Shown: piece after piece, positions 1 through 64,000 of the stretch
Layout of the letters: every line of letters begins with the position of its first letter
How positions within the stretch are numbered: the stretch's first letter is position 1
From: a virus
Taxonomy: Duplodnaviria > Caudoviricetes
IMG/VR virus record: IMGVR_UViG_3300027804_000001
Span: 256,001 to 320,000 of that record
Length of the DNA stretch: 64,000 nt
Strand: one strand, 5' to 3'
Notes under the pieces: generated by a model
Database searches by the model: none
The model's input: the letters and a program-made list of their open reading frames with translations, nothing else
What the model was told of the DNA's origin: nothing
Program-made: the position numbers and the translations under genes

Positions 1-276
1 ATTCTTAGCAAAATAAACTTTTAAAATATTGGCAGTGTCAACTGGTTGTATTATTTGAACCTCGACAGGAACCTTAACCTCAATAGGGACTTCAACCGGT
101 ACTTCTACTTCAACTTCCACCTCCACACTATCATGTACAGGGTATGGTATTGAATCAACAATTCTAGTATATTCTACTCTATTTGGCATTATACCCTTAG
201 GATTACAATACTCCAATACCGCAATTAATAATAAGATTAAAATTATTATATTTCTTAATTCAAATATTTTTTTCAT
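1..276 (-). CDS. Membrane-anchored protein with Val/Glu/Pro repeat (3'-truncated by window edge)
   Basis: Translated by hand from ATG 276: MKKIFELRNIIILILLLIAVLEYCNPKG...DSVEVEVEVEVPVEVPIEVKVPVEVQII...; open to base 1; missing from the ORF track because it has no stop. Confidence 0.8.
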   Translation of the reverse strand, partial: MKKIFELRNIIILILLLIAVLEYCNPKGIMPNRVEYTRIVDSIPYPVHDSVEVEVEVEVPVEVPIEVKVPVEVQIIQPVDTANILKVYFAKN

Positions 277-277
277 T

Positions 278-706
278 TTATTTAACAAGTAAAACCGATG
301 TGGCAATCACACCAACGAAAGTTCCAACTTTATAAAGAAAGGTCTTTCTTCTTTGTCCTTTTAGTTCTTTTAATAAACTATTAGACTTTTCTCTTTCAAG
401 TGAAAATTGTTCGTCTTTTTTTATTATTATCGTTTCTAAGTTTGCAATCTTTTGATCTTTAAGGGTGTCTTTTTGTTTTAAAAGAGATATTTGTTCGTCT
501 TTTAATTTTATAACATTACCCAATTCTTTAACTTCGGATATTGCTCCGTCACCCTTAATTAAATCTTTGATAACCAACTTAGCGATTGGAACTTTTAGTG
601 GTACTATCGTGTCCTGAGCCACCGATTTCTCGTCCTTCGTAACGGTCTGAGAAAAACTTAGCAAGGTCACTAAAAGTAAACTCGTTAACAGCATCAACTT
701 TTTCAT
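278..706 (-). CDS. Exported coiled-coil protein with signal peptide and C-terminal TM (spanin-like partner candidate)
   Basis: MKKLMLLTSLLLVTLLSFS/Q signal peptide, heptad-rich middle, RRK followed by hydrophobic C-terminus. Confidence 0.6.
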   Translation of the reverse strand: MKKLMLLTSLLLVTLLSFSQTVTKDEKSVAQDTIVPLKVPIAKLVIKDLIKGDGAISEVKELGNVIKLKDEQISLLKQKDTLKDQKIANLETIIIKKDEQFSLEREKSNSLLKELKGQRRKTFLYKVGTFVGVIATSVLLVK

Positions 707-968
707 TTGTGTTATTTTTAATAATTGTTATGTTTTTTGTTACCTTATCGATGTCACCATCAATGTTATTAATTTCTTTATCTATTGTTATAATTTTATC
801 GGTTATTTTTTCATTTAAAACGTATACCGAATCTATTTCTTTTTGAATAGAGTCAATCTTGGTATTATACCCATTTATGTCGGTTTTTATACCTTTCATC
901 TGAAAAATGGAATAACCTGCTAAAACTACAATTAACAATAAAAGAACGTCTTGTTTATTTAGTTTCAT
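579..968 (-). CDS. Type II membrane coiled-coil protein (i-spanin-like candidate)
   Basis: N-terminal TM VLLLLIVVLAGYSIF then long heptad repeat; overlaps the next gene by 128 nt. Confidence 0.6.
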   Translation of the reverse strand: MKLNKQDVLLLLIVVLAGYSIFQMKGIKTDINGYNTKIDSIQKEIDSVYVLNEKITDKIITIDKEINNIDGDIDKVTKNITIIKNNTNEKVDAVNEFTFSDLAKFFSDRYEGREIGGSGHDSTTKSSNR

Positions 969-983
969 AATGATAGATTTATA

Positions 984-991
984 TATAAATA
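984..991 (-). promoter_or_regulatory. TATTTATA motif (candidate late promoter)
   Basis: 15 nt upstream of ATG 968; same motif recurs before most structural genes. Confidence 0.5.
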
Positions 992-1006
992 GTTTAAAAA
1001 AAATAA

Positions 1007-1023
1007 GGGGATTAAAAATCCCC
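1007..1023 (-). terminator. Intrinsic terminator after clpP
   Basis: GGGGATT-TTT-AATCCCC stem-loop followed by a T-rich tract on the minus strand. Confidence 0.75.
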
Positions 1024-1051
1024 TCATTTATTTCTACCCATTTTACCTATC

Positions 1052-1723
1052 TTACTTCTTTCTAACAATTTCATCAATAATACCGTATTTGACTCCGTCC
1101 TCAGCAGATAACCAAAAGTCCCTTGTTGCGTCTCTCATAACCTCTTCTGCGGGTTTTCCACAATACCCACCTAAAAGTTCAAACAATCTATCGTTTTTCT
1201 TTTTCCACCATTTCATGGTAATTTCTGCATCTTGGATATTACCCACGGCCCCACCTGATGATTGGTGTAACATGATTTCTGAATCCTCCAACGCCCCTCT
1301 TTTACCTTTAGTACCTGCACCTAACAATACAGAACCCATAGACGCAGCCATACCGGTACAAATTGTACGAATGTCAGATTTGATATATTCCATTACATTG
1401 ACCATAGATAGTCCTGACTTTACAGAACCACCCGGACTGTCAATGTGCATAGTAATATCATTATAATCCAAACTATCAAGAAACATCAATTGGGCTTGAA
1501 CAATTGTGGACATGTGGTCATTTACCTCACCAGCAACCCAAATAATTCTTTCCATCATTAATCTACTGAAAACATCCATAACTGTAACATTCATCTGTCT
1601 TTCTTCAAGAATGTATGGTGTTAAACTGTTTTCAATAAGGTTGTTATACTGATGTAATTTTAAAGAACCAATTCCTTTGTCTCTTGCATAAAGATTAAAA
1701 TCTTTAATATCTTTTAATTCCAT
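1052..1723 (-). CDS. clpP: ATP-dependent Clp protease proteolytic subunit
   Basis: DVFSRLMMERII, IDSPGGSV, GMAASMG (Ser), MLHQ (His), RDFWLSAE (Asp); start moved to ATG 1723 (MELKDIK). Confidence 0.95.
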   Translation of the reverse strand: MELKDIKDFNLYARDKGIGSLKLHQYNNLIENSLTPYILEERQMNVTVMDVFSRLMMERIIWVAGEVNDHMSTIVQAQLMFLDSLDYNDITMHIDSPGGSVKSGLSMVNVMEYIKSDIRTICTGMAASMGSVLLGAGTKGKRGALEDSEIMLHQSSGGAVGNIQDAEITMKWWKKKNDRLFELLGGYCGKPAEEVMRDATRDFWLSAEDGVKYGIIDEIVRKK

Positions 1724-1744
1724 ATAAGTATGTTTTGTTTTTAA

Positions 1745-1776
1745 CAAATATAAACCAAAAAAAACCAAAAACCAAA
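1745..1776 (-). promoter_or_regulatory. Bacteroidota-type sigma70 promoter
   Basis: TTTG (1773-1776), 20-nt spacer, TATATTTG (1745-1752): exact TAnnTTTG -7 element. Confidence 0.7.
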
Positions 1777-1777
1777 A

Positions 1778-4120
1778 CTAAGATATTTTTGTGGTAATAA
1801 AATCTATTGAGGAAATATTATCGTCCTTTTTAATCATAATAATATTATCCGACCAATTACGAATTAGAGAGTTGTGAGAAATAACTAATATATGTTCAAA
1901 ATAATTTTTGATTTTCTTGAAAAATTCACCTACCATATCCAAATTCTCATCCGCAATCTTACCAAAAACTTCGTCCATTACCACAATATTTGGTTTAGGT
2001 AATGACGATATTTTAGTCAAAACACTACGAAGTGCCAATGATGATATTGTTCTTTCATAACCCGAACCAGCATTTAATGGTTTAACTACCCTCGTTTCCG
2101 TATCAATCATGACAAATTCAACTTCATTCTTATCATTCACATTTAACTCTAAAATAAAGTGACAACTATCAACCAACAAACGATATAATTCTTGATTTAA
2201 CAATGGTATCATGTTTTTCATGATAACTTTTGAAATCCCATTTTTACCATATATTGTCAGATAAATTTTAAACACATTCAATAACTCTTCTTCTGATTTA
2301 ATTTTCTTTATTAAATCATCGTTTGTTAATATTTTAGTTTTCATAACCTCAATATTTGTGTTATGTTTTTCAATTGTTGTATTTGCAACTCTTATGTCGG
2401 CGTTTGCGGTTTCAATCTTAGATCTTAATGCAATTATTTCCGCATCGATTTTTTGATTATGTTCTAATTTCTTTTTATTATTTTCATAATTGTTTAATTT
2501 ACCTTGTTTGGTGTCAATCTCTAATTGTTTTTGTTCAACCTCTAATTCGTATCTTGCCTTACGAAGTTTATTTTTTTCGTAAGTATCAAATTGAGTTTTT
2601 AGATTTTCAAATGATTCTGATTGTTCTTTTAATTTATCAAAATCTTTTTGATTCTCTTCTTTATCTTTTAGAATATTTTCTATTTCTTTTTTTAATTCTT
2701 CAATTTCATCAGTGTGGTCAACTTCATCCAATGCTCTTTTACATGTTGGACAAATTGTACCTTCTGTTAATTGTTTAATTAATTTTTCTTTTTCAGTCTT
2801 TTCGTAATTACACACAACATCAAACCCTTGAAGTTCTGCCATTTGTCCTTTTAATTCCTTATGGTCATCTTCATTATAGTATTGAGTTGGTTCTGCCACA
2901 TCAATCCCATCTGCGTTTTTTTGACTCAGATTTCTTTGTGAAATTAAATCATCAATCTCACGTTGTAAAAGTGTCGGGTTTGTTTTTATTAATTCTTGGT
3001 CGACATCATTATTTTTAGAACTAAGAACTTGTTCTTTTTTCTCTTCTAATTTTTTTAAATTTTTATCTAGTTTACCAAGTTCATTTGTAAGTCTTTCTAT
3101 TTCATTTTCAGAATTGGTGATTGAATCTTTATAATTTGTATTATCAATTTCTAATTGAGTTATGTTGTATGTATTAGATACAAGTTTCCTACTCCAATCA
3201 TTGTACAAGTTTTTTGCAACTTCTTCTTTCGCCCTTAAACTTTCTAAACCCATAAATTTAGTTAGAATTTGACCTCTGGCAGTTGGTTTGGACTCTATTA
3301 ATTGTTCTAAATTGTTTCCCGTTGTCATGATTGTTGATAGGAAATCTTCTTCACTACCGATTGCAGACGAAATAAATGATTCGGTTTCTCTTCTCTGTTC
3401 TCCTGTTAAATTTTCTACTGCACCGTCTTCTTTTCTTTTATAGAACTCAAGTTTGTTAGTGACATTGTATTCACCCGATTTACTTTTTTTACGAGTAAGT
3501 TTTCTTTCAATAACATAATCTTCACCATCAATTGTTATTTCACCTTTAACTAACACCTCATCTTTGTCAGTAAATTTATTGAAAATTTCACCGGCGGTTT
3601 TAGTCTTTGTTGTGGAATTAAAAAATAAAAACATCAACAAATCAACAGATGAAGTTGATTTACCACCAAAGTTTTTTGGTGTTGATTCTATAACGGTAAT
3701 ACCATCTAATGTAGTATAATCAATTTCGTTGTTATCCCCAAATGATAAGAAATTTGAGAATTCTATCCTCTTTACAAACCATTTATTATATCGAACTTTA
3801 TTTTGATTTGTTTTATCAATCTCACCATTTACTTTATTGTCAAGTCTATCTACTAACTCCCATTTTGTTTGGATACTGTTTTCCTTAATGAAATCCTTCA
3901 TTAATTTTTTTTGGTATTCATGGTCTAAAATATTGTCAGATGCCTCTAAAGATTCTAATACAATATCTGATTTATTAGTAAGACTTTTAGTAATAACCTG
4001 AATAGATTTGGTTTTATATTTGTCCTGAAAATATGATTTAACTCTTCTGATTTTTTCAGGAGTAAAATTTTCAGGTGTATCTTCCCAAGTTACTTTTATA
4101 AATGGATTATTATATTTCAT
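1778..4120 (-). CDS. sbcC: SbcC/Rad50/T4 gp46-like SMC ATPase with ~110-aa N-terminal extension
   Basis: EFSNFLSFG, Walker A NFGGKST, coiled coils, Zn hook CPTC, variant signature GSGYE, Walker B VVMDE, H-loop ISH. Confidence 0.9.
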   Translation of the reverse strand: MKYNNPFIKVTWEDTPENFTPEKIRRVKSYFQDKYKTKSIQVITKSLTNKSDIVLESLEASDNILDHEYQKKLMKDFIKENSIQTKWELVDRLDNKVNGEIDKTNQNKVRYNKWFVKRIEFSNFLSFGDNNEIDYTTLDGITVIESTPKNFGGKSTSSVDLLMFLFFNSTTKTKTAGEIFNKFTDKDEVLVKGEITIDGEDYVIERKLTRKKSKSGEYNVTNKLEFYKRKEDGAVENLTGEQRRETESFISSAIGSEEDFLSTIMTTGNNLEQLIESKPTARGQILTKFMGLESLRAKEEVAKNLYNDWSRKLVSNTYNITQLEIDNTNYKDSITNSENEIERLTNELGKLDKNLKKLEEKKEQVLSSKNNDVDQELIKTNPTLLQREIDDLISQRNLSQKNADGIDVAEPTQYYNEDDHKELKGQMAELQGFDVVCNYEKTEKEKLIKQLTEGTICPTCKRALDEVDHTDEIEELKKEIENILKDKEENQKDFDKLKEQSESFENLKTQFDTYEKNKLRKARYELEVEQKQLEIDTKQGKLNNYENNKKKLEHNQKIDAEIIALRSKIETANADIRVANTTIEKHNTNIEVMKTKILTNDDLIKKIKSEEELLNVFKIYLTIYGKNGISKVIMKNMIPLLNQELYRLLVDSCHFILELNVNDKNEVEFVMIDTETRVVKPLNAGSGYERTISSLALRSVLTKISSLPKPNIVVMDEVFGKIADENLDMVGEFFKKIKNYFEHILVISHNSLIRNWSDNIIMIKKDDNISSIDFITTKIS

Positions 4121-4643
4121 ATGAATTCTCGAGTTCCCAAACTTCGTTAATTAAATTGTAGGTTTCTACATGTTCTCTTTTAAATGATAACCAATCTTCA
4201 AGTTCATCACTATTATTTGGTTGAAATCTTGTTCTATATACTTTATCTGGATTACGTATTGTGTCAGGCCTAACTACAATCATCTGTGTAAAATCTTTAT
4301 TTGACCTAACGTATGTGTTAATTTTTGCCGATGGGTTCTCTCTTAATTTATTATAAAAATAATATTCCTCTAACCAATATTTTTCTTTTCTTATTGGTAT
4401 GTTTAAAGTTTTAAATGATAAACCTGAAATTAAAGAATACTTTTCATTAGACCAAAAATCACCATTCCAACCACCTCGTTCAACTTCTACACCCAAAAGA
4501 GTTTCAGTTGCACCTGTCAAATCGATTACTCTCATTTCTGGTGGGGTTTCATTCAATTGAATTTTAAAATGTGTTTTATAAAAATCAATAACGGCATTTC
4601 TAACTGGTTCATCATTGTAACTTGTTCCTCTTAAATTTGGCAT
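4110..4643 (-). CDS. Putative restriction-endonuclease-fold (PD-(D/E)XK-like) protein
   Basis: IDL...LGVEVERGGW resembles the D...ExE/K catalytic arrangement; inference only. Confidence 0.4.
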   Translation of the reverse strand: MPNLRGTSYNDEPVRNAVIDFYKTHFKIQLNETPPEMRVIDLTGATETLLGVEVERGGWNGDFWSNEKYSLISGLSFKTLNIPIRKEKYWLEEYYFYNKLRENPSAKINTYVRSNKDFTQMIVVRPDTIRNPDKVYRTRFQPNNSDELEDWLSFKREHVETYNLINEVWELENSYEI

Positions 4644-4648
4644 TAAAC

Positions 4649-4960
4649 TTATTTTAATCTACTCTCCTCAAAAAACTCTATTATGGCATTTAATGCCCAA
4701 ACTGAACCGGCGGTAAACATTCCATCAAAGAAAATACCTAAAGTCCAGTGTACGTTAAGAACCGGACTTGTTACACCACCTAAAACGATTGACATAAAGA
4801 AACCAACCCATGTTGATGTACACAACGTGCAACTAATTAAATCACCAAAAAATTTAGAATGTTTTTTAATAAATTCTCTCGTAGATTCAAAAATGGTACC
4901 CCAAACAAGTATTGATGTCATACCATACGCAATCATAATCCATAAAAATAATATATCCAT
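4649..4960 (-). CDS. Small membrane protein, DUF1360-like
   Basis: Three hydrophobic segments and LISCTLCTSTW (CxxCxSxW) motif. Confidence 0.6.
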   Translation of the reverse strand: MDILFLWIMIAYGMTSILVWGTIFESTREFIKKHSKFFGDLISCTLCTSTWVGFFMSIVLGGVTSPVLNVHWTLGIFFDGMFTAGSVWALNAIIEFFEESRLK

Positions 4961-4977
4961 AATGATTAAATTTTACT

Positions 4978-5009
4978 AGAATATAAGGAAAAAAATTTAC
5001 AAAGACAAA
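4978..5009 (-). promoter_or_regulatory. Bacteroidota-type promoter variant
   Basis: TTTG (5006-5009), 20-nt spacer, TATATTCT (4978-4985) upstream of ATG 4960. Confidence 0.5.
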
Positions 5010-5552
5010 CTATTCAGAATAAAGACTTCCTAAATCACTATTCTTCATGTATTTTGCTTTACTAAACTTATCTAAAGATTGATTTATCTTATCGAGTTCT
5101 TTTTTTAATTTTTCGTTTTCTTTTTTAAGTTCATCAATTTCTTTGGTGTCAACAACTTCTTTAATTGTTGGTACTTCTATCTTAACTTCTTTGATTACTT
5201 CTTTTGTTATTATTTGTGTATCTCCCTTAATTTGAACGGGTACCTCTTTAATAACCTCAACAATTTTTTCTACCGGTACTTCTTTAATGACCTCTTTAAT
5301 CACCACTTTCTCAACGGGTACTTCCTTTATTACCTCTACTATTTTTTCTACGGGTACCTCTTTTATTACTTCTTTTTCAATAATTTTTTCTTTGGTTGAT
5401 TTAATAGGGGTATCAGGATATTTTAAAAATGAGAATCCTCTATTGAATGTTTCTTTCGCAAGTTTTTCAACGTCATCAATATTATTTAATTGACAATATT
5501 GTATAAATTCATCATCTAAATTAAGTGTCTTCTTTTTTTTGAAATTACTCAC
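5010..5552 (-). CDS. Protein with alveolin/articulin-like KEVPVEKIVEV repeats and C-terminal coiled coil
   Basis: GTG start overlapping the upstream stop; repeats EVIKEVPVEKIVEVIKEVPVEK... Confidence 0.75.
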   Translation of the reverse strand: MSNFKKKKTLNLDDEFIQYCQLNNIDDVEKLAKETFNRGFSFLKYPDTPIKSTKEKIIEKEVIKEVPVEKIVEVIKEVPVEKVVIKEVIKEVPVEKIVEVIKEVPVQIKGDTQIITKEVIKEVKIEVPTIKEVVDTKEIDELKKENEKLKKELDKINQSLDKFSKAKYMKNSDLGSLYSE

Positions 5553-6243
5553 TTTCTGTTTGTTTACTCAAATAATCTCTAATAAGTCTAAGATCCGTCA
5601 TTCTTTCGTTGTGCTTTTCTTCAGTAAAAAAACTAAAGTATGCTATAAAGTTTTTATCGGGATGTGATTCAATTGTTATTTCATCTTGAATAAATTCTCT
5701 TTCATGAAAAATTTGTATATCGTCTTCATATATCGATATATTTAAATCATTACTAATTAACTGAACCCAACTATCACAAGCACCACTATTTGACCATCTA
5801 CCTGTGACATCTATCCATTTTTTAGGGATTATTGGAAATAACATTTGATTGTCTTTTCTACAATAATCTGTTTGATTGGTTACTAACGGATTAACAACTA
5901 CAAATTTATTTTTGTATTTATCCATTACCAAATCATAATCTTTTGATGTCATCATACAATCATCATTCCACAATAGTAAAAACTCACCTGTGGCATCTTT
6001 TGATGTTGCATTAACATATAAATTTAGGTTTCTATAAAAATGTCTCTCAGATACATACAACTTAATAAATGGTTTATCTGTAATGTATTCTTTTGTTTTT
6101 TGAACAGTTTCAACATCGTCATCATCCATTGCAACCAATATTTCTAAATTATTTAAATCTGAACAATTTTCAATTAGGCTGTTTGTAGATTTAACAAACA
6201 AATCATATCTTTTTCTTGTTGGGAATATTATACTTATTTTCAT
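5545..6243 (-). CDS. GT-A fold glycosyltransferase (GT2-like)
   Basis: KISIIFPTRKR, EILVAMDDDD, FLLLWNDD (DXD-like) motifs. Confidence 0.85.
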   Translation of the reverse strand: MKISIIFPTRKRYDLFVKSTNSLIENCSDLNNLEILVAMDDDDVETVQKTKEYITDKPFIKLYVSERHFYRNLNLYVNATSKDATGEFLLLWNDDCMMTSKDYDLVMDKYKNKFVVVNPLVTNQTDYCRKDNQMLFPIIPKKWIDVTGRWSNSGACDSWVQLISNDLNISIYEDDIQIFHEREFIQDEITIESHPDKNFIAYFSFFTEEKHNERMTDLRLIRDYLSKQTESE

Positions 6244-6244
6244 A

Positions 6245-7063
6245 TTATCCTAAATTTAATAATTCTTCTTTTTCATTTTCAATATCTGTTATATCATCAA
6301 TTGAGAAATGTAAAAACGGTTGTTCATTTTGCAAATCGTGAAAAGTATATTCATCGGATTTGATATCATAAATACCATATCCATGATGTTTTACGGTTTC
6401 ACCAAAATTCTGTTGGATTAAAGAACCAACCATTATTCCTTTACCTCCACCAGGTAATTTAAATTGTTGTCTTTTGTGAATATCACCACAAAGAAGTAAA
6501 TCCAAATCAACAAAATTTAATCTATCATAACCATCTTCAAATTGATATCCTATATCGGTTGACATTCCTTGGATTACTCCGTGAAATAAACCAATATGGA
6601 ATTGACCTTCTTCTTTTTTAAAGTCAGGTCTTTCATTATGTTGGTACAATGAATAAACAACCCAATTTATATTATCATCTTTATAAACACCACTATCTTT
6701 TAGATAGGTGATGTTTTTATTGTCAAGTAATTCAACTATTGGTGTTATACTATCTATACGTTGTGTGTTGTTCTCTAAAAAATCATGATTACCTGGAATT
6801 ATAATTGTCTTACCATAACTTGATAATTGATTCAAAAACCAACTTGTTAATAACAACTGTTCGTTTGAAATATTAATCTTTTGGTGTGCAATGTCACCAG
6901 CAATAACAATACGAATTTCATCCCATCTAATACCTTCAGATGTCCATTTTGCACTATGTTCTTTAATCTCTTCAATTAATTTTTCAAATTGTTTTTTGTA
7001 CAGTTCGTGTAATTGAATTGTTCTGATATGGATATCAGCGATATGTATAAGTTTTTTTACCAT
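6245..7063 (-). CDS. sbcD: SbcD/Mre11/T4 gp47-like metallophosphoesterase nuclease (short C-terminus)
   Basis: HIADIH, AGDIAH, PGNHD, LFHG, GDIHK motifs. Confidence 0.9.
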   Translation of the reverse strand: MVKKLIHIADIHIRTIQLHELYKKQFEKLIEEIKEHSAKWTSEGIRWDEIRIVIAGDIAHQKINISNEQLLLTSWFLNQLSSYGKTIIIPGNHDFLENNTQRIDSITPIVELLDNKNITYLKDSGVYKDDNINWVVYSLYQHNERPDFKKEEGQFHIGLFHGVIQGMSTDIGYQFEDGYDRLNFVDLDLLLCGDIHKRQQFKLPGGGKGIMVGSLIQQNFGETVKHHGYGIYDIKSDEYTFHDLQNEQPFLHFSIDDITDIENEKEELLNLG

Positions 7064-7916
7064 AATTAATATATTTTGAAAGGTCTAAATCCATTACAAT
7101 TTTATTTACTTTTTGTGGTACTTTATATTCCACATATGAACCATCTTCTTTCAATAAGACAATCACACACCCTAATAATTTTAGGTTTTCATATTTGGTA
7201 CCTTTTAACATCTTTAATAACAATCTCGCATACAATGGTAATTGTAAATAATAATGACCTAATGCCGTATCGTGATATTCATTAAATGGTGAGAACATTT
7301 TACCCGTGTAATGTTGTACTTCAAAGTTCTTTGGTTGATTTGTTTTCCAATCTGTAATTACCAAACCAAAATCGGTTTGTTCTTTATTTAACATCAACCA
7401 ACATTTATCGGGTTGTCCTGTGTAACCCAATTCATTATCACCAAGAACAATTTCGGTATCAAGTAAAACCGCACCTCTTTCTTCCATTAATGTTAAAAAT
7501 TCTTTACCGGCTTTAATCATGTTATTACTCCTGGTCAACTGAGTTTCATCACATTCGAAAATTGGTTGTCTCACATCTTTGTAATTACCATTTCTATTAA
7601 CGGCTTCAGTCTCAAGTTCAAAGTGAACTCTACTACCCATGTTTGTAGCATAACTACCTGCTTGTCTCCATTGTTCTTGTAATTCGGCGGCGGCTTCAGG
7701 GTCACCATTGGACATTCTCAATGAGGTTCCTTCCGCATCAAACGCTTTATGAAATTTCTTGATTAATTTGGAAACAGATGGAAATGTTTTTCTAAGAACA
7801 CCATCAATATCTCTCATATAATAAATGTGTTCTTCCTCCACAAATGTTATATCAAGTTCATTTCTTCTTTTTTCTAATAATTCATTTATCTCTTTTGAGA
7901 TTTCTACTAAATTCAT
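7035..7916 (-). CDS. PD-(D/E)XK superfamily exonuclease
   Basis: GSRVH, TE, GQPDK, DWKT, YxxQLxLY motifs. Confidence 0.85.
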   Translation of the reverse strand: MNLVEISKEINELLEKRRNELDITFVEEEHIYYMRDIDGVLRKTFPSVSKLIKKFHKAFDAEGTSLRMSNGDPEAAAELQEQWRQAGSYATNMGSRVHFELETEAVNRNGNYKDVRQPIFECDETQLTRSNNMIKAGKEFLTLMEERGAVLLDTEIVLGDNELGYTGQPDKCWLMLNKEQTDFGLVITDWKTNQPKNFEVQHYTGKMFSPFNEYHDTALGHYYLQLPLYARLLLKMLKGTKYENLKLLGCVIVLLKEDGSYVEYKVPQKVNKIVMDLDLSKYINYGKKTYTYR

Positions 7917-8854
7917 TAATCTAATTGTTTTATTTTATATTCACTTAAATCACCTTTCAAATCGGCAATATCTTTATCTCCTTCTAATTTTACTATCCAT
8001 ACTTTACCCATTAATTTACCACAATTTAACTTGTGGAATAATTTTTCAGCATCAGACCAAGCATCAGGATCCAAGACTATAATAATCTTTTTAGCAGAAT
8101 TATAAAGTCTATTGAATAAATTTTGAGTCATATATTTTCCCAACATTGGTATTGAGTTGTCAAGAAATATGGAATCAAACGCACCTTCAACAATATAAAT
8201 TGGTTCATCCCAATTTATTAAATGTTCATTCCACAATAAACTTTCCTTATCAATTTCAGGATTTTTATACTTCATTTTGGTTCTTGTAAGAAAAGAACGA
8301 GCAATAAAATAATTTAAGTTTTTATTTATATCATAAGATGGAATGATAATTCTATTTTCATATAATCCTTGGTAACAAAATCCAATATTATATTTCTCAA
8401 TCATTTCATCTGTTATGTTTCTACTTTTTATATAATTCCAAGCCTGTTTAAATTGTGGTGTCAATTTAAGTCCAAGACTTACATTTTTAAAAGGAATAAA
8501 TTCTTTTGGTAATCTTACTTGTTTATAAACCCTTTTTGGTGAATCAAAATCTTCGGGTTTTAATAATTGATATTTTTTTAATTGTTTAGGGGTTCCGTAT
8601 TTTTTAATTAGTTTAAATAAAGATCCGTGTGTTTCATGTGTTTCCGCACAAACCCAACATTTAAAAACATTTTGTTTATAGTTTACCTCAAGATTTCCCT
8701 TTCCATCTCCGTGGTCTAAACCTTTTATATCGTAAGAACAAACAGGACAGTCAAAAGACATCTGTCCTCGGTAATCATTGTGCATTTTATAATCACCTAG
8801 AATATCTTCTAGTATTTCAATTACACCCGAAAAGTCTACCTCTTGTTCAGTCAT
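7916..8854 (-). CDS. DNA primase (Zn finger + TOPRIM)
   Basis: CPVC...CWVC, IVEGAFD, LDPDA; true start probably ATG 8854 (MTEQEVDF), not 8935. Confidence 0.9.
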   Translation of the reverse strand: MTEQEVDFSGVIEILEDILGDYKMHNDYRGQMSFDCPVCSYDIKGLDHGDGKGNLEVNYKQNVFKCWVCAETHETHGSLFKLIKKYGTPKQLKKYQLLKPEDFDSPKRVYKQVRLPKEFIPFKNVSLGLKLTPQFKQAWNYIKSRNITDEMIEKYNIGFCYQGLYENRIIIPSYDINKNLNYFIARSFLTRTKMKYKNPEIDKESLLWNEHLINWDEPIYIVEGAFDSIFLDNSIPMLGKYMTQNLFNRLYNSAKKIIIVLDPDAWSDAEKLFHKLNCGKLMGKVWIVKLEGDKDIADLKGDLSEYKIKQLD

Positions 8855-8885
8855 AGTTAGAAATAATATAACCAAAAATTTTTGC

Positions 8886-8922
8886 AAAAAAAAATCCCCC
8901 AGAGACACCACCCTCCAGGGGA
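8886..8922 (-). terminator. Strong intrinsic terminator
   Basis: UCCCCUGGAG / CUCUGGGGGA 10-bp stem followed by U9. Confidence 0.85.
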
Positions 8923-8960
8923 ACCAACTAAACATGTATTTCTACACGTCCCGTCCTACT
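8886..8960 (-). ncRNA. Candidate ~75-nt small RNA (GAAA-tetraloop hairpin + terminator)
   Basis: ACGUGUA-GAAA-UACAUGU (8949-8932) then terminator; TATTTATTA motif immediately upstream (8962-8970); GC-rich in an AT-rich spacer. Confidence 0.5.
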
Positions 8961-8998
8961 TTAATAAATATATCCTATTCTACTTTATAAAAAAAATA

Positions 8999-9616
8999 TC
9001 AGTTGCCGGATTTTTCTGATTTAATCATATTGATGTATCCAATCACTGCGGTTGCCGCATCCGCCATATCGTAATTCTCTTTTTTAAGGTTACCAGTTTT
9101 ACCATATAACCAATTTACATCAGAACAAACGGCGTTAACATGTTCCCATATTACGTGTTTCTTATCGATATCTTTTGGATAACCACCAAACAATACGTTT
9201 CTATTTTTATCGTTCTTTCCGACTAAATCAGGAAACGCAAATTTTCTTGCATTATAAGTTGAAATGAAGGTTGGTATAATACCTAAAATATCATAACAAT
9301 TTTTCAAAATCAAAGTGTTATATCTTAATAGGGTTCCCACTGTATAAATGTTATTAGATTGTAATAATGGTTCTTCTATTATTACACGAGTAATCCCCAT
9401 ATCTTTATAACCCTCAAGATGTTTCTTGAACGCATCAGCCTTTTTTATTAATTCCTCTATTTTGTCTTCAGGCTGAGGTTTTATTTTTGGTGAGAAATGA
9501 GTTAACTCTAATAATTTGGATCCTGTTATATCAAACAGTGCCCACCCAATTGTTTTGGTTGAAATATCCAATCCCAAAATTTTTGGCTTGTTCTTAAATT
9601 TAATATCTATACTCAT
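8999..9616 (-). CDS. ruvC: RuvC-like Holliday junction resolvase
   Basis: ILGLDIS, VIIEEP, DMADA catalytic acidic motifs. Confidence 0.85.
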   Translation of the reverse strand: MSIDIKFKNKPKILGLDISTKTIGWALFDITGSKLLELTHFSPKIKPQPEDKIEELIKKADAFKKHLEGYKDMGITRVIIEEPLLQSNNIYTVGTLLRYNTLILKNCYDILGIIPTFISTYNARKFAFPDLVGKNDKNRNVLFGGYPKDIDKKHVIWEHVNAVCSDVNWLYGKTGNLKKENYDMADAATAVIGYINMIKSEKSGN

Positions 9617-9654
9617 ATCAAAATATATAAGTAATATTTTTTGATAAGTAAATA

Positions 9655-11832
9655 TTAAAAATCTAATCTAATAGAAAAAACTTGTGTACCACTTCTTTTT
9701 ACGGGAACCGCTGTTTTGGTTTTAACTAACACATCTTTATTTGAGTCCAATAAAGCAATTTCTGTAATGTATTTGTTACCTGAAGTATATGATGGGTTTT
9801 GTGTTTCAGTAAATTGTGTTGCGGGTAAGTTTACTAAGAAGTTCATTTCTTCAACATCACTTGCTCTTACTAATCTAACACTACCAGGGAATGGTTGTTC
9901 GTCACCAAATTGTGCCTCAGTTGTTGCACCTGTGGTTAACAAATAATCATTACCCATAAAACTTTCTAAATCAAATAAACTTGCACTTGTAATATCGGAT
10001 TTAGTAATTGTAAATGTGGTTCCGGTTAAATTTGCTGCGGTTAAATAAGATGTTCCGTTTCCACCTGCTTGTGTTGTATAATCAATAATCTTCCACAATT
10101 CAGGATTAGGTAAACCGTCTAAATCTTGTGTGGTTTCTTGTATTAAAACATAAAAACGTTTTGGTTTGAATTGTGTTAAGAAACCATCTGCAGTCAAATA
10201 GTTAAATGTATTACCACTAAATTTAACATTTATATTAGAAGGATATGTAACCGTTTGATATTTTGTATCACCCGTATTATTAACTGATAACTTTACATAA
10301 TAGTTACTTGGCAACGTATTAAGTGGTGATGTTGTTCCGTTTGTTTCTGACAACATGTACGTCACATAAAATGTTTGACCTGTTGTTCCTGATATGATTG
10401 AATTTGATACCACATCATTGCTTGGAACCGCGGTAACTTTCGGTGCACCTAAAGTAAATTTTCTATTACTTCTATAATCTAAAATTGCAACAAGTTCTTG
10501 GTCATCAAAAACTACAATTTTATTTTTAGGAAATACTTTACCAACTTTATTACCTGATTCATCAATCAAATATCTAAATAACAATTCATGTCTTTCACTT
10601 TTGGTTGATTTCACATAATAATCAGTTGTGTCCATATAGAAAATGGCACCATATGTTGTACCTGTGTTTCTATGATAATAAATAAATGGAATATAAACCT
10701 CAAAATATTGAGTATCACTTATCCCTTCATCATCTCTATCGTATGCTATTGAGATATCATCACCGGTTGTTCCTGTTTTATAACTGATGTAATCATCATA
10801 CTTATAAAATCTTTCAGGGTCGTTAATTAAATCACCTAATTCTGAATAATGTATTATTGCAACACATCTTTGTTCTTTTGGTGATACTTCAATTAATTCG
10901 TTAAATGAGTTTAAAAATCCTGTACCAATTTTTGTTGAACTAAAACTACCGATTGTTCCGCCTGTTAAGTTTTCGAATGTCTGTCCTGTTGATGTATACC
11001 CTAAAAATTCTTTTGTTGAAACGAATCTATTACTTGTGTATCCAGATAAACTTTCATCTAATGCTCCAACATCTGCACCAATTGGTTTTTTGTCCCATAC
11101 CGTATTCAATGTCCAAGCATTTTGTTGGTCCATTGGGTCAATCGGATTTGGTATACATGAACCGTTAACTTCGTTTGGATATTCTAATTCACAATTATTA
11201 CAAATTACTTGTATGTTTCCAGACAAAGCACTAAAATTCGGTGTCTTTCTATCTAAATTAATTGTGTTTCCTGATATACTTTCAATTCTATAAATTAAAC
11301 TACTTGAATTTCCAGTAACTGTTGGGGGGATACCACAAAATTCATCAAACACAATTGTTATAAATTCACAATTATTAAAACTGTCACCAGTTAAAACTTG
11401 TATTGAGGTTCCTCCTGTTAATGATGTTACACTAATTGATTGTGTTTCACATTGTATTGTTGTAGATTTAATACCAGGGTCCCCTGTACAATCCTCAAAT
11501 TCGTTGTACTCTGAAATGAATCCAGCAGGACCCATTACATTTCTAATTGTATCAGTTGAAGATTGTTCTATTGGTGTGCCATATGTGGTTCCACTTGTCG
11601 ACGCATCTATTTTGTATGGATATTTTATACCAGTTTCTTTATCAAATGGAGCTAATACTTTTTGATGAGTTGTCTGACCAGTTAATGATGAATAAATGGA
11701 ATTATAGTCAAATTCAGAATCTCCAATTTGAAAATACTCAATATTGAAATTACCTTTAGCAATAGAGTTTCTACCCTTTTGGGTTATTCTTGCTGATAAA
11801 AATTCCGAATTGTTACTATCTAAAAAACTCAT
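9655..11832 (-). CDS. Tail/baseplate structural protein, tail-collar-fibre-like termini
   Basis: N-terminal ITQKGR..IA.G...FQIGDSE and C-terminal ITEIALLD....LV.....P..R resemble collar-fibre proteins. Confidence 0.55.
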   Translation of the reverse strand: MSFLDSNNSEFLSARITQKGRNSIAKGNFNIEYFQIGDSEFDYNSIYSSLTGQTTHQKVLAPFDKETGIKYPYKIDASTSGTTYGTPIEQSSTDTIRNVMGPAGFISEYNEFEDCTGDPGIKSTTIQCETQSISVTSLTGGTSIQVLTGDSFNNCEFITIVFDEFCGIPPTVTGNSSSLIYRIESISGNTINLDRKTPNFSALSGNIQVICNNCELEYPNEVNGSCIPNPIDPMDQQNAWTLNTVWDKKPIGADVGALDESLSGYTSNRFVSTKEFLGYTSTGQTFENLTGGTIGSFSSTKIGTGFLNSFNELIEVSPKEQRCVAIIHYSELGDLINDPERFYKYDDYISYKTGTTGDDISIAYDRDDEGISDTQYFEVYIPFIYYHRNTGTTYGAIFYMDTTDYYVKSTKSERHELLFRYLIDESGNKVGKVFPKNKIVVFDDQELVAILDYRSNRKFTLGAPKVTAVPSNDVVSNSIISGTTGQTFYVTYMLSETNGTTSPLNTLPSNYYVKLSVNNTGDTKYQTVTYPSNINVKFSGNTFNYLTADGFLTQFKPKRFYVLIQETTQDLDGLPNPELWKIIDYTTQAGGNGTSYLTAANLTGTTFTITKSDITSASLFDLESFMGNDYLLTTGATTEAQFGDEQPFPGSVRLVRASDVEEMNFLVNLPATQFTETQNPSYTSGNKYITEIALLDSNKDVLVKTKTAVPVKRSGTQVFSIRLDF

Positions 11833-11855
11833 ATATTTTTAATAATTTAAACTGA

Positions 11856-13145
11856 TTAAGCACTACCTCCTCCTCCAGAACAATTAGTAATATATTGAAC
11901 GTCATCAACACCGCCGAAATCATTTACAAGTATTGCGTAATATGGTGGATTATTTGTATTAAATGTATTATCGGATGAAACGGCGTAATATTGATCACCT
12001 CCCTGCCATACCGTATATTCGGTATCAATATAAACCGTTGTATTTAACATATTTGAAATCGTACTAGAGGTACTATAGAATTGTGCACTTGTTACCTGAT
12101 TCTGATTACAATGACCATTACTTAAAGCCGCAGGATTAGATCGGAAAAATCCATATAAAGGTGGTGTTGGTGTTTGTGTCATCGTTGGCGTTATGGTTGG
12201 TGTTGGTGTTATTGCATTACATTGAACTACGTTATTAATATAACCTGTAGGTCCAATTGTCATTGCATATTTTGTACTGTTAGCCAATACCGCATAATAT
12301 GTTCCGTCTCCAACAAATGTTGTTACACAAAGATTTGAATCGTATGCATAATCACCATTTGCAGGTATTGTATGACCACTTAAATAAAGAGTTACACTAT
12401 TTGTTGCAATTTCAGATTCATACATTGCACAAGGTGCTGCTGTTCCACCAAATGTTGATCCGGTGTGTACTAACATTGAAATTCCTGGTGTTGGTGGCGG
12501 TGGTGGTGGAACAATTACATAATCTTCACATGTACCTGTTACTATTGTACCATCTAGTTTATTAGAACAATCACCTGTTCCTGGATCATTTGCAACATCA
12601 TTAGTATTCCAATAACTTCCCATTGTGTAATAATTTCCACCTGAAGACCAGAATATTTTTCCAACATTTGCCGCTCCACCCTCAATAGGTACGGAATAAC
12701 ATATAGTTGCATCATCACATCTTAATAACTCATACCAATATTGGAAATTTGGTGTAATTGTTGGTGTGACTGTAGGTGTTGGTGTTGGATCTCCCGGTGT
12801 TAATGTTGGTGTTATTGTAAATGTTGGTGTTATTGTAAATGTTGGTGTAATAGTTGGTGTAATAGTGTTAGTTATAGTAGGGGTTGGGGTTGCACCTCCA
12901 CCACCTGTTATAGTGATACATTGAGTTGTTCCTGCACAACTTCCACCATCAACCTTAACAAATAATGAAACAACATTATCAGGAATTCCTGTTATTACTT
13001 TTGGAAATCCGGATACTGCTTGTGAGGTTACTAAACTTGAGCAACCACTACCACAAGACGCACCCGTACAACCAGATATTGATACGGTTTGACCTGTTAT
13101 ATCTGAACCAACTGTTCCTAAATCTACTGTAGCGTTAAATGCCAT
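11856..13145 (-). CDS. Modular fibre/adhesin protein with Thr-Pro linkers
   Basis: Cys-rich N domain, two TPT tracts, poly-Pro, two similar Y.D...T...G...YY modules. Confidence 0.7.
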   Translation of the reverse strand: MAFNATVDLGTVGSDITGQTVSISGCTGASCGSGCSSLVTSQAVSGFPKVITGIPDNVVSLFVKVDGGSCAGTTQCITITGGGGATPTPTITNTITPTITPTFTITPTFTITPTLTPGDPTPTPTVTPTITPNFQYWYELLRCDDATICYSVPIEGGAANVGKIFWSSGGNYYTMGSYWNTNDVANDPGTGDCSNKLDGTIVTGTCEDYVIVPPPPPPTPGISMLVHTGSTFGGTAAPCAMYESEIATNSVTLYLSGHTIPANGDYAYDSNLCVTTFVGDGTYYAVLANSTKYAMTIGPTGYINNVVQCNAITPTPTITPTMTQTPTPPLYGFFRSNPAALSNGHCNQNQVTSAQFYSTSSTISNMLNTTVYIDTEYTVWQGGDQYYAVSSDNTFNTNNPPYYAILVNDFGGVDDVQYITNCSGGGGSA

Positions 13146-13149
13146 ATTC

Positions 13150-13157
13150 TATAAATA
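13150..13157 (-). promoter_or_regulatory. TATTTATA motif
   Basis: 4 nt upstream of ATG 13145. Confidence 0.5.
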
Positions 13158-13175
13158 TTAATTCTTTTATTTTTA

Positions 13176-14078
13176 TTATACAGAACACATTAATAATGGT
13201 GATAATGGTACTTGAGAGTGTAATGCAACACTAGCTTCTGTTGGAGTTGGGTCCATTAGATATAATTCTTCTGAATTATAGTTAAATCCATTATCTATAA
13301 TTGGGCTTGTATAAATTTCACCTATTACAGATATTCCACAAATTCTAAATTGAAGTGTGTTTCCACTACCTCCTGTCCATCTACCTTTTATCGTGTAAGG
13401 ACAATTTGATACTAATATATCGATATATCCAGATTTTGCAGTTGAAGTTGTTAGTTCATCTAACAAATCACCCTCAACGCCTCCGTTACTTGTTACTAAC
13501 AATTGACCACCTGTTTTATTATTTGTTGACCAATATAATCTTACTGTTGGTTCTCCAGTTGGTGTTATGGTTGGAGTATATGTTGGTGTTATTGTAAATG
13601 TTGGAGTAATAGTTGGGGTTGGTGTTGGAGTCGTGTTAGTTTGTACCGCAGAACCACCACTAAAATTACAAATAGGTGTATGAGTTGGTGTAATCGTTGG
13701 TGTTGGTGTAAGATTTGAAATAGCAGAACCACCACTAAAATTACAAATAGGTGTGTAAGTTGGAGTAACTGTTGGAGTTGGGGTAAAACATTTGGTATAG
13801 AAATCTAATTCATGTATATAAATGTTTTCAATAATATAACTATTGGTTACCGTGTCCAATATTTTAAACCAATATTGTTTTCCGTATGGGTTTGGGTCTA
13901 CTTCTACATCAAAATCAATTGTGATTGAGGATGTTCCACCAGCAAAAACACTACCATATTGGGCACCCCAAGTTGGATTTTCTTGTTCAGATACCGAACC
14001 CGGTGTTCTACCGTTTTGATAGAATAATTTAAAATTATTTGGTGAAACTATATTTTTTATCTCAATTACTAGACCCAT
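13176..14078 (-). CDS. Modular fibre/adhesin protein with Thr-Pro stalk
   Basis: TPT tract with two PICNFSGGSA nodes between N and C domains. Confidence 0.7.
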   Translation of the reverse strand: MGLVIEIKNIVSPNNFKLFYQNGRTPGSVSEQENPTWGAQYGSVFAGGTSSITIDFDVEVDPNPYGKQYWFKILDTVTNSYIIENIYIHELDFYTKCFTPTPTVTPTYTPICNFSGGSAISNLTPTPTITPTHTPICNFSGGSAVQTNTTPTPTPTITPTFTITPTYTPTITPTGEPTVRLYWSTNNKTGGQLLVTSNGGVEGDLLDELTTSTAKSGYIDILVSNCPYTIKGRWTGGSGNTLQFRICGISVIGEIYTSPIIDNGFNYNSEELYLMDPTPTEASVALHSQVPLSPLLMCSV

Positions 14079-14116
14079 ACCTATATAAATACCAATAATA
14101 AAAATTTAAATAAAAA

Positions 14117-14136
14117 ACCCCTTTAAATAAAGGGGT
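14117..14136 (-). terminator. Intrinsic terminator
   Basis: ACCCCTTT-ATTT-AAAGGGGT stem followed by a T tract on the minus strand. Confidence 0.75.
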
Positions 14137-14164
14137 CTTTTAATAATTAAAAAATCTTTATTTG

Positions 14165-14704
14165 TTATGGAGCAAAACCACTATTAATTGTGATTGCTAC
14201 AGTATCAGGTGAAGTACTACCAATTGTTGTTGTATAAGTTGTTGCACTTCCAGATGAATTTGGACAAGTAGTTGTATTATCGGCGCCATTCATAACATAA
14301 CTTTGTGCTGTTGAGAAGGTTACTGTGTCCCCCTCCGTTAATCCTGTAATTGCACCTAAATCGGAACATATATTTTCATTAGTATTGTAGAAGTTGAAAT
14401 TTCCACCACCATTTATATTGTATATAAGCATTATTGAACCACCGTTAACATCTTTAGCAAAAACACTCAAGGCTATTGTTGGTTTAGTCCAAGGTTGTGA
14501 GGTGGTACATGTTCCTATACTTGCTACCGTCCCACCTGTTATGTTACTATTTGGAATTGTTACTTCATAACCCGCTTCTAATGTTGCTTTTGCAACACCA
14601 GATTCAATTAATGTTGTAATACCTCCGCTAGTTGTTCCCGAGATGTCAAAAGGTCCGGTATCTGATCCGGCCCCTGAAACTGTGAAAATTACGTTATATG
14701 CCAT
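14165..14704 (-). CDS. Short two-domain adhesin-like protein (no stalk)
   Basis: C domain is clearly paralogous to the C domain of 14769-16925. Confidence 0.7.
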   Translation of the reverse strand: MAYNVIFTVSGAGSDTGPFDISGTTSGGITTLIESGVAKATLEAGYEVTIPNSNITGGTVASIGTCTTSQPWTKPTIALSVFAKDVNGGSIMLIYNINGGGNFNFYNTNENICSDLGAITGLTEGDTVTFSTAQSYVMNGADNTTTCPNSSGSATTYTTTIGSTSPDTVAITINSGFAP

Positions 14705-14768
14705 TGTTTTTTATTTTTATCTTTTTATATAAATATATCATTATTCAAAACAAATCTGTAGTTTATTT

Positions 14769-16925
14769 TTATGGTATGGCACCCGTGTCAATTCCTAAAT
14801 AGACATAATCATTACCAGAACTTATTCCTATGGTATGTACATAATTAACATTTCCACTAGGTGCGGTACAATTAGAACTAGAACCCGTCATTGAATACCC
14901 AATGTTGGTACCGAATGTAACTTGGTCGGACTGACTTAAACCTGTTATTTGTCCATAATAATCACAATTTCCATTTAATGGTCCATTATAAAAAGTATTA
15001 TATGAACCACCATTTATTTGATAGGTTATTTCAATTGAGTTGTATGAATTATCATAATCCTGTGCATTTACATAAAGTGTAACATAATTTGCAACACTTA
15101 CTATTTCTGTTACACCACTATTTGTAACACAACCATTCGCATCTGTTACCTCAACACAATATCCACCCGCACATAGAGTACCTACTGATTGTGTTGCTGT
15201 TGATTCAGTTACTCCTGTTATTGTTGTCACCAACGTGCCTCCACATGTTGTATATGGTGCTGTTGAGTCGAGATATAATTTATAAGTTTTTGGCCATACA
15301 CCACCAGTTGAACTCATATCAAGAGTACCATTACAACCACCTGTATCATTTGCTGTAATCGTAATTGAAGCTGATTGTGCACTTGGTTGAGTTATTGTAA
15401 CAGAAATTCCTTTTACTGCACCATTACTAGCTTTAACATTAAGGGTATAACCTGTTGCAATTAAACTACTAAATGTCTTAGGTAATGCAAAATAATTTAC
15501 ACCATCCAACGATACCGTATAAGCTCCACCTGAACCACCTGATGCACTATTAACTGTTAATGAACCGTCTGAACCACCATTACATGATACATTTGTTTGT
15601 GTATAACTAGCACTAATCTCAGTATAAGTTGGTGTCACCGTTGGTGTGAACGTCGGTGTTATTGTAAACGTCGGCGTTATTGTTGGTGTAATTGTATAAG
15701 TAGGTGTTATAGTTGGTGTAAACGTAGGCGTTATTGTTGGTGTAATAGTAAACGTAGGTGTAATAGTTGGTGTAATAGTTCTAGTTGGTGTAATGGTAAA
15801 TGTTGGCGTTATTGTAAACGTCGGTGTTATTGTAAACGTAGGTGTTATAGTTGGTGTAATTGTTTTAGTTGGAGTAATAGTTGGGGTAGGAGTTGGTGCA
15901 ACATAAGTTGTACTTACTGTGAAGTTACAAGCCGGTGTTGGTGTTGGTGTAATAGTAAATGTTGGTGTAATTGTTGGTGTAACAGTTCTAGTTGGTGTTA
16001 ATGTAAACGTTGGTGTAATTGTATAAGTCGGAGTTATAGTTGGTGTAATAGTTGGTGTAAATGTAGGTGTGATAGTTGGTGTTATAGTTTGACTTACTGT
16101 TTGAGTAGGTGTAATAGTATAAGTTGGTGTAATAGTATAAGTTGGTGTAATAGTCTGACTTACAGTTTGTGTAGGTGTAATAGTATAAGTTGGTGTAATA
16201 GTTGGAGTAGGTGTAGGTGCCACATAAGCAGTGCTCACTGTGAAATCACAATCCGGAGTTAACGTTGGTGTAACTGTATAAGTTGGAGTAATAGTTGGTG
16301 TTATAGTATAAGTTGGTGTAATAGTAAATGTCGGTGTGATAGTAAACGTTGGGGTTACTGTTACTGTTGGAGTGATTGTAAGTGTAGGTGTAATAGTTGG
16401 TGATAACGTTTGTGTTGGTGTAATAGTATAAGTTGGTGTTATGGTATATGTAGGAGTAACTGTCGGTGTAGGTGTTGGTGCAACATAAGTTGCATTAACA
16501 ACAAAGTCACAAGCCGGAGTTAACGTTGGTGTTATTGTATATGTTGGTGTTAAAGTTTGTGTGAACGTCGGTGTTATTGTAAACGTCGGCGTTATTGTAT
16601 AAGTCGGTGTTATTGTTGTTGTAGGTGTAATTGTGTATGTTGGTGTAACTGTTAACGTTGGTGTTAAAGTTGGTGTTGGGGTTGGTGCGTAGAATGTCTC
16701 ATTAGTAAAACATGATTCATTGTAAAGAATCACATTTACTGTACTATCAGGTACATAAACATCAACACCCGGATTTGTTGTTAAGTCGTTATAAGTAATT
16801 CCTGTTGCATTATCATTTGTACTAACTCTTGTGGCATAATTAGATGGATTTACATCATCATAGTAAACCGAATATGGTCCTGGTGATGTTCCTCCTGTTA
16901 TTAATATGTGAAAATATCTTGCCAT
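14769..16925 (-). CDS. Long fibre/adhesin: N domain, ~355-aa Thr-Pro stalk, SprB-like repeats, head domain
   Basis: (TxTxTP)n; [14 protein letters not shown]...YTVSLDG...ITQP and VEVTDANGC SprB-type signatures. Confidence 0.8.
15621..16685 (-). repeat. Coding Thr/Pro tandem repeat ([16 protein letters not shown]) with 3 Cys nodes
   Basis: 12/18-nt degenerate tandem units in frame. Confidence 0.95.
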
Positions 16926-16937
16926 TTATATTAATTA

Positions 16938-19900
16938 TTATACCGTATTAAAACCTAATTCAACTTGATAGTAAGAATTCACATGATATAACGCATCATT
17001 TGTTGTAAACTCAATTCTCAATGTATGTACAGAGTTCGCCGCTAATAAGTATGGTGACGGTACTGTAAATGTTTTTATCACAGGTCCCATTGCACATCCC
17101 TGATTTAAATCTTGTGATGTTGCTCTGGCGATTTCTGTTCCATTTAATTTAAATTTAATGTTCTCAAAATTAGTATCTTGTAACTCCGCAAGACCACTAA
17201 AGTCTAAAGACATATTCGTATTTTGTGGTCCAACTGTTATAGTTGCTTCCGCCCAACCAATTTGTGTTTGATTACAAGTTCCATTAGGACAATTTGACGA
17301 ATTCGAAACATTAAATCTAACTGTTTGATTCAAGTTTGAAATTGCCCATCCAGCATTAATTCTATTTTGTGCTGAAACTGTTGGGTCAACATATAAACAT
17401 TGTGAAAAACCTGTAACATTAGTATATGTCGTCCATGTTAATCCTGAAACAGGTAGTGGTGTTGGTGTTATTGTCATTGTTGGTGTAATAGTTGGTGTTG
17501 TTGTAACTGAAGGTACATACTCACTAAATGATGCCGCAAATGAACAATCAATTGTTGGAGTAATTGTTAATGTCGGTGTAATAGTTGGTGATACTGTTAC
17601 TGTTGGTGTAATAGTAAATGTTGGTGTTATTGTAAACGTTGGTGTAATTGTAGGAGTAGGAGTAGGTGCTACGTATGTCGTACTAACCGTGAAATCACAA
17701 GCCGGAGTTAATGTTGGAGTAATTGTATAAGTTGGGGTAATAGTTGGTGAAACTGTTACTGTTGGCGTAATAGTATATGTTGGAGTAATTGTTAATGTCG
17801 GTGTGATTGTTAAAGTTGGTGTAATCGTCTGACTTACAGTTTGTGTAGGTGTAATAGTAAATGTTGGTGTAATTGTATAGGTTGGTGTAATAGTCGGTGT
17901 AATTGTATAAGTCGGAGTTATTGTATACGTTGGAGTTACGGTTGGTGTTGGGGTTGGTGCAACATAGGTTGTATCAACATTGAAATCACACGCTGGTGTC
18001 AATGTAGGTGTAATTGTATAAGTTGGTGTAATAGTTGGTGTAACCGTTAATGTTGGTGTAATTGTTTGAGTTGGTGTAATAGTAAATGTTGGCGTTATTG
18101 TTAACGTCGGAGTAATAGTTGGTGATAATGTTTGTGTAGGTGTTATTGTATACGTTGGAGTAATTGTATAAGTCGGAGTTATAGTTGGTGTAATAGTAAA
18201 CGTAGGTGTAATAGTATAAGTTGGAGTAACTGTCGGTGTAGGTGTTGGTGCTACATATGTAGTAGTAACCGTAAATTCACAAGCCGGTGTTAGAGTTGGT
18301 GTAACTGTAAATGTTGGGGTTATAGTTGGTGTAACAGTTAATGTAGGTGTAATTGTATAAGTTGGGGTAATAGTTGGTGTTGGTGTTATGGGTAAAATAA
18401 CAACATTAACACAATCACATTGTGGTGTAACTGAATTTACAGTAAATCCGCTAACACATTCACCAGGTAATAAACCCGCACCTATATTAAATCCGTGTGT
18501 ATGGTCGTTGTATGCAATTGTTTCTGTTCCATTAAATACGGTACCCAAGTCACCATACGCAGTACCCGAAACAATATAATCACAAATTGCATTTGCATTA
18601 TCTGTTAAATCAGGATTATTGAATAATTGGATGTCAAAGTTTGAACATCCTAATAATCTAACTCTTAAGTATTGTGTTACAAATGGATCACATGTTTGTG
18701 TTGGTGTGATTGTATAAGTTGGGGTTACTGTAAACGTTGGTGTAACGGTTTGTGTTGGTGTAATTGTATATGTTGGAGTTACAGTTGGAGTAGGAGTTGG
18801 TGCAACATAGGTTGTGTCAACATTAAAATCACAAGCCGGTGTAAAAGTTGGTGTAATAGTCGGCGTAATTGTGAATGTTGGCGTTATAGTATAAGTTGGT
18901 GTTATAGTATAAGTTGGTGTTATAGTTGGTGTAATAGTATAAGTTGGTGTTATAGTATAAGTTGGAGTTACTGTTTCTGTTGGTGTAATAGTAAACGTTG
19001 GCGTTATTGTTAACGTCGGAGTAATAGTGGGAGTTATACTTTGAGTTGGGGTAGGTGTAGGTGCAACATAAGTTGTACTAACTATAAATTGACAATCTGG
19101 TGTCAATGTTGGTGTGATAGTATAAGTTGGTGTTATAGTTGGTGTAAATGTTGGTGTTATTGTAAATGTAGGTGTAACAGTTTGTGTTGGTGTTATTGTT
19201 AACGTCGGAGTTAAAGTTGGGGTAATTGTATGAGTAGGTGTGACTGTTGGGGTAGGTGTTGGTGCAACATAAGTTGCATTAACAACAAAGTCACAAGCCG
19301 GAGTTAACGTTGGTGTTATTGTATATGTTGGTGTTAAAGTTTGTGTTATAGTAGGTGTTATTGTATAAGTTGGTGTAATAGTAAATGTTGGAGTAATGGT
19401 AAATGTAGGTGTTACTGTTGGTGTTGGTGTGGCCGCAACATAAGTTGTATCAACAATAAACTCACAATCAGGAGTTAACGTAGGTGTTATTGTATATGTT
19501 GGTGTTAAAGTTTGTGTGTAAGTTGGTGTAATTGTTGGTGTAACAGTGAATGTTGGTGTGATAGTTGGTGTAATAGTAAACGTAGGTGTTGGAGTTGGTG
19601 TCGGTGTCTCAGGACAATAAATTAATTTCCAACAATTTCCATCACATGGTGCGTATTCATATCCACTTGGGCAAGTATAACCAGATGAAAGATAATTACC
19701 ATTTATATCTTTAATAACAGGAATTGTTTGACCAATAAAATCTGAAGATGAGAATATTACATTTAAATCATTTATTGATGTTGCACCAGTTAATTGAGGT
19801 AATGTGTTATCATAAATTTCACAACCAAATGACGCAGGGTTTGTTTGATTACCTGTTAAATTATATCCATATAAACCAATAATGTGATCACCTGCCGTTA

Positions 19901-22900
19901 ATGTTATTGGGTAAACGTGCCATGTTCTAAATTTCGATAATTCATTAAGACCTGAATTAGCAAACGTATCTAAAATAACATTACCATCAATCTCCAATCT
20001 AAATTCATTATCAGCACCAATACCGATATAGTAATCACCACCTGTTATACCTGTGATACAAACATTAAATCCTAACCAAGTTTGTAATGGATTATCCACG
20101 TTGTCATTTACACCATCATTTGCCCACAAACCTGTTCTATTTAATGGTCCATTACCGGGGTTGAATATATTATAACCAGTTGTATTTTTCCATAAATCTG
20201 CGGTGTTTAGATGTATCTCTTCTGTCCCTGTTCCGTTTATATTCCAACCTAATTGATAAACAGTTGTTCCACTCATACTATATTCAAAGTATGTTCTTCC
20301 ACTTGCGGTGTAAGGTGTTGTTGGTGCGGTCGCGGAAACAATATCAATTGCCGTACAATAACCTCCATCTATTGGTGTCCATGTATATCCTGAAGGACAA
20401 TCCACACAAGGAATTGCTGTAGGTGTAATAGTATTTGTTGGTGTTATCGTTAACGTTGGTGTTACTGTTTCTGTTGGTGTAATTGTATAAGTCGGTGTAA
20501 TAGTTTGAGTATACGTCGGAGTAATAGTTGGTGTTATCGTTAACGTTGGTGTTATAGTTTGTGTTAGTGTAAACGTCGGCGTTATTGTAAACGTCGGTGT
20601 AATAGTTGTTGTTGGTGTTATTGTATATGTTGGTGTAACAGTTAACGTAGGAGTTACTGTTGGAGTAATTGTAGGAGTTGGTGTTGGTGTTGGGTATGCA
20701 GAATTACAATCTCGATAAGGAGTTATTTCACAATCAACATAACCAGTTGTGTCTCTTTCACTTGATGTTTGTGTGATATCTTGACACAATCCACCATCAT
20801 AATATTGAATAATATATTCATCTAATGTTTTGAACTCGTCATAAACATGTTGTAATAATATTTGGTGATTTGAGTTACCATTAAATGCAATTAAATTTGT
20901 TGGTGTTGTTCCCGATAAATTTAAATTAAAATATAAATCAGATTCACAATACTCTAAATTAACTGAAATAACTTCAATAAGTCTACCACTTTCAGTGATT
21001 AAATAATCACCATGTTCATAATAATCATTTGAATAATCACAACATGGTTCCTCTTGTATTGGTTTTATTTGTAAATGTTCAGGAAATCTTTCAGTAAAGA
21101 AAAATCTTTTTAAATCTATTACTTCATCTGTAGACTCGTCAACATACTTTCTCGTGTAAACTTTAACTTTTGTTGTTTGTAAAATTTCAAACACCTCAAC
21201 ATCTCCATCCTTAGTTGTACCTGTTATGTGATATTTTTTAATTGTTCCCAAACAATCTTTTGCGGTTACTTTTTTGGGTGTGTAATCAAAAACAAATGTG
21301 AAATCATCATTTGTTAAACCATCTACTAATGATTGATTTGATAATTCACTACAATCATTAAATGTTGCCGAAAGAATTGTATCACCTGAAACAATATCTT
21401 TTACATATGTTTTAGTATAACTTGTTAATGTTGTTTGACTACCACCTGTATATTTTAAAACATACGAATTACCACCCAATCCATAATTGAAAGAATTTCT
21501 ATATTGGATTTTAGGTACTAATTTGTAAAGAACTTCATCATCAACCGGTGATGGTGTTAAACCACTATAACCAATCCATTGAATGTTTATACCTTCAAAT
21601 TTTACTTTGGTGTCGCAGTTGGCTGCGTCGGTAAATAAGAAATCAATTTCATCTGTTTCTTTAACATTCGACACCACCCAAACACATTCGTATCCACCAG
21701 GAATATCCATAGTAGAACCATGAACCGTATAACCTGTTGTTTCATTTACACCATATTCACAATTTCTATATACAAATAACGGCCAATTCTTAACTCTATT
21801 TTTCTGAATTATATTGTTAGTATCTCCCGTGATTTTTATTTTTAAATCACCATTTAAAATACATTCAGGTCCATTAGGATAATTTATATCATCACCTGCA
21901 AATAGTCTATTTGGGTCTTCGTCGTCATCCGGGCAATCAAAAGAAAAATCAAGTTCTAATGTACAATCAGCAGGTGTTGTTGCACCGTTTGAAGCAACAA
22001 ATCTGTAATCAAGATATTCTTCAACAGAACAATCATTTGGTCCGTACTTTATAGATGTGAATGTAACTTGTTCGATACCATTTTCATCTGTAAAAAATGA
22101 ATAGGATATTTTTGGTTTTGGAACTTGGGTACATGTACTGCTACTTGTTGCTGCTGTATATGGTGCATATGTATCAATACAACCCGGAGTGTTCATTGTG
22201 TCTTCCGAATTGATTGAATCGATTAAACCAATTAACGCATCAACCCATAAATCTTTAATTGCATTAACATCAGGTTCCAAATAATCTTTATAATCACATA
22301 TTAATGGTAAATGTGTTGATGAGGATGTCGTTCCTGTACAATTATCAATTGGAAATGAGTTAAATAATTTTGCGCTTACTCCTGGTATTGATGTGTTGCC
22401 ACTCACAATAACTTCAAATCCTGATTCAGGCCCACCATATTGAATACCATCAATTTCTATTAATGGATAATAAGTAACGCCAGTTGCATTAATTAAACCT
22501 CTAAAATAATTTTCATGATGACTACCTAATAATTTTTCAAAATCTTCTTCGATTGCCTCTTCAAAACTTGGATAAAGGCTTTCTGTAAAAGTCTTTGGTT
22601 GACAACCGTATCTATATTTGTATTTTGGTCTACCGAAAATATTATTTTCAATTAAATTACCACCAGTCCATAACGTTGTTGATGGTATAACTTGATCTAA
22701 TACTTGAGTCCAATATGGACTCATCTTATTGATAAATTCGTTTAAATCCGGTATAGTATATGGTACAAAATCAGTTGAACTTACATAATCTTGATAAATG
22801 TCTTCAAGTTTTATGTAATTCTTTTTGTATTTGATAATGTGTGAGTTTTTAATTTGTGTACTCAACATTTTATCAACATATTCCGCAAATGTAACACCTG

Positions 22901-24923
22901 TTTGTGGTTCTAATGTTGCACTACCAAATGATATCTCTAACTCTCTTGACTTTCTCCATATATCATAGTTGATAGCATTTGCAGAAGAAAGATACACTTC
23001 AATATTTTTTCTATTGAATATAAATGAAGAATATTCGTCAGCTATTTGTCTTTGTCTGTTATCTAATTTACTAACAATTTCGTAACCAGTGTCTAAACCG
23101 GGTAAACTTCTATAGATATCAAAATAATCTTCACCATAAGTAAAAGATTTATTTTTTGTTTTAATTGTTTTGGTTCTTCCCGTTAAATTAGACTTATCAC
23201 CATCAATTATGTCTATTGATCTGTGATCTAATGTTATATCATACCAACCCGCACCTTTTTGGAAAAACGTGTTAGATGATTCGTCAAACGCCGTTTTTGG
23301 TATTTTAGTACCTTCAACAATTGGGTACGTTTCGGATGTGAAAGTTGTTGATGCCTTAGTTGAAGATATTGAATAGGTATAACCACTCGGAATAAATTCT
23401 GCAACATTGTATGTTTTTGTTCCTGCAATAACATCATAGATATCACTATCTAAATCAAATGATTTTGGTAATGAGGTTATTTGATAAACAAATTCATTAA
23501 TTTTAATCATTGGTTCAGGTGCACCTAAGAACTTTAAGAAAAATTCTATTGATGAACGTGTACCTTTTGATTTATATATGTGAGATAGATTAACTAATAA
23601 TCTTCTATAAAATTCGTTTTCTGCGTCAACAACGTTTTTACCAATTGTTAGACCGATATATTGTGTGTCTTGTCTTGTGTATAATAAATCTTCTAATTTA
23701 TTTTCATCAAATAAATTTACAGTAGATAAACCTAAGGTGTTTGATAAATTTTTTAATAATATATCGGGTAAGTTATTAATACCATCATAACTTACATTTC
23801 TCATGTAAGCAATGTTTTCAATATATTTTTTTACTTTATCGAAACTATGTCCATATAATTGGAAAATCGCTTCAGCCTTCTTGTCATCAGTATCAAACTC
23901 AAATAACTGTGGAGAAGACATAAATCTAACAAATAAATTAGATTTATAATCATCTATTTCGTCAGCCAAATTTGATAATTGTTCGATATATAAATCATAA
24001 TCAATACCAACAATTTTAACGTTCCAATTATCTTTTGAAAGTGGCCATGTTACTTCAACATCACTAAGTACTGTGTTTGAACTATCTATACTATCTTTTG
24101 GTACACTAAATGTTGCGGTGTATTTTGGATTTGTATCTCTATCAATTAAACATTGTTCTAATTCATCTAAATTAGAAAAGAAGTCTTCAACCAAACCATT
24201 ATTTGGTCTTATTAATATGTTCTCACTATAATTTGTGTTAGTTCCAAATGGTTTACCCTTAACCTTTAATACGATTTTATAATCGGTACTAGGTTCGGTA
24301 TAATTTATAATGTCATAAGTGATACCACTTATTTCTATAACATACTTTGTATATGAAGAATAAAAATTTCTTAATGTGTTTGTGGTGTTTGGGTCGACTT
24401 GACTATTTGGTGTTACAAATATTACATCGAGTGGATTGTATAATCTACCAAAGTCAACCTCGAATTGTGTGGTGTTTAAATTAATGTCATAAACAACATT
24501 ATCTACAGTATAATCTGATGACCTTACTGAACTGTTTTTATCAATTAAAACACCAGCCGGAAACTTTTCAATTATATTTCCTAATGTTGCACCAATTCTA
24601 CTTTTTAATGAACCAAATAATGATTTACCCGCATCATTTTTTGATGACCTAAATTTTACCTCTTTATTTTCATTTGAAGTACCATTTGGGTTATTTTGGT
24701 CATTTGACTTATATTTTTCTTCTTTTAAATCGTCTAAGGTTAGAAAATCAGAAAATTGTCCAGAACGAAATGTTTTCACATCTCTTTCAGGGATAGATCT
24801 GTCAATAGCGAAGTTAGTATTAGTCAATTGACTAGTACCATCGGTAATTTGTCTACCGACTAAACTATCACTAAACGTTTCAGACCCATTCGCCGCCTGA
24901 CTTGGAACTTTTCTTCTTGCCAT
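16938..24923 (-). CDS. Giant 2661-aa baseplate-wedge/fibre fusion protein
   Basis: N region with LLKNLSNTLG and YKSKGTRSSIEFFLKFLG (gpI/gp7-like wedge); degenerate Hint; Thr-Pro stalks; lectin-like inserts; C-terminal beta domain. Confidence 0.75.
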   Translation of the reverse strand: MARRKVPSQAANGSETFSDSLVGRQITDGTSQLTNTNFAIDRSIPERDVKTFRSGQFSDFLTLDDLKEEKYKSNDQNNPNGTSNENKEVKFRSSKNDAGKSLFGSLKSRIGATLGNIIEKFPAGVLIDKNSSVRSSDYTVDNVVYDINLNTTQFEVDFGRLYNPLDVIFVTPNSQVDPNTTNTLRNFYSSYTKYVIEISGITYDIINYTEPSTDYKIVLKVKGKPFGTNTNYSENILIRPNNGLVEDFFSNLDELEQCLIDRDTNPKYTATFSVPKDSIDSSNTVLSDVEVTWPLSKDNWNVKIVGIDYDLYIEQLSNLADEIDDYKSNLFVRFMSSPQLFEFDTDDKKAEAIFQLYGHSFDKVKKYIENIAYMRNVSYDGINNLPDILLKNLSNTLGLSTVNLFDENKLEDLLYTRQDTQYIGLTIGKNVVDAENEFYRRLLVNLSHIYKSKGTRSSIEFFLKFLGAPEPMIKINEFVYQITSLPKSFDLDSDIYDVIAGTKTYNVAEFIPSGYTYSISSTKASTTFTSETYPIVEGTKIPKTAFDESSNTFFQKGAGWYDITLDHRSIDIIDGDKSNLTGRTKTIKTKNKSFTYGEDYFDIYRSLPGLDTGYEIVSKLDNRQRQIADEYSSFIFNRKNIEVYLSSANAINYDIWRKSRELEISFGSATLEPQTGVTFAEYVDKMLSTQIKNSHIIKYKKNYIKLEDIYQDYVSSTDFVPYTIPDLNEFINKMSPYWTQVLDQVIPSTTLWTGGNLIENNIFGRPKYKYRYGCQPKTFTESLYPSFEEAIEEDFEKLLGSHHENYFRGLINATGVTYYPLIEIDGIQYGGPESGFEVIVSGNTSIPGVSAKLFNSFPIDNCTGTTSSSTHLPLICDYKDYLEPDVNAIKDLWVDALIGLIDSINSEDTMNTPGCIDTYAPYTAATSSSTCTQVPKPKISYSFFTDENGIEQVTFTSIKYGPNDCSVEEYLDYRFVASNGATTPADCTLELDFSFDCPDDDEDPNRLFAGDDINYPNGPECILNGDLKIKITGDTNNIIQKNRVKNWPLFVYRNCEYGVNETTGYTVHGSTMDIPGGYECVWVVSNVKETDEIDFLFTDAANCDTKVKFEGINIQWIGYSGLTPSPVDDEVLYKLVPKIQYRNSFNYGLGGNSYVLKYTGGSQTTLTSYTKTYVKDIVSGDTILSATFNDCSELSNQSLVDGLTNDDFTFVFDYTPKKVTAKDCLGTIKKYHITGTTKDGDVEVFEILQTTKVKVYTRKYVDESTDEVIDLKRFFFTERFPEHLQIKPIQEEPCCDYSNDYYEHGDYLITESGRLIEVISVNLEYCESDLYFNLNLSGTTPTNLIAFNGNSNHQILLQHVYDEFKTLDEYIIQYYDGGLCQDITQTSSERDTTGYVDCEITPYRDCNSAYPTPTPTPTITPTVTPTLTVTPTYTITPTTTITPTFTITPTFTLTQTITPTLTITPTITPTYTQTITPTYTITPTETVTPTLTITPTNTITPTAIPCVDCPSGYTWTPIDGGYCTAIDIVSATAPTTPYTASGRTYFEYSMSGTTVYQLGWNINGTGTEEIHLNTADLWKNTTGYNIFNPGNGPLNRTGLWANDGVNDNVDNPLQTWLGFNVCITGITGGDYYIGIGADNEFRLEIDGNVILDTFANSGLNELSKFRTWHVYPITLTAGDHIIGLYGYNLTGNQTNPASFGCEIYDNTLPQLTGATSINDLNVIFSSSDFIGQTIPVIKDINGNYLSSGYTCPSGYEYAPCDGNCWKLIYCPETPTPTPTPTFTITPTITPTFTVTPTITPTYTQTLTPTYTITPTLTPDCEFIVDTTYVAATPTPTVTPTFTITPTFTITPTYTITPTITQTLTPTYTITPTLTPACDFVVNATYVAPTPTPTVTPTHTITPTLTPTLTITPTQTVTPTFTITPTFTPTITPTYTITPTLTPDCQFIVSTTYVAPTPTPTQSITPTITPTLTITPTFTITPTETVTPTYTITPTYTITPTITPTYTITPTYTITPTFTITPTITPTFTPACDFNVDTTYVAPTPTPTVTPTYTITPTQTVTPTFTVTPTYTITPTQTCDPFVTQYLRVRLLGCSNFDIQLFNNPDLTDNANAICDYIVSGTAYGDLGTVFNGTETIAYNDHTHGFNIGAGLLPGECVSGFTVNSVTPQCDCVNVVILPITPTPTITPTYTITPTLTVTPTITPTFTVTPTLTPACEFTVTTTYVAPTPTPTVTPTYTITPTFTITPTITPTYTITPTYTITPTQTLSPTITPTLTITPTFTITPTQTITPTLTVTPTITPTYTITPTLTPACDFNVDTTYVAPTPTPTVTPTYTITPTYTITPTITPTYTITPTFTITPTQTVSQTITPTLTITPTLTITPTYTITPTVTVSPTITPTYTITPTLTPACDFTVSTTYVAPTPTPTITPTFTITPTFTITPTVTVSPTITPTLTITPTIDCSFAASFSEYVPSVTTTPTITPTMTITPTPLPVSGLTWTTYTNVTGFSQCLYVDPTVSAQNRINAGWAISNLNQTVRFNVSNSSNCPNGTCNQTQIGWAEATITVGPQNTNMSLDFSGLAELQDTNFENIKFKLNGTEIARATSQDLNQGCAMGPVIKTFTVPSPYLLAANSVHTLRIEFTTNDALYHVNSYYQVELGFNTV
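17457..20693 (-). repeat. Coding Thr/Pro tandem repeats with 7 CxFxVxxxYVxxTP nodes, interrupted by two globular domains
   Basis: Inserted domains at about 18390-18695 and 19620-20415. Confidence 0.95.
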
Positions 24924-25840
24924 TATTGGGTAATATCATCGAAATTTAGTGTCTCGTCAATATCAGTTTTTTCTTCCCTAACTTCATAAAGGGTTTCGTT
25001 AAACTCATCCTTAACTTCGTATAGGTTGTATTGTTTGTAGATACTGTTATTGTTGTTATTATCGTAAATGGTGTAGATACCAGAAGAAACTGCTTTAGTT
25101 TGGTTACCATAAAGTGCGTGTGCCAATGTAGACGCATCATGTTCAACCATTTCAATTTCTATGGTAGTAGGATTAAAAAATGTATTTGTTAATATAATAT
25201 TTTGAGCGGGTTGACCTATAAAAGGTACAACATTTGGTCTACTACCCGGTGCAGAAGATGGTGTAACAGTCAAAAACATTAAGTTTGTTGCACTGTTACT
25301 ATATTGATATCTTATTGCTTTTTGTGTTGTACTCGTTAAGTTTGAAACAACGGGAGTACAATAAAATGATGACGTAACAATTCTATAAAAATTTGTAAGT
25401 TTTGTTCCATCATTATTCAAATATTCAATTCTATAACCTATTAAACCTTGTGGTGTAAATTTACCTCTATCATCATCAGAAACGTTTGATAAATCAATTA
25501 CCAAACCTCTTACAGAGGGTAAAGAAGCCAAAATACCACAATCCGTGATTGAGGTTCTTATTTGTTTTGGTCTGATGTGAAGTGTATACACTCCTAAATC
25601 AGAAAAATCAGTAGAACTTAGTTTTAAATTATAAAGACCACCCAAAATTTCTGTACCTGTTTGGGCGTTTGTATCTGTATCAGAATTATGATATATTGGT
25701 GTTAAAATTTCCTGAGATGATAACTTCGTTAAAGTTACCTCCGCGGTTGACAACCTATTTGGTGCATAATGAAGAAATATATCCACATCTGCTGGAGACA
25801 CATCTGCTGGTCTTATTGTTCCGTAACTACCTACTGCCAT
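24923..25840 (-). CDS. Hypothetical structural protein
   Basis: Full-length ORF in the baseplate block preceded by TATTTATTA (25851-25859). Confidence 0.6.
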   Translation of the reverse strand: MAVGSYGTIRPADVSPADVDIFLHYAPNRLSTAEVTLTKLSSQEILTPIYHNSDTDTNAQTGTEILGGLYNLKLSSTDFSDLGVYTLHIRPKQIRTSITDCGILASLPSVRGLVIDLSNVSDDDRGKFTPQGLIGYRIEYLNNDGTKLTNFYRIVTSSFYCTPVVSNLTSTTQKAIRYQYSNSATNLMFLTVTPSSAPGSRPNVVPFIGQPAQNIILTNTFFNPTTIEIEMVEHDASTLAHALYGNQTKAVSSGIYTIYDNNNNNSIYKQYNLYEVKDEFNETLYEVREEKTDIDETLNFDDITQ

Positions 25841-25865
25841 ATCTTTTTATTAATAAATATAATTT

Positions 25866-26843
25866 TTATTGTTTCCTAACGTTAAAATATCCATTTCCAT
25901 ACACAGATAATTCTCCCATGTTATCGATTTCTCCTAATCTTAATGTTTTTTCCAAAACCCCTTGTTTTCCTCTCTCCACAAAAATGTCAGAATAAATTGT
26001 TGGGTCTTCAACAAAACCCAAAAAATGTTCATTTCTGGTTATCATTTCATTTATGATTTCCTCTTTAGTAAATCCTGTGGTGTTTCCTGTAATAAGAGTT
26101 GTTCCATCCTCATAATCTCTATAATAAACTGTGGTCGTTCCTGTTGTATTTCCCGTATATGTGAAACTATATCCCGTATAATTTCCAACATCATCTGTAC
26201 CCGATGTTGTACCTGAATAAGATGTTGATCCATATTTTCTTTTCTCTTCTATTCTACTACCACCAATACCCAAATAATTAAACGTTGTGTTTCCTGTTGG
26301 GGGATTAAATTCCTCATCAGATAAATAATTTTGTGTTCTACCACTTTCTAAATAATATTCTGTTGGTGTTATGTTATAATATGGTAAACTTGTACCTGTA
26401 TATACGAATATACCCAATGGGTCGGCTACCGAAATATCTTTTGGTATTGTTACTTGTTTACTTAATTTTTGTGTGGCCCAAGGAGCATCTAAAGTAATTG
26501 ATATTGTATACCCACTTGATGTTGAGTATGTATGAGATATTGTTGGAAAGTTTGTTCCAACTACTCCACTATTAACAGTTAAACCTGATATGTTTCCATC
26601 CCCCCAATTAATTGTAAATGTTTGTTCAACTATTTTTCTTAGTTTATCGGGATTAACAGTATTATATACTTGTATTGTACTTCCTGTTTGTGTATACGAA
26701 AAATTACATAGTTGTTCCACTTGTTCAATGTCACCATCAAACCCCACCATAACACCCATTTCATCAACCAAAGATTCTAAAAATATTGGTAGACTGTAAG
26801 TTGTACCTGTTTGTTTTAATATTTCGTATCTATTCTTATTCAT
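25866..26843 (-). CDS. Structural protein with PKD-like Ig domain
   Basis: FTINWGDG...TISHTYSTSSGYTISITL matches the PKD WDFGDG...H.Y...G.Y.V.L pattern. Confidence 0.6.
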   Translation of the reverse strand: MNKNRYEILKQTGTTYSLPIFLESLVDEMGVMVGFDGDIEQVEQLCNFSYTQTGSTIQVYNTVNPDKLRKIVEQTFTINWGDGNISGLTVNSGVVGTNFPTISHTYSTSSGYTISITLDAPWATQKLSKQVTIPKDISVADPLGIFVYTGTSLPYYNITPTEYYLESGRTQNYLSDEEFNPPTGNTTFNYLGIGGSRIEEKRKYGSTSYSGTTSGTDDVGNYTGYSFTYTGNTTGTTTVYYRDYEDGTTLITGNTTGFTKEEIINEMITRNEHFLGFVEDPTIYSDIFVERGKQGVLEKTLRLGEIDNMGELSVYGNGYFNVRKQ

Positions 26844-26850
26844 TTATAAA

Positions 26851-27693
26851 TTACTTTGTTGCCGTTCCGTCATTAAAATTGCAATCACTACAACCAATCT
26901 GATAAACATAACCGTATTCTGTATCTTCTTTATTGATTTGAACACAGTAATACATATCATCACTCTCATTCACTTCATTTCCACCTGTTATACCTTTTTG
27001 AAAAAACAAAATAGGATTCATAGATGTGCCGATTCTTTGAGATGGGTCTGTTCCTGATAGTGTTATCATGTTTTTATTTGTAAAATCCACAATAGACCCA
27101 TCTTCCGCATTAAAAAATTTTGCGGTCATATAAAAAGTATTTCCTTTTAGTAACTCTTCACTAAAAACGGAATCATCTGCAAACCAAAACAAATACATGT
27201 TTTCTTTATTTCTGTAATTTGAACCCATAAAAACAGGTTTAAAAATGTAATCATTTAATGTTGTATAAAAATATTTTTCACCTAATGGTAATGCTAAGTT
27301 TTTAGTAAAAACTAGTTTTCTATTAGATCTACTGGGTTCATCGTTGTTTGGTGTTTTGTAAAACTCAAGTCTAAAAAAACTTTCAGTAGTTTGTCTTAAC
27401 ATTTGTGCGTTTTCGTTAGCACTTAAACCAGTTGGTTCATAGTCTTGAACATATGTTGAACCGCTGATGAAATGAAATTTAAACCATATATCTGATTGTA
27501 ATAAACCTAGATTAGATGTGTAGGGTTTGTGAATATATCTTATTGTTTCATAATTTTGAGTGGGATTAATTATAGTTTTTAATGTTTCCTTTTCCATTTC
27601 CTCAGCATTATCCTGCCATCCAAGGTCAGTTTTGAAAACATCCTCAACATTTAAAATTATTTTTTGGTCAATATCTTTTCTTAATATTTTCAT
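26851..27693 (-). CDS. Hypothetical structural protein
   Basis: ATG 27693 overlaps the upstream stop (TAATG coupling). Confidence 0.6.
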   Translation of the reverse strand: MKILRKDIDQKIILNVEDVFKTDLGWQDNAEEMEKETLKTIINPTQNYETIRYIHKPYTSNLGLLQSDIWFKFHFISGSTYVQDYEPTGLSANENAQMLRQTTESFFRLEFYKTPNNDEPSRSNRKLVFTKNLALPLGEKYFYTTLNDYIFKPVFMGSNYRNKENMYLFWFADDSVFSEELLKGNTFYMTAKFFNAEDGSIVDFTNKNMITLSGTDPSQRIGTSMNPILFFQKGITGGNEVNESDDMYYCVQINKEDTEYGYVYQIGCSDCNFNDGTATK

Positions 27694-29450
27694 TAACAAA
27701 TATTATTTTTGTCAAACTTTTTAATTCCGTTAGTTTTATTTACATAATCCTTATCACTTCTTAAATAGAAATTTATATCATTTTTTATATAATGAATGTT
27801 GTTTATAAATGGATAATTTGTTCCGTACCCATCTTGGTCAACAAATCCTTGGTCATATAAGTCTCTCCATTTCCAAAGTCCCTCTTTTTCAAAATATTTT
27901 ACATTCTCAGGTAAATCAAGAATTTCATCTGTGTCAGATGTTTCTACATAAGGAGATAGTTGTCTTACTTTAACTCTATAGAATGGTTGATAATACCAAC
28001 CCACCAAATTGTTATTTGATGAACCAGAATAAACTGCACCACTGTTTTGTCCAAAATTGAACACTGACATTGGGCAACTGAATTTGTGAAATGCTTCACT
28101 TATTATTCTCTCCTTTAATTCACTTTCGTTATATTCAACAAAGGCACCTGTCAAACCTGTTGTTCCTATTGACAGGGGTTCTCCAACAGTAAAAGTTTCA
28201 GGACCACTATTACTGGTTAATGTTGATGTTGGAATTCCTAATTGTTGTGATGTTGTTCCACTAAAGTGACTATCAGCCCAACTATCATGAAAATTAAATT
28301 TCCAACCAACTTTAGGTGGGTATGTAAAATATCCATTACCATTTCTTAATAATATTGTAACATATAAATCTGTTGGTGTGTAATCATGATTATTTGTAAT
28401 ACCTGTTAAGGTATATGGATTAACAAAGTCATATACAACAGATTCCATTCTATTTCTTTCTACCACTACATCATTATCACCCACATTATTTTCAAAAAGA
28501 ACTTTTTTTTCTTCTTCCCAAATTGGAGTTTCAAATCCAACTTTGTCCATAATATAATCTTTACTTGTTGTTAAGATTTTATGTTTATGAACATAATATT
28601 GTGATGTTGTTCCTGATATATTATTTTTATCTAAACATCTTTTACCTAATACAACTGTATTGTTTGATAACGTCAAACCTGTGGGTACATCATTATTTAA
28701 AATGTTAATTACATATTTTTCAGAATCATAAATTTCGTCACCAAGTTCGGTTATGAAAATTGCTTTATCGTTTATAACAATATATTCACCTTTAGACATT
28801 CCATGTTCTACTGGTGAAGTTAATGTTGTATATGTTGCACCTGTTAATACCCTAAATGGTATACCTTCACCAGAATTAAAACAATACGTTTTTCCGTCTC
28901 CACATCCACTTGTTGTACCTGATAATGTATATTTTATTGGATGATTACTATCGTGTCCATAAACATAACTTAAATAAATGTTCCAATTATGATAAGGAGC
29001 TTCGATTGGTGTGATACTTGTATGTCCTGTATAACCAGTCGTAATTATTGATGGTGAATATGATGATAATGATGAACCTGTAATAGATAAAGGGTTAATT
29101 ATTTCTCTAACAACATCGTTTCTTAAAAGTGCAAATTCATTATAAGGTAAAAATCCTGTTGGGTCTCCGTCGGAACCATCACCCACTAAATAAAGATATT
29201 TGTTTAGTGGGTCATATGATGAAACACCTGAATATGTGTTTTTAAAAATCATTCTTATTTTACCATGTATTTTATAATTTTTACTTTCGTTTCTTTCTTT
29301 GTAAAAGAGTTCATTTATATCTAAAATAATGTTTCTCTCACCTTCACGTAAAAGATTTTTCTGTTCGTCTAAATTTAAACGAATATCAATATCTTCCGCA
29401 TCCGCATTAGCAAATCTTTTTGTTGGTAATATGATTTTCTTTTTTTCCAT
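27693..29450 (-). CDS. Hypothetical structural protein
   Basis: 585-aa ORF translationally coupled in the baseplate block. Confidence 0.6.
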   Translation of the reverse strand: MEKKKIILPTKRFANADAEDIDIRLNLDEQKNLLREGERNIILDINELFYKERNESKNYKIHGKIRMIFKNTYSGVSSYDPLNKYLYLVGDGSDGDPTGFLPYNEFALLRNDVVREIINPLSITGSSLSSYSPSIITTGYTGHTSITPIEAPYHNWNIYLSYVYGHDSNHPIKYTLSGTTSGCGDGKTYCFNSGEGIPFRVLTGATYTTLTSPVEHGMSKGEYIVINDKAIFITELGDEIYDSEKYVINILNNDVPTGLTLSNNTVVLGKRCLDKNNISGTTSQYYVHKHKILTTSKDYIMDKVGFETPIWEEEKKVLFENNVGDNDVVVERNRMESVVYDFVNPYTLTGITNNHDYTPTDLYVTILLRNGNGYFTYPPKVGWKFNFHDSWADSHFSGTTSQQLGIPTSTLTSNSGPETFTVGEPLSIGTTGLTGAFVEYNESELKERIISEAFHKFSCPMSVFNFGQNSGAVYSGSSNNNLVGWYYQPFYRVKVRQLSPYVETSDTDEILDLPENVKYFEKEGLWKWRDLYDQGFVDQDGYGTNYPFINNIHYIKNDINFYLRSDKDYVNKTNGIKKFDKNNIC

Positions 29451-32400
29451 TATTCTGCTGTTGTAAATGCTCCTTTATCTCCAAACATTTCAATAAATTT
29501 ATCCATACCAGTTTTACCAGCTTTTAATCCAAAGTAAAACATAAATGGTGTTGACAAAATTTGATATCTACTCGTATAATAATCAATTGTTGGTCTTATT
29601 ATGAAGTCATCGGTATTGTTCCAAGCTTGTGAATGCCATCCATTCGTTATTGTTATTCCTTGATACGTTGTATTTCCCGATACAGGTCCAACTCTTGTAT
29701 GTAATGTTCCCGATGTTGGTGTTATTGTGTCACTATTAGAACTAACTAACACAGTAAAACCAGGGTATTCCGTATCATGTATTGTATGTGATGTTCCATA
29801 CGGTAAAATAGAATCAAAAATTAAATCGTTTGTTGCATTACCCGTATCTATTGTTAAACCACTAAACGTATAAGTCATAGGTAATAATAGATATTGATCT
29901 GAAGTATCATTCGGTGCGGATGTATATGCATAACCATATGTCATTCCCTGAAGTGGTTGTATTTGTGGATTACTGTAATCCCACGATTGGTTATCCACGG
30001 TTATATCATTATAGGGTCCAAATCCTGTACCTTTTTTATCCCACAAAAAGAATGGTACCTTTTGAGATGATTCTGTTAATCTTCCGGGCTCGTTTAAACA
30101 AGCTCTAACCCTTTCTCCATCTTCATCTAAATAAAGAGTAACTGGTAATGGTCCATATGTTGTTCCATTACTAAATACATTTTTTGTAGCTGGATCATCT
30201 GGATCTAAGAACTGATACGAATAACCCAAATATTTTGCATTTTGCAAATCAAATTCTTCAATACCCACTTCATTGTTTATTGAAATTAATTGCATAATAT
30301 CACCATCAAAAATCTTTTGGTTTGGTAAATTGAATCCACCATTATCAAAAAATCCATTAATACTAAAATCGTTATTACTAACATCAAGTCTGTAATTTAT
30401 TGCAAGACCTAATAACTCACCAAAACTTTGGAATGATGTTGGTCCTATTGCTCTACTTACTGAACAGTTAGGGTCTAATGATGGGTCTACACAAATTTCT
30501 TTTATAAACTCATCTCTTGGTCCTAAATCAACCATTGTGGTTGGTCTACCTAAGTATCTTGTTGGTTTAGAACTACCTTGCCATGATGTTAAACCCCAAG
30601 TGGAACCATTAAATCGAGATGATCTATAGTAAAACACACCTTGACTATTTGAATATCTAATTACATCTTCACAATATTTTCCTTTCTTTTCTTTGAATAA
30701 GAAAAAATATAACGAACCCGACAACCAGTTGTCTATATAAGAATAATTAACAATACCACCACAGAATAATTTAGATACTCTTTTTCTTCTTCTATATTCC
30801 TTTAATATTTTAAAAAGTTGTTGATTTGTTTGAGAACCAGGAACAATTACAAATACACCGTTTTTAAATTCAGATTGACCACTTGCTGTTTTTCTAATAT
30901 GTATGTCCCCCTCAAATGATTCCGCTAATTGGTATATATCGTTTCCATTGGTTTTATCACCATAAAAATACAACGTTTCGGTTATATCACTACCTTCGTC
31001 ATCTCTAGTTGGATTAAAGTTTGATGCTGAACCGTCTGCGTTTGATATATTTGTTGAAATAACATCCATACCAAGTGTGTAACTTGCAGGTGCAACTTTA
31101 ATTATAGTTGAACCGGATTTAACATTGTAATATGTAATTAGTGATTCATCATAAGGTGTGTCAAATAATTCACAACCACCTTCTATTTCAACTGTTGTTC
31201 CTGATGATGCAACATAATATTGTATATCAAAATTATATTGTCCATAATATTGACCGGTATAATCAACTAGTTCTAATTGTGTCGTATCACCAGTACTTAC
31301 TTGAAAAAATATAGATCCTGGTACTAAATTAACATATTCTAATGTGTCAGTACTTTGTAAAAAATAATCAAACTGATTTGCCACAAAGAACTCATTTTGT
31401 TCTTCAATTGTGGCACCATCTATTAAAACAGGTGGGGGTGTACATGTTGATGTTGATAAATAAGTCGGTGTACTTGGGTTTGAATTCGCTCCAATTATTG
31501 GAAATAATAATGAAATACTACCAACAGAACAATAAGATATATTTGCTTCTCCTGATGCAGGGACCTCACCAAATTCTAATTCATTACCATTCTCATCAGT
31601 GTTACAACTTTCACATTCAGGATAACTTATGAGATATAATTCTCTTTGATTATCTTCTTGTATGTTATAAGCAATTCTTTTTATCTCTCTACCAACTTTT
31701 CTAACCGGCCACACATCTGTTCTTCTACCTAATGCAAACATAAATCTTGTTATTGTATTAATAATTAAAATTGATATTAGATTTGCAATATGTTCAAACA
31801 ACAGTAAAACATCTGCAGCCAATAATTGGAATGTAAAATTTTTCGTTCCATAATTTACAGGTGGAGTTAAATTTTCTGAACAATCTTCTTCCTCTGTTGG
31901 GACTAACTCTTTTAAACCGATATATCTATCATTTCTAAATGATTCACTATCATAGTACATACTTTGAAAAGACGACACAGTGTAAACTTTGTTATATGTT
32001 ACTCTATAGAAATAATCTCTTGGATAATATTGTCCCAATGTATTATATAAAATTCCTTTGTCAGAATCATCTGAAACTGCGGCGGTTGGATATTCTTTCC
32101 ACGATGTTGAAAATGCATATGATTGTTCTTCTTGTCCAACATATTCTCTAATATTTGGTACAAGATATGATGCAACCTTTCTATTTTTTTCGTTACCAGA
32201 ATCGTCTAATGAAAATTTAAAACGATAACATGCTGCTGTTGGTACACCTTTATTCGGGTCATTTGTAATTTCATTTTCACCAAATTCATTTGTATAAACA
32301 TATTCTGCATTCATTGGTAGTTCTCTAACAAATGAACCATCATCTGTAATGTCGGCATCTATTTCATATTTTTCTAAAATTGGCCTTCCATTAGAATCTT

Positions 32401-33301
32401 TTTTGTTTGTAAATCTAATTGCTTCTATTTTACCGGTTTTAGTAATTAAATCACATTTTCTACCCATTTTTCTTCTGGGTTGACAACTTTTATTAATTGC
32501 ATTTTTTTTGGTATCGGTGTATGTTCCACCAATTAAAAAGGCTTTAGGTTCTATTTTTACACCACTATCTGATAAATCAAAATCTGTCCTTGTTAAACCA
32601 ATTTCACAAAGTTCTTCATTACCCCAAAAAGGATACACATCAATTGTTTTATCATAAGTTACAATTTGAGGTAGGGTTGAAAAATCTGATGATGCTTTAA
32701 ATGTATATGAGTTTTTAAATTGGTCATCACCCAAACCTTGTTTTTTAAAGTCGTATGGTCTTAATGAAAAACAACCGATATCAGATAAGTCAACATCCAC
32801 ATGTAGTGTTTGTGAACCTACGGGAACACCCCATATCATAAAGTCACCTGAACTGTTTGTTTTAACTGTATACTTGTAATATTTTTCATATACCTCTAAT
32901 ATCTCTTCTCTGTTTAATACTTCAGATTGGTCAGGAAATGTACCTGTTGGTTCGTGACCACCATGTTGTTTTCTTGATGGTAATAGGTTGTATCTGTAAC
33001 CATCGTCATTAACGTCAGAAACACTAGATTTGTAAGGATATAGTTTTGAAATTACAGGGTCATTTTCATCCTCTTCACTTAGTGGTATGAAAATAGATAC
33101 TTTAGCATTCGGAACACCAAGTCCATTATTTACTGAGATTCTACCACAAACAACACCATAATCAGAACAAAGTGATGTGTATATTTCTTGTTGTGTGAAT
33201 CTTAAAGACAAGATTTCAAGTAAATCATAGTCTTGTTTTAATTCGACTTTGACTATTTGATCTTTGCCAATATTTGTAGATATTCTATGTTTTTGTACCA
33301 T
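29450..33301 (-). CDS. Large baseplate-associated structural protein
   Basis: N-terminal GVVCGRISVNNGLGVPNAKVSIF beta-sandwich; start set at ATG 33301 (MVQKHRI), 5 nt after TATTTATTA. Confidence 0.6.
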   Translation of the reverse strand: MVQKHRISTNIGKDQIVKVELKQDYDLLEILSLRFTQQEIYTSLCSDYGVVCGRISVNNGLGVPNAKVSIFIPLSEEDENDPVISKLYPYKSSVSDVNDDGYRYNLLPSRKQHGGHEPTGTFPDQSEVLNREEILEVYEKYYKYTVKTNSSGDFMIWGVPVGSQTLHVDVDLSDIGCFSLRPYDFKKQGLGDDQFKNSYTFKASSDFSTLPQIVTYDKTIDVYPFWGNEELCEIGLTRTDFDLSDSGVKIEPKAFLIGGTYTDTKKNAINKSCQPRRKMGRKCDLITKTGKIEAIRFTNKKDSNGRPILEKYEIDADITDDGSFVRELPMNAEYVYTNEFGENEITNDPNKGVPTAACYRFKFSLDDSGNEKNRKVASYLVPNIREYVGQEEQSYAFSTSWKEYPTAAVSDDSDKGILYNTLGQYYPRDYFYRVTYNKVYTVSSFQSMYYDSESFRNDRYIGLKELVPTEEEDCSENLTPPVNYGTKNFTFQLLAADVLLLFEHIANLISILIINTITRFMFALGRRTDVWPVRKVGREIKRIAYNIQEDNQRELYLISYPECESCNTDENGNELEFGEVPASGEANISYCSVGSISLLFPIIGANSNPSTPTYLSTSTCTPPPVLIDGATIEEQNEFFVANQFDYFLQSTDTLEYVNLVPGSIFFQVSTGDTTQLELVDYTGQYYGQYNFDIQYYVASSGTTVEIEGGCELFDTPYDESLITYYNVKSGSTIIKVAPASYTLGMDVISTNISNADGSASNFNPTRDDEGSDITETLYFYGDKTNGNDIYQLAESFEGDIHIRKTASGQSEFKNGVFVIVPGSQTNQQLFKILKEYRRRKRVSKLFCGGIVNYSYIDNWLSGSLYFFLFKEKKGKYCEDVIRYSNSQGVFYYRSSRFNGSTWGLTSWQGSSKPTRYLGRPTTMVDLGPRDEFIKEICVDPSLDPNCSVSRAIGPTSFQSFGELLGLAINYRLDVSNNDFSINGFFDNGGFNLPNQKIFDGDIMQLISINNEVGIEEFDLQNAKYLGYSYQFLDPDDPATKNVFSNGTTYGPLPVTLYLDEDGERVRACLNEPGRLTESSQKVPFFLWDKKGTGFGPYNDITVDNQSWDYSNPQIQPLQGMTYGYAYTSAPNDTSDQYLLLPMTYTFSGLTIDTGNATNDLIFDSILPYGTSHTIHDTEYPGFTVLVSSNSDTITPTSGTLHTRVGPVSGNTTYQGITITNGWHSQAWNNTDDFIIRPTIDYYTSRYQILSTPFMFYFGLKAGKTGMDKFIEMFGDKGAFTTAE

Positions 33302-33357
33302 TCTTATAATAAATAGAAACAATGAGATTTTCCATTTTAATATAAGAAAATTTTAAA

Positions 33358-35190
33358 TTAGAATGTAGTCGAAACCAAAGGTTTTACTCTTATTTTAATA
33401 TCTTTATTAGGGAATCTAATTTGGAAAATTTGATTGGATTTCATGAAAATTGTCATATCACTTTGTACAATCTCCTTTGTTGCTTCGTCAACATAACCAA
33501 CTGAAGCTTCATTTGTTGAATATTCACCACCTACTTTACCGTAAACTCTGATATCCACAACACTTACAACACCCGCAACTGTACCAATTTCTTTAAATAA
33601 GTCACCCACAAATAATGGGTCTCCCATTTTTCTTTTTTCTATTTTGAAATAATCAACAATTTTTTCAATTGTTGCTCTAACTATTTCTGTTTCACTTTCA
33701 TTCTTATCTCCCAAAATATCTACCTGTACACCCATGTCGATAACCTCACCACTTTCAATTTCCAAATAGTCATTTATCATTCTATACTCAGAAAGATACT
33801 CTATTATATTGTTTTTTAATGTATTAGAAACTATGTTCGTTAAATTACCTTTTTCATCATATGAGGTTAATTTGATTTTAACCTTATTATCTTCTTCCAT
33901 CACATTTACTTTAGCCGGTGCACCAAACGTAGATGGCATATTTTCAATTATTGATTTATAATCATTTAATGTAACCGCTCTATTTTGTGCTGCGAAATTA
34001 TAAGCAACCATGTTTCTAATTTCCTCTATTGTTGGTTGATCCGCACCACCGATTGCAGGTGTAACGTTTGTTACTCTTAAAGATTGTATAACTTGAGTGT
34101 TTACTGAAGAAACTGGTCCATTAACAACAAAATCAACATTATCAACACTTGTAATCACATTAACACCTAAGTTACTATCTTTACCTCCACCAATTCTATA
34201 TTTTATAAAAATCGTAGTGTTCGCCTTTGGAATTGCACCTAATGATAAATTGTTTAGATATGTTGCAAGATTTACTTTTAAATCACCTGTCATATAATTG
34301 TCTAAATTGTCAAGTGGATTAACTGTTCCTGAACCAAATGTTAAATGGAAATAACCTTCTGGTGTAAATTCTGTAATAAATTTATTATTTACTGCCAGAT
34401 ACGTACCAGGTTTAAAATTATCTTTATCAGATACTTTAGTTGGGTCGGGTATAAACACTTTATCCTGCATTAATGTTTTTACTTCATACCATTTATTTGT
34501 TGGAGATGAAAACTCTGCAGAGGTTGGATTAGCACCGAATGTCGTACCATCTTTATGAATAACTGATGTTATACCTAAAATATTTTGTTCGGGTAAATAA
34601 ACCTTTAAGAATGGTTTTTGATCTAAATCATTTATAACTTTTCTAAAAACTCTAGTTACACCATTTACAACCGCCTCTCTTTTTGTAATGGTGTATGATA
34701 TTAATTTGTTATTACCATCAAAATTTGGAATTTTTAATCTGTTTGGTTCACCTTTACTATTAAATGGATTTGAGAAATCTATATCTTCAACTGTTTCAAA
34801 AATTTGACCTCCTCCAGATATTTGTGCTCCTGATCTTAATAAACCCAAATATTCAGTTTTTTCTTTATCTCCACTTACAGGTACATTAATTGAAAAATCA
34901 CATAAAGCAACTGATGGTCTATTACCTGGTATTTTTAATCCATATGTTTTTGCAATATGAAAAAGAGATTGTCTTTGTTGTGCAAAATCTAATATCGTTT
35001 CTTGCCAAACTCTATCAATGTGGAAATGTAAATTATCCGCAACCGCAGCATTTAAATCTAATAATACTGAAAATATTGAGGCATCATTGGTATTTTTAAC
35101 CAAATCAGGATAATAATCTTTGGTCATGTTAACCAATTCTTCTCTTAGTCCCGCAAAATCTCTTGTTGCGTATGATATTTTCTTTGACAT
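33358..35190 (-). CDS. Baseplate wedge subunit (T4 gp6 / baseplate J-like)
   Basis: YATRDF, AKTYGLK, GGADQPTIEEIR, AQNRAVTLNDY motifs; adjacent to gp25. Confidence 0.9.
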   Translation of the reverse strand: MSKKISYATRDFAGLREELVNMTKDYYPDLVKNTNDASIFSVLLDLNAAVADNLHFHIDRVWQETILDFAQQRQSLFHIAKTYGLKIPGNRPSVALCDFSINVPVSGDKEKTEYLGLLRSGAQISGGGQIFETVEDIDFSNPFNSKGEPNRLKIPNFDGNNKLISYTITKREAVVNGVTRVFRKVINDLDQKPFLKVYLPEQNILGITSVIHKDGTTFGANPTSAEFSSPTNKWYEVKTLMQDKVFIPDPTKVSDKDNFKPGTYLAVNNKFITEFTPEGYFHLTFGSGTVNPLDNLDNYMTGDLKVNLATYLNNLSLGAIPKANTTIFIKYRIGGGKDSNLGVNVITSVDNVDFVVNGPVSSVNTQVIQSLRVTNVTPAIGGADQPTIEEIRNMVAYNFAAQNRAVTLNDYKSIIENMPSTFGAPAKVNVMEEDNKVKIKLTSYDEKGNLTNIVSNTLKNNIIEYLSEYRMINDYLEIESGEVIDMGVQVDILGDKNESETEIVRATIEKIVDYFKIEKRKMGDPLFVGDLFKEIGTVAGVVSVVDIRVYGKVGGEYSTNEASVGYVDEATKEIVQSDMTIFMKSNQIFQIRFPNKDIKIRVKPLVSTTF

Positions 35191-35191
35191 A

Positions 35192-35644
35192 TTATATATT
35201 GATAATTATAAAATCCGAAGATGAAAATGCTCCGTTATTAACCGTATAGTCTATTTTTACTTTGGCGGTATATGGTTTAGTAGATTGGTCAGAAACCCTA
35301 AACAATCTTTCATCTTCTTGTTGTGTGTAGTTTTTAGATTGGTCTGGGTCGTCTTCCGCCGACATTATTTTAATAGAGTTAATATCTAAATTTGGAATGA
35401 ATTTTCTAACTCCGTCTCTGATTTCTTCTTCTATTAAATTAAATGTTATGACATCATTTTGATCAAAGATGTATTCATATATTCTTGTTCCAAAATCAGG
35501 TAAATAATATCTCGTACCCTTTCTTGTAAGAATAAGATGAATCAAATTTGCTCTAACTTCTCTTTCGGGTGTTTCCGTCATTTTAACATAATCACCTTTA
35601 CTACTATCTCTAAATGGATAATCTATACCATAGGTTGTTGCCAT
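35192..35644 (-). CDS. gp25-like baseplate wedge / sheath initiator
   Basis: NLIHLILTRKGTRYYLPDFGT motif; start ATG 35644. Confidence 0.9.
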   Translation of the reverse strand: MATTYGIDYPFRDSSKGDYVKMTETPEREVRANLIHLILTRKGTRYYLPDFGTRIYEYIFDQNDVITFNLIEEEIRDGVRKFIPNLDINSIKIMSAEDDPDQSKNYTQQEDERLFRVSDQSTKPYTAKVKIDYTVNNGAFSSSDFIIINI

Positions 35645-35684
35645 AATAATAAATATAAACAATACTAAAATGGTAATAAATAAA

Positions 35685-35706
35685 AAACCCATCCGAAGAT
35701 GGGTTT
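35685..35706 (-). terminator. Intrinsic terminator with C(UUCG)G tetraloop
   Basis: AAACCCATC-TTCG-GATGGGTTT followed by TTT. Confidence 0.9.
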
Positions 35707-35714
35707 AATGTTGT

Positions 35715-35804
35715 GTCTTGATATTCACCCCCTGTATTCTCAAAACCTGGAAGCTCAAGGTACGCCTTGACGACAGTAGTACTTTGAGGGAGTCTCCCAT
35801 TATC
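35715..35804 (-). ncRNA. Candidate structured RNA in the nrdA 3' region
   Basis: 42/90 G+C (35711-35800); nested stems ACUCC/GGGGU, CUCAAAG/UUUUGAG, UCAAGG-CGUA-CCUUGA. Confidence 0.4.
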
Positions 35805-35805
35805 T

Positions 35806-37584
35806 TTAAGCCTCACAACTTACACAATCAGGATTCATTGCTTGTGCTGCTATATCACCCCTTAAAACAGATTCTGTTCTCATATAATACAAAGTTTTAA
35901 CACCTTGTTTCCACGCCTCTAAATGAATTTGGTTAATCCATTTAGGGTCTGCAGTTGCAGGAAACGCTAAATTCAAAGAAACTGCTTGGTCGATGTATTG
36001 TTGTCTAACACCCGCTTGTCTAACTAAATCTAATTGATTGATTTCTTTAAAAGTTTTAAAGACTTCTTTTACTGATGACATTTTGAAACCGTCTTCTTCT
36101 TTAACTTCATTACATAAAACAATTTTACCATCAATAAAACACCACTCATCTAAAAAATCCAATCCTTGTACTGAACCACCATCCGCTAAAATTTGGTCCC
36201 ACACTTCTTTTGTGTTTTTACCAATTTTACGAAGTACTCTTTCCAATTCAGGATTCTTTCTAATAAAGGTTCCTTTTGATGTTTGTTCTGTAAATACATT
36301 TGCCGCCCATGGTTCAATACCACTACTTACATTACCACTCAACTTAGAGTTTGATACCGTAGGTGCTACCGCTCTTAAATGAGTGTTTCTCATACCACTT
36401 TCTTTACACCATAATGGTTCACCATATTCAGAAGCCAACCATCTACTTGCTCTTTCAGATTCAATCTTTAGTTGAGAGAAAATTTTACGAGTTTCAAATT
36501 GTGCAGTTAATCCTTCAAATGGAACACCTTTTTGTTGTAAATAAGTGTGCCATCCTAATACACCTAAACCTAACGCTCTACCTTTTTCCGCTGAACGTAC
36601 TGCATTATCAAAACCTCTTAAGTTTTTAGCTCTTTGAATAAATTCTTCCAATACACCATCTAAAAATATTGTTGATGTATAAACTAAATCGGTGTCTTTC
36701 CATTCGTCATACTTTGCTAAGTTCAAAGAACTCAAACAACAAACAAATGAATGTTGTTCATCGGTATGTAAAACAATTTCAGAACATATATTAGTCATAT
36801 GAACTTTCAATCCATTCTTCTTATACATGTCAGGATTTTGTTTGTTTACATTACCTTTATACATGATATAAGGTTCTCCTGTTGCTTTTCTTTTCTGAAG
36901 TAATTTACCCCATTTTCTACGAGCCTCTTGGTCACCTTCTTCTAACTTCTTCATAAACTTATCACTAACAACCACACATTGATGTAAGTTTAGTGATTGA
37001 CGATTAACGTCACCTTTTGGTTCTCTGATTTCTAAAAAGTCTTCAAAATCTTTATGGTCAATTTTGATGTTAACAGACGCAGCTCCTCTACGAACCGAAC
37101 CTTGATTTGTTGCAAGAATTGTAGAATCGTAAATTTTAATAAATGGAACAACACCATCAGATGTACCATTATTAGTGATTTTCGCACCGGCGGGTCTAAT
37201 CATATTGATACCAATACCAACACCACCACCATGTTTTGCAAGTAACATTAATTCTAAATTTTTGTTACCAATTTCAAAAATACTATCACCCACATCAATA
37301 CCAAAACAAGAGATTGGTAAACCTCTATCTGTTCCTGTATTTGATAAAACAGGAGTTGCCAAACATAACCAACCCTTCCAAATATAATCGAAGAATTTTG
37401 TAGCTAAATGTGGTTTTCCTAATCTTTTTGCAATAGTAGTTGCAACTCTCCAATAGGCATCTTTTGGTTTTTCACCAACTAACAAATAACCTTTAGATAT
37501 TGTCTTTACATAAATTTCTGTGTTTCCCCAACTTGGGAAATCGACATCGAGCTCCCAACCGAGTTCTTCTCCGTAATTCTTCAT
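35806..37584 (-). CDS. nrdA: Class I ribonucleotide reductase alpha subunit lacking ATP cone
   Basis: SCF, TNICSEI, APTVS, TLYY, C-terminal CVSC. Confidence 0.95.
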   Translation of the reverse strand: MKNYGEELGWELDVDFPSWGNTEIYVKTISKGYLLVGEKPKDAYWRVATTIAKRLGKPHLATKFFDYIWKGWLCLATPVLSNTGTDRGLPISCFGIDVGDSIFEIGNKNLELMLLAKHGGGVGIGINMIRPAGAKITNNGTSDGVVPFIKIYDSTILATNQGSVRRGAASVNIKIDHKDFEDFLEIREPKGDVNRQSLNLHQCVVVSDKFMKKLEEGDQEARRKWGKLLQKRKATGEPYIMYKGNVNKQNPDMYKKNGLKVHMTNICSEIVLHTDEQHSFVCCLSSLNLAKYDEWKDTDLVYTSTIFLDGVLEEFIQRAKNLRGFDNAVRSAEKGRALGLGVLGWHTYLQQKGVPFEGLTAQFETRKIFSQLKIESERASRWLASEYGEPLWCKESGMRNTHLRAVAPTVSNSKLSGNVSSGIEPWAANVFTEQTSKGTFIRKNPELERVLRKIGKNTKEVWDQILADGGSVQGLDFLDEWCFIDGKIVLCNEVKEEDGFKMSSVKEVFKTFKEINQLDLVRQAGVRQQYIDQAVSLNLAFPATADPKWINQIHLEAWKQGVKTLYYMRTESVLRGDIAAQAMNPDCVSCEA

Positions 37585-37606
37585 ATTTCGTTAAAATTTT
37601 TACTAA

Positions 37607-38602
37607 TTAAAAAATATCATCCCAATTTTCACCTTCTCCCGCTTTACTATAATCAGTTGGTCTGATTGCGAAGAAGTCAGTGTGTGTAACACCACCCGTG
37701 AGATGATAAAACCAATCCAATTCAGACGCTTTCTTTTCGTTGAATTTAAATGCTCCTTCATAACCAAGTTCAACTAATTTTTCATTAATTCTTTTGGTTA
37801 TAAATTCTTTAAGGTCTGATGCTTTGAGATTTTCCAAATCACCCATCTCAAAAATTTTATCGATAAATTTGTATTCAAGTTCTTGAATTAATTTAGCGGC
37901 GTTGTATATGTCTTCTCTTGCCTCTTCCAATAATTCGGGATATTCCATACACATATGTCTAAACAATTGACAACCCATTTTAGAATGTAAAGATTCATCT
38001 CTTACACTCCACTTCATTTGTTGTCCGATTCCTTTCAATAGATTTCTCATTTGGAAAGAATATAATACAGCGAATGACGAGTATAATGCAACACCTTCAG
38101 CAAACGCTGAAAATATTGCCAAACTTTTTCCAACTTCAACCCTGGCTTTGTGATTCTTTTTTAAATCTTGTGGTATCCAATCTGCTGTGGTGTTTGTTAA
38201 TAATTCAAAACGTTCTTTCATTGTTTCATCATGTAAAAACCCTTCGAAATCTTCCAATCCCAATGTTTCATTTAAGTATGAATAAGCAATAGAGTGAATT
38301 GTTTCTTGTGAACCAAATGCCATAGCCATTTGACGAATCTCATGTTTTGGAAACCATTTGGTAACCATTCCTGTCCAATAATCTGAAACTGCACATTCTG
38401 TTTGTGCAAACCCTAAAAGAATATTACCAACTAAGTGTTTTTCCGAAGGTGATAAATTTTCATTCCAATCCTTAACATCTCCCTGCATTGGAATTTCGGT
38501 ATGTAACCAAAATGCCTGCATTTGTTTTAACCAACCCTCATTATAATATTCAGGATATTCAAATGGTTTAAATGGTATTCTATCTGTAAATAATTTACTC
38601 AT
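37607..38602 (-). CDS. nrdB: Class I ribonucleotide reductase beta subunit
   Basis: KPFEYP, QTE, ETIHSIAY, EGV, DESLH; start ATG 38602. Confidence 0.95.
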   Translation of the reverse strand: MSKLFTDRIPFKPFEYPEYYNEGWLKQMQAFWLHTEIPMQGDVKDWNENLSPSEKHLVGNILLGFAQTECAVSDYWTGMVTKWFPKHEIRQMAMAFGSQETIHSIAYSYLNETLGLEDFEGFLHDETMKERFELLTNTTADWIPQDLKKNHKARVEVGKSLAIFSAFAEGVALYSSFAVLYSFQMRNLLKGIGQQMKWSVRDESLHSKMGCQLFRHMCMEYPELLEEAREDIYNAAKLIQELEYKFIDKIFEMGDLENLKASDLKEFITKRINEKLVELGYEGAFKFNEKKASELDWFYHLTGGVTHTDFFAIRPTDYSKAGEGENWDDIF

Positions 38603-38615
38603 ATCATTATTAATT

Positions 38616-39998
38616 TTATACTTTTGTTTTTCTTTCTTGTGATTTTTTAAATACTTCCGCCGCTCTATTTGCTCTCTTTTCTTCTTGTTGATGTTCATGA
38701 CCAAGAAGTGTATTTTGAGATTCTGTATCGATAACTAAAAATTGATTATCAAATTTACAGTTTTGCCAAATAATACCATCCTTACCAACACGTGATTTTA
38801 ATAATGTTAATGTAGCTAAATTGTTTTCCTTTTGTTCAAGTGTTTTGCCAATTGAAAGTATAATGTGTGCAATTTGTGCTTTTTTAATTGATCCTCCCAT
38901 TTGGTCACCCGTTACAACTTCGGAGGAAATAGATTCACGATTACCTTGTGTTGCAGTCCAAAGAGCAATATCAAATTCAGATGTCATCGCCTCCAAACTT
39001 CTCATAATTGATCCCTCTCCTTTCCATTCTTCCCCATTAACACTTCTTTCAGGTGAAATACAATCAACATAATCAATAACAACCAAATCAGGTTTAAAAC
39101 CTTCTGAAATCATTTTTCTAATCTTAGATTTAATTTCAGAAATGGTGATACTATCACTTGGAAGTTTGGACAATTTTAAAGAACCGTTTGATCTCTCTTG
39201 TTGTTCTCTCACTAAAGCCAAAACTTCTTCCTTAAATTCGGGTTGTTCGTCTGGTGCAACTCCTGACCAAATAGTGTAATGTTTTCTTTTAATTTGTCCT
39301 TCATTGTCTTCGAAAAATATTTGAAGAACGTTAAAACCATCATTATAAGCGGTATTTGCAAATTTTGTAAGTAAAGTTGTTTTACCCGTTCCGGTTGGGG
39401 CTAATACGACACCCAATTCTCCTCTACCAAGACCACCTTTTAAAACATTATCTAAACCAACAATACCGGTCCTAATTGGTAATCTGTAATCCTTTTCGAG
39501 TGCGTCATCCATATTATGAAAAACATCCGTAATCATGTCATTCATAATACCCACTTGTAATGCCTTTTGGATTATTTGTTCAATCTTATTATAAGATTCA
39601 AATTCCCCACTTTCGATAATTGATGAGATACTCTTAATCTCTTTTTTAAGGTTTTGTTGTTTACAAAAATTCAACGCTTTGTCTTTAACAAATTCATTGT
39701 TTTTTTCTAAATTTTTAATTGCCTCGAGTGTGTCTATATGAGGTCTATTAATGTCTTTATTACCACCTTCAGAAATAATTTTTTGTGCTAATGTATCGTA
39801 ATTTGGAATTTTACTATATGATTTATGAAGTTCTTTGATATTCTCCATAATGAATTTAAAGGAGTTATTATCAAAATACTTACTTTCTAAAACATCTACA
39901 ATTGTATCCCCAAATTTTTTATCTTCAATAATAGATTTAATAAGTTGCTGTTGAAATGTGTGACCTAGATAACCAAAATTTTTTTCTTCTGATGACAT
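38616..39998 (-). CDS. dnaB: Replicative DnaB/gp41-like helicase
   Basis: APTGTGKTT Walker A, VIDYVD, TATQGNR, KSRVG. Confidence 0.92.
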   Translation of the reverse strand: MSSEEKNFGYLGHTFQQQLIKSIIEDKKFGDTIVDVLESKYFDNNSFKFIMENIKELHKSYSKIPNYDTLAQKIISEGGNKDINRPHIDTLEAIKNLEKNNEFVKDKALNFCKQQNLKKEIKSISSIIESGEFESYNKIEQIIQKALQVGIMNDMITDVFHNMDDALEKDYRLPIRTGIVGLDNVLKGGLGRGELGVVLAPTGTGKTTLLTKFANTAYNDGFNVLQIFFEDNEGQIKRKHYTIWSGVAPDEQPEFKEEVLALVREQQERSNGSLKLSKLPSDSITISEIKSKIRKMISEGFKPDLVVIDYVDCISPERSVNGEEWKGEGSIMRSLEAMTSEFDIALWTATQGNRESISSEVVTGDQMGGSIKKAQIAHIILSIGKTLEQKENNLATLTLLKSRVGKDGIIWQNCKFDNQFLVIDTESQNTLLGHEHQQEEKRANRAAEVFKKSQERKTKV

Positions 39999-40012
39999 AA
40001 ATTTATATAATT

Positions 40013-40459
40013 TTATAGTTGATAATTCAAGTATGTGGTTTCCAATTCTTTTGAAGACAAGATGTCAGTTAAATCTGACAAAATTCTCTTAAGATTTGGT
40101 CGTATATCTACCGTATATCTAACCTTTGGGTGGAAGTAATATGCGGGGAATATTCTTGAAATAAATACATCTTCATTAAGCTTAATTTCAATCAAAAACT
40201 CCTCTTTTATATCCTCTTCACCATCTTCCACATTCTCCAAATTCAGAAAATAATTTTGATTTTCACATAGATAATCAGAAGTTTTATTTTTCAAATCCTC
40301 ACTAATTTCTTCAGAAATATTTTTTACATAATAGTGTAAATCCATTGATCTTCTTGCTTGTGGATTGTGACCTTTTACATTAAAAAATCTCTGACAAACA
40401 ATATTGCCATCCAGCGTTAACAAAAATTCAAATTTTGTGATTTCTTGTTGATTACTCAT
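40013..40459 (-). CDS. Hypothetical protein
   Basis: 148-aa ORF coupled within the replication block. Confidence 0.6.
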   Translation of the reverse strand: MSNQQEITKFEFLLTLDGNIVCQRFFNVKGHNPQARRSMDLHYYVKNISEEISEDLKNKTSDYLCENQNYFLNLENVEDGEEDIKEEFLIEIKLNEDVFISRIFPAYYFHPKVRYTVDIRPNLKRILSDLTDILSSKELETTYLNYQL

Positions 40460-41471
40460 AACTTTTAATTTTAATTGTTTTTTTATTTTTTTCTTTTATT
40501 GTTAATCTTAAAAATGGATTTAAAAATTTAGTCCATGCGTCGTCTGATTTAGGTAGTAGATTGAAGATTCCGTCCTCCATCATCATTTTCATAGTGTTTT
40601 TGTATGATCTACCTTCGGGGTCAAGAGTATCGTTTATTAACGAATTAATTGTCTCTTTTGCCTCATCTGTAAGAAATGGTTCATCTAAACTTACAATCTT
40701 CTTGTTTATGTGGAAGAATTCCTCACCAAATACACCATGTTTTGTAACACCTGTAAGGATGTTCTTGTATAACCAGTTATTTTTATCCCCTTCAAGTAAT
40801 AGATTTGTTCTCTCTATCACTTCTTCAAGTCTAACTGGTCTATCTTTAATTTCAGGGAATAAGGTAAGTAGTCTTTTTAAACCCATACTTTTAATTCCCG
40901 ATATATTATCGGATGGGTCACCACATAACATTTTAACTAATTTGACATTATCAATATGGATAGTTTCGTGATTATAAAAGATACTATCATTTACCTTATA
41001 AAGTTTACCGTGAGAAGGATTGTAAATCTGAGTTTTCTCAGATACAAGTTGTGTTAAATCTCCGTCAGATGAATATATGATTTTGTTTTCTGTTTGGGAA
41101 TTTTGAACATAATATGCAATACAATCATCAGTTTCACAGAATTCAAACTCACCTTGTCTCACATAAAGTTCTTCAAGATATTGTTTAATTCTACCTCTTT
41201 GGTAATTGTAGTTGTCAAGTTCCTCTTCGGTTCTAACTCTATTTCTCCTATTTTCTTTATATAGGTGATATATTTGTTTCCTTTGTGAAGAACCGTTTTC
41301 TCCGTCCCAAAAAACTACTATTTTGTCTAGATGGTATATCTCAAACGTTCTTCTAAGAGTATTGATAAAATGATATATTCCTCCAATATGTTTCCCCTTA
41401 TAGAAATGATTTTTGAGACCAAAGAAACCAATCGTGAGTAAATTATCTCCATCTACTAATAAAACAGACAT
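40452..41471 (-). CDS. 5'-3' exonuclease / flap endonuclease (T4 RNase H-like)
   Basis: LLVDGDNL, ETDD, SSDGDL, GDPSDNISGIK. Confidence 0.92.
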   Translation of the reverse strand: MSVLLVDGDNLLTIGFFGLKNHFYKGKHIGGIYHFINTLRRTFEIYHLDKIVVFWDGENGSSQRKQIYHLYKENRRNRVRTEEELDNYNYQRGRIKQYLEELYVRQGEFEFCETDDCIAYYVQNSQTENKIIYSSDGDLTQLVSEKTQIYNPSHGKLYKVNDSIFYNHETIHIDNVKLVKMLCGDPSDNISGIKSMGLKRLLTLFPEIKDRPVRLEEVIERTNLLLEGDKNNWLYKNILTGVTKHGVFGEEFFHINKKIVSLDEPFLTDEAKETINSLINDTLDPEGRSYKNTMKMMMEDGIFNLLPKSDDAWTKFLNPFLRLTIKEKNKKTIKIKSYE

Positions 41472-41491
41472 TAAAATTTATTATCATTATA

Positions 41492-42466
41492 CTATTCATC
41501 CTCAGTTACAACTTCAATATCCATTGCGTCTGTAACGTTAACGCCTAACATTTTACTAATATAGTCTCCATGTTCTGATTTGTAAAGTTCAATGCTTTTC
41601 TTTTCTTCAACATCGTCTCTACCCTTCATAAAATCATGTGCAGTAACTAAAATTCTACCATCTTCATAACCTAAACCATTTACGTGGTTTTTCATAATAG
41701 ATATTTTTGTTCTTGTTGCAATTTTAACTTTTCTCTTATCTTTAGTGATTGAGATTTTAGTAGTTCCTGCACCCTTTTGGTTACCAAATAAGAAAACCAA
41801 AGTTGAGTTTAACCAAATGGCTTCACCACCTTTTGCTTTGATTTTTGGTTGTCCAAATGGATTATCAGGTAACTCTACCCAAGGTTGGTTAACTATAATT
41901 AACGAGTTGGTATATTGTTTATCAACCCTTCTAGAACCTGAAATTCTCTGATTTAAACCCATACCGATTTTATCTGCCAATACTGATGCGTTGTGTTGTT
42001 TACCACCCTTACCATCGTATGTCATTTTACAAGGAACTGAACCTACGGAATCCCATAAGAAAAGAATATCATGTGGAATTTCACCTTTTTCTTGTGCGTC
42101 TAATACTTCATTAAGAAAATCCGTAATTTGTTCGATATATTCAAAATCACTATTGAACAAATAGAAATCATCTTCTTTATTGAAACCCATTAGTTCAGCG
42201 TGGTCCCAACTCCATTTTTGTTCTGTAATAATAAAAACCGGTAGAATACCTTTCTTTTGTGCGTCTACAGCCGCCTTTACAAGTGCAGTTGTTTTTCCTG
42301 TATCACTATGACCCAGAAACATATTTAAATGACCCATTGCTGGTCCGGGTATTCCTGTAGCATCTAAAAATGCATCACCCAAATCAAAGAAACGGTCAGC
42401 CTTATATTCCGCTTCTTTTGAGAACTTTTTCTTTATTGAACTAAAATCGTTTTTTTTGATTGCCAT
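41492..42466 (-). CDS. recA: RecA/UvsX recombinase
   Basis: GHSDTGKTT, WDSVG, INQ, KGGEA, KNH; start ATG 42466. Confidence 0.9.
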   Translation of the reverse strand: MAIKKNDFSSIKKKFSKEAEYKADRFFDLGDAFLDATGIPGPAMGHLNMFLGHSDTGKTTALVKAAVDAQKKGILPVFIITEQKWSWDHAELMGFNKEDDFYLFNSDFEYIEQITDFLNEVLDAQEKGEIPHDILFLWDSVGSVPCKMTYDGKGGKQHNASVLADKIGMGLNQRISGSRRVDKQYTNSLIIVNQPWVELPDNPFGQPKIKAKGGEAIWLNSTLVFLFGNQKGAGTTKISITKDKRKVKIATRTKISIMKNHVNGLGYEDGRILVTAHDFMKGRDDVEEKKSIELYKSEHGDYISKMLGVNVTDAMDIEVVTEDE

Positions 42467-42484
42467 AATATAAAATTTAAAAAT

Positions 42485-42513
42485 GGGGACCATTGACGTT
42501 ATCTACGGCCCCC
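42485..42513 (-). terminator. Probable terminator or processing hairpin between SSB and recA
   Basis: GGGGGCCG...UGGUCCCC stem followed by AUUUUU. Confidence 0.6.
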
Positions 42514-42528
42514 TTTGTTTTTTACCAA

Positions 42529-43386
42529 TTAGAATGGTAAATCTTCATCTACATCATCTTCTTCTTGTGGGTCTGCCACAGGTGTGGATTTTTTAGGTGA
42601 AGTAATAGTTTCTTCTACTTGTGAAACTAATTGTGAAGAGGAAATCCATTTGTTACTATCAGTGCTCCATTTTGGAACTTCTCCATTTGCAACAATTTCA
42701 AGATAATCTTCACCTTTTTTAGAATAAACATCAGACCAAACCAACTCATCATTAACCCATTCATTCGCCTTTGCTTCATCTTCATGTAGTGGAGTCGGAT
42801 CTTCAGGAATAACAGAGTTAATTGTTGTGTATTCTTTTCCTGTTCCTGCTTTAGTTAAACCCAAAGAAAGAATCAAATCACGACCTTTAGTGGTCTCAGT
42901 AATATCTCCTTTGTTTTTGAAGATTGGGAAAATTTTGTCTAATACACCATCCCCCTTTGCATTGTGTTTAAATCTCCAAAATTTAACACCATCTTCTTCA
43001 TGATCTCTATCAATCACCTTAACAATGTAAAATTTACGAGAACGGTATTGTCTTGCCAATTCTCTGTCTGATTCTACACCTGTTTCCATTAAACTTTGGT
43101 AAACCTCATTTAGTGGAGAACGTTTACTTTCTTGTTTTGGGTCATAAAGTTTTAACCATTTTCCATCAACTTGAACTTCATGGAAATAAACCTCAACAAA
43201 GGGTGAACCTCCGTCTTTAGTTGGAAGAATTCTAATTCTTCTTTCTTCACCACGAGAACCTTTTGGAAGGACTGTTGTGAAGTACTTTTTCATTCTGTCT
43301 TCTTGTGAGACTTTGTTTGTGTTGCCACTTGTGGCTTGTTTGCTTTTTTCGTACTGCTTGAGTACTGCATCAAATGTTGTTGACAT
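42529..43386 (-). CDS. Single-stranded DNA-binding protein (gp32-like)
   Basis: IRILP...PF.E.YFH, G.D..L, acidic C-terminal tail DDVDEDLPF. Confidence 0.85.
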   Translation of the reverse strand: MSTTFDAVLKQYEKSKQATSGNTNKVSQEDRMKKYFTTVLPKGSRGEERRIRILPTKDGGSPFVEVYFHEVQVDGKWLKLYDPKQESKRSPLNEVYQSLMETGVESDRELARQYRSRKFYIVKVIDRDHEEDGVKFWRFKHNAKGDGVLDKIFPIFKNKGDITETTKGRDLILSLGLTKAGTGKEYTTINSVIPEDPTPLHEDEAKANEWVNDELVWSDVYSKKGEDYLEIVANGEVPKWSTDSNKWISSSQLVSQVEETITSPKKSTPVADPQEEDDVDEDLPF

Positions 43387-43437
43387 AATAAATAATTTAA
43401 GTTAATAATATCATTGTCTTAATAATATAAATAAAAA

Positions 43438-43461
43438 AACCCGAATTATAAAATCCGGGTT
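43438..43461 (-). terminator. Intrinsic terminator
   Basis: AACCCGG...TCGGGTT stem then T tract on the minus strand. Confidence 0.65.
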
Positions 43462-43490
43462 AATCTTTTTTTAAAAAATCTTTTTTCTTG

Positions 43491-43862
43491 TTATTCCATA
43501 GTAAAAAGATATGAATATTTGTTTACTAAACCAAGAATTTCGTCTCTTAAGTTTAATAAGTTCGTATCTTTAGGGTCAATATCCTCTGACATTTGTACCA
43601 ACGCTTGTCTAACTGTGTTAACAAGTCCTTTGATGTCTATTTCAGATAAATTACTTAATTGTATGTTTTTTGTTTCCTCGTCTAAAACGAATCTACCGTA
43701 CTGTCCCATTGCTTGTTCAACAAAATCATCAATAAGTGGGTCTAAATCACTGTAAAAGTTTCCAAATGCTTCATGTCTAGCAATACCTTTTGTTTGCCAG
43801 TGACAAATTTTTAATTGAACTTGTAGACCCAATAAAAAATTTACATTAGAACTTAAATTCAT
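43491..43862 (-). CDS. Dps/ferritin-like protein (DUF5856-like)
   Basis: HWQT.G...HEAF..FY..L...D.F.E ferroxidase-like motif. Confidence 0.75.
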   Translation of the reverse strand: MNLSSNVNFLLGLQVQLKICHWQTKGIARHEAFGNFYSDLDPLIDDFVEQAMGQYGRFVLDEETKNIQLSNLSEIDIKGLVNTVRQALVQMSEDIDPKDTNLLNLRDEILGLVNKYSYLFTME

Positions 43863-44466
43863 CTTGTTGTTCTTCTGGATTAAATGATTGCTTTATGGTG
43901 TCTGTTGGATATTCTTCAACTTCTTGTTTAGTTAAAACATATTCGTTTTTACCACTTTGTCTCATTTCATCTTGTTTAACCGCGAAAAATTGTTGTGGAT
44001 TTTGGTTAAACGGATACGAATCAAGAGATCTCATTTCCAATCTCTCTTGTGCGTTTGGTTCTTTCATTGTTTCAACCTTAGATGATAATTGGTCGATTTT
44101 AGATATAACCTGATCCATATTGGAAAGTTTACTCTCCAAATCGTCTAATTTTGTAAAAACAGCATCCATTTGAGTCATTACATTACCGTGGTCTTGTTTA
44201 TTATCGTCAATGTCCTTTTTGATACTTTTGGTCATATTAACCAAATCGGTAATATCTATTTCTTCTGTTGAATCCATTTCAGGTGCAACTGGTGCATTTG
44301 GAAGTGGTGCTGCGGCATCAGGTGCCGGTGCAGTATCATCAGCAGGGGGCATGTCCGTTGGGGGAGCCAAATCAGCCGGTGCTTCCTGTTCCATAACCAT
44401 TTTCTTTCCGTACTTATTGATGGCATTAAATCTCATCAATTCTTCGTGTAATTTTTTTTCTAACAT
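43846..44466 (-). CDS. Hypothetical acidic protein with Ala/Pro linker and coiled coil
   Basis: APADLAPPTDMPPADD linker; start ATG 44466. Confidence 0.6.
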   Translation of the reverse strand: MLEKKLHEELMRFNAINKYGKKMVMEQEAPADLAPPTDMPPADDTAPAPDAAAPLPNAPVAPEMDSTEEIDITDLVNMTKSIKKDIDDNKQDHGNVMTQMDAVFTKLDDLESKLSNMDQVISKIDQLSSKVETMKEPNAQERLEMRSLDSYPFNQNPQQFFAVKQDEMRQSGKNEYVLTKQEVEEYPTDTIKQSFNPEEQQDEFKF

Positions 44467-44470
44467 GATA

Positions 44471-44674
44471 TTAATCTTGTAAAAGTTGTCTACCGTCATT
44501 TGTGACGTATTTTTTATTTATTCTTTCTACTAAACCGTCTTTTTCTCTAATCACATAACATTCACCTGTTACCAAATCACATTCTTCTCTTTCCATACCG
44601 TCATTTGACACATTCTTAACTTGTTTTGGATTTAAGAATTGGTCTACCGTATTTTTTAATTTATTACTATCCAT
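44471..44674 (-). CDS. Small hypothetical protein
   Basis: ATG start 11 nt after a doubled TATTTATA motif (44686-44699). Confidence 0.65.
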   Translation of the reverse strand: MDSNKLKNTVDQFLNPKQVKNVSNDGMEREECDLVTGECYVIREKDGLVERINKKYVTNDGRQLLQD

Positions 44675-44720
44675 AATATTTTCGTTATAAATATAAATAT
44701 CCTGTATATTATTAATATTC

Positions 44721-47700
44721 TTAGTTTATGTTAAAATATAATACATCTCCTTCTTGAATACCGAGAGTTTTCATTAATTTATTAGATAACGCAATACCAT
44801 AACCATCTATAAATGGTCCAATATTAACGGGACCTGAAACGTTTAACGATTCCACCCTTCTATCTAAATCATAATTTGGAGTTAAACTATATGTTTTATC
44901 GTTATTTGGGTTTAAAAATGTAGTCGTACCTGTTATAACCTTATCTGCGGTTATTGACCTAGAAAATTGAAACCTACAAGAATAAAATTCTTTTGAGTTA
45001 GCCAAATCTTTTAATTCAGACCATTTCAATCCTGTTTCACCAGATGAATTAACATTAGTTGTATTTTTTAATTTACTCAATAAAGACATATAAGTGGCAT
45101 CCGTAATTTCATAAATTTTGGATTCCATACCCATTCTTGCCACTTTTGCTCTAAACCAAACTTGAGTCTGACCTTTAGAATTTTTATACATAACTTTCTG
45201 AATATATTTCTCATTACCATATCCATTATATGGTACACCAAATTCAGAAATACCTACCGTTTGAATTAACTCTTCTCCCTTTATTTGGGTTGTACCCATA
45301 TCAGTAACAAAATTACCCATATCGGTTTTTATTGTTTTTTCTGTGGACGAAGATGTGGTTACTTCATTTGCTTTTTTAACAACCGCTCTCGCAGCATTTG
45401 TAACTTTATCTAATAAAGATTTATAACTTGAAATAAATGAATCTTCTGGGTCAGGTAAAGCCGCAGCTGGCATCTTTGTACCCTTAAAACTTGTTTCAAT
45501 GTTGTTATTTCTAATACTATGACTTACTTCTGTAATCCAATACGTACCTCTAAACATTGGGATATTTTTCAAATAGAAGTACATTGTCGGTTGTATCATT
45601 ACATCACCCATCATGGTCACTTCACATTGATATGACCTATTTTTATATATGTCAAACAATGCAATATCAACATTATATGCCCCTGAACCTGATTCTGATC
45701 TTGCAACGTTTTCAAGAACAGTCATTGATTCTGTTGTTTCTTTAAATTGTGCTTGGTCTAATGATACACCCTTGAAAACGTTTTGATATTGGTCACCAAA
45801 ACTAACTTCAAACGCAACAACTTTATTTGATTTATTTAACTGGTCAACATCATATAGTTCAGGTAGTGTAATAATTAATGGATTTTTATTTCTATTTGAA
45901 ATATCAAAACTATCATCGTTAAACTTATATGTTGATTTATTCATATCAGCCGGATGTTTTGCAGTCTGACCAACATATTGTAGAATTATTTTAGGTGACG
46001 ATTCTTGATAATCCACATCTAAAAAAGTACCAAATAAATTTTTAGCAACGCTCTTAGATGGTGTTATTTTTGACCTATTAGATATATTTGTACCATAAAA
46101 ATTAACATAAGCCGGTAATGCTCTCATATCAATGTTTGCACCTGCAATCAATGTAGATATAGCACTATATAGACTTATTTTGTCATTTTTATTATCAATC
46201 AACCCAATAAACTTACTAATATTCAAATACGTTTTACTTCCGATATCTCTATTTGCTCTATCTAAAAATAAAAACTCTTCGAATAATAATCTCTGACCTA
46301 AAGAGTTACCCGCAACCCATTTGTCATTAAATGATTTAAATGAATTATAAAGTTCTATTTTAAGTTGTCTATTGTTATATCCATCGATAAAATTTACCGA
46401 TACGTCGTTTTTTACTAATTCTAATTTTGAAAATCTTGGAATAAGTTGTGTTAAAAAATAATTCAACCTGTTATTTGAACCACCCACTTCGGTGTTAGTG
46501 GTTGCTTTGTCTAAAATGTTATTTTTTAGATATGTTACAAATGCGGTTTTAGTATTTGTTCCATTTGTTCCGTTTGTTCCACCGTTTTTAAGATAACCAC
46601 CATATATTAAAATTAAAGGTCTAAATAATAATACATTTTCTTCTGTTAATGCAATATTTGAAATTTGGAAAAAGTTTAAATATGTGATTCCCGTATCAGG
46701 ATTTTCACCAACATATAATGTAAGATATTTTGTATCACCACTTTGTGAACTATAGTTAAACGGTTCCCATGTTTCTGTTCCATTTACATAACCACTTAAA
46801 ACATATGAATCAATTTCTTTTGGATTACCTAATGTGAATTTCACTAAATTATGTTCTTTACATAATTCTTCGGACACATCAACCAATTTTTGTTTTTGTT
46901 TATCTTTAATTTTTCTTAAAATCTCTTCAACATTTGTACCGTCTGAGTCTTCTTTCTTTACGGATGTAATTTCTTTTAAAAGTTGTTGAAAGTTATCATA
47001 CTTTACATTTGGGAATTTTTTATATGGGTCATCGAAACCTATATAATCAGAACTAAATTGTAAAAACATGTCTTCAAATTCATCTAAAATTTGAGGATTG
47101 AATGTGGCAATTAAGTCGTAAACTTTTTCTTGATTATTTTTTATTTCAAAAATATCTTTACCTACTTCTTTACTATATTCATATGGAGTATTAAATGTTT
47201 TACCACTAAAACTTTCTTCAAGATATTCGTCTTTCCATATAACTCTAAAATTCATTTGTTCAGACATATTAAAATCAAAATCAGAAGGTCGTAACCCGTT
47301 TGGTAAATTTTTAAAATTAATATATTCATTATTACCATCACATGGTAATAACGTGTATCTTAAATCTGTAGAATCAAATTTTGAATTATCAACATATTGT
47401 GTCCAATAATTTAAACCGTTTTCTTTTGATCTTACATTACCACCTATTTTTCCGTTAGTTGTGTTACCTGAAAAAGATGTATTACCATCAGATACTACAT
47501 AATGATTATATCCATTTACTACTTGGTGATAAACGGCGTCGTAATATGGATGTAAACCCACATCTTTACTTTGTGAATATGTTACACCCGTTGTATTAAA
47601 ACTAAACATGGTATATTGTGAACCAGTTTCGTTATCATTAAAAAATTTGTTACCGTCTATATTAGTGGTTATTGTACTCGTATTTGACGTTGTAAAACCT

Positions 47701-50567
47701 GTTAATATGTCTACACCTTCCAATACTTTTTTCTTATATCTGTGATATATTGAACCCCATTTAAGAATAAGATGATACGGTATAAAATGTGTTCCACCAA
47801 TTTCTCTAAAAATAGATGACATTCTAATTGGTGAAAGTAAATTTACTGTGGTATTATCTATTGTTGTTCCTTCTGTCCTAATAAATCCAATTTCATCTTT
47901 TAAATCAAGATATGGTAATGAATCTAATAACAAATATGCAGAACCCACATACTTACCGAAGGATGTTGTTTTGGTAAAATCACTATATAATTGTTTATGA
48001 AAATATGGTGTGTTTAAAATATTCGTTGCGTTATTTCCATTAAACAGTGATCGGGTAAACATGTTAAATATCCCGTCAATTTTTTTATACGGTTCTCTTA
48101 ACCAGTTATAAAGATTTATTGGTGTTGATATAAATTCATCGTTTTCACCAAATTTAAAAACACCTTTAAATTTAAATTCATCATCAGTAAACTTTTCTTT
48201 ATTAATGTAAGAAAGGTATGTTTTTGAATTAAATGGGAATATGTTTTTTCTATATGATTCGGGTGTGTAATTTAAAATTTGTTCATCTAAATTTTTGTAA
48301 AGAGATTTATCAAATCTTTTACCTTCTAAATTTTCTACAAATTGTTCAAGTTTAAATGATTTATTTATTACATCACTTATATATTTTGTAGTTGGTAGTG
48401 AATCTTCGTAATATGGAAATCTTTCCATTGGTGAAAGTTTCTCCATATAATTTAATAAATCATTTTTAGACTTTATATTGTTTTTTAATATGTCTAAAAT
48501 ATCCAGCTCTTCACCTACAACATTTTGTATTGATTCAAATTCTATACCAGCAATTTCATTTAATACTTTATCATTAAATGAATCAATTAATGTAAATAAC
48601 TTAGCTCTTTCATAAATTTCATATAAAAAAGAAACCGGAGTTCTATCTGAATATGGTAATACAGATTGTGTTTGAAATATTGTACTTACATCTTTTATAT
48701 CCGATTCTTCTCTATTATTATCAAAAATATATTCCAAGTCATTTACACCACCTTCTTTTTCGGTTAATGGATCATTTAAATTTGTTGATACACCCATAAA
48801 TTCTTCGACAAACGCAACCTCGGGCCACATTAGACCATCATATGATTTTAATTTATCTTGTAATTCAGGTTCACCGGGATACGCAATAACTCTTTGTTTA
48901 TCACCTGGTGTTGTTTTTTTAATTTCAGGCCAAGGATATATTGCATCCCCAACACTCTCATCAGAAAAGTTTTTAATTAATTCTTTTCTTTCGTTCGCTA
49001 AGTTAAACGCGTCGTTATGTACTTCTTTCATTAATCTAACATAAACCTCAGCGTTTGCCATTAATACACCAAAAAGGTTTCTTATTGTTGGTTCAAATCC
49101 AAAACCTTTATCTGGATCCTTAATGATTTCATTCATTTTCTTTTCTATGTCTTTTTCAATTTTTGAATTTTGTTCAAAAAAAACTTTTTTAAGAACATGA
49201 ACATCCGATAATAATTTATCGATTAATATGTAATATTTGGTGGGATTACTTTTTATTTTACTATAGTAGTTATCAATTGGTGGTAAGGTGTTTGATAAAA
49301 TTTTTGTATTAACATTCAATCCACCTTTTTTAACATTACTATTAAAAGTTTCTTGGTATTTTTTTAATTCGTCAGATGATGATTTAATAATATATTCTAA
49401 TGTTTTATTATTAGTGTTTCCTGTAACCAAATCTAAATCAAGTTTATTTTTGGATTTTAATGCAAATCCTCTGGTTACATCTGTATTAATTCTAAAATCA
49501 TCACTATAATCAGTTAAATCTAAATTTTTATTTTTCCAACCATTAATTTTAATTTCAAAATCATCTAATACTTTTCTGTATGACCTTAAACCATCTAAAA
49601 CTTTTGGGTCAATAACCTCATCAAAAATTTGTTGTTCTAATCTTTTATCAAGAGTTGATGCCAATGCACAAATTTCTCTTAATGTTTTTACAGGAAAATT
49701 TTCAGGTATTAATTTTTTCTGTTTCATTTCAGAATAAACAGATTTTAATATCTGATATCCTTTTGATGATTTTAATGCTTTCTTTTCATATAGACCAGTT
49801 TTTTCATTAAATGTTTTTGAACCTTCTACTGTTCTAACAAACATGTATGGACTATTTAAAACCGCCTTTAATGGGATATCGGTCATGAATGGATATGTTG
49901 AACCTAAAAATTTTGTGGTTACATCAAAATTTCCTGTACTTGGATTAAATCTTGAATTAAAAGATGTTAGATGTAATCTATATCTAATAGCTTTACCATA
50001 ATATCCTTTAATTGTTAAATAAAATATTGGCCACGGCATATGAAAAAACGCCTTGTATGGTGAATTTTCCGCAGCCTCAAATAGTGTTTTACCTCTTACA
50101 TCAACAAAGTCAATAATGATTTGTGGTATAAAATTGGCACCCTTTATTTGTACCGAAATACTTTGAATACCGAAAGATTGTCCCGACCCGTCATTTTGAT
50201 AGAATTCATCTTTAATTGGATTTCCGTCTTTGTCTTTTTTTTGTTTTGTTTCTAAAAAGGCATCAGTCCATCCTGATGTAAAATTTCTATTATTTGGGTC
50301 AGATTGATCACCACTTTGTGATGATAAGAAATTTAAGGTTCCTTTTGCAATTGATGTTAGTGATGATAACTTTTCACCCGAAACCAAAATTGTTCTTGGG
50401 ACGATATCCGCCTCCAAGTTAACATACATAACCAATTTTTCATGTGAAACATTTCTTGGCTGAACTTCATTATTAACCAACACACTATTAGGATCAACGT
50501 AAATTAAATTATTTTCGTCGGTCTTAATTAAAATATTCTCACTATTTGATAAATCATTGTTCGCCAT
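44721..50567 (-). CDS. Giant 1948-aa baseplate hub / late-control-D-like tail protein
   Basis: GIQSI.V...FIPQI.I.F.DVRG and C-terminal C.V.MMG...IQP.MYF.L motifs typical of hub proteins; follows LysM/gpX-like gene. Confidence 0.65.
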   Translation of the reverse strand: MANNDLSNSENILIKTDENNLIYVDPNSVLVNNEVQPRNVSHEKLVMYVNLEADIVPRTILVSGEKLSSLTSIAKGTLNFLSSQSGDQSDPNNRNFTSGWTDAFLETKQKKDKDGNPIKDEFYQNDGSGQSFGIQSISVQIKGANFIPQIIIDFVDVRGKTLFEAAENSPYKAFFHMPWPIFYLTIKGYYGKAIRYRLHLTSFNSRFNPSTGNFDVTTKFLGSTYPFMTDIPLKAVLNSPYMFVRTVEGSKTFNEKTGLYEKKALKSSKGYQILKSVYSEMKQKKLIPENFPVKTLREICALASTLDKRLEQQIFDEVIDPKVLDGLRSYRKVLDDFEIKINGWKNKNLDLTDYSDDFRINTDVTRGFALKSKNKLDLDLVTGNTNNKTLEYIIKSSSDELKKYQETFNSNVKKGGLNVNTKILSNTLPPIDNYYSKIKSNPTKYYILIDKLLSDVHVLKKVFFEQNSKIEKDIEKKMNEIIKDPDKGFGFEPTIRNLFGVLMANAEVYVRLMKEVHNDAFNLANERKELIKNFSDESVGDAIYPWPEIKKTTPGDKQRVIAYPGEPELQDKLKSYDGLMWPEVAFVEEFMGVSTNLNDPLTEKEGGVNDLEYIFDNNREESDIKDVSTIFQTQSVLPYSDRTPVSFLYEIYERAKLFTLIDSFNDKVLNEIAGIEFESIQNVVGEELDILDILKNNIKSKNDLLNYMEKLSPMERFPYYEDSLPTTKYISDVINKSFKLEQFVENLEGKRFDKSLYKNLDEQILNYTPESYRKNIFPFNSKTYLSYINKEKFTDDEFKFKGVFKFGENDEFISTPINLYNWLREPYKKIDGIFNMFTRSLFNGNNATNILNTPYFHKQLYSDFTKTTSFGKYVGSAYLLLDSLPYLDLKDEIGFIRTEGTTIDNTTVNLLSPIRMSSIFREIGGTHFIPYHLILKWGSIYHRYKKKVLEGVDILTGFTTSNTSTITTNIDGNKFFNDNETGSQYTMFSFNTTGVTYSQSKDVGLHPYYDAVYHQVVNGYNHYVVSDGNTSFSGNTTNGKIGGNVRSKENGLNYWTQYVDNSKFDSTDLRYTLLPCDGNNEYINFKNLPNGLRPSDFDFNMSEQMNFRVIWKDEYLEESFSGKTFNTPYEYSKEVGKDIFEIKNNQEKVYDLIATFNPQILDEFEDMFLQFSSDYIGFDDPYKKFPNVKYDNFQQLLKEITSVKKEDSDGTNVEEILRKIKDKQKQKLVDVSEELCKEHNLVKFTLGNPKEIDSYVLSGYVNGTETWEPFNYSSQSGDTKYLTLYVGENPDTGITYLNFFQISNIALTEENVLLFRPLILIYGGYLKNGGTNGTNGTNTKTAFVTYLKNNILDKATTNTEVGGSNNRLNYFLTQLIPRFSKLELVKNDVSVNFIDGYNNRQLKIELYNSFKSFNDKWVAGNSLGQRLLFEEFLFLDRANRDIGSKTYLNISKFIGLIDNKNDKISLYSAISTLIAGANIDMRALPAYVNFYGTNISNRSKITPSKSVAKNLFGTFLDVDYQESSPKIILQYVGQTAKHPADMNKSTYKFNDDSFDISNRNKNPLIITLPELYDVDQLNKSNKVVAFEVSFGDQYQNVFKGVSLDQAQFKETTESMTVLENVARSESGSGAYNVDIALFDIYKNRSYQCEVTMMGDVMIQPTMYFYLKNIPMFRGTYWITEVSHSIRNNNIETSFKGTKMPAAALPDPEDSFISSYKSLLDKVTNAARAVVKKANEVTTSSSTEKTIKTDMGNFVTDMGTTQIKGEELIQTVGISEFGVPYNGYGNEKYIQKVMYKNSKGQTQVWFRAKVARMGMESKIYEITDATYMSLLSKLKNTTNVNSSGETGLKWSELKDLANSKEFYSCRFQFSRSITADKVITGTTTFLNPNNDKTYSLTPNYDLDRRVESLNVSGPVNIGPFIDGYGIALSNKLMKTLGIQEGDVLYFNIN

Positions 50568-50880
50568 AATATAAATTATACAATTCTACACCTTTCTTAT
50601 AATCTTGTAAAGAGCTTGTTAAAGGGAAAGGTATTCTTAAAATAAAGTTATCAGGAATTTCAAATTCATTCGTTCCTGCACCAGGATTAGCCATCATTAT
50701 TAACCATCCAAATGTTGGTGTGTTGTAGAATTCTTGTGATAATTTATCTAATCTGTCTTTTGTTCTTCTATATTGGTGGTACTTATCGGTTCCTTTTATT
50801 GGAAGTTCTATACCCGGAACAATTCTAAATTTACCATCGTCTATGAAAAACTCATATCTATCAAAATAATTCCTACTCAT
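50554..50880 (-). CDS. LysM/gpX-like tail protein
   Basis: DRLDKLSQEFYN.P.FGWLIMMANP. Confidence 0.8.
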   Translation of the reverse strand: MSRNYFDRYEFFIDDGKFRIVPGIELPIKGTDKYHQYRRTKDRLDKLSQEFYNTPTFGWLIMMANPGAGTNEFEIPDNFILRIPFPLTSSLQDYKKGVELYNLYYGEQ

Positions 50881-53800
50881 GGTTTATAATAGTTTAATTT
50901 GTTTCCAGAAACAGGAACCCCGTTTTTAGATTTTAATTTTTTTAATTCAGTTATAACATTTGAATCTGTTATTACATCTTCAGTAAATGTATAAGACAAT
51001 TCTTTTTCACTCTTTCTCTTTTTAAGTTTTTTAAACTTAAATTTTTTGTCTTTTATTGGGTTACTAATAAATGAATTAAACTTTCTTTCAATTTTTTGTA
51101 CCGTATTTTCATCAAAAATTGTGGTATCCACCTTAAATACATCTTTAAAACTAGTCTTATCCGTTTCTTTTAATAATACAGATAAAAACTCAGAAAGTGT
51201 ATTGGTTGTTACTGTTGGTGAATTAAAATTGATGGATGTGTCTAAATCATCGTATAATTTACTATCATTTTTAGTGATATGGTCTATACAATTCTCATAT
51301 TCTTCATATAATAAATCTCTAGTAAAACCGGATAATACCGCTTTGGTTGCGGTTGTTCCACTAATTTTTGCGTCATATTCATGTTTAACCACAAAATTTA
51401 GGTTATCCAAATTTTTAATCAATTCATTTCTAACGGTTATTAGACTATCAATTTTTTTATCATCAACAATTGATTTCATTTTAGCTTCTATAAATGATTT
51501 AAAATATGGTTGTAAAAGTTCATTTGCTTTGTTTTGTTTTGGTACAGATAATACATCATCTAATGATAACATCTGAGATAAATTAGAAGTTGATAATGTT
51601 TTTAACATTTTATCTTTTAATAAATTAACATAAAATGGAAGTGTTCTGTTTTTTTGATATTCACCAAATAATAATATTGTTCCTGTAGTGTTGTTACCAT
51701 CATAATATTCATATGTTTTAATATCTCTATAGTTTGGATGTAAAATCATTGATGATATTGATGGTCCATATTCTTTTACTGTTATGTTGTAATAAGAAAC
51801 ATAACTATCGAAATAATTTTCTGTATTTTTATAAATGTCTTCAATAAGTGGTTTATCATAAACCAATGATTTATCTTTTAAGGTACCACAGTATTCACCC
51901 TCGTTAAGTTCATTTCCTTTATTATTATTTGTGGAATCTTCTGGCTTAACGTCTTTTACATTTAAACTCTCTAAGAATTGTTTTGTAAAGTCTTTTGCAT
52001 CCATTCCACCAATTTTCAAACCATCAGATTGTATTGACCTTTCGTCATACATTTCTGTATTAGCGTAGAAATTAGAAGAAAGTGCGTTTTGTAATCTTTC
52101 AACAGGTTTTGATAATCCTTGACCACCGATAAAATTAACTTGTAACGAAACATTTGCAATCATTGGTTGTACACCTATTCCTTCAGGATTTAAATCCCAT
52201 ACATTTTCTTCAAATGTTATATTAACATCACGAATAATAATTTTTGAGTGGTAAAAATCACCAACTCTTAAAACACAAATAGGTGGTGGACCAAATGAAG
52301 TATTTCTTGCATTTAAATCCGCCAAATCACTAATACCTTTTACAGGTATAGTGTCACCTGGTCTAATACATTGTTGTAAAAAAGTTAATCTTGAGTTTAG
52401 ACCTTCGGGTGTTGTTGAGTGAAACGCCGGATGGAAATATTTTAATTTATCTTTTAAAGTTTTAAACACAACTGGATCGTTTTCCTCCAATTTTTGGAAA
52501 TAATAACATTCACTAAGAGTTTTCATTATAATTCTCTTCATGATGTCTACTGGTGGTTTATTTGGTTTAAATACATTATCTTCAACAGGGACCAACTTAG
52601 ATGTAATATTTGGATCCTCTGTTGGTTTTTGTGGATCTTGTTTTTGTTTTTTAGTGTATGATAATTTAAATGTTGATTGTCTACATCCAAATGCAACGGG
52701 TGCGGAAACTCTTAATGAATTTGCACCTGAAACATATTTGAAGTTTTGTTCCGAACAATTTTTATTCTTTTCATTTACAAATTCTTCTCCCGCACTAATT
52801 GTTGTTAATTTTAATTTACCTTCAAATTCAGTATATCCAAGTTCCTTTAATGTTATTTCTAATTTAATATCTGTTTTACTATCTTTAGAACCAGTAAATG
52901 AACTTGGCCATTTACTATCTAATAAACTTTTTACATTAGTTCCGTCTTTTTTAATTCTATCTAAAACATCCAATAAAATACTATAAGTTCTTCTTATTGA
53001 TAATTTCCAGTTGTATTCATTATCTGCTAATGCGGAACATGATGAGATTATACCAACAATAATGTCGGTTACAACACCACCTTCTATATCTGTCTTTAAT
53101 GTTGTTAATTGTGTACCATATGTTGAATAATCTGTCCTTCCTTCTGTTACTTCTTTTACTAAATCATTTTGAGTTAAAGTAATATAGTTTGTAGTTTCTC
53201 CTGTGGGTATATCTTTTCCGTATAAAACTTTTTTATCGTTTATTGCATTTGATGTTTTGTATGTTGTTGTACCCGAAAGAATTTCATTTAATATTGAAGT
53301 TAAATTACTGTTTGTCTCACCAGTCCACGTATCTGAACCAATATGTCTAGTATATAAATCAGAATATTTTGTTCCTTTATATTCACCTTCAGTTTTCTTT
53401 GGCCAGTCGTTTGCAAAATTTAAACTTATCGAAGGAAGTTTTTCTTCTTTAGTTAAATCTTTATTAACAGGTGGTTCTTTTTTAACAACATCTGTTGTTG
53501 TTACACTTTTAAATTTCTTTATAGTTGTTACGTCGATTTTTTTATTTAAAAAGTCAGTAATTAATTTTGCATCATCTGGTGTTATTGTTGCATATCTTCT
53601 AATTAAATCATAAAAATCTATTTCTTCACAACCAGCAAAAAACGAATTAATATAATTTTCAGATTCTTCATCTGACATACCTTTAAAGTGTTCTCTCACC
53701 AATAAATTTAATATACTTGGGTGGTCAACAACAACTTTAAATGAAATCTGTCCACTTCTTTCAGTATTCTGATATGTGTATATTGGTTCAGGTCTTCCTA

Positions 53801-55598
53801 AAAAATTATTTGATTCCCATTTTGCACTATTTTGTTCACTTACTTTTAAATCATATGGTGGGAACCACATAACACGACCACCGTTATTACCTCTTTCACA
53901 ATATGGTAAATCATTAACAGTAAATCCTTGTAGGTTGGAAGATTTCCAAGCTAAGTTCTCAATTGAAAACATGTATTTCTTAGCATAAAATCCATCACCC
54001 TTTGGTAGTATGTTTGTTGAACCATTGAAATCTCTACCTCCGTTTGATATTGGTGCAATATTTAAATTCCACGGTTTATCTAATATACTATCATCATATT
54101 TTCTAACGTTTTGTTGTCTTTTCATTGTATCTGAATAATTCAGATATGATCTATCCTTTGTCCAAACCCTACAATATTCAACACCACTTTCCGCACCGTA
54201 CTTATCAACATATTGTACCGCAGAACCTCTACTTATCATTACTCCACCCTCTCTAAAAATTCTACTTGTTTGGTCAATTACATTTGCAACATGTGAACGA
54301 GCATCACCACCATTAGTCGGCATTGAATCAAGAATATCTTGAGTATAACCTAAAATAGATGTATCTCTAAATTCATATGATGTGGATGTTGAATCATCAA
54401 AATCAGATTTTTGATATTCCCATTCTTGGTTATTTACACCAAGTTTATTTCTTGAGTTTCTGCTAATCCAAGTTAATTTACCTGTTATACTTCCACCTTC
54501 TGAATAATTTCTTTTTCTTGTAAATAATTCTGTTTGAACAGGGTCAAACATTAAACTTAAATAATAGTTACTTCTTACAGGTCTATCATTAAAATCATTC
54601 ATTGCATATTTTACATCATTACCTCTATCGTCACCGATATATGCAACTCCTCTTGGTGCTTCGGTACCTAAAATATTTTTTACACCTTGTGCTATATTAT
54701 CTACAAAATTGAAAATCTTAGATGAGTTTTGTGATCTTGCTGTTGTGGTATAATTTGGAGCATAGGTTGAATACGATAGTAAATCATACAATTGATTCTT
54801 TTGACCATCTCCCATGTATTCTATTAATAAATCAGATGGTTTTCTTGATAATTTTGGTCTTCTCTTTATACCCAATAATGATCCAAGTACTCCTGTTATA
54901 TCTTGGAATACTTTACCAAATTCTGTATTAGGAACAGGTCTTGTACTTGTTGGATTTAATGGGTTGGTTAAATAATCACCAGGTATTTCCGAGAACGGAA
55001 ACTCAACACCTGAAGCCACCTGTAAAAAATCAATTGCTTTACCCGGTAATGATTTTGCAACTGTGATATGGTAGTTTGGTGCCACAAGTGGTTCTCTACC
55101 TGTTATAATATTTGAAGCTGTTGCGGTATTTCCGTTTAATGCGTCTAATATTCTAACTCTACCATTTACTTCTCTTTCTATATTTTGTGAAATTCTCGAG
55201 TAAATAGGACCATTTGTGGTCATCAAGTACTTACCTGCAAACTTCATTAACTCAGATTCCGTATCTAAGTTTTTCTGATTAAAAACACTAATTAAATTAT
55301 GATTTTGTAGTTGGAAATATGGATATAGACTTAAATTGGCCTTTCTCGGTATTGTGTCTATATTTTCAGTTACACTAAATTCCGTTGGTTTATATACGTT
55401 ATTACTTTGTGGAAATGTCAACATTTGTGTTCTATTGTCCACAAGTGTACCTGTGTCCAAATTAGCACTATCACTTAAACTTTGAATAGGATAGTTACCA
55501 TTGGTAAATGTTTGAGGACCATTAGGTTGGTTCAAAGTCTTACCAATGATATAATCTCTAAATCTTTTGGTTGAATCAAAATCTAAGTATGTTGGCAT
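50877..55598 (-). CDS. Giant 1573-aa tube-initiator-like tail protein with OmpA-like insert
   Basis: WFPPYDL..SE..SAKW....LGRPEP.YTY..TER; P.C.LR.GD; YNWKLSIRR OmpA-like motif. Confidence 0.65.
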   Translation of the reverse strand: MPTYLDFDSTKRFRDYIIGKTLNQPNGPQTFTNGNYPIQSLSDSANLDTGTLVDNRTQMLTFPQSNNVYKPTEFSVTENIDTIPRKANLSLYPYFQLQNHNLISVFNQKNLDTESELMKFAGKYLMTTNGPIYSRISQNIEREVNGRVRILDALNGNTATASNIITGREPLVAPNYHITVAKSLPGKAIDFLQVASGVEFPFSEIPGDYLTNPLNPTSTRPVPNTEFGKVFQDITGVLGSLLGIKRRPKLSRKPSDLLIEYMGDGQKNQLYDLLSYSTYAPNYTTTARSQNSSKIFNFVDNIAQGVKNILGTEAPRGVAYIGDDRGNDVKYAMNDFNDRPVRSNYYLSLMFDPVQTELFTRKRNYSEGGSITGKLTWISRNSRNKLGVNNQEWEYQKSDFDDSTSTSYEFRDTSILGYTQDILDSMPTNGGDARSHVANVIDQTSRIFREGGVMISRGSAVQYVDKYGAESGVEYCRVWTKDRSYLNYSDTMKRQQNVRKYDDSILDKPWNLNIAPISNGGRDFNGSTNILPKGDGFYAKKYMFSIENLAWKSSNLQGFTVNDLPYCERGNNGGRVMWFPPYDLKVSEQNSAKWESNNFLGRPEPIYTYQNTERSGQISFKVVVDHPSILNLLVREHFKGMSDEESENYINSFFAGCEEIDFYDLIRRYATITPDDAKLITDFLNKKIDVTTIKKFKSVTTTDVVKKEPPVNKDLTKEEKLPSISLNFANDWPKKTEGEYKGTKYSDLYTRHIGSDTWTGETNSNLTSILNEILSGTTTYKTSNAINDKKVLYGKDIPTGETTNYITLTQNDLVKEVTEGRTDYSTYGTQLTTLKTDIEGGVVTDIIVGIISSCSALADNEYNWKLSIRRTYSILLDVLDRIKKDGTNVKSLLDSKWPSSFTGSKDSKTDIKLEITLKELGYTEFEGKLKLTTISAGEEFVNEKNKNCSEQNFKYVSGANSLRVSAPVAFGCRQSTFKLSYTKKQKQDPQKPTEDPNITSKLVPVEDNVFKPNKPPVDIMKRIIMKTLSECYYFQKLEENDPVVFKTLKDKLKYFHPAFHSTTPEGLNSRLTFLQQCIRPGDTIPVKGISDLADLNARNTSFGPPPICVLRVGDFYHSKIIIRDVNITFEENVWDLNPEGIGVQPMIANVSLQVNFIGGQGLSKPVERLQNALSSNFYANTEMYDERSIQSDGLKIGGMDAKDFTKQFLESLNVKDVKPEDSTNNNKGNELNEGEYCGTLKDKSLVYDKPLIEDIYKNTENYFDSYVSYYNITVKEYGPSISSMILHPNYRDIKTYEYYDGNNTTGTILLFGEYQKNRTLPFYVNLLKDKMLKTLSTSNLSQMLSLDDVLSVPKQNKANELLQPYFKSFIEAKMKSIVDDKKIDSLITVRNELIKNLDNLNFVVKHEYDAKISGTTATKAVLSGFTRDLLYEEYENCIDHITKNDSKLYDDLDTSINFNSPTVTTNTLSEFLSVLLKETDKTSFKDVFKVDTTIFDENTVQKIERKFNSFISNPIKDKKFKFKKLKKRKSEKELSYTFTEDVITDSNVITELKKLKSKNGVPVSGNKLNYYKP

Positions 55599-55643
55599 TA
55601 TGTTCTTTTATCTATAAATAGATAATTTGTAAAAATATATCAA

Positions 55644-57524
55644 TTAAACAGTAGCGTAATCTCTTGGGTTTGTTGGGTCAATATTATTCTGAACAACAGT
55701 GGTACCTTGATTACCATTTTTAATAATAACCGCAACATCTTTCATTATTCTTTCCATATCACTCGCTGAAACGGGGTTATTTTCTGTTGTTGATTTTTTT
55801 TCTTCCTCTTTTGGTTTATTATCAACATTTTTTGGTTTTTCAGGTGCTGCTTGAGCGGCACTTTTTACCTTTTCTTGTTCACTAAATTTGTTTCTTTCCG
55901 CATCCATTTGACCCTTAATACTAAGGGTATCCGATTTACCTGAAATATAATCATCCAATGCTTTATTGGTTAATTTAATATACTCATCTGCCTTAGCACC
56001 AAAACCTCTATATGTATTAGCAAATTCCACCTTTAACATGGCGGTAATTTCAGATAACAATAATGTTGATTTTTGAGTTTCTGTAAATTGATTTAATGCA
56101 ATATCTTTCGTATTTTGTTTTTCAAATAATGTCTGATTTTCTAATATTGCGTTTGCTGTTGCTTGGTCTAAATCTTCTAATGCTTGTGTTCTTTCTATAC
56201 CAAGTTTTTCAGCAATAGATGGAGGTACTTCAATAACCATTTTACCACCCGCACCCATTCTCGCTAAGTTTGTAATAAATTCTTGTTGTTTTTCGTCTAC
56301 AGTAATACCTGCGGTCATTAAATCTGCCGCTGCGGATGTTCTTTCGGCAGCAGCAATTGCACCTTTAGATAATTCTTGGTAACTTATACCTAATTCATTG
56401 GCCATTTGTTTTGCCCTTCTTAGGTTTACACCCGTAATTTCAAATCTTCCTTGTTCTGTATTATATGTTGCTAAAGATTTGGAGGCATCAATTAATGCAT
56501 CTTGTAAACCTTCTACGTTATTTGTAGCCATATACATCATTTGGAATGGGTCACCCAATGCACCAACTGCACCACCTAAAACTTGTAAATTTGCAGCCAA
56601 ATCAATTGCTTTTTCAGGGCTCATAACATCTTCCGCAATTTTAAATACGGAATCCATACTCATTCTAAATTCAGTTGCTTTACGAACCATTTCAGCTAAA
56701 CCTTGAACACCATTTTTAAAACCATATTCATTAATTTTTCCGAGATTCGCGGTCAACATTTCAGTTGTTTTTCTTGTATTAAGACCAAGTGTGAGTGCTG
56801 TTTTTCCTGCTTCATTAATATTCGTTAATGCCTTTTCCGCACCAACACCAATTAATTCAAAATTTCTAATAACTTCACCCATATTTTTTAAATCACCAAC
56901 AAACGCTCTTGACGTTTGGGACATGTCCTCTAGAAATTTTTCATTGTATGTAGTAAATCTTCCTGTTTGTTCTGTAAGTTCTATTGCCGTATCTGCCAGT
57001 TCATTGAATGAATATCCCATTCCTTGAACTTTATCGTATGCATTAACGATGTTATCCCTATATCCTCTAGATAATTCACCCGCAATACCAATTTGACCAT
57101 TTAATTTGTTTCTTAAGGATACCTCCTTCTCAACCATTTTAAAGGCTGCGTCCGCTAGTCCCGTTAATGAACTTGAAAAAATTTTACCGAATGCACCAGC
57201 AGCGTCTTTACTTTCATTAAAGGCTCTACCGACATTAGATAATGCATCTGTAATATCATTTGTACTAATTAGTTCTTGTGCAGCTTCACTACTGATTAAA
57301 CCGGCTCCAGTTGTGTATCCTTGTACACTACCTATTTTACTTAATGTACCTTTAGAACCCGTTTCATTTGGTACAGTTTCCTTTATTGGCCATTTTTTAT
57401 CAAGAAGTTTATAAAACTTATCTGAATCAAGTTGATTACCACCTGTAACATTTGCATTAAAACTTGCAACAGCTGTTGATCTATTACTTGAACTGTTAAT
57501 TATTGATTCTATGGTATCTGCCAT
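55644..57524 (-). CDS. Tape measure protein
   Basis: Helical Ala/Leu-rich 626 aa downstream of the tail chaperones. Confidence 0.8.
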   Translation of the reverse strand: MADTIESIINSSSNRSTAVASFNANVTGGNQLDSDKFYKLLDKKWPIKETVPNETGSKGTLSKIGSVQGYTTGAGLISSEAAQELISTNDITDALSNVGRAFNESKDAAGAFGKIFSSSLTGLADAAFKMVEKEVSLRNKLNGQIGIAGELSRGYRDNIVNAYDKVQGMGYSFNELADTAIELTEQTGRFTTYNEKFLEDMSQTSRAFVGDLKNMGEVIRNFELIGVGAEKALTNINEAGKTALTLGLNTRKTTEMLTANLGKINEYGFKNGVQGLAEMVRKATEFRMSMDSVFKIAEDVMSPEKAIDLAANLQVLGGAVGALGDPFQMMYMATNNVEGLQDALIDASKSLATYNTEQGRFEITGVNLRRAKQMANELGISYQELSKGAIAAAERTSAAADLMTAGITVDEKQQEFITNLARMGAGGKMVIEVPPSIAEKLGIERTQALEDLDQATANAILENQTLFEKQNTKDIALNQFTETQKSTLLLSEITAMLKVEFANTYRGFGAKADEYIKLTNKALDDYISGKSDTLSIKGQMDAERNKFSEQEKVKSAAQAAPEKPKNVDNKPKEEEKKSTTENNPVSASDMERIMKDVAVIIKNGNQGTTVVQNNIDPTNPRDYATV

Positions 57525-57535
57525 AACTATAAATA

Positions 57536-57718
57536 CTATTTAGAAGAGTTTTCCAACTCAACCATGTAATTGATGTAATATCTTCTTATATAGACAGGCA
57601 TATTGAGAATATCTCTATATGAGAATCCTCTTTTAACTAAGAATAAAATTTCGTCTAATTGACCTTTACTATAGTCCGTAGAAAGGGCGAAAAAACTCAA
57701 CCCCGAATCCAATTTCAA
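57536..57718 (-). CDS. Tail assembly chaperone second frame (gp51/GT-like), probably reached by frameshift
   Basis: GFSYRDILNMPVYIRRYY motif; no ATG start; overlaps the upstream gene in the +1 frame. Confidence 0.7.
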   Translation of the reverse strand: MKLDSGLSFFALSTDYSKGQLDEILFLVKRGFSYRDILNMPVYIRRYYINYMVELENSSK

Positions 57719-58418
57719 CGTGGATTGTGTCTCCTGACGGGGTAGTTACTTTTTTCTTTAAATCTAATGAAGGTTTATTTTCTCTTACAAATTTTCTAAA
57801 ATCTTGTGAATCTTTGATTGGTAAATTTTGTATAAAATTGTGAATGTTCATCATTTCTCTATTACCTGAAACCGATTTAATCATCATCTCAAGTTCTTTT
57901 GTTATAATTGGTGCTACACCATTCCCATTCCAACTTTTTTCTATTTCCTCTAATTCTTTTTGTTGTTTTCTTGTTAAGAATTTAAATGTAATATCTAATT
58001 TAGATTTTTCCATAAAATATTTAAATTCACCATTTTCATTTGGAATTAGTTTAAATTCTTTAACACTAACTTCACTCAAATCTACTTTAGTACTAAAAGT
58101 TTGATTTGTTTTTGGGTCATTAACAAAAACATTAAATTCAGGACCAAACGCGGTATTTCTTAAAAATATTAATATTGCTTGTCTATCTTCTTCAATTAAT
58201 TCGTCAATATTAATGTCTTTATCTAAAACTTTTCTTTTTAACAATTCATCAACAACAGTATTTGATTGAATTAAGTTTTGTGCAGATAAAATATTTTCAT
58301 CTGATGCAGTTAGGTATGCAACTCTAACTGATTTTTTTTGTGTTGTATAATAAATTCCTTTACTTGGTAATTCTACAACATCGTATGCAATTGTTGGGTC
58401 TATTGAAAATTGTTCCAT
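57669..58418 (-). CDS. Tail assembly chaperone / T4 gp26-like baseplate hub assembly protein
   Basis: VELPSKG, LTASDENIL, FLRNTAFG, VEFFRP; lies between tube and tape measure. Confidence 0.8.
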   Translation of the reverse strand: MEQFSIDPTIAYDVVELPSKGIYYTTQKKSVRVAYLTASDENILSAQNLIQSNTVVDELLKRKVLDKDINIDELIEEDRQAILIFLRNTAFGPEFNVFVNDPKTNQTFSTKVDLSEVSVKEFKLIPNENGEFKYFMEKSKLDITFKFLTRKQQKELEEIEKSWNGNGVAPIITKELEMMIKSVSGNREMMNIHNFIQNLPIKDSQDFRKFVRENKPSLDLKKKVTTPSGDTIHVEIGFGVEFFRPFYGL

Positions 58419-58469
58419 AATTAAAATATATTAAATAACTATATCAATGTAAAGTTTTTAAAATAAAAA

Positions 58470-58493
58470 AAGGTATCCCTTTCGAGATACCTT
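58470..58493 (-). terminator. Intrinsic terminator after tail tube gene
   Basis: AAGGUAUCUC-GAAA-GGGAUACCUU then U tract. Confidence 0.85.
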
Positions 58494-58515
58494 CCTTGAC
58501 AGATTTTTTATTATG

Positions 58516-59004
58516 TTAATATACTTGAATACATCTATCCATTCTTAAAGAACAATCGATAGTTGCAATTGCATCGTTATTATAATCTAATTCATTGAAG
58601 TTCAAGTTTGTAATAAAACAACCTTGTAATATCCATTTTTCAACCACAACTCCTGTTGGGTCTAACATTTCCAGTTCTACATCTTTCTTATAACCAGCAG
58701 CATATCCCATTCTACCTGTTACTGATTCGGCATGTAAACGGAACCACTCCATTAATGCTTGAGACGCTGAAGGTCCAATTGGGTCTTTAAATTTAACTCT
58801 CATCTCTTCCCATGTAAATCTACCAGCTACATATGTTGATGTATTTAAAAACGGAATCTCAACTGAGTTAATTTTTGCACTAGGTCTCGCACCTGATGTT
58901 ACATACCATTCATTGATACCCAAAGATGATGGGAATCTAAAGATGAATCGGTTAACACGTTTCGGTTCATATGGAACCGGCATTTTCATTAATAAATCTG
59001 CCAT
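58516..59004 (-). CDS. Tail tube protein (gp19-like)
   Basis: EPKRVNRF, YVAGRFTW, ALMEW, LDPTG..VE.W.L.GC; follows sheath. Confidence 0.92.
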   Translation of the reverse strand: MADLLMKMPVPYEPKRVNRFIFRFPSSLGINEWYVTSGARPSAKINSVEIPFLNTSTYVAGRFTWEEMRVKFKDPIGPSASQALMEWFRLHAESVTGRMGYAAGYKKDVELEMLDPTGVVVEKWILQGCFITNLNFNELDYNNDAIATIDCSLRMDRCIQVY

Positions 59005-59111
59005 TTTGTATTTGTTAAGTTTTAGTTTATCTTTCTTATAAATATATTCAAATCGAGAAATATTTTATTTTACCAAATACTTGATTTTATCAAAAAAATA
59101 TGTTAGTTTTT

Positions 59112-59218
59112 TACTAGTCCCAGTATCCAGTTCTAGAATATTTCTTTATTATTTAATAAATACTAGCATATCTAGTTCCAGAATACTGGGTTGAGTATAA
59201 AAGTATAAAGATTATAAA
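59112..59218. repeat. Origin-like cluster of direct and inverted repeats
   Basis: IR CCCAGTAT 59119-26 / ATACTGGG 59183-90; 12/14 DR at 59127-40 / 59172-85; four CTAG; three A(G/T)TATAAA units at 59194-59218. Confidence 0.6.
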
Positions 59219-59222
59219 AAAT

Positions 59223-59247
59223 GGTTCCCCGTGGAACATGTGGAACA
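59223..59247. promoter_or_regulatory. parS-like palindrome plus an extra half-site
   Basis: GGTTCCCCGTGGAACA = 14/16 to TGTTCCACGTGGAACA, followed by TGTGGAACA. Confidence 0.5.
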
Positions 59248-59251
59248 ATAA

Positions 59252-59278
59252 AAAAGGGAATCCAATGGACTCCCTTTT
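59252..59278 (-). terminator. Intrinsic terminator after sheath gene
   Basis: AAAAGGGAGUCC-AUU-GGAUUCCCUUUU. Confidence 0.8.
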
Positions 59279-59297
59279 ATTTTTACTTTTATTATTA

Positions 59298-62150
59298 TTA
59301 AATGTTATCAAAAGATGCTCCTGTTGGAGTGATAATGAACTCAACATCAATAAATTCAAGAGAACGAGTAGGTTTAATATAGATTTTACCTCTAAGTGTA
59401 TTTGCATCTATATCCTCTGGATCATTTGATACTGTTACACGGAAATCATATAAACCTCTTTCTTTCTTAATTGACTCAAGAATTGGGTTTACCAATCTCA
59501 AGAACTCATTTCTTACTTGCTCGTCGTTTTGTTCAAATAACAATCTTACAGAAACCGCAGATATTAACTTTCTTGCTCTTAACAACAATCTTCTTACGTT
59601 AATTCTGTCAAGTGCTGACTCTCTAACCTGTAGGGTTTTATTACCCCATATAATCGTACCAGTGTCAGAGAACGTTGCAATAGGGTTAATTCTGTTCTTA
59701 TATAGGTCATCTCTTTCGTCAAGGGTAAGTTTCTTAAACGCTTTAATTGCGTTTACTAGACCTCTTGAGTAACCCGCCACCGCGAACCATGGATATGATA
59801 CGTTATCGGTTAAAGCGATGTTTTTAACCACTTCACCTGTTGGTGGGATGTATAATTGGGTTGCATTGTCTCCGTCTCTTACCTGAATCCAAGGCCAGTA
59901 TGTTGCGGAATAGTTAGTATCTAAAGCTACCATATCTAAGTCATCAATCACCTCCTCTGCTGTTGACACGTTTGGAGAGTTAATAACATATAATGAATCC
60001 GCTCTATCATTCTCAACCATATCTATCGCTTGAGTTACAAGTGAACTGTGGTTATAGAAATCTATACCAGGTGTTGCGAATACGTTTATATCAATTGCTT
60101 CAGGGTTTGCAAATGTTTGAATACCTTGTAGATATGAATAATAATCAGAATTACCTACTGTAGAACTGAATACACCACCGTTTGTTGTGTGACCACTAAC
60201 ATATGTTGTTTTTCCGAAAATGTAACCATCTCCGTTAGTTCTTACATTTCTATAGATATCCCAACCATCAAATCCACCGAATACTGCAAATGTAAATTTA
60301 CGATTATTAATACTACTTAAACTACCCTTTTCTGTACCTTCTAAATCATATGGTGTCGTTTGATATGTAACACCTGTGATAGAAGATGCGTTTGTTGATA
60401 AGTGGAAACCAAAAGTTTCTGAAGTTGCACCAATACCTTTATACTTAAACAAATCTCTATCATAACCAACTTGAGATGATAAACCTAAAGAAACTTTTCT
60501 AACTTTATCACCGTTTGACAAAATAGGTGTACCGTTTGATTCATAAGAAACTACGTCACCGGCGGTATAATATTTTGTTTTGTAAAGGATACTACCTAAA
60601 TCACTTGATCCTGAACCAAATGCCCCATTACTCTTGAATCCTTTGAAACCAGATGGGAAAGCGTCTGTTGGGTGATTGTCAGCCATAGATAACATAATGA
60701 ACTTAGAACGTAATTCGTATTCACCATCAGATGTACCCACTTTCTTTGCAACATAACCTGGTAAATCAGGATTCATGTTACATCTTGAAAACTTCTCAAG
60801 TACAACTATATTGTCATCAGTATCGTTGAAATCTCTCACGATTAAATCGAAATCACCACTATCTAAGTCGATGTTTTGAATTGTAATTTTAACTTGGAAG
60901 TTAGCAGCCTCACCATCTGAAATTGTAATTACTTCAAATAAATCTGCAACTTCACCACCACGAACTTCAGATACAACCATTGGTGAAATTGTTGTATCCC
61001 ATTGACCTACGAAATTATTACCGTCTGTCTCAACAACAACTGAAGTACTTAAACCTCTTATTAATCCATTATCATATGCTGCCTTTAAAAGGTTAGGATA
61101 TGATTCATGAACATAAACAGGAAAATCTGACTTATCTTTATCAAATACGTCAGTACCCAAAACTTTAGTTATAAATTTAGTTGATCTTGAATCTAATGAA
61201 CAAGTAAATGATTTAGCACCACCTGTTTCACCTGTTACATTAAGAGTAAACTCATTTAATGGATTTAATTCAATATCTACACCAACAATCTCATCAATAT
61301 CTACAGATGTACTACCACTAACTTCTAATTGTAATGTCTGACCACTATATGAACCTCTTGATCTTAACGCTGCCACAACTATGTTGTCATAATCAGTGTT
61401 TAAAGATGCATCATATGAATATCTTGTCACATCGAATACACTTGTACCACTATTCCACACAAACAGATATGAATAAACATCTGTTATTGAAAGTCCACTA
61501 TTAAAGAACACGTTGTACCATTCTTTTTGGTGATTAGAAGTTTCATTATCAACACCTGTTAAAGGTGAAATAACCTCATCTGATGCGGTTAATGCTGAGA
61601 TATCATCTGAATCACACTTACCGATAACAAACCATTTTCCATCGTCTGAATTAGTAAAACCACTAAAATTTTCATTAATGTAATCTGTTATTGATGAACC
61701 GTCATGTGCTGTTTTACCTGAAAGTTCACCAAATATAGGGGAACCACTTGGGGTATCAGGATTCATTGTTACACCGCTTGTTGTAACTGATGTTAAATCT
61801 ACAGTCACACCACCTATTGTTTTTATACCATAAGTTTTTCCTGGTTTGTATCCAGTTAAACCCAATACTCTTGTTACGAATAATTGATTTGATTCTTCTA
61901 AATATGATTTAGCTACGTATGGTAATTCATACTTTGGATTACCGTTACCATCTTTCACTGGAGACGTTGGGCCAAAATATGTTCTAAACTCATCGAAGTT
62001 GCTAATTAAAATTGGTTCAAATGCGGGTCCTTTTAGTGTTTCACCAACGAGACCTAATGTTGTTACACCTACACTTTGAGCCACAAATGTTAAATCTTTC
62101 TCTGATGTATACACACCCGGAGAAACGAAAACTCTGTTTGAACTTGCCAT
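59298..62150 (-). CDS. Contractile tail sheath protein (gp18-like)
   Basis: SPGVY..E.D, G....GP, YWPW, PWFAVAG..RG, NPI, WGNKTL, RINVRRL. Confidence 0.97.
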   Translation of the reverse strand: MASSNRVFVSPGVYTSEKDLTFVAQSVGVTTLGLVGETLKGPAFEPILISNFDEFRTYFGPTSPVKDGNGNPKYELPYVAKSYLEESNQLFVTRVLGLTGYKPGKTYGIKTIGGVTVDLTSVTTSGVTMNPDTPSGSPIFGELSGKTAHDGSSITDYINENFSGFTNSDDGKWFVIGKCDSDDISALTASDEVISPLTGVDNETSNHQKEWYNVFFNSGLSITDVYSYLFVWNSGTSVFDVTRYSYDASLNTDYDNIVVAALRSRGSYSGQTLQLEVSGSTSVDIDEIVGVDIELNPLNEFTLNVTGETGGAKSFTCSLDSRSTKFITKVLGTDVFDKDKSDFPVYVHESYPNLLKAAYDNGLIRGLSTSVVVETDGNNFVGQWDTTISPMVVSEVRGGEVADLFEVITISDGEAANFQVKITIQNIDLDSGDFDLIVRDFNDTDDNIVVLEKFSRCNMNPDLPGYVAKKVGTSDGEYELRSKFIMLSMADNHPTDAFPSGFKGFKSNGAFGSGSSDLGSILYKTKYYTAGDVVSYESNGTPILSNGDKVRKVSLGLSSQVGYDRDLFKYKGIGATSETFGFHLSTNASSITGVTYQTTPYDLEGTEKGSLSSINNRKFTFAVFGGFDGWDIYRNVRTNGDGYIFGKTTYVSGHTTNGGVFSSTVGNSDYYSYLQGIQTFANPEAIDINVFATPGIDFYNHSSLVTQAIDMVENDRADSLYVINSPNVSTAEEVIDDLDMVALDTNYSATYWPWIQVRDGDNATQLYIPPTGEVVKNIALTDNVSYPWFAVAGYSRGLVNAIKAFKKLTLDERDDLYKNRINPIATFSDTGTIIWGNKTLQVRESALDRINVRRLLLRARKLISAVSVRLLFEQNDEQVRNEFLRLVNPILESIKKERGLYDFRVTVSNDPEDIDANTLRGKIYIKPTRSLEFIDVEFIITPTGASFDNI

Positions 62151-62187
62151 TGATTAATGTTTGGTTAAATAATTTATTACTTTACAT

Positions 62188-62195
62188 TATAAATA
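62188..62195 (-). promoter_or_regulatory. (GA)TATTTATA motif upstream of sheath
   Basis: 37 nt upstream of ATG 62150. Confidence 0.55.
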
Positions 62196-62245
62196 TCTTT
62201 GTTTTTATGAAAGATTTCCCTAATTTTTTTAAAATAGATATTTAT

Positions 62246-62274
62246 TTATCTTAAATTATCTTAAATTATCTTTA
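62246..62274 (+). repeat. 10-bp tandem repeat TTATCTTAAA x2.9 (candidate operator)
   Basis: 62246-55, 62256-65, 62266-74, ending 2 nt before the ATG of the RHH gene. Confidence 0.8.
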
Positions 62275-62276
62275 CT

Positions 62277-62432
62277 ATGGAAAACAAGACCAAAAACGTT
62301 AAAATAAGTGAAAAACACCACGAAATACTTAAAAAGTATTGTGATGATAAGGGTATAAAAATTTACAAAGTTTTGGAGAAATTAATAGAAGAAAATTGTA
62401 AACCCAAGAAAAGAGATATCTATGGTGAGTAA
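62277..62432 (+). CDS. Ribbon-helix-helix DNA-binding protein (51 aa), the only plus-strand gene
   Basis: Translated by hand: MENKTKNVKISEKHHEILKKYCDDKGIKIYKVLEKLIEENCKPKKRDIYGE; beta-alpha-alpha CopG/Arc-like pattern; preceded by GATATTTATT on the plus strand. Confidence 0.75.
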   Translation: MENKTKNVKISEKHHEILKKYCDDKGIKIYKVLEKLIEENCKPKKRDIYGE

Positions 62433-63686
62433 TTAGTATAAATAAGTTATACCAATTCTTGAGTTGTTTACAGGTGCACCTTGAAGTGTAATTTCTTTTT
62501 GACCGGTGATTTCAAAACCAACACCTTCTTCTTCAACAAGACCATTTATATCTAAAGTAACAACACTATCTATAAAATTATTAACCACAAAAGATAAGGT
62601 TGAACCATCGTATGTAAAATATTCTGTTACAACCTGAATTGGTTTACCATAAGTGTCAATAATAACACTATTTCTACCTTTATAATAAGTTATTGTAATA
62701 ACACTTCCTTCTAATGGTGGAGTTGAAAACGTTATTTTAGATGTTCCTACAACATGAAAATAGTCTACGTCTCTTTCTTGAATTAGACCATTTATCGCAA
62801 CATTAAATAAAATACCAATTGTTTCACCAACACTAAATGCGGTTTGTAAACCATCTGCGGTAAAACTAACGACGGTAATATCAATTGATTTACTAATATA
62901 TTTCTTTTGGTAATTGCTACTTTGTATAAACTCATTCATAAGGAACATTCTACTTAAAGCTGGTTTTACTTCAAATTCTTCACTATCTATCAAAATACCC
63001 AACATGGTAAATTTATAGTTTTGAATATAAAACCTACGATTATCTATTGATTCCATAGGTGTACTATCATCTATACCATCTAATACAATTGGAATATAGT
63101 GACCTTTTACTGTTGTGTAAGCCTGTCTTGATGAAAACTTTTGTAAAACAATTTTATTAAATTTATTTAAATCTCTAAATTTTGTACAAACAATTGTTAC
63201 CTCATAGGAAATATCTATAGCAACGGGTTGTGGCATTTTATAAATGTCCGCACCCATTTGACTCCCATTCCATGTTGGTACGGACGCATAATAGAAAGTA
63301 CTCCTATCAGGAATAGTTCTTTGAATTGATGGATTTGTTCCAGGTTGTGCGTCAGGTTTTCTGATCAAAGCAATAAACGGAAGTTTAATGTTACCATCAT
63401 CATCTGTAAATTGCCAATTGTTTGTAAACTCACCCCACCTTTGAATTGTCATTATTTTTGGGATAACAGGAATAATATCACCATCTGTTACAATTTTGAA
63501 GTTCTTTTTTACAAAGTCCAACATACCTCCATCCAAATCATCATGTAAAATTGAATCGGGTAAATAAGAATCGGCCTTGGTGATTCTATCTAATAATTCT
63601 TGTCTTCTCTCAAGAATCTTTTCACCTTGGTAATACTCTTTGTTTCCGTAAACCTCTATATTGTTTTTTCTTTTTGGGATACCCAT
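62433..63686 (-). CDS. Tail terminator / neck protein (gp15-like) with two C-terminal beta repeats
   Basis: LPFIALIR, P.PVAIDISYEV; repeats FTADGLQTAF.../FTYDGSTLSF...NGL; start ATG 63686. Confidence 0.65.
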   Translation of the reverse strand: MGIPKRKNNIEVYGNKEYYQGEKILERRQELLDRITKADSYLPDSILHDDLDGGMLDFVKKNFKIVTDGDIIPVIPKIMTIQRWGEFTNNWQFTDDDGNIKLPFIALIRKPDAQPGTNPSIQRTIPDRSTFYYASVPTWNGSQMGADIYKMPQPVAIDISYEVTIVCTKFRDLNKFNKIVLQKFSSRQAYTTVKGHYIPIVLDGIDDSTPMESIDNRRFYIQNYKFTMLGILIDSEEFEVKPALSRMFLMNEFIQSSNYQKKYISKSIDITVVSFTADGLQTAFSVGETIGILFNVAINGLIQERDVDYFHVVGTSKITFSTPPLEGSVITITYYKGRNSVIIDTYGKPIQVVTEYFTYDGSTLSFVVNNFIDSVVTLDINGLVEEEGVGFEITGQKEITLQGAPVNNSRIGITYLY

Positions 63687-63687
63687 A

Positions 63688-63999
63688 TTATACTCCTCTA
63701 AATTCTGATTCTTGGACAGGTGCACACTCTATTGTTACATAGTGTGGTTTATATCCAAACATTTTATGTTTATTATCGGCTTGAATTCTACCGTCGTTAA
63801 CTACTTGATAAAAACGTAGTTTTTCTTCACTTTCAGCATAACCAACAAAATCACCATATCTAATACTCACACCTAATTCATCTAAGTGTGAAAGATAAAT
63901 TCTAATTGTAAGGTTACCAGGTTCGAGGTATCTCATAACACCATTTTTATAAGACGAGTTCTTTGCTTCACCAATTTGAACTAAACCATTGACCTCTAC
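63688..63999 (-). CDS. Neck/head-closure protein (gp14-like), 5'-truncated by window edge
   Basis: Frame open to the window end (VEVNGLVQIG...); I..GDFVGY...FYQV...G pattern; upstream of terminator and sheath. Confidence 0.6.
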   Translation of the reverse strand, partial: VEVNGLVQIGEAKNSSYKNGVMRYLEPGNLTIRIYLSHLDELGVSIRYGDFVGYAESEEKLRFYQVVNDGRIQADNKHKMFGYKPHYVTIECAPVQESEFRGV

Positions 64000-64000
64000 G

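Follow-up and report, generated by a model that had tools for sequence, protein, structure and literature searches.

A candidate small RNA family between the RuvC-like resolvase and primase genes of uncultured freshwater jumbo phages

To our knowledge, very few small RNAs of virulent phages have been described and almost none for phages of Bacteroidota, hosts that lack the usual RNA chaperones Hfq and ProQ. The OOP RNA of phage lambda is a transcript of 77 nt with its own promoter and intrinsic terminator, and it adjoins the replication genes. In enterobacteria, DapZ and MicL are derived from the 3' ends of mRNAs, are transcribed from an internal promoter up to the terminator of the mRNA, depend on Hfq and possess a free seed. 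The conserved hairpin loops of RNAIII and the Rsa RNAs of Staphylococcus aureus, including the terminator loop, pair with target RNAs. The put RNA of phage HK022 is a cis-acting antitermination RNA without a terminator of its own that modifies the very polymerase by which it was made.

The element described here, located in the spacer between a RuvC-like resolvase gene and a DNA primase gene, shares individual traits with each of these systems. Like OOP, it would be a short phage RNA of similar size with its own, here predicted, promoter and terminator beside replication genes. However, OOP is antisense to the end of cII and pairs with cII, whereas the phage RNA here is sense and lies in a spacer. 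An opposite-strand overlap of the OOP type does not exist at this locus, where all neighbouring genes are on the strand of the RNA, and the two RNAs have no similarity in sequence or structure. As in DapZ and MicL, promoter elements, here predicted, extend into the end of the coding sequence upstream, and the terminator is common with the upstream operon. In contrast to these RNAs, the element probably resides in phages of hosts without Hfq (Bacteroidota), its 5' end shows no conservation, and conserved positions are found in a helix and in the terminator loop instead of a free seed. A short conserved motif in the loop of a terminator hairpin whose stem sequence is free to vary recalls RNAIII and the Rsa RNAs, but their loops are C-rich and pair with ribosome-binding sites, while the loop here is rich in G and U and no target for it was found in the phage genomes examined. 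Two stem-loops directly downstream of a phage promoter, which is predicted in this case, are also the layout of HK022 put; the second hairpin here is, however, a strong terminator.

A search with Rfam 15 yielded no match at the gathering threshold in the whole window, i.e. the 64,000-nt stretch of DNA that was analysed, and permissive thresholds returned only terminator-like noise. The best sub-threshold match was NsiR1 (RF02399; E = 0.057, 21.5 bits compared to a gathering score of 39), which covers the short hairpin and the terminator. This match rests on the terminator alone and NsiR1 is cyanobacterial, and the element is not a member of that family. The statement of the first-pass annotation that no known family could be recognised thus agrees with the Rfam search. 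The closest analogues are lambda OOP in terms of placement and size and the 3'-end-derived small RNAs with internal promoters in terms of architecture, and the element is a member of neither group.

In the window, the RuvC-like resolvase gene (9616..8999) is located upstream of the element and the primase gene downstream. Matches to RuvC-like resolvases and DNA primases uphold the gene names given in the first-pass annotation. Structural genes, including a tail sheath gene (59298-62150), are found upstream of RuvC, and the primase is followed by genes for an exonuclease, SbcD/SbcC-like nucleases and a ClpP-like protease. The element is therefore situated at an operon border, with structural genes and RuvC before it and replication and recombination genes after it. 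The ATG at 8935, which had been noted as being in frame with the primase, is indeed in frame. The gene itself, however, begins at the ATG at 8854, since 80 IMG/VR homologues align to this shorter form from its first residue onwards.

The related phages are known from freshwater samples, with contigs that reach 335 kb. No cultured phage was matched at the nucleotide level, and the nearest cultured relative of the primase, from a Flavobacterium phage, has 33% identity at the protein level. Start codons are not preceded by Shine-Dalgarno sequences, which fits a Bacteroidota host, and the hosts are probably Bacteroidota. Judged by sequence, the RNA is confined to a single clade of uncultured freshwater jumbo phages. 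ARAGORN detects no tRNA or tmRNA gene in the window. For the 335-kb relative (G002), it calls a tmRNA-like gene with the tag ATSTVAVA, which is a candidate only, as well as tRNAs for Glu, Ser, Met and Thr (86275-86679 and 90452-91590).

The element is read on the minus strand, 8972..8886, the same strand as all genes of the window. In this direction, it is composed of the box TATATTTAT, a variable leader of 8 nt, GACGGGAC, a 7-bp stem with a GAAA loop, UUUAGUUGGU, the terminator and a U9 tract. All parts listed in the first-pass annotation can be found on this strand, namely TATTTATTA (8972..8964, within TATATTTAT), GUAGGACGGG (8959..8950), the 7-bp hairpin with its GAAA loop (8949..8932) followed by a 9-nt linker, the GC stem and U9. 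The box TATATTTAT (8964..8972, minus strand) is a putative -10 or Bacteroidota-type -7 promoter box. The predicted small RNA has a length of about 70-74 nt (8887..8960, minus strand), with a start at 8960-8957 and an end within the U run, both derived from the geometry of promoter and terminator. Its first hairpin (8926..8955, minus strand) combines an invariant lower helix with a variable upper stem that is closed by the GAAA loop (8942..8939). In the lower helix, GAC-G-GGAC (8955..8948) pairs with GUUU-A-GUU (8933..8926) on the minus strand; in the family, this pairing of GACGGGAC with GUUURGUU contains three G.U pairs and one purine-purine (G/R) mismatch.

An unpaired GGU (8923..8925, minus strand), the end of the conserved linker motif UUURGUUGG, leads to the second hairpin. 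This is the G+C-rich stem of an intrinsic terminator with 10-11 bp (8895..8922, minus strand), a near-invariant loop GGUGGUGU (8912..8905, minus strand) and the U9 tract (8886..8894, minus strand; 89% identity in the family). With its 10-11 pairs, loop of 6-8 nt and U9, it has the features of an intrinsic (Rho-independent) terminator, which is kept in all family members, and the site is the top-scoring terminator-like site in positions 1..20000 of the window. The spacer has a G+C content of 31% and the element of 41%, compared to 6-27% for most other spacers, which agrees with the earlier remark that this stretch is richer in GC than other spacers. Two further spacers on the minus strand, 35693-35805 and 44500-44720, have a coding-like G+C content (0.44 and 0.26, respectively) and are probably unannotated coding sequences or the result of mis-set starts; no unusual RNA fold was detected for the spacer at 35693-35805 (z = -0.2).

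A covariance model with 85 positions and 21 pairs was built from 39 non-redundant copies. It finds a single copy in the window with 97.6 bits, while the next best hit with filters switched off reaches 17.7 bits. The element was seen in nearly all of the 80 related primase loci from IMG/VR when the 210 nt upstream of the primase were compared, and the model matches strongly in 76 of them, weakly in L070 and not at all in L059, L069 and L072. It also detects a single copy in each of three relatives of 316, 335 and 251 kb, where a second weak match in one relative comprised promoter and terminator only and was rejected. Since neither the window nor any of these three near-complete genomes has more than one copy, the element does not have the distribution of a repeated or mobile element. 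A pattern scan revealed 13 further contigs with a strong match to the model, all of which carry RuvC and primase close by. For prokaryotes, a strict pattern was applied to one genome each of 185,579 species; none of the 8 pattern hits fits the model, and therefore a host origin was not seen within the limits of this strict pattern.

The first-pass annotation had proposed to look for covariation among related phages, and it was found in both stems. Standard pairs occupy 97.4% of the stem cells in 43 distinct sequences, compared to 68.5% in shuffles and at most 55.5% for slid partners. In the same alignment, which was fitted to the covariance model, 16 of 21 pairs exhibit compensatory changes, and the covariation score is 0.72 as opposed to 0.19 after shuffling. 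An independent run with MAFFT and RNAalifold showed compensatory changes in 14 of 19 pairs. All 9 modelled pairs of hairpin 2 are affected, and each upper-stem pair of hairpin 1 has compensatory changes in 4-16 of the 43 distinct sequences. The lower helix is about 90% identical and its variation is pair-preserving only, while the upper part of hairpin 1 is free to vary in sequence, length and loop.

Mean pairwise identity is highest for the promoter box TATATTTAT (92%), GACGGGA (91%), the loop GGUGGUGU (89%) and UUURGUUGG (87%), and falls to 39% and 42% for the arms of stem 2 and to 43% for the 5' leader. For comparison, primase codons have 84% at positions 1 and 2 and 54% at position 3. As far as can be read from these alignments, this uneven distribution of conserved parts is what a functional RNA would be expected to show. 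The proposal of a free 5' seed is not supported, as GACGGG pairs with the linker in the conserved lower helix and the 5' leader is the least conserved part. The case that would have spoken against a small RNA, namely an unconserved 5' hairpin next to a conserved terminator, was also considered; the 5' hairpin is conserved and covaries, which favours the RNA. The element is thus more than a terminator, as had been suspected, given covariation in both hairpins, motifs conserved beyond the needs of pairing, a putative promoter box and a single copy.

The 75-nt RNA has a minimum free energy of -28.8 kcal/mol (z = -4.2), and only 1 of 200 shuffled sequences folds equally well. The opposite strand of the same region folds poorly (-13.5 kcal/mol, z = -1.7). 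Among the stem cells of the alignment, 167 are G.U and 1 is A.C, with G.U making up about 20% of all stem cells, and the lower helix is predicted under RNA parameters but lost under DNA parameters (-28.8 compared to -9.5 kcal/mol). For these two reasons, the structure is attributed to the RNA of the sense strand, which is rich in G (35% G, 14.5% C).

Upstream of the box, conserved blocks were identified in an ungapped, box-anchored alignment of 45 distinct sequences. An ATTTTAC block is located 18 nt upstream of TATATTTAT, and AAAAAT..GGCAAC follows 5 nt further upstream. In the window, the former corresponds to a -35/-33-like element (8991..8997, minus strand) that reads ATTTTTT and is weaker than the family consensus ATTTTAC. 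The latter corresponds to an upstream promoter element, AAAAATCC-GGCAAC (9002..9015, minus strand), which overlaps the last RuvC-like codons and may have an UP or activator role. GGCAAC starts 35 nt before the TATATTTAT box, and this distance is fixed in most relatives. In L026, L060 and L071, where other genes have come to lie between RuvC and the RNA, the GGCAAC block has remained with the RNA and is therefore assigned to the RNA module; some members (L004, L010, L011, L049, L063) lack it. An upstream CAACUAAA motif was considered as a pairing partner of the linker, to which it is complementary, but its variants do not compensate. Its fixed spacing indicates a promoter element rather than a pairing partner. 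Taken as a sequence pattern, the layout is that of a promoter with upstream elements, which puts a predicted start at about 8960-8957.

Six copies of the box TATATTTAT are found on the sense strand of the 64-kb window and none on the other strand. Five of the copies are intergenic, and intergenic DNA accounts for 3.6% of the window; the box is about 90-fold enriched in intergenic DNA and strand-specific. The remaining four intergenic copies precede genes, three of them at 12-33 nt and the fourth at 187 nt from the start (59046-59038, 44695-44687, 25861-25853 and 14737-14729, minus strand). By its placement, TATATTTAT is probably the consensus of one promoter class of the phage. Shorter TATATT boxes are found only 2-12 nt before several start codons, e.g. 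that of RuvC at 9616, and the mRNA leaders would then be very short or missing. A second TATATT box (8865..8870, minus strand) precedes the primase ATG at 8854 by 10 nt and is present in nearly all relatives, including L072 and L069, which have no RNA. It likely represents a separate promoter or initiation region of the primase operon. Two metatranscriptome RNA runs cover parts of the region in assembled contigs with a patchy depth of 2-5; one of these contigs spans 8950-9260.

With regard to INDEPENDENCE, gain and loss, several loci carry insertions that part RuvC from the RNA. They comprise about 130 nt in L026, a gene of 274 aa in L060, a frame of 67 aa in L071 and about 880 nt in L118 and L135. 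On the other side, a 407-aa aminotransferase-like gene lies between the RNA and the primase in L091, where the primase has a TATATTT box of its own. Because insertions separate the module from either neighbour, it is regarded as an independent gene. The inserted genes of L091 (12218-13441, 407 aa, aminotransferase-like) and L060 (2021-2845, 274 aa, dehydrogenase-like with an N-terminal GxGxxG motif) were named by eye from the sequence; both look metabolic and each occurs in a single lineage.

In L059 and L072, a gene of 158-173 aa (L059:2390-2911, L072:2433-2909) is found between RuvC and primase in place of the RNA, and all that is left in L059 is the 3' half of the linker and a terminator whose loop is unrelated. 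A remnant of the 3' end of this gene is present in L026-L031 beside an intact RNA. Possibly, this gene is mobile and took the place of the RNA gene. As three related lineages lack the RNA, it is dispensable. Phages with a primase that is 43-53% identical have a gap of about 45 nt between RuvC and primase and no such element, so the RNA is considered an innovation of one clade.

Possible targets and functions were searched for in several ways. In the window, sites complementary to the loop or the linker are not located near gene starts. Of the loop-complementary sites in the 335-kb relative, the two best fall on ACACCAUG start contexts of two genes, but the orthologues in five genomes do not have them, and the candidate was dropped. 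A conserved complementary target site, as expected of a base-pairing regulatory RNA, was thus not found in the phage genomes examined. An attenuator with a leader peptide, or an N-terminal extension of the primase, was rejected as well, since the in-frame extension from the ATG is absent in 29 of 40 distinct relatives. The alternative of an attenuator-like leader raised in the first-pass annotation is accordingly not supported: an open in-frame ATG upstream of the primase exists in only 11 of 40 distinct relatives, no alternative helix covaries and a gene intervenes in L091. An all-against-all scan of alignment columns for an antiterminator gave covarying pairs only in the two known helices, and a conserved alternative pairing that competes with the terminator, as in a riboswitch or attenuator, was not seen.

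The octamer GGTGGTGT occurs 11 times in the window, compared to 1.6 expected, with a strand bias of 10:1 (minus-strand copies at 4773, 8905, 15298, 21671, 37220, 37689, 48745, 53074, 60172 and 61807). Eight of the nine genic copies are GGT-GGT-GTN codons (Gly-Gly-Val), and synonymous shuffles give 5.3 +/- 1.6 genic copies compared to the nine observed, so that a small excess remains. A Chi-like reading is weak, as the excess is mostly a coding effect of these Gly-Gly-Val codons. On the plus strand, dozens of TGGTGT words are found at 12160-20700 with a spacing in multiples of 3; they are the antisense of Thr/Pro-rich repeat genes, which leads to an inverted GC skew in this region. An avoidance of ATC was not detected in the genes that surround the RNA. 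No convincing likeness to Cas12a, Cas13b and Cas9 repeats, as expected of a CRISPR-repeat mimic, is apparent. Neither Shine-Dalgarno mimicry nor a T-box-like pairing with the tRNA 3' end (CACCA) appears to fit all members, and the same holds for a ToxI-like antitoxin and for T7/T4 primase recognition sites.

The element represents a real, conserved family of predicted small RNAs that is absent from the databases searched. It has a conserved structure, occurs on a defined strand and in a single copy, is distributed across the related loci and is independent of its neighbours. We consider it fairly probable that it represents a stand-alone non-coding RNA gene of about 70 nt that has its own predicted promoter and terminator and acts in trans. 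A stand-alone small RNA of an unrecognised family had been suggested from the outset, and the putative promoter box, the covariation, the conserved motifs, the single copy and the lack of an Rfam match all support it. For the transcript ends and the action in trans, we infer the following course. Transcription would start a few bases after TATATTTAT, near 8959, and would end at the strong intrinsic terminator, which the RNA would have in common with the upstream operon of structural genes and RuvC. The RNA would fold into two hairpins whose stems serve as scaffolds, and the functional surfaces would be the invariant, irregular, G.U-rich lower helix and the 8-nt G/U-rich terminator loop. It could then act in trans through a protein that recognises the irregular helix, through pairing of the loop with a C/A-rich RNA, or both.

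The RNA does not appear to switch the primase in cis. It is nevertheless conceivable, if unlikely, that it is a cis-acting leader of the primase operon, in which transcripts from TATATTTAT normally stop at the terminator and regulated read-through reaches the primase and recombination genes, either by a factor binding the conserved helix or loop or by an RNA acting on the polymerase like HK022 put. Its position directly upstream of the primase in nearly every genome is in line with this, but in L091 it is followed by the aminotransferase-like gene and the primase there has its own box, and the distant relatives with adjacent RuvC and primase genes possess no such element. Conservation within the loop is a typical trait of regulated terminators, a pair of hairpins immediately after a promoter is reminiscent of put sites, and the RNA is always just upstream of a gene start. 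However, neither arm of the terminator has an alternative helix that covaries with it, the terminator with its 10-11 bp and U9 is very strong, and the second TATATT box between terminator and ATG is kept in relatives without the RNA. Rather improbable is the reading as nothing but the 3' UTR of the RuvC and structural operon, i.e. a terminator and a protein-binding or stabilising hairpin that have no transcript of their own. The terminator is common to this operon, the upstream elements of the promoter overlap the RuvC stop region, and, as weak evidence, one metatranscriptome contig extends from RuvC to the very beginning of the element. In contrast, TATATTTAT is the best-conserved block, keeps a fixed distance from the helix and marks gene starts elsewhere, and the module retains this box when other genes part it from RuvC.

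The element could also act as DNA, with single-stranded hairpins or a transcribed G-rich region that form a replication origin or a primase-loading signal, modelled on G4-type priming signals or the R-loop origins of T4. This is very unlikely, even though the primase gene is adjacent, the sense strand is rich in G (35% G, 14.5% C) and followed by T-rich DNA, and the loop resembles the G/T-rich templates of T7- and T4-type primases. About 20% of the stem cells are G.U and the invariant lower helix fails with DNA parameters. Moreover, the position following GGTGGTGT, where a T7/T4-type site would have its cryptic base, is occupied by any of the four letters, the GC skew does not turn here, and relatives that lost the RNA keep the primase. 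An ordinary terminator with chance features is hardly credible. The Rfam matches, which are only weak and terminator-like (NsiR1), would fit it, but it is contradicted by the covariation and the motif conservation, and L072, which has no RNA, shows what a plain terminator at the same site looks like.

One lead concerning a possible target emerged from 16S rRNA. GACGGG at the start of the RNA and UGGUGU in the terminator loop are complementary to adjacent 16S hexamers (ACACCG-CCCGUC). In E. coli numbering, GACGGG would pair with C1402-C1407 and UGGUGU with A1396-G1401, including one U.G pair, so that together, the two invariant hexamers cover 12 consecutive bases of one strand of the decoding site in antisense order. 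In E. coli 16S rRNA, GACGGG (perfect match) and the 8-nt loop (one wobble) have no other sites. Of 1680 composition-matched motif pairs, 5 had a joint site anywhere in 16S, 23S and 5S rRNA, as did 7 of 4000 random pairs, but the true chance level is higher than 0.3% since the 16S idea came after several failed guesses. GACGGG is also paired inside the RNA itself, which bears on this lead. The 16S strand is universally conserved and the target of the 1392/1406 primers, and in Flavobacteriia the next hexamer is presumably AAGCCA and not ACACCA. The string was located by a text search in the searchable text of a paper on Algibacter. That the RNA is a split antisense directed at the decoding centre of the small ribosomal subunit appears highly improbable. 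If true, the RNA would bind the immature or mature 30S subunit at the decoding site and might block host ribosome maturation or shield the decoding site, which would represent a novel mode of viral contact with the translation machinery.

The family has unusually clean comparative support, with dozens of divergent sequences, free stems and frozen motifs. The frozen loop and the G.U-rich helix are precise handles for pull-downs and mutagenesis. As it lies at the border between the structural operon and the genes for replication and recombination, it offers a good starting point for work on RNA-based control in giant phages.

Follow-up and report, generated by a model that had tools for sequence, protein, structure and literature searches.

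Five adjacent open reading frames, encoding proteins of 179 to 2661 aa, were located on the minus strand at positions 11856-24923 of the window, a 64,000-nucleotide stretch of phage DNA, as the first-pass annotation had claimed. Searched as whole proteins, the five had no match in Pfam; in PHROG they matched families of unknown function only, and none of the tail-fibre families.

The 429-aa protein (11856..13145) consists of a small N-terminal domain (N-domain type B, residues 1-71), a Thr/Pro stalk, two middle modules and a C-terminal module. The 300-aa protein (13176..14078) starts with an N-domain of its own; three short stalks, in which the node ICNFSGGSA occurs twice, lead to a C-terminal head. 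The 179-aa protein (14165..14704) carries a small N-domain and a head without a stalk, and its gene is followed on the 3' side by a terminator-like hairpin (14111..14142, minus strand; 14-pair stem, then a T run). The 718-aa protein (14769..16925) starts with N-domain type A (residues 1-73; 16707..16925), continues with a stalk containing three Cys nodes (residues 74-438; 15612..16706) and ends with SprB repeats and a head (residues 439-718; 14772..15611).

The largest gene (16938..24923) encodes the 2661-aa protein. Its first 1405 residues form the anchor (20709..24923), the conserved core of a family found only in metagenomes. Stalk 1, delimited by a Thr/Pro window scan (residues 1406-1506; 20406..20708), is followed by globular domain A (residues 1507-1766; 19626..20405), stalk 2 with four Cys nodes (residues 1767-2080; 18684..19625), the small globular domain B, which is the non-stalk stretch between two stalks (residues 2081-2174; 18402..18683), stalk 3 with three Cys nodes (residues 2175-2493; 17445..18401) and a terminal head (residues 2494-2661; 16941..17444). 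Each of the five proteins has a conserved N-terminal part, either the 1400-aa anchor or an N-domain of roughly 75 aa. In four of them a Thr/Pro spacer, whose length varies, comes next, and the C-terminal domains are variable and of adhesin type.

Thr/Pro stalks and Cys nodes

The tripeptide TPT occurs 10, 11, 55 and 103 times in four genes of the locus, whereas all other ORFs of the window have 0-2 copies; it is absent from the 179-aa gene, which contains two short Thr-rich patches only. The stalks follow a strict T-x-T-x pattern with the unit TPT[YFIL]T[IVP], and the lag-2 autocorrelation is about 0.8. Their totals in the 429-, 300-, 179-, 718- and 2661-aa proteins were about 95, 77, 0, 357 and 707 residues, which bears out the earlier description of stalks ranging from zero to hundreds of residues, a stalk being present in four of the five genes. 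The composition is 478 Thr and 205 Pro in 1099 stalk residues (43% Thr, 19% Pro), and the non-Thr positions in this phage are bulky hydrophobic residues. The stalk of the 718-aa protein is longer than that of any of 115 surveyed relatives of its N-domain, in which the maximum was 304 residues.

Single-Cys nodes with the motif P-x-C-x-F-x-V...YVAPTPTPT occur three times in the 718-aa protein and seven times in the 2661-aa protein. A quantised node spacing was considered as well: all spacings here equal 7 mod 10, but the rule fails across the family, and it is treated as a local duplication pattern. A homotrimer prediction was run with three copies of a node-dense segment (P0007:1478-1610), which the model could not fold.

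The stalk DNA is repetitive on several scales. Using TRF, we detected a 291-nt higher-order repeat in stalk 3 of the 2661-aa gene and a 75-nt repeat in the 300-aa gene. The 718- and 2661-aa genes share a 95-nt tract, their longest stretch of exact identity, which covers one Cys node and lies at 16468..16562 in the former and 19252..19346 in the latter, both on the minus strand. Identity among the other repeats is 60-75%, and within the 2661-aa gene no exact repeat exceeds 35 nt. With 60-75% identity between its units, the stalk DNA is old and codon-scrambled, and so is no locus of fast slippage. Despite the scrambled codons the peptide pattern has been maintained, and this points to purifying selection on the protein.

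N-domains, anchor and heads

The small N-domains that had been noted earlier proved to be widespread. Type A was found in 188 clusters in an exhaustive search, nearly always at residue 1, and its AF2 model is a confident beta-sandwich (pLDDT 86). The fold matches of this model were generic Ig/fn3-like only (Z about 5), with no known adaptor relative among them. Among 115 type A members of at least 150 aa, 100 carry stalks of 12-304 residues, and the heads of type A proteins fall into about 48 clusters. Type B is 70-93% identical across dozens of otherwise unrelated proteins, and all 43 of those surveyed have a stalk. In both types the stalk is placed mostly straight after the N-domain. The middle and C-terminal modules of the 429-aa protein were also found independently in other proteins. 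Neither N-domain was found in deposited phage genomes.

We also attempted to unify the four small N-domains in one family. For the N-domain of the 179-aa protein, the match to type A was colinear but weak (hhalign E 0.0018; HMM 0.0013); for those of the 429- and 300-aa proteins it was not significant. A link between type A and the SprB repeats was likewise rejected, since the internal HMM matches vanish once the N-domain is removed.

The anchor of the 2661-aa protein has more than 140 homologues at 40-77% identity, and the family comprises at least 541 viral-contig loci in IMG/VR. It occurs bare, as a protein of 1412-1414 aa, in one subclade; elsewhere it is extended by 0-840 stalk residues and varied adhesin domains. 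The C-terminal parts are variable (1478-2974 aa) and contain DUF285/BspA-type LRR, discoidin, SprB or cadherin. Stalks are present in 109 of 121 anchor homologues. Of about 40 loci in which the anchor gene is complete, just nine have N-domain genes after it; not all members of the lineage thus possess the multi-gene array.

We found no match to the anchor in Pfam, PHROG or PDB with sequence and profile searches, and the protein atlas returned nothing for it. Comparison of its profile with T4 gp10 and gp12 by hhalign gave E values of 0.3-0.6, which means no similarity, and neither the giant gene nor the anchor had a match among deposited phages in nucleotide and protein searches. The AF2 model of residues 1-830 was poor (pLDDT 53.5); Foldseek returned no match for it, and VIA gave only a generic barrel (Z about 5). 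The 2661-aa gene does adjoin the baseplate wedge genes, but no sequence, profile or fold homology of the anchor to any known baseplate or fibre protein was detectable, and the first-pass label "baseplate-wedge-like domain" reduces to a statement of gene position.

Heads could be named in part. In the 718-aa protein, residues ~441-474 matched SprB (PF13573) at 30.1 bits against a cutoff of 28, above the gathering threshold, and its SprB repeats are 32-38% identical to Bacteroidota T9SS surface proteins. The head of this protein (residues 615-718) and the 179-aa protein are homologues, with 39% identity over 108 aa (E 6e-13), which means that one head family is present at the locus both with a stalk and without. 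In the 2661-aa protein, PA14 (PF07691) was rejected for domain A: residues 1490-1740 reached 13.7 bits where the cutoff is 24 (E 0.055; atlas 0.87), a weak lead. No Pfam family was found for domain B. For the terminal head, Pfam had nothing above threshold, and the CBM leads from the atlas are weak (scores of at most 0.89).

Pfam searches on 95 N-domain relatives identified heads including SprB, cadherin, fn3, VWA and Y_Y_Y; SprB was matched in 20 of the 95, and the T9SS signal domain CHU_C in one. The recognisable heads are of adhesin type (SprB, cadherin, fn3, VWA, discoidin, BspA-type LRR). The heads had been described as diverse and beta-rich. Among N-domain relatives they are indeed diverse, with about 48 unrelated types, but the beta-rich part of this description is unconfirmed, as it was examined in one N-domain and heads were named only where Pfam recognises them.

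Genome context and strain comparison

Upstream of the locus lies a baseplate block (24923..35692, minus strand), which encodes gp25-like and gp6-like proteins and then proteins of 1290, 585, 282, 325 and 305 aa. The gp6-like and gp25-like genes matched PHROG baseplate wedge families, and the 282-aa protein had no match to gp9 by BLASTP. Five genes separate the positions of the gp6-like gene and, downstream of it, the 2661-aa gene, whose start codon region overlaps the end of the 305-aa gene. In a relative (L001) the synteny of the baseplate block and the 2661-aa gene is retained. The baseplate genes for the 585-, 282-, 325- and 305-aa proteins are 64-86% identical between the two; the fibre genes are unalignable except in the N-domains and SprB repeats.

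The nearest deposited phages are Flavobacterium phage vB_FspM_immuto and Microcystis phage Mel-JY01, with 26-27% identity in the gp6-like wedge protein. Both lack the anchor and N-domains A and B. In immuto, a cultured and distantly related phage, the wedge genes are followed by genes annotated as tail fibre and tail spike, which matches the position of the locus. The phage studied here is a T4-like, uncultured freshwater jumbo myovirus. Related contigs suggest a genome size of about 300 kb, and its probable host is a member of Bacteroidota.

Most of the genes had been credited with their own TATTTAT motif. We found it before three of the five (at 13157, 14091 and 14735), but not at the 718- and 2661-aa genes. 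Overall the motif is not enriched (30 sites observed against 54 ± 8 expected). It is strand-biased, with 24 of the 30 sites on the coding strand; roughly half of these 24 lie within 50 nt upstream of start codons. The promoter-like motif also precedes the sheath gene and other genes of the structural region.

The comparison of stalk length and head identity across strains, proposed as a check in the first-pass annotation, was made with strain L083, whose identity over 12.3 kb is 99.83%. This strain lacks one 18-nt unit (12831..12848, minus strand), equal to one TITPTF hexapeptide, and this is the sole difference within 12 kb of otherwise identical DNA. The 300-aa protein is identical in L083, and homology then ends at the terminator-like hairpin (14111..14142). 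The 179-aa gene is replaced there by a 194-aa allele with 41% amino acid identity. Public contigs of 0.4-1.3 kb that map on the locus showed in-frame indels of +18 nt at 15993, -6 nt at 17875 and +6 nt at 12709; each of these rests on a single contig, and the stalk bins also collect fragments of other genes. Together with shared N-domains joined to unrelated C-termini and with the variable extensions of the anchor, the cassette replacement in L083 supports the view of a modular locus with swappable heads. Sequence comparison shows exchange of parts between genes, strains and phages.

A putative host-recognition module

We consider it likely that the five genes form a receptor-binding fibre module, that is, the host-recognition module of an uncultured freshwater T4-like jumbo myovirus with a probable Bacteroidota host. 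Cassette replacement between near-identical strains combined with conserved N-terminal parts is the signature of host-range determinants. In this proposal the conserved N-terminal parts would dock on the baseplate or on one another. The T-x-T-x stalks would be extended spacers, and as such they would hold the heads at different distances from the tail tip. The single-Cys, acidic-faced nodes may keep the chains of a multimeric fibre in register, and the heads would bind host surface glycans or proteins. Host range could evolve through head swaps, brought about by recombination at intergenic breakpoints and inside the stalk repeats, and through unit-sized indels, which would alter stalk length.

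Modular phage tail fibres and receptor-binding proteins, such as T4 gp12 and gp34-37, the T-even gp38 adhesins and side tail fibres, have the same general design. The locus resembles them in its place after the baseplate genes, in a conserved proximal N-terminus and variable distal C-terminus, and in mosaic exchange of distal parts between related phages. It differs from the T4 fibres in having no similarity to gp10 or gp12 and no PHROG tail-fibre match. Its shaft consists of Thr/Pro alternation with Cys nodes and not of beta-helix or coiled coil, and several differently sized fibres use a common spacer material. A tail fibre with a conserved end for attachment, a spacer and a variable end for binding is textbook design, and to call the locus an undescribed system was an overstatement. 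What is new is the lineage and the building material, namely the Thr/Pro stalk with Cys nodes, two unnamed N-domain families and an unnamed 1400-aa anchor.

Phage and prophage tail fibres can have collagen-like (Gly-X-Y) spacers, whose length differs from strain to strain. The stalks resemble these spacers as a simple-repeat variable element between a conserved N-terminal tag and unrelated heads, with unit-sized indels between strains. They differ in the T-x-T-x (TPTxTI) hexapeptide, which has no Gly periodicity and is interrupted by single-Cys acidic nodes; the repeat is not Gly-X-Y, which rules out a collagen triple helix. A second parallel is found in the Pro/Thr-rich linkers of secreted glycoside hydrolases and in mucin-like O-glycosylated stalks. 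The stalks share with them the repetitive Thr/Pro-rich composition and a presumed role as extended spacer between globular domains. Unlike disordered PT linkers, they have bulky hydrophobic residues at the non-Thr positions; moreover, phage proteins fold in the cytoplasm, unlike secreted linker and mucin-like proteins. The SprB repeats of the 718-aa protein are like those of SprB-type gliding adhesins and T9SS proteins, but they stand behind a phage-specific N-domain and a stalk, and no sorting domain was reported. A search of the available literature for Thr/Pro stalks or SprB repeats in phage fibres found nothing relevant.

It is rather unlikely that the proteins are decoration or adherence fibres, which would keep the virion attached to mucus, to biofilm matrix or to the surfaces of algae or particles and have no role in entry. 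In the "bacteriophage adherence to mucus" model, Hoc-type Ig-like domains hold particles in this way. Such fibres would raise encounter rates and would not determine host range. Three features would suit adherence: those heads that can be recognised belong to generic adhesin modules (SprB, cadherin, fn3, VWA, discoidin), the N-domain is modelled as an Ig-like sandwich, and the giant protein has several binding-type domains in series. Against this, the genes are in the baseplate/fibre position, away from the head genes, and the conserved N-termini with cassette replacement between near-identical strains mark host-range determinants. Adherence and host entry are not mutually exclusive roles.

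We regard it as very improbable that the proteins act outside the virion, being produced during infection and working on or at the host surface, for instance by mimicry of or interference with SprB-type adhesins or by superinfection exclusion. The homology of the SprB repeats to T9SS surface proteins of host type would fit such a role; but no hydrophobic signal-like stretch was seen by eye at the five N-termini, a T9SS sorting domain was reported for none of the five, the 1400-aa anchor is a lineage-wide core gene adjoining the baseplate genes, and the promoter-like motif matches that before the sheath gene and other structural-region genes. That the stalks are neutral low-complexity expansions, with modularity a mere by-product of recombination between repeats, is hardly credible: repetitive DNA does favour recombination, the 95-nt shared tract is present and assemblies break in stalks, but the peptide pattern persists with scrambled codons, the Cys node motif is conserved across anchors only 40-77% identical, and a stalk follows the N-domain, mostly directly, in 100 of 115 type A and 43 of 43 type B proteins.

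Within the host-recognition reading, the stalks might constitute a distinct fibre material, although we think this improbable. They would then be segmented multimeric rods of discrete lengths, stapled at the nodes and O-glycosylated, in which reach and specificity evolve separately. Disulfide bonds, metal or Ca2+ at the nodes would join the chains, and a phage enzyme would O-glycosylate the Thr faces. With such "beads-on-a-string" fibres a single virion would probe receptors at several depths of the thick Bacteroidota coat of glycans and gliding adhesins; reach would change by unit indels and specificity by head swaps. A GT2 gene (5545-6243; Pfam 34.1 bits) lies 6 kb from the locus, amid recombination genes; the related contigs for a comparison of GT2 and stalks are fragments, 20-76% complete. 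Stalks that proved to be structured or glycosylated would be a further type of spacer, next to the collagen-like and coiled-coil shafts of fibres.

The locus is the probable host-range apparatus of freshwater jumbo phages that form a large, uncultured lineage, with at least 541 viral-contig loci, and whose fibre proteins escape current annotation. The anchor, the two N-domain families and the Cys-node motif could mark receptor-binding genes and could be used to track the evolution of host range in metagenomes. Stalk repeats break short-read assemblies, and such loci are therefore systematically truncated in viral catalogues. The phage itself was detected in freshwater and riverine runs from 16 studies.

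Architecture of the five putative fibre proteins

The five putative fibre genes lie on the minus strand at 11856-13145 (429 aa), 13176-14078 (300 aa), 14165-14704 (179 aa), 14769-16925 (718 aa) and 16938-24923 (2661 aa, the giant gene). These ORFs and their Thr/Pro repeat spacers (stalks), first read from the sequence in the first-pass annotation, are real. There were 10, 11, 0, 55 and 103 copies of TPT in the 429-, 300-, 179-, 718- and 2661-aa proteins, respectively, and 0-2 in the other ORFs of the window. The stalks showed strict T-x-T-x alternation (lag-2 autocorrelation of about 0.8) with the unit TPT[YFIL]T[IVP], and the Pro residues were mainly 6 or 4 residues apart. The term “mucin-like” from the same annotation fits as a description of composition only.

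The 2661-aa protein begins with an anchor (1-1405), followed by a stalk (1406-1506), a globular domain (1507-1766), a second stalk with four single-Cys motifs, here called nodes (1767-2080), a small domain (2081-2174), a third stalk with three nodes (2175-2493) and a C-terminal head (2494-2661). The 718-aa protein had an N-domain (1-73), a stalk with three nodes (74-438), SprB repeats (Pfam score 30.1 bits, cutoff 28) and a head (615-718). This head shared 39% identity over 108 aa (E 6e-13) with the C-terminal region of the 179-aa protein, which lacks a stalk. The node consensus in relatives was [ND]-C-D-F-D-V-D-V-D-V-V-x-PTPTP, and the motif was found again in distant members of the anchor family.

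Node-to-node spacings in the 718- and 2661-aa proteins (15900-19500, minus strand) were 57, 67, 87, 97, 97, 87 and 107 residues, all 7 mod 10, while relatives showed only a bias to odd lengths (103 odd vs 45 even); the regularity probably reflects a 10-residue (6+4) super-repeat of local extent. DNA identity between stalk units was only 60-75% and the longest exact repeat inside the giant gene was 35 nt, so the repeats are old, with selection acting on the peptide. As an exception, a 95-nt tract spanning one node is identical at 16468-16562 (718-aa gene) and 19252-19346 (giant gene), and it is the mark of one recent gene-conversion event. The G-C skew was +0.37 to +0.42 at 16001-20000 against a negative background, overlapping stalk-coding DNA. 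We attribute this flip to the abundance of minus-strand Thr (ACN) and Pro (CCN) codons, and it is probably a composition effect, not a replication signal.

Anchor and N-domain families and their variation among relatives

More than 140 anchor homologues (1478-2974 aa) were identified with 40-77% identity, and their C-terminal parts carried DUF285/BspA-type LRR, discoidin, SprB, cadherin or beta-propeller domains. Stalk totals ranged from 0 to 840 residues across 121 homologues, of which 109 had 30 or more Thr/Pro/Ser stalk residues. One subclade had bare anchors of 1412-1414 aa, which means that the anchor can be a complete protein alone and the stalk-plus-head extension is optional. The family was represented by at least 541 loci in IMG/VR, with contigs reaching 334 kb. 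About half of the related IMG/VR contigs (L003-L082) terminate within the stalk of the anchor gene; the repeats thus break short-read assemblies, and such loci are systematically truncated.

The giant protein had been described as fused to a baseplate-wedge-like domain, and homology lends this no support. No wedge family in Pfam or PHROGs matched the 2661-aa protein, sequence and family-profile searches of the anchor against solved structures gave no match, and there was no similarity to T4 gp10 or gp12. The AF2 model of anchor residues 1-830 was poor (pLDDT 53.5), and its matches covered only a small barrel (Z about 5) among generic OB-like folds. Gene position is the one line of support for a baseplate or fibre role.

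The type A N-domain (residues 1-73 of the 718-aa protein) was found by exhaustive search in 188 clusters of 44-1718 aa proteins, nearly always at residue 1. Of its 115 members 150 aa or longer, 100 had a stalk (12-304 residues), which directly followed the N-domain in 70. Their C-terminal parts formed about 48 BLASTP clusters, with Pfam domains including SprB (20/95), cadherin, fn3, VWA, Y_Y_Y and beta-propeller. AF2 predicted a confident beta-sandwich for this N-domain (pLDDT 86), matching generic Ig/fn3-like folds only. The type B N-domain (residues 1-71 of the 429-aa protein) occurred at 70-93% identity in dozens of proteins with otherwise unrelated remainders, immediately followed by Thr/Pro/Ser-rich sequence in all 43 surveyed members. 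The middle (133-311) and C-terminal (330-429) modules of the 429-aa protein were found elsewhere in other combinations. Neither N-domain type was found in any deposited phage genome.

In L001, the closest relative with a long contig (anchor identity 77%), four baseplate genes adjoining the anchor were 64-86% identical to those of the window. Its fibre genes (266, 413, 1187, 73, 457 and 1718 aa, with cadherin and SprB domains in the 1718-aa protein) differ, and have only the type A N-domain and SprB repeats in common with the window. The 1187-aa protein (L001 17210-20773, plus strand), without counterpart in the window, had a weak DUF5977 match and, around residues 340-420, an extended hydrophobic stretch.

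The near-identical strain L083 (150-kb ENA contig) matched window positions 1856-14144 with 99.83% identity over 12.3 kb. An 18-nt indel at 12831-12848 corresponded to exactly one TITPTF unit in the stalk of the 429-aa protein, and the other differences were three small changes, all in a strong terminator-like hairpin (14111-14142) 3' of the 179-aa gene. Homology ended at about 14144, and at the place of the 179-aa gene L083 had a 194-aa allele with the same architecture, 41% protein identity and no nucleotide similarity. The locus, whose heads were proposed as swappable, is not invariant across relatives: in the predicted proteins, both stalk length and head identity vary between near-identical strains. 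Short public contigs aligned with this region contributed little further evidence.

Genomic setting and host

The window was AT-rich (G+C about 31%) with almost all genes on the minus strand, and PHROG and Pfam scans identified a T4-like myovirus. We recognised a prohead protease, SbcC/SbcD-like nucleases, primase, RuvC, helicase, ribonucleotide reductase, UvsX-like recombinase and single-strand binding protein. Structural genes encoded a tail sheath of 950 aa, a protein of the T4_baseplate family and two wedge proteins, gp25-like (35192-35692) and gp6-like (33358-35190). The gp6-like gene is followed downstream by genes for 1290-, 585-, 282-, 325- and 305-aa proteins, and these by the five fibre genes. 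The nearest deposited phages, Flavobacterium phage immuto and Microcystis phage Mel-JY01, were very distant (gp6 identity 26-27%); in immuto the corresponding position, downstream of the wedge genes, is occupied by genes annotated as tail fibre and tail spike. Freshwater and riverine sequencing runs from 16 studies contained the window phage. CheckV completeness of 20-76% for lineage contigs of 66-234 kb suggests genomes near 300 kb.

The sheath (59298-62150, minus strand) aligned with the Flavobacterium phage sheath only in its C-terminal third (about 626-947), and so has a long additional N-terminal region. Two giant ORFs (44721-50567 and 50877-55598, minus strand; 1948 and 1573 aa) lie between the replication genes and the sheath. 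Neither matched a Pfam or PHROG family or had TPT stalks; they may be structural proteins that escaped recognition, e.g. tape measure or hub. A 725-aa protein (9655-11832, minus strand; Thr 11.9%), identical in L083, is encoded directly downstream of the 429-aa gene after a 23-nt gap. Pfam and PHROG scans gave no match for it, and it may represent an additional component of the fibre module that lacks a stalk.

Most fibre genes were said to have their own TATTTAT motif; it is upstream of three of the five and not before the other two. The whole window had 30 sites, fewer than the 54 +/- 8 expected by chance, with 24 on the coding strand, about half of these within 50 nt upstream of start codons. 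Genes so preceded included those for the sheath, the 1573-, 626- and 305-aa proteins and the primase. This distribution fits a candidate promoter element that is kept out of gene interiors. The T4 late promoter TATAAATA has the reverse complement TATTTATA.

The SprB-repeat part of the 718-aa protein had two kinds of relatives: phage-type proteins without secretion signals, and Bacteroidota surface proteins with T9SS sorting domains (32-38% identity, e.g. Spirosoma, Bacteroidia). Together with the low G+C and the distant kinship to a Flavobacterium phage, these relatives point to a probable Bacteroidota host.

Proposed function of the fibre locus

The baseplate-adjacent locus combines conserved N-terminal parts with variable spacers and exchangeable adhesin-type heads, and carries recent recombination and one unit indel. 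We suppose that the baseplate would be the docking site for the anchor and the small N-domains, and that the stalks would act as extended spacers placing heads at differing distances. The nodes, each a putative amphipathic strand that is acidic on one face and contains a single Cys, could hold the chains in register within a multimer, and the heads would bind host surface structures. It is rather unlikely that the stalks are structured, stapled, possibly glycosylated fibre material setting discrete reach lengths.

The design logic is the same as in modular phage tail fibres, and the likeness to collagen-like segments of other phage fibres lies in a simple-repeat spacer of variable length. Our literature search found no description of a T-x-T-x/TPTxTI stalk with conserved single-Cys nodes, nor of the 1400-aa anchor family, the two N-domain families or the lineage.

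A GT2-family glycosyltransferase gene (5545-6243, minus strand; Pfam score 34.1 bits, cutoff 23.3) lies between the SbcD-like and SbcC-like genes, 6 kb from the fibre locus, and is kept in L083. A link between this enzyme and the stalks is a possible lead, and its candidate targets are DNA, the host envelope or a virion protein.

Follow-up and report, generated by a model that had tools for sequence, protein, structure and literature searches.

Tandem-repeat surface proteins of bacteria, such as the group B streptococcal alpha C protein and the staphylococcal SD-repeat proteins, undergo concerted evolution and vary in size. These proteins resemble the locus described below in that homologous recombination makes the repeats of one genome alike and adds or removes units in frame. 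They are, however, cellular adhesins in which exchange is usually intragenic, whereas the exchange considered here involves neighbouring genes for predicted phage virion proteins. Among phages, Tetart and colleagues are said to have reported in 1998 that recombination at short conserved motifs of the T-even distal tail-fibre locus gp37/gp38 swaps adhesin specificity. The likeness to our case lies in short conserved segments of fibre genes at which crossovers exchange heads, in phages whose recombination is of the UvsX type; the T-even motifs, however, are His boxes and Gly-rich motifs, exchange is mainly between phages, and there is no long repetitive stalk.

In Streptococcus thermophilus phages, the collagen-like repeats of antireceptor/fibre genes are recombination hot spots (Desiere et al. 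1998 and Duplessis & Moineau 2001, as cited in PMC7242381 and PMC5601072). There, as at our locus, low-complexity in-frame repeats lie between the domains of receptor-binding proteins, and recombination gives deletions as well as domain exchange. The repeats described there are collagen Gly-X-Y, in contrast to the Thr/Pro hexapeptides (TPTxTI) with single-Cys nodes found here, and the present exchange joins two different genes of one genome in a large myovirus-like phage, for which we claim no membership of the streptococcal group. An 81-nt in-frame deletion in the collagen-like repeats of the Guarani/Sputnik virophage ORF8 expands host range (PMC7242381). Such a repeat-mediated in-frame deletion, with a minority genotype selected on a new host, is the kind of outcome that the initial annotation of our locus predicted, but in the virophage it was shown experimentally, whereas here a predicted 2.8-kb deletion would fuse two genes and no variant is seen in the assemblies. 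Finally, the LtfA/LtfB fibre of the T5-like phage DT57C is split, compared with the single Ltf of T5 (PMC4728585), so that, as at our locus and its relatives, the same fibre parts may occupy one polypeptide or two in related phages; the protein family is different, and its abstract describes no repeat-mediated mechanism.

The locus lies in a 64-kb stretch of DNA (hereafter, the window) from an uncultured large phage, and the 95-nt identity on which this analysis centres links two neighbouring minus-strand genes. The translation of g718 (14769..16925) comprises a 75-aa N-terminal anchor domain, a Thr/Pro hexapeptide stalk with three single-Cys nodes, a SprB-repeat region and a C-terminal head. 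That of the second gene (16938..24923), a giant of 2661 aa, begins with a conserved 1400-aa proximal part, continues with noded Thr/Pro stalks broken by two globular inserts, and ends in a C-terminal head. When scanned whole, neither protein matched a Pfam family, the sole PHROG match was phrog_15511 (function unknown), and these Pfam and PHROG scans revealed no homology to a characterised fibre family. A scan of aa 440-718 of g718 did match the SprB repeat (PF13573) at 30.1 bits, above the Pfam gathering cut-off of 28, a match that the whole-protein scan had missed; homologues at 50-58% identity also bear PF13573.

Upstream of both genes are gp25-like and baseplate-J-like genes, while the window also contains a gene for a sheath; the phage is contractile-tailed, myovirus-like, and probably a jumbo phage. 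The anchor of g718 is kept in the relatives L001 (53%) and L014 (87%), and the N-terminal 1400 aa of the giant are common to at least 125 homologue clusters with varied, diverse adhesin-type C-termini. A position in the baseplate/tail module, together with a conserved proximal and a hypervariable distal part, is the pattern of fibre or receptor-binding proteins, and on these features of the sequence both products are putative receptor-binding, tail-fibre-like proteins. AlphaFold2, run on a single sequence of a three-node stalk segment, gave no confident fold (pLDDT 38). Searches of deposited phages (megablast and tblastn) gave no match, exact look-ups of the 2661-aa giant and of a 282-aa ORF with a TTG start returned no record, and the clustered protein collection had no entry for g718 or for either variant of the giant. 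Neighbour genes of 305 aa and 325 aa were also found on a contig of 0.2-1 Mb.

The initial annotation drew attention to the identity between 16468-16562 and 19252-19346, and this match proved exact over 95 nt and could not be extended either way. Copy A (16468..16562, minus strand) covers aa 122-153 of g718, at the first stalk node, while copy B (19252..19346, minus strand) covers aa 1860-1891 of the giant and is located equivalently in L007 and L006/L008. The copies are spaced by 2784 bp (3 x 928), and the tract begins at codon position 1 in both genes, thus in the same phase (codon phase 0), encoding [31 protein letters not shown] with a whole node included. No exact direct repeat in the window is longer, and the second longest measures 40 bp. 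When synonymous codons were shuffled with both proteins fixed (300 shuffles), the longest shared substring had a mean of 27.6 (sd 3.6) and a maximum of 47; limiting the codon pool to the stalks (200 shuffles) gave a maximum of 38. The 95-nt identity is thus not due to chance.

Inside the tract, none of the 31 codons differs between the copies, whereas 14 of 18 codons differ in the upstream flank and 8 of 11 in the downstream flank, mostly synonymously and with the peptide register kept; the flanks thus encode nearly identical peptides yet disagree at the majority of wobble positions. This gives a sharp island of identity within flanks that are about 72% identical. An identity run far beyond both the surrounding divergence and the null maxima, with synonymous sites homogenised inside and diverged outside, in flanks that remain alignable in register, is the pattern left by a conversion tract. 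The other nodes were said to differ at wobble sites, and this is correct, since other node pairs use the same codon at only 37-78% of the positions where their amino acids agree. A third, partial copy of the 5' part of the tract (19483..19518, minus strand; 35-36 nt, [11 protein letters not shown]) lies in the adjoining module of the giant, where 19483-19518 equals 16528-16563 and 19483-19517 equals 19312-19346.

A further 33-bp identity had been noted between g718 (16153..16185, minus strand) and the giant (17827..17859, minus strand). It is indeed exact but not significant when taken alone, because a match of at least 33 nt arises in about 9% of shuffles. It belongs, though, to a collective excess: there are 5 matches of at least 32 nt, against 0.2 expected, and 55 exact g718-giant matches of at least 20 nt, against 14.9 expected. 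The stalks of the two genes consist of in-register repeats that are 65-80% identical.

Stalk length varies between near-identical strains. A 48-bp (16-codon) stalk unit at 18918..18965 (minus strand) is present in the window and absent from the strain represented by an ENA contig. The polymorphism changes stalk length in frame and falls at a tandem repeat of 48 bp, marked by a 32-nt match (18886-18917 = 18934-18965). In a global alignment of L006 of the ENA strain with the window, this indel was the sole difference over both fibre genes.

In the nearest relatives found, the N-terminal part of the giant has 74-76% aa identity to that of the window, and exact matches of stalk DNA to the window do not exceed 22 nt. 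Within a genome, the Cys-node motifs of g718 and the giant share 76% identity (window) or 82% (L001); between genomes the figure is 35-40%, in contrast to the 74-76% of the giants' N-termini. The node motifs are therefore homogenised within each genome across both genes and distinct between genomes, that is, they undergo concerted evolution. L014 carries an independent 56-nt inter-gene tract of its own, together with 76-nt intragenic tracts (null maxima, 38-39). None of its stalk matches to the window exceeds 22 nt.

The distal parts are also found on other proximal modules. In P0059/L011, the N-terminus of a giant is followed by a noded stalk and then by cadherin, SprB and head regions; the g179 homologue is directly next, with no anchor-domain gene. 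The same distal module is carried by a 75-aa anchor in about 30 clusters. In roughly ten clusters (2385-2850 aa) it sits instead on a third N-terminal module, which is unrelated and about 1300 aa long, as seen in the three sequences read whole (P0170, P0171 and P0173). Heads and N-termini are discordant, with identities of 76-79% as against 48%.

We consider it probable (at roughly 78%) that the 95-nt identity was left behind by a recent homologous exchange, short-patch and non-reciprocal (ectopic gene conversion), between paralogous Thr/Pro 'TPTxTI' stalk modules. The modules belong to neighbouring fibre-like genes, putatively receptor-binding, of an uncultured phage that has a contractile tail and is probably a jumbo phage. 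The earlier proposal of ongoing conversion or recombination among the stalks is well supported by the 95-nt island, the 48-bp strain indel, the homogenisation of the nodes and the 56-bp tract of L014. As for mechanism, we infer that the in-register stalk repeats of the two genes act as a single pool, whose members the phage's own recombination system would readily pair during recombination-dependent replication. The candidate enzymes are a UvsX-like recombinase (41492..42493, minus strand; phrog_97, E 4.6e-11) and, from the same profile scan, an SbcC-like nuclease (1778-4120) and an exonuclease (40452-41471). Phage recombination between diverged sequences is efficient (PMC2327257). Such pairing would leave conversion tracts, such as the 95-nt one at this locus and those of 56-76 nt in a relative, and could change stalk length in frame, as in the 48-bp indel between near-identical strains. 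In the longer term, it would homogenise the single-Cys node motif in each genome and re-assort distal heads onto different proximal modules. Exchange of this sort is an ordinary phage route for reshuffling receptor-binding parts.

Could the identity instead have been produced by assembly, with a repeat collapsed or homogenised, or unrelated pieces joined as a chimera? Assemblies do break at the stalk repeats: the ends of L002, L003 and the ENA contig fall in stalks, and the contig of JGI 3300004240 stops at 16527, within copy A. Yet both copies, each with its own unique flanks, occur in JGI 3300027697, which is 100% identical to the window over 10.1 kb, and in contig k141_1277971 of ENA ERZ27247887, so the identity is not an assembly artefact, although these assemblies come from almost identical strains and confirm the sequence rather than the age of the identity. 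The ENA contig has a different stalk length, which points to a separate assembly of a separate population. Its k141_ name presumably follows MEGAHIT naming and would imply a final k of 141, above the 95-nt repeat; moreover, de Bruijn assembly does not alter one copy to match another. An artefact is thus very improbable. Import of the patch from a co-infecting close relative, rather than copying between genes of one genome, would fit the movement of heads between lineages and the strain-level cassette replacement just downstream, where the ENA strain lacks g300 and, at window position ~14084, drops to about 65% identity from 100%. Against import, a donor sequence is available 2.8 kb away in the same genome and is the most parsimonious source, and an exact search for the 49-nt node core gave 0 matches in other viral contigs and 0 in metagenome contigs; we regard this alternative as decidedly unlikely. 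Little credence can be given to selection on a nucleotide-level element (RNA structure, internal promoter or protein-binding site) or to codon bias combined with protein constraint. The node codons do hold a hairpin with a 6-bp stem, but the RNA fold z-score is -1.3, with 20 of 200 shuffles folding as well or better, and the tract contains no promoter- or terminator-like site. Codon-preserving shuffles never came near 95 nt, and the other nine nodes encode very similar peptides with different codons.

A different question is whether the repeat serves as a built-in receptor switch, as the initial annotation proposed: selection would keep the 95-nt repeat so that some progeny delete 2784 bp and show the g718 head on the giant. 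The arithmetic of the crossover stands, in that the deletion would join the giant in frame to the SprB-repeat end of g718 in a 2456-aa fusion. This product may be viable, and its architecture has a natural counterpart in the relative P0059/L011. The phage also has UvsX-type recombination genes, and the stalk-length variation between strains speaks for a recombinationally active locus. On the other hand, L007 and the ENA contig, which are the two other assemblies across the locus, have the parental arrangement only, without the deletion variant, and the longer proteins searched included no near-identical fused protein, the best match being 58% identical. The window contains no inverted repeats of at least 24 nt, and the ten neighbouring genes scanned gave no match to a recombinase or reverse-transcriptase family. 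The 95-nt repeat is also absent from L001 and L014, whose longest inter-gene matches (33 and 56 nt) lie elsewhere; a dedicated site should be conserved, and this one is not. A programmed or contingency switch is accordingly not borne out and seems distinctly improbable. An inverton or shufflon of the Gin/Cin/Min kind and a diversity-generating retroelement (TR/VR) were considered as well; both readings were dropped because the repeats are direct and 100% identical, with no adenine-position differences, and the neighbouring genes scanned gave no recombinase or reverse-transcriptase match. A better reading of the 95-bp repeat is that conversion produced it incidentally and that it can now, by happenstance, serve as a deletion substrate. 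It is the best substrate of the locus for an unequal crossover, which would delete 2784 bp; a giant-g718 fusion would then be an occasional by-product open to selection, with no programmed switch.

A broader reading, which we hold to be unlikely, is that the Thr/Pro single-Cys-node stalk acts as a universal in-frame recombination adaptor across a large clade of uncultured jumbo phages. Since every fibre gene of a genome would carry the same homogenised stalk DNA, heads could be moved between genes and onto unlike anchors by plain homologous recombination, and the tract would mark a site at which the giant-g718 fusion is already present in a minor share of virions. If true, this would amount to population-level bet-hedging of receptor specificity.

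To our knowledge, Thr/Pro hexapeptides with single-Cys nodes have not previously been described as a recombination substrate. The locus illustrates cleanly, in a natural setting, that the repetitive linkers of phage receptor-binding proteins may drive concerted evolution, length variation and domain shuffling at once. As it stands, it mainly explains the mosaicism of these fibre genes and the assembly breaks that fall there; if deletion or fusion variants proved appreciably frequent in the source populations, it would become a tractable model of host-range bet-hedging in uncultured jumbo phages.

Direct comparison of two adjacent fibre-like genes, g718 (718 aa; 14769–16925, minus strand) and the 2661-aa gene directly upstream of it (16938–24923, minus strand; hereafter the giant), showed that positions 16468–16562 of the former and 19252–19346 of the latter are identical over 95 nt, with the identity ending on both sides. 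In both genes the first base of the tract is also the first of a codon (aa 122 of g718, aa 1860 of the giant), and the tract encodes, on the minus strand, the same 31 residues, among them an entire 13-residue node, i.e., the single-Cys motif of the stalks. The two copies, 2784 bp apart, form the longest exact direct repeat of the 64-kb window, the second longest being 40 nt.

When synonymous codons were shuffled with both proteins kept fixed, the longest substring shared by the two genes averaged 27.6 nt and never exceeded 47 nt (300 shuffles); with a codon pool from the stalks alone, the maximum was 38 nt (200 shuffles). The perfect identity described in the initial annotation is exact, in the same codon phase and far above both maxima, and it is confirmed to be beyond chance. 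None of the 31 codons within the tract differs, as against 14 of 18 upstream and 8 of 11 downstream. These flanking differences are nearly all synonymous, the flanking peptide being almost unchanged between the genes, and the flanks are ~72% identical (80% over a 329-bp alignment that counts the tract in). Given these counts and the shuffle results, the tract is a sharp identity island within diverged flanks. The remaining node pairs have only 37–78% of codons in common at identical residues, which bears out the wobble differences claimed for other nodes.

A second shared segment, of 33 nt, had been read in the same way. The match is exact but, taken alone, falls within the null, since a longest match of at least 33 nt arose in about 9% of shuffles. 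What does exceed expectation is the collective set of exact matches between g718 and the giant: 55 of at least 20 nt, versus 14.9 expected, and 5 of at least 32 nt, versus 0.2 expected.

The possibility, raised at the outset, that the identity is an assembly artefact is very unlikely, because two separate assemblies agree on it and one of them represents a different stalk-length variant. Exact-protein look-ups recovered three further contigs. JGI 3300027697 Ga0209033_1002479 is 100% identical to window 19868–9727 and has both copies 2784 bp apart; ENA ERZ27247887 k141_1277971 (63.8 kb), from a near-identical strain, has both copies exact but 2736 bp apart. The sole difference between the latter and the window across the two fibre genes is a 48-bp, 16-codon deletion at 18918–18965, which takes out a single 48-bp unit of a tandemly repeated stalk segment. 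The third contig, JGI 3300004240 Ga0007787_10000018, ends within the g718 copy at window position 16527, the exact point where a 35-nt sub-segment becomes three-copy, and contigs of more distant relatives likewise end at the stalk start. Stalk repeats do, then, trouble assemblers, and the fibre loci of this phage group are systematically truncated in public assemblies. Among related loci, the ends of L002, L003 and L006 and the start of L005 all lie at or within Thr/Pro stalks. One 0.2–1 Mb contig encodes the 305-aa and 325-aa proteins found just upstream of the giant, but lacks exact copies of g718, of g179 (the gene downstream of g718) and of both giant variants; possibly it stops within the stalk or contains a different fibre variant.

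Several observations bear on recombination among stalks. The 48-bp in-frame indel is a strain-level stalk change. Comparing the two genes within one genome gives 76% identity for the 14-residue node motif in the window and 82% in a related phage locus, L001. Across the two genomes the motif drops to only 35–40%, even though the N-termini of the giants are 76% identical. In other relatives, too, the node type is homogenised and peculiar to each genome. Node motifs are therefore under concerted evolution within genomes. In a 315-kb contig, L014, whose giant N-terminus and second-gene anchor are 74% and 87% identical to those of the window, an exact 56-nt tract (5867–5922 and 8517–8572) occurs in both the giant and the second gene, and the second gene contains two internal exact 76-nt tracts (8094–8169/8628–8703 and 8419–8494/8740–8815). 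All three exceed the codon-shuffle maxima for that locus (38–39 nt). No stalk match between L014 and the window is longer than 22 nt; the L014 tract is independent of that in the window, so that exchange appears to have recurred. Taken together, the 95-nt tract, the indel, the concerted nodes and the L014 tracts make gene conversion, as initially proposed, a well-supported reading.

In keeping with this, the window carries a T4-like recombination and replication gene set, comprising genes for an SbcC-like nuclease subunit (1778–4120), an SbcD/gp47-like metallophosphoesterase (6245–7063), a DnaB-like helicase (38616–39998), an exonuclease (40452–41471) and a UvsX-like recombinase (41492–42493). 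In T4-type phages, homologous recombination is very active and is driven by machinery of the UvsX/SbcC/exonuclease type. Even sequences ~22% diverged can be recombined by phage systems (PMC2327257).

The match of the ENA strain (L006 10540–10963) to the window stops at ~14084, right after a terminator hairpin downstream of g179. This strain lacks g300 (window region 13176–14100), and its next gene is a g429 allele of ~65% nucleotide identity, which amounts to a fibre-cassette replacement between near-identical strains. In the window, g300 is a third stalk-bearing gene with a different Cys-node type: two 64-nt units (13648–13786), with 89% identity and a spacing of 75 bp, code for TPICNFSGGSA modules. 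Short TPTxTI tracts are present in g429 (11856–13145) too. Downstream of the Thr/Pro fibre genes, at a distance of 8.5 kb, is a family-2 glycosyltransferase gene (PF00535; 5545–6243, from the L005 gene table).

Genes for a tail sheath (59298–62150), a gp25-like protein (35192–35692) and a baseplate-J-like protein (33358–35190) identify a contractile-tailed phage. Its GC content is 31%, and it is probably a jumbo phage, since related contigs reach 135–350 kb. All genes of the fibre locus are on the minus strand. At least 125 protein clusters (1478–2974 aa) share the conserved N-terminal 1400 aa of the giant, and Thr/Pro tracts occur beyond residue ~1350 in 93 of 120 homologues; the C-termini are highly diverse and adhesin-type (BspA/DUF285, discoidin, LamG, vWA-like, cadherin plus SprB). 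In g718, a 75-aa N-terminal anchor domain, 53% (L001) and 87% (L014) identical in the orthologous second genes, is followed by a Thr/Pro stalk with three nodes, an SprB-repeat region (30.1 bits when scanned alone; Pfam cut-off 28) and a head. The stalk repeat is a TPTxTI hexapeptide (42% Thr, 18% Pro) with single-Cys nodes. Profile searches matched neither protein to a characterised fibre family; position and architecture suggest that both are receptor-binding fibres. Among cellular proteins, the distal part of g718 best matches gliding-motility and T9SS components from Bacteroidota, which hints at a host in that phylum. Two stalk segments of the giant are separated by a globular insert (aa 1519–1758; window 19650–20370) that has a weak, sub-threshold similarity to PA14 (E 0.055) and recurs with 41–66% identity in the homologues P0094 (aa 1309–1544) and P0115 (aa 1062–1285); its position differs among giants, which makes a mobile lectin-like module probable.

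An unequal crossover at the 95-nt repeat would, as first calculated, remove 2784 bp, with loss of giant aa 1891–2661, a 12-bp spacer and g718 aa 1–121 with the anchor, and computation gives an in-frame product of 2456 aa. Neither the two other assemblies across the locus nor the longer proteins of the collection yielded this variant; among the latter, the top identity to the distal part of g718 is 58%. The architecture itself does occur in nature. P0059 (2568 aa), encoded at locus L011 on an NCBI metagenome contig, begins with an N-terminus of the giant type and continues with a noded stalk, three cadherin-like repeats, SprB repeats and a head; a g179 homologue comes directly after it, with no anchor-domain gene. 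In L001, a P0059-like distal module is on a separate 1341-aa gene, after a 75-aa anchor and a one-node stalk; the cadherin parts are 79% identical, the giant N-termini only 49%. Roughly ten clusters (2385–2850 aa) have the noded stalk and cadherin/SprB module without a giant-type N-terminus, and in the three sequences examined over their whole length (P0170, P0171 and P0173) these follow a third, unrelated N-terminal module of ~1300 aa. The latter has hydrophobic, membrane-like stretches. Heads, too, move independently of the N-terminus, as in P0003 and P0061 (N-terminus 48%, vWA-like head 76% identical). From these comparisons, fusion, fission and head exchange have taken place repeatedly in this family, the junctions lying within or beside the stalk.

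The further proposal that the repeat is a built-in receptor switch is unsupported. The repeats are in direct orientation, the window has no inverted repeats of at least 24 nt, and no recombinase or reverse-transcriptase family was matched among the genes scanned. The RNA fold of the tract is unremarkable (z = –1.3), no promoter- or terminator-like site lies within it, and neither L001 nor L014 conserves the 95-nt repeat. We therefore regard the repeat as a probable by-product of conversion that offers a chance of deletion, rather than a dedicated device.

Recombination at conserved motifs is known for gp37/gp38 of T-even phages, and bacterial adhesins with tandem repeats undergo concerted evolution. 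In Streptococcus thermophilus phage antireceptors, collagen-like repeats are proposed hot spots of recombination (PMC7242381, PMC5601072), and in the Guarani virophage the in-frame loss of 81 nt from the collagen-like ORF8 alters host range (PMC7242381). The locus described here resembles all four systems, its closest described parallels, in its way of working, but differs in repeat chemistry, a TPTxTI hexapeptide with single-Cys nodes, and in that exchange is between two adjacent genes. It is a good, ordinary case of fibre evolution driven by repeats, in a group of phages about which little is known.

What the first reader, a model, noticed from the sequence alone, without database searches (positions are those of the whole stretch)
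59223..59247. Host-type parS-like site in a phage genome
Seen: an intergenic 14/16 match to the palindrome TGTTCCACGTGGAACA, plus an adjacent 8/9 half-site, next to the origin-like repeats. My rough hand estimate of a chance match this good in 64 kb at 30% GC is about 1% or less. Known: this palindrome class is the chromosomal ParB loading site and usually lies near oriC. No ParB is seen in this window. Inference: the phage may recruit host ParB/SMC to position or compact its DNA, or titrate ParB. The half-sites also resemble DnaA boxes.
Basis: partly seen in the sequence, partly recalled or inferred. Interest (0 to 1): 0.72.

Follow-up and report, generated by a model that had tools for sequence, protein, structure and literature searches.

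The report
Host-type parS site in jumbo phage
A family of large uncultured freshwater phages keeps one copy of its likely host's chromosome-segregation site (parS) between two tail genes but has no standard ParB or ParA of its own, so it probably borrows the host's ParB; binding has not been shown.

Summary
The 14/16 palindrome at 59223-59238 and the perfect half-site at 59240-59247 lie in the 293-bp spacer between the tail sheath and tail tube genes of a T4-like jumbo phage.

- **Conservation.** The same element sits at the same place in 53 of 80 distinct spacers from related IMG/VR contigs. Six of those spacers carry the perfect TGTTCCACGTGGAACA. The flanking sequence is scrambled: mean pairwise identity is 0.84 in the 16-mer and 0.30-0.50 beside it.
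- **Copy number.** It is single-copy in a complete 310-kb relative and in a 92%-complete 288-kb relative.
- **Host.** The promoters are of the Bacteroidota type and Shine-Dalgarno sites are nearly absent. In the family of a Flavobacteriaceae-titled genome, 52 of 81 genomes carry this exact palindrome, where checked on both sides of gidA. Phylum-wide the figure is 4 of 81. All 41 family genomes tested have a canonical ParB.
- **Phage side.** The relatives have no HTH_ParB and no ParA (AAA_31), only a divergent 251-aa protein with a ParB fold.
- **Rejected readings.** RNA hairpin, terminator, DnaA box and small ORF do not fit.

I conclude it is a selected, host-type, orphan parS, most likely loaded by host ParB. 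Binding and the downstream role are inferred. The scan noted this same stretch once more in an overlapping window, and not on other DNA.

The parts
59223..59238 (.). parS-like 16-mer. The - strand reads TGTTCCACGGGGAACC: one perfect arm (TGTTCCAC) and one arm with 2 changes.
   Evidence: It is homologous to the element at the same place in 53 of 80 distinct related spacers, six of them perfect.
59240..59247 (.). Extra perfect half-site (TGTTCCAC on the - strand), directly upstream of the 16-mer in the direction of transcription and 9 nt out of register with it.
   Evidence: The nearest sub-clade keeps it (L045 the same, L040 TGTTTCAC, L046 TGTTTTAC). Other lineages carry extra half-sites in other arrangements.
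59252..59278 (-). Intrinsic terminator of the sheath gene: a 12-pair hairpin followed by a T run.
   Evidence: Almost every relative has a G+C-rich hairpin of different sequence at this place.
59211..59216 (-). TATAAT-like hexamer 6 nt after the 16-mer. It is moderately conserved and its function is unknown.
   Evidence: TATAAT is not clearly enriched before genes in relative G001 (43 against 26 background), where promoters are of the Bacteroidota type.
59119..59190 (.). CTAG-rich repeat block. It holds CCCAGTAT/ATACTGGG inverted arms and two 17-nt direct repeats (59124-59140 and 59169-59185). It includes a distal TATTTAT box at 59156-59162 (- strand).
   Evidence: CTAG is about 4-fold depleted in the window (41 seen, 182 expected), yet 4 copies lie here. 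The CCCAGTAT element is conserved even in relatives without parS.
59038..59044 (-). Proximal TATTTAT box, the phage-type promoter motif, 40 nt before the tube ATG.
   Evidence: the same box lies 8-47 nt before 13 of 43 listed gene starts in the window; it lies before 64 of 331 ORFs in G001, against a background of 5.
59298..62150 (-). Tail sheath gene (950 aa), upstream neighbour.
   Evidence: PHROG 23 at E 1.8e-62; Pfam Phage_sheath_1 and Phage_sheath_1C.
58516..59004 (-). Tail tube gene (162 aa), downstream neighbour.
   Evidence: PHROG 4542 at E 2e-24; Pfam Phage_T4_gp19.

Best explanation
The site is a genuine chromosomal-type parS, of the variant typical of Flavobacteriaceae. Selection keeps it as a single copy in the sheath-tube spacer of a widespread family of freshwater T4-like jumbo phages, which have no canonical ParB or ParA.

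Shown:
- the sequence identity to parS;
- conservation against a scrambled background;
- single copy per genome;
- extra half-sites beside the palindrome;
- a host lineage that uses this exact palindrome beside gidA and always encodes ParB.

Inferred:
- After infection the host's ParB-CTP loads on phage DNA at this site. It lies behind a strong terminator, in a late-gene block that should be silent early.
- This makes the phage genome a client of the host ParABS/SMC machinery.
- The most likely pay-off is partitioning or positioning of phage genomes in cells that keep dividing (delayed or carrier-state infection). SMC-mediated organisation of replicating DNA comes second.

The window's own copy is a weakened version: one perfect arm, two changes in the other arm, plus an added perfect half-site.
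For: (1) Match to parS. Expected chance matches are 0.01 per window. The perfect 16-mer occurs at the homologous place in L036, L053, L054-group, L061, L071 and L291.

(2) Selection. Mean pairwise identity is 0.84 in the 16-mer and 0.30-0.50 in flanking 16-nt windows among 40 distinct spacers. The neighbouring terminator hairpins differ in sequence. The site occurs on both sides of the midpoint root of a sheath+tube tree.

(3) Pattern of variation.
- Positions 5 and 12 vary independently as C/T and G/A. Flavobacteriaceae parS sites do the same (TGTTCCACGTGAAACA, TGTTTCACGTGGAACA).
- Endings in GGAACC and cores CACGAG and CACATG are natural P. aeruginosa parS variants, all bound by ParB in vitro (PMC4368675).

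(4) Extra half-sites lie beside the palindrome in several arrangements. That is typical of protein-binding sites.

(5) Single copy. There is one site in complete G208 (310 kb) and one in G001 (288 kb). In G001 the only intergenic GTTCCAC heptamers are those of the site.

(6) Host. TTG-N17-21-TAnnTTTG lies before 35 of 331 ORFs (background 2), and SD-like motifs before 17 of 331.

(7) Host parS.
- 108 of 121 genomes of the family of a Flavobacteriaceae-titled MAG have TGTTYCACGTGRAACA, against 0 for the control pattern.
- The exact CC/GG palindrome is in 52 of 81 family genomes and 4 of 81 phylum-wide.
- In G043 the two sites lie on either side of gidA/mnmG.
- 41 of 41 genomes have HTH_ParB at about E 1e-36.

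(8) Phage side. No HTH_ParB and no AAA_31 ParA in G208 or G001.

(9) From the literature: one parS plus the host parAB stabilises an otherwise unstable plasmid (statement in PMC4368675).
Against: - No binding data exist.
- The host is inferred, not known.
- The window's own copy has two mismatches, one of them in the CACGTG core. That core is reported as important for ParB binding. Only 17 of the 40 distinct 16-mers keep an intact core.
- The site was lost at least 3-5 times in the family, so it is dispensable.
- Relatives encode a divergent ParB-fold protein that could be the true reader.
- A lytic T4-like lifestyle gives no obvious need for partitioning. A tyrosine recombinase is present in G208 but not found in G001.
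Confidence: 0.55

Rival explanations
1. The site is read by the phage's own divergent ParB-fold protein, not by host ParB. This protein is 251 aa in G001 and G208, and earlier notes report similar genes in this genome. It would load at the site as an NTP-dependent clamp or repressor in the manner of KorB or Noc. Its role could be to mark, organise or regulate phage DNA, and it could also compete at the host's parS.
For: - The protein matches PHROG 12305 'ParB-like partition protein' at E 6e-22.
- The AlphaFold model has pLDDT 92.
- It aligns over 215-277 columns with two-domain ParB, Noc, KorB and pNOB8 ParB structures (Foldseek E 1.5e-4 to 1e-3).
- It is present in the genomes with a perfect site: G001, G002 and G208.
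- It lies among early cassettes that have host-type promoters.
Against: - It shows no HTH_ParB signal at E up to 0.1, and ParB_N reaches only 13-15 bits.
- It is 11-19% identical to ParBs and shows no significant similarity to a Flavobacteriaceae ParB. Retention of exactly the host's 16-bp specificity would therefore be surprising.
- No parS-like sites lie near its gene.
- Co-occurrence with the site could not be tested.
Confidence: 0.2
2. The palindrome is an operator or other cis site for a protein outside the ParB family, and its likeness to parS is a coincidence. Candidates are a transcription factor that controls the tube promoter region, or a packaging or replication protein that acts with the neighbouring CTAG repeats.
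For: - It lies in the largest spacer of the late-gene block. A moderately conserved TATAAT-like hexamer sits 6 nt away, and two TATTTAT boxes and an iteron-like CTAG cluster lie downstream.
- The left arm is better conserved than the right.
Against: - A 16/16 match to the palindrome typical of the host family, with the same position 5/12 degeneracy, is very unlikely by coincidence.
- There is only one site per genome, and no regulator gene lies beside it.
- TATAAT is not a promoter element of the inferred host type.
Confidence: 0.12
3. It acts at the RNA level, as a second terminator hairpin or a processing hairpin after the sheath gene, or as the start of a small leader ORF (ATG TTC CAC ...).
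For: - The simple scan calls a 5-pair hairpin plus a T run at 59237-59224 on the - strand.
- 36 of 40 spacers have A before TGTTCC, which gives an ATG. A 28-codon frame is open in the window and in its nearest relatives (my reading of the sequence).
Against: - The T run is replaced by A-rich sequence in at least 11 of 40 spacers.
- Positions 5 and 12 give C-A mismatches without compensation.
- The hairpin's loop letters A7 and C8 are as conserved as the stem.
- In the ORF reading, the variable letters fall on codon positions 1 and 2 while position 3 is fixed. ORF lengths range from 6 to more than 28 codons, and most changes between close relatives alter the amino acid (my reading).
- No Rfam family reaches its threshold.
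Confidence: 0.06

Closest known systems
Chromosomal parS of ParABS systems (consensus TGTTNCACGTGAAACA). The exact palindrome TGTTCCACGTGGAACA is parS2/parS3 of Pseudomonas aeruginosa (PMC4368675) and the common form in the Flavobacteriaceae genomes sampled here.
   Same: - The same 16-bp palindrome, with the same tolerated variants (C/T at position 5, G/A at 12, C at 16, weakened cores).
- Intergenic position.
- Accompanying half-sites. GTTCCAC heptamers are also bound by P. aeruginosa ParB (PMC5961200 and PMC10419367, from their titles and abstracts).
   Different: - It lies on a phage genome, between tail genes, not near a chromosomal origin.
- It occurs as one copy, not a cluster.
- The replicon encodes no canonical ParB or ParA.
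- Binding is untested.
Partition sites of plasmid-prophages (P1 parS with P1 ParA/ParB; N15 sop). From my own knowledge and the mention of P1 in PMC12704722.
   Same: A centromere-like site on a phage genome that would let the genome be segregated in dividing cells.
   Different: - Those phages are temperate. They encode their own ParA and ParB and use their own site sequence.
- Here the site is the host's, and the partner proteins are not found in the phage relatives searched.
Unstable plasmids stabilised by a single chromosomal parS together with the host's ParAB. For P. aeruginosa, stated in PMC4368675. For B. subtilis Soj/Spo0J, from my own knowledge.
   Same: A foreign replicon that carries only the cis site and relies on the host's trans factors. 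This is the mechanism proposed here.
   Different: Those are laboratory constructs. This would be a natural, evolutionarily conserved case in a virus.
Host cell-cycle regulator sites in virulent phages: CtrA boxes in phages of Alphaproteobacteria, the 'lytic deferment' idea (PMC9437464, title and abstract seen).
   Same: A virulent-type phage carries binding sites for a host chromosome or cell-cycle protein, possibly to couple infection to the host's state.
   Different: - CtrA is a transcription factor, and its sites lie in several promoters.
- Here there is one centromere-type site for a DNA-clamping CTPase.

Membership tests
Chromosomal-type parS (ParB loading site) | A 16-bp palindrome that fits TGTT[C/T]CACGTG[A/G]AACA. 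| tested here: met
   The window copy matches 14/16. Homologous copies in relatives match 16/16 in six distinct spacers, and 53 of 80 match at up to 3 mismatches.
Chromosomal-type parS (ParB loading site) | The same sequence is the functional centromere of the organism that supplies ParB: it is origin-proximal and ParB is present. | tested here: inconclusive
   This holds for the candidate host family. 52 of 81 genomes have the exact palindrome, in G043 the two sites lie on either side of gidA, and 41 of 41 genomes have HTH_ParB. The host itself is only inferred, from promoter type and MAG titles.
Chromosomal-type parS (ParB loading site) | Specific binding by ParB, and CTP-dependent clamp loading and spreading. 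| not testable with these tools
   The tools offer no protein-DNA assay or model. This needs EMSA, BLI or ChIP.
Chromosomal-type parS (ParB loading site) | Maintained by selection, not a chance match. | tested here: met
   Identity is 0.84 in the site and 0.30-0.50 in the flanks. The site is present across most clades of the family tree.
Self-contained phage or plasmid partition cassette (parA-parB-parS) | Cognate ParA and canonical ParB encoded on the same replicon. | tested here: not met
   No HTH_ParB and no AAA_31 ParA in complete G208 or in G001. None in the window. Only a divergent ParB-fold protein is present.
Intrinsic terminator or RNA hairpin | A stem kept by compensatory change, a free loop, and a conserved T run. 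| tested here: not met
   C-A mismatches are not compensated. The loop letters A7 and C8 are conserved, and the T run is absent in at least 11 of 40 spacers.
DnaA box | A match to TTATCCACA at up to 1 mismatch. | tested here: not met
   There is none in any spacer that carries the site.

The most novel reading that the evidence does not exclude
A widespread family of freshwater jumbo phages carries the centromere of its Flavobacteriaceae host as a bare cis site. With it, the phage hijacks host ParB, and through ParB the host's ParA and/or SMC. The roughly 300-kb phage genome would then be segregated or organised like a host replicon during delayed or carrier-state infection. This would be a natural case of centromere piracy by a virulent-type virus.
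Probability: 0.3. Interest if true: 0.85.

Novelty: new variant of a known kind. Interest (0 to 1): 0.72.

Why it matters
parS/ParB is the main chromosome-segregation and SMC-loading system of bacteria. Phages are known to carry partition sites only together with their own ParA and ParB, as plasmid-prophages. Five full-text searches found no report of a virulent-type phage that keeps the host's own centromere.

If host ParB loads on these genomes, three things follow:
- It opens a testable route by which a large lytic-looking phage could persist in dividing cells or use host condensin.
- It gives a host-prediction signal for uncultured phages, because the site variant matches one bacterial family.
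- It gives ParB and SMC researchers a natural single-site substrate with graded natural variants.

Tried and rejected
- **DnaA-box reading:** rejected.
- **Second terminator or RNA hairpin:** rejected on the pattern of variation.
- **Small ORF starting at the ATG before TGTTCC:** I considered this and rejected it. Variation falls on codon positions 1-2, ORF lengths differ, and most changes alter the amino acid.
- **Sigma-70-type promoter with the palindrome as its -35 or operator:** weakened, because the host type uses -33/-7 promoters and TATAAT is not clearly enriched before genes.
- **Rfam:** nothing reaches threshold.
- **Enrichment of GTGGAACA in the window** (12 seen, 2.7 expected): all copies outside the spacer lie in coding sequence, as do all other GTTCCAC copies in G001. 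I read this as codon bias.
- **Metatranscriptome and metagenome contigs**: they cover the sheath and tube genes but not the spacer. DNA runs also break there, so this says nothing about transcription of the spacer.
- **Nucleotide search of cultured phages:** no match. The closest cultured tube proteins are 34-39% identical.
- **Cultured relatives:** Flavobacterium phage immuto has only a 45-bp sheath-tube gap and no parS at up to 2 mismatches. LR756508 has one 2-mismatch hit elsewhere in its genome.
- **Single-sequence fold of the ParB-like protein:** failed at pLDDT 47. I redid it with an alignment.
- **Co-occurrence of the ParB-like gene with the site:** not testable. The parS-less contigs G003 and G004 do not cover the region that matches G001 160-250 kb.
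- **Whole genome of the window:** not held.
- **Complex prediction:** not used, because no protein-protein claim is made.

Full report
**What is at the coordinates.** The + strand at 59223-59247 reads GGTTCCCCGTGGAACA followed by TGTGGAACA. The first 16 letters are the only match in the window to TGTTCCACGTGGAACA at up to 3 mismatches, and they have 2 mismatches. Dinucleotide-preserving shuffles give 0.01 such matches per window. The next 9 letters hold a perfect half-site.

All long ORFs of the window lie on the - strand. They are those of a T4-like myovirus: sheath, tube, baseplate hub and wedge, gp32, a RecA/UvsX-like protein, a DnaB-like helicase, a 5'-3' exonuclease, an SbcC-like protein and RNR.

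The site lies in the 293-bp spacer between the sheath gene (59298-62150) and the tube gene (58516-59004). Read in the direction of transcription, the order is:
- sheath stop;
- a strong terminator hairpin (59278-59252);
- half-site TGTTCCAC;
- the 16-mer TGTTCCACGGGGAACC;
- a TATAAT-like hexamer;
- a CTAG-rich repeat block that contains one TATTTAT box;
- a second TATTTAT box 40 nt before the tube ATG.

**Conservation.** The tube protein has more than 596 relatives in IMG/VR. The 80 best loci fetched from each of two queries are 83-100% identical to their query. Nearly all keep a 240-350-bp spacer between sheath and tube.

In 40 of 58 distinct spacers from the first set, and 13 of 22 new ones from the second, a match to the palindrome at up to 3 mismatches sits at the same place. 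It lies 30-90 nt after the sheath stop (first set) and about 240-340 nt before the tube ATG (second set). Six distinct spacers have the perfect 16-mer, among them the 288-kb, 234-kb and 310-kb contigs.

The surroundings have diverged. The terminator hairpins have unrelated sequences. Mean pairwise identity in ungapped windows anchored on the site is 0.84 for the 16-mer and 0.30-0.50 for the flanks.

On a sheath+tube protein tree the site is found on both sides of the midpoint root. It is missing from a few clades, which needs at least 3-5 changes. It therefore looks ancestral in the sampled group, with repeated loss.

**Protein site, not RNA.** Several observations point the same way.
- Letters 1-8 (TGTTCCAC) and 11-15 (GGAAC) are almost invariant. 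Letters 9, 10 and 16 vary.
- Positions 5 and 12, which would pair in a hairpin, vary independently as C/T and G/A. This gives C-A combinations without compensation.
- The T run after the palindrome is A-rich in at least 11 of 40 spacers.
- Several lineages carry extra half-sites in different arrangements:
  - the window and its sub-clade have TGTT(C/T)CAC directly upstream;
  - L028 and its kin have GTGGAAC-GTTCCAC-GTGGAAC;
  - L059 has a second TGTTCCAC 27 nt downstream.
- A small ORF starts at the conserved A before TGTTCC, but it does not behave like coding sequence.
- No DnaA box is present, and no Rfam family fits.

**Single copy.** G208 is 310,542 bp, has direct terminal repeats and is rated 100% complete. 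The spacer site is its only exact match. One 2-mismatch hit lies elsewhere. G001 is 288 kb and 92% complete. It has one exact site and three 3-mismatch hits. Its only intergenic GTTCCAC heptamers are the two arms of the site.

**Host and the host's parS.** In G001 the Bacteroidota promoter pattern TTG-N17-21-TAnnTTTG precedes 35 of 331 ORFs, against a background of 2. Shine-Dalgarno-like motifs precede only 17 of 331. A phage-type TATTTAT box precedes 64, against a background of 5. The early cassette region shows the -33/-7 promoters directly.

A search with the phage NrdA reached short contigs binned into two MAGs titled Flavobacteriaceae. I used one of these genomes as the centre for family-wide searches.
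- 108 of 121 genomes of its family carry 1-3 exact matches to TGTTYCACGTGRAACA, and the control pattern gives none.
- The exact CC/GG palindrome is in 52 of 81 family genomes but only 4 of 81 genomes drawn across the phylum.
- The sites usually come as a pair about 1.9 kb apart. In G043 they lie directly on either side of gidA/mnmG, next to ybeY and holB-like genes.
- All 41 family genomes tested have a canonical ParB of about 300 aa. The one I extracted starts with the ParA-interaction motif LGRGL.

So the phage element is the parS variant of one candidate host family, and 32 of 40 phage variants have the C5/G12 form.

P. aeruginosa uses the same palindrome. Its ten natural sites include the variants seen in the phages (ending in GGAACC, cores CACGAG and CACATG). 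ParB binds all ten in vitro, and affinity falls as the core and arms diverge. Sites with one intact arm and two changes in the other arm, the class of the window's copy, bind better than sites with both arms changed (PMC4368675).

**Who reads it.** The phage relatives have no HTH_ParB at E up to 0.1 and no AAA_31 ParA, even in the complete G208. The window has nothing similar to host ParB.

They do encode a 251-aa protein with a DGQHR motif, in G001, G002 and G208.
- It matches PHROG 12305 'ParB-like partition protein'. Its Pfam hits to GmrSD_N and ParB_N are only sub-threshold.
- With an alignment of 44 homologues it folds at pLDDT 92.
- Its best PDB matches are two-domain ParB-family proteins: pNOB8 ParB, M. 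xanthus and B. subtilis ParB, Noc and KorB. They align over 215-277 columns, but at TM 0.3-0.48 and 11-19% identity.

This protein is the main rival reader. I rank it below host ParB for two reasons. Host ParB is the only protein known to recognise exactly this 16-mer. The phage protein shows no trace of the ParB HTH signature and no sequence similarity to a Flavobacteriaceae ParB.

I could not test whether the gene and the site co-occur. The parS-less contigs do not reach the relevant region.

**Mechanism.**
- *Shown:* a selected, single, host-type parS on the phage genome, and a candidate host family with the matching ParB.
- *Established elsewhere:* ParB-CTP clamps load at parS and slide onto flanking DNA, and ParB links the DNA to ParA and to SMC (abstracts listed). 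One parS with the host's ParAB can stabilise an otherwise unstable plasmid.
- *Inferred:* host ParB loads on phage DNA at the spacer. The place suits this, because it lies behind a strong terminator in a block of late genes that should be silent early. The phage genome is then partitioned, positioned or compacted by host machinery. Regulation of the neighbouring late promoters by ParB, or titration of ParB by replicating phage DNA, are weaker options.

The repeated losses show that the function is conditional. A tyrosine recombinase in G208, not found in G001, is a loose hint of plasmid-like biology in some members.

**Novelty.** Full-text searches for the palindrome, for host ParB with phage, and for parS with lytic phage or pseudolysogeny found the P. 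aeruginosa and general ParB literature. They also found a staphylococcal phage with its own ParB-like gene. They found no report of a host-type parS kept by a virulent-type phage. The element itself is of a known kind. Its context is new.

Noticed in passing
window 59105-59200; G001 67.8-68.0 kb: CTAG is strongly depleted genome-wide: 41 in the window against about 182 expected, and 146 in the 288-kb G001. Yet it clusters in the sheath-tube spacer, with 4 copies in the window's spacer and 9 in one 500-bp bin of G001, as TCTAGTT or CTAGTAT repeats. The flanking CCCAGTAT element is conserved even in relatives that lack parS. It looks like an iteron-type array of protein-binding sites with an unknown reader.
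   Followed up: partly
window, upstream of 13 of 43 listed gene starts (e.g. 59038-59044, 62196-62202): TATTTAT(A) lies 8-47 nt before many structural-gene starts. In G001 it precedes 64 of 331 ORFs against a background of 5. It is a phage-specific promoter-like box, probably late, and it reads as the reverse complement of T4's TATAAATA.
   Followed up: partly
45 of 101 scorable sites are intergenic, although only about 20% of that DNA is non-coding by my crude ORF calling. The low-GC examples L105 (two copies 297 nt apart), L110 (a 351-kb contig), L120, L143 and L198 show no ParB among the nearest ORFs tested. Orphan host-type parS sites may be more widespread in phages.
   Followed up: partly
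G208:C1:187797-188246: A complete 310-kb relative with direct terminal repeats encodes a 273-aa tyrosine recombinase (Phage_integrase, E 4.9e-36). None was found in G001. It could be a Xer-like dimer resolvase or part of a mobile insert.
   Followed up: no
L002-L019 spacers (e.g. L002:3746-4001): The largest clade without parS has a different invariant block of about 20 nt (GTAAAAATTGAGATGAC) directly before CCCAGTAT, at the place where the others have parS plus about 38 nt. It may be a replacement cis element.
   Followed up: no
L222-L227 (genome contigs): Short contigs that carry a close relative of this phage's NrdA (72-92% identity) are binned into MAGs labelled Flavobacteriaceae, Thiothrix, Acidimicrobiaceae, Woesearchaeota and 'uncultured archaeon'. 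This is most likely phage DNA mis-binned into MAGs.
   Followed up: no
L065 / L100 (IMGVR_UViG_3300025732_002738): One relative has about 1.9 kb between sheath and tube instead of about 300 bp. That is an insertion in the spacer. The perfect parS is kept 258 nt before the tube start.
   Followed up: no
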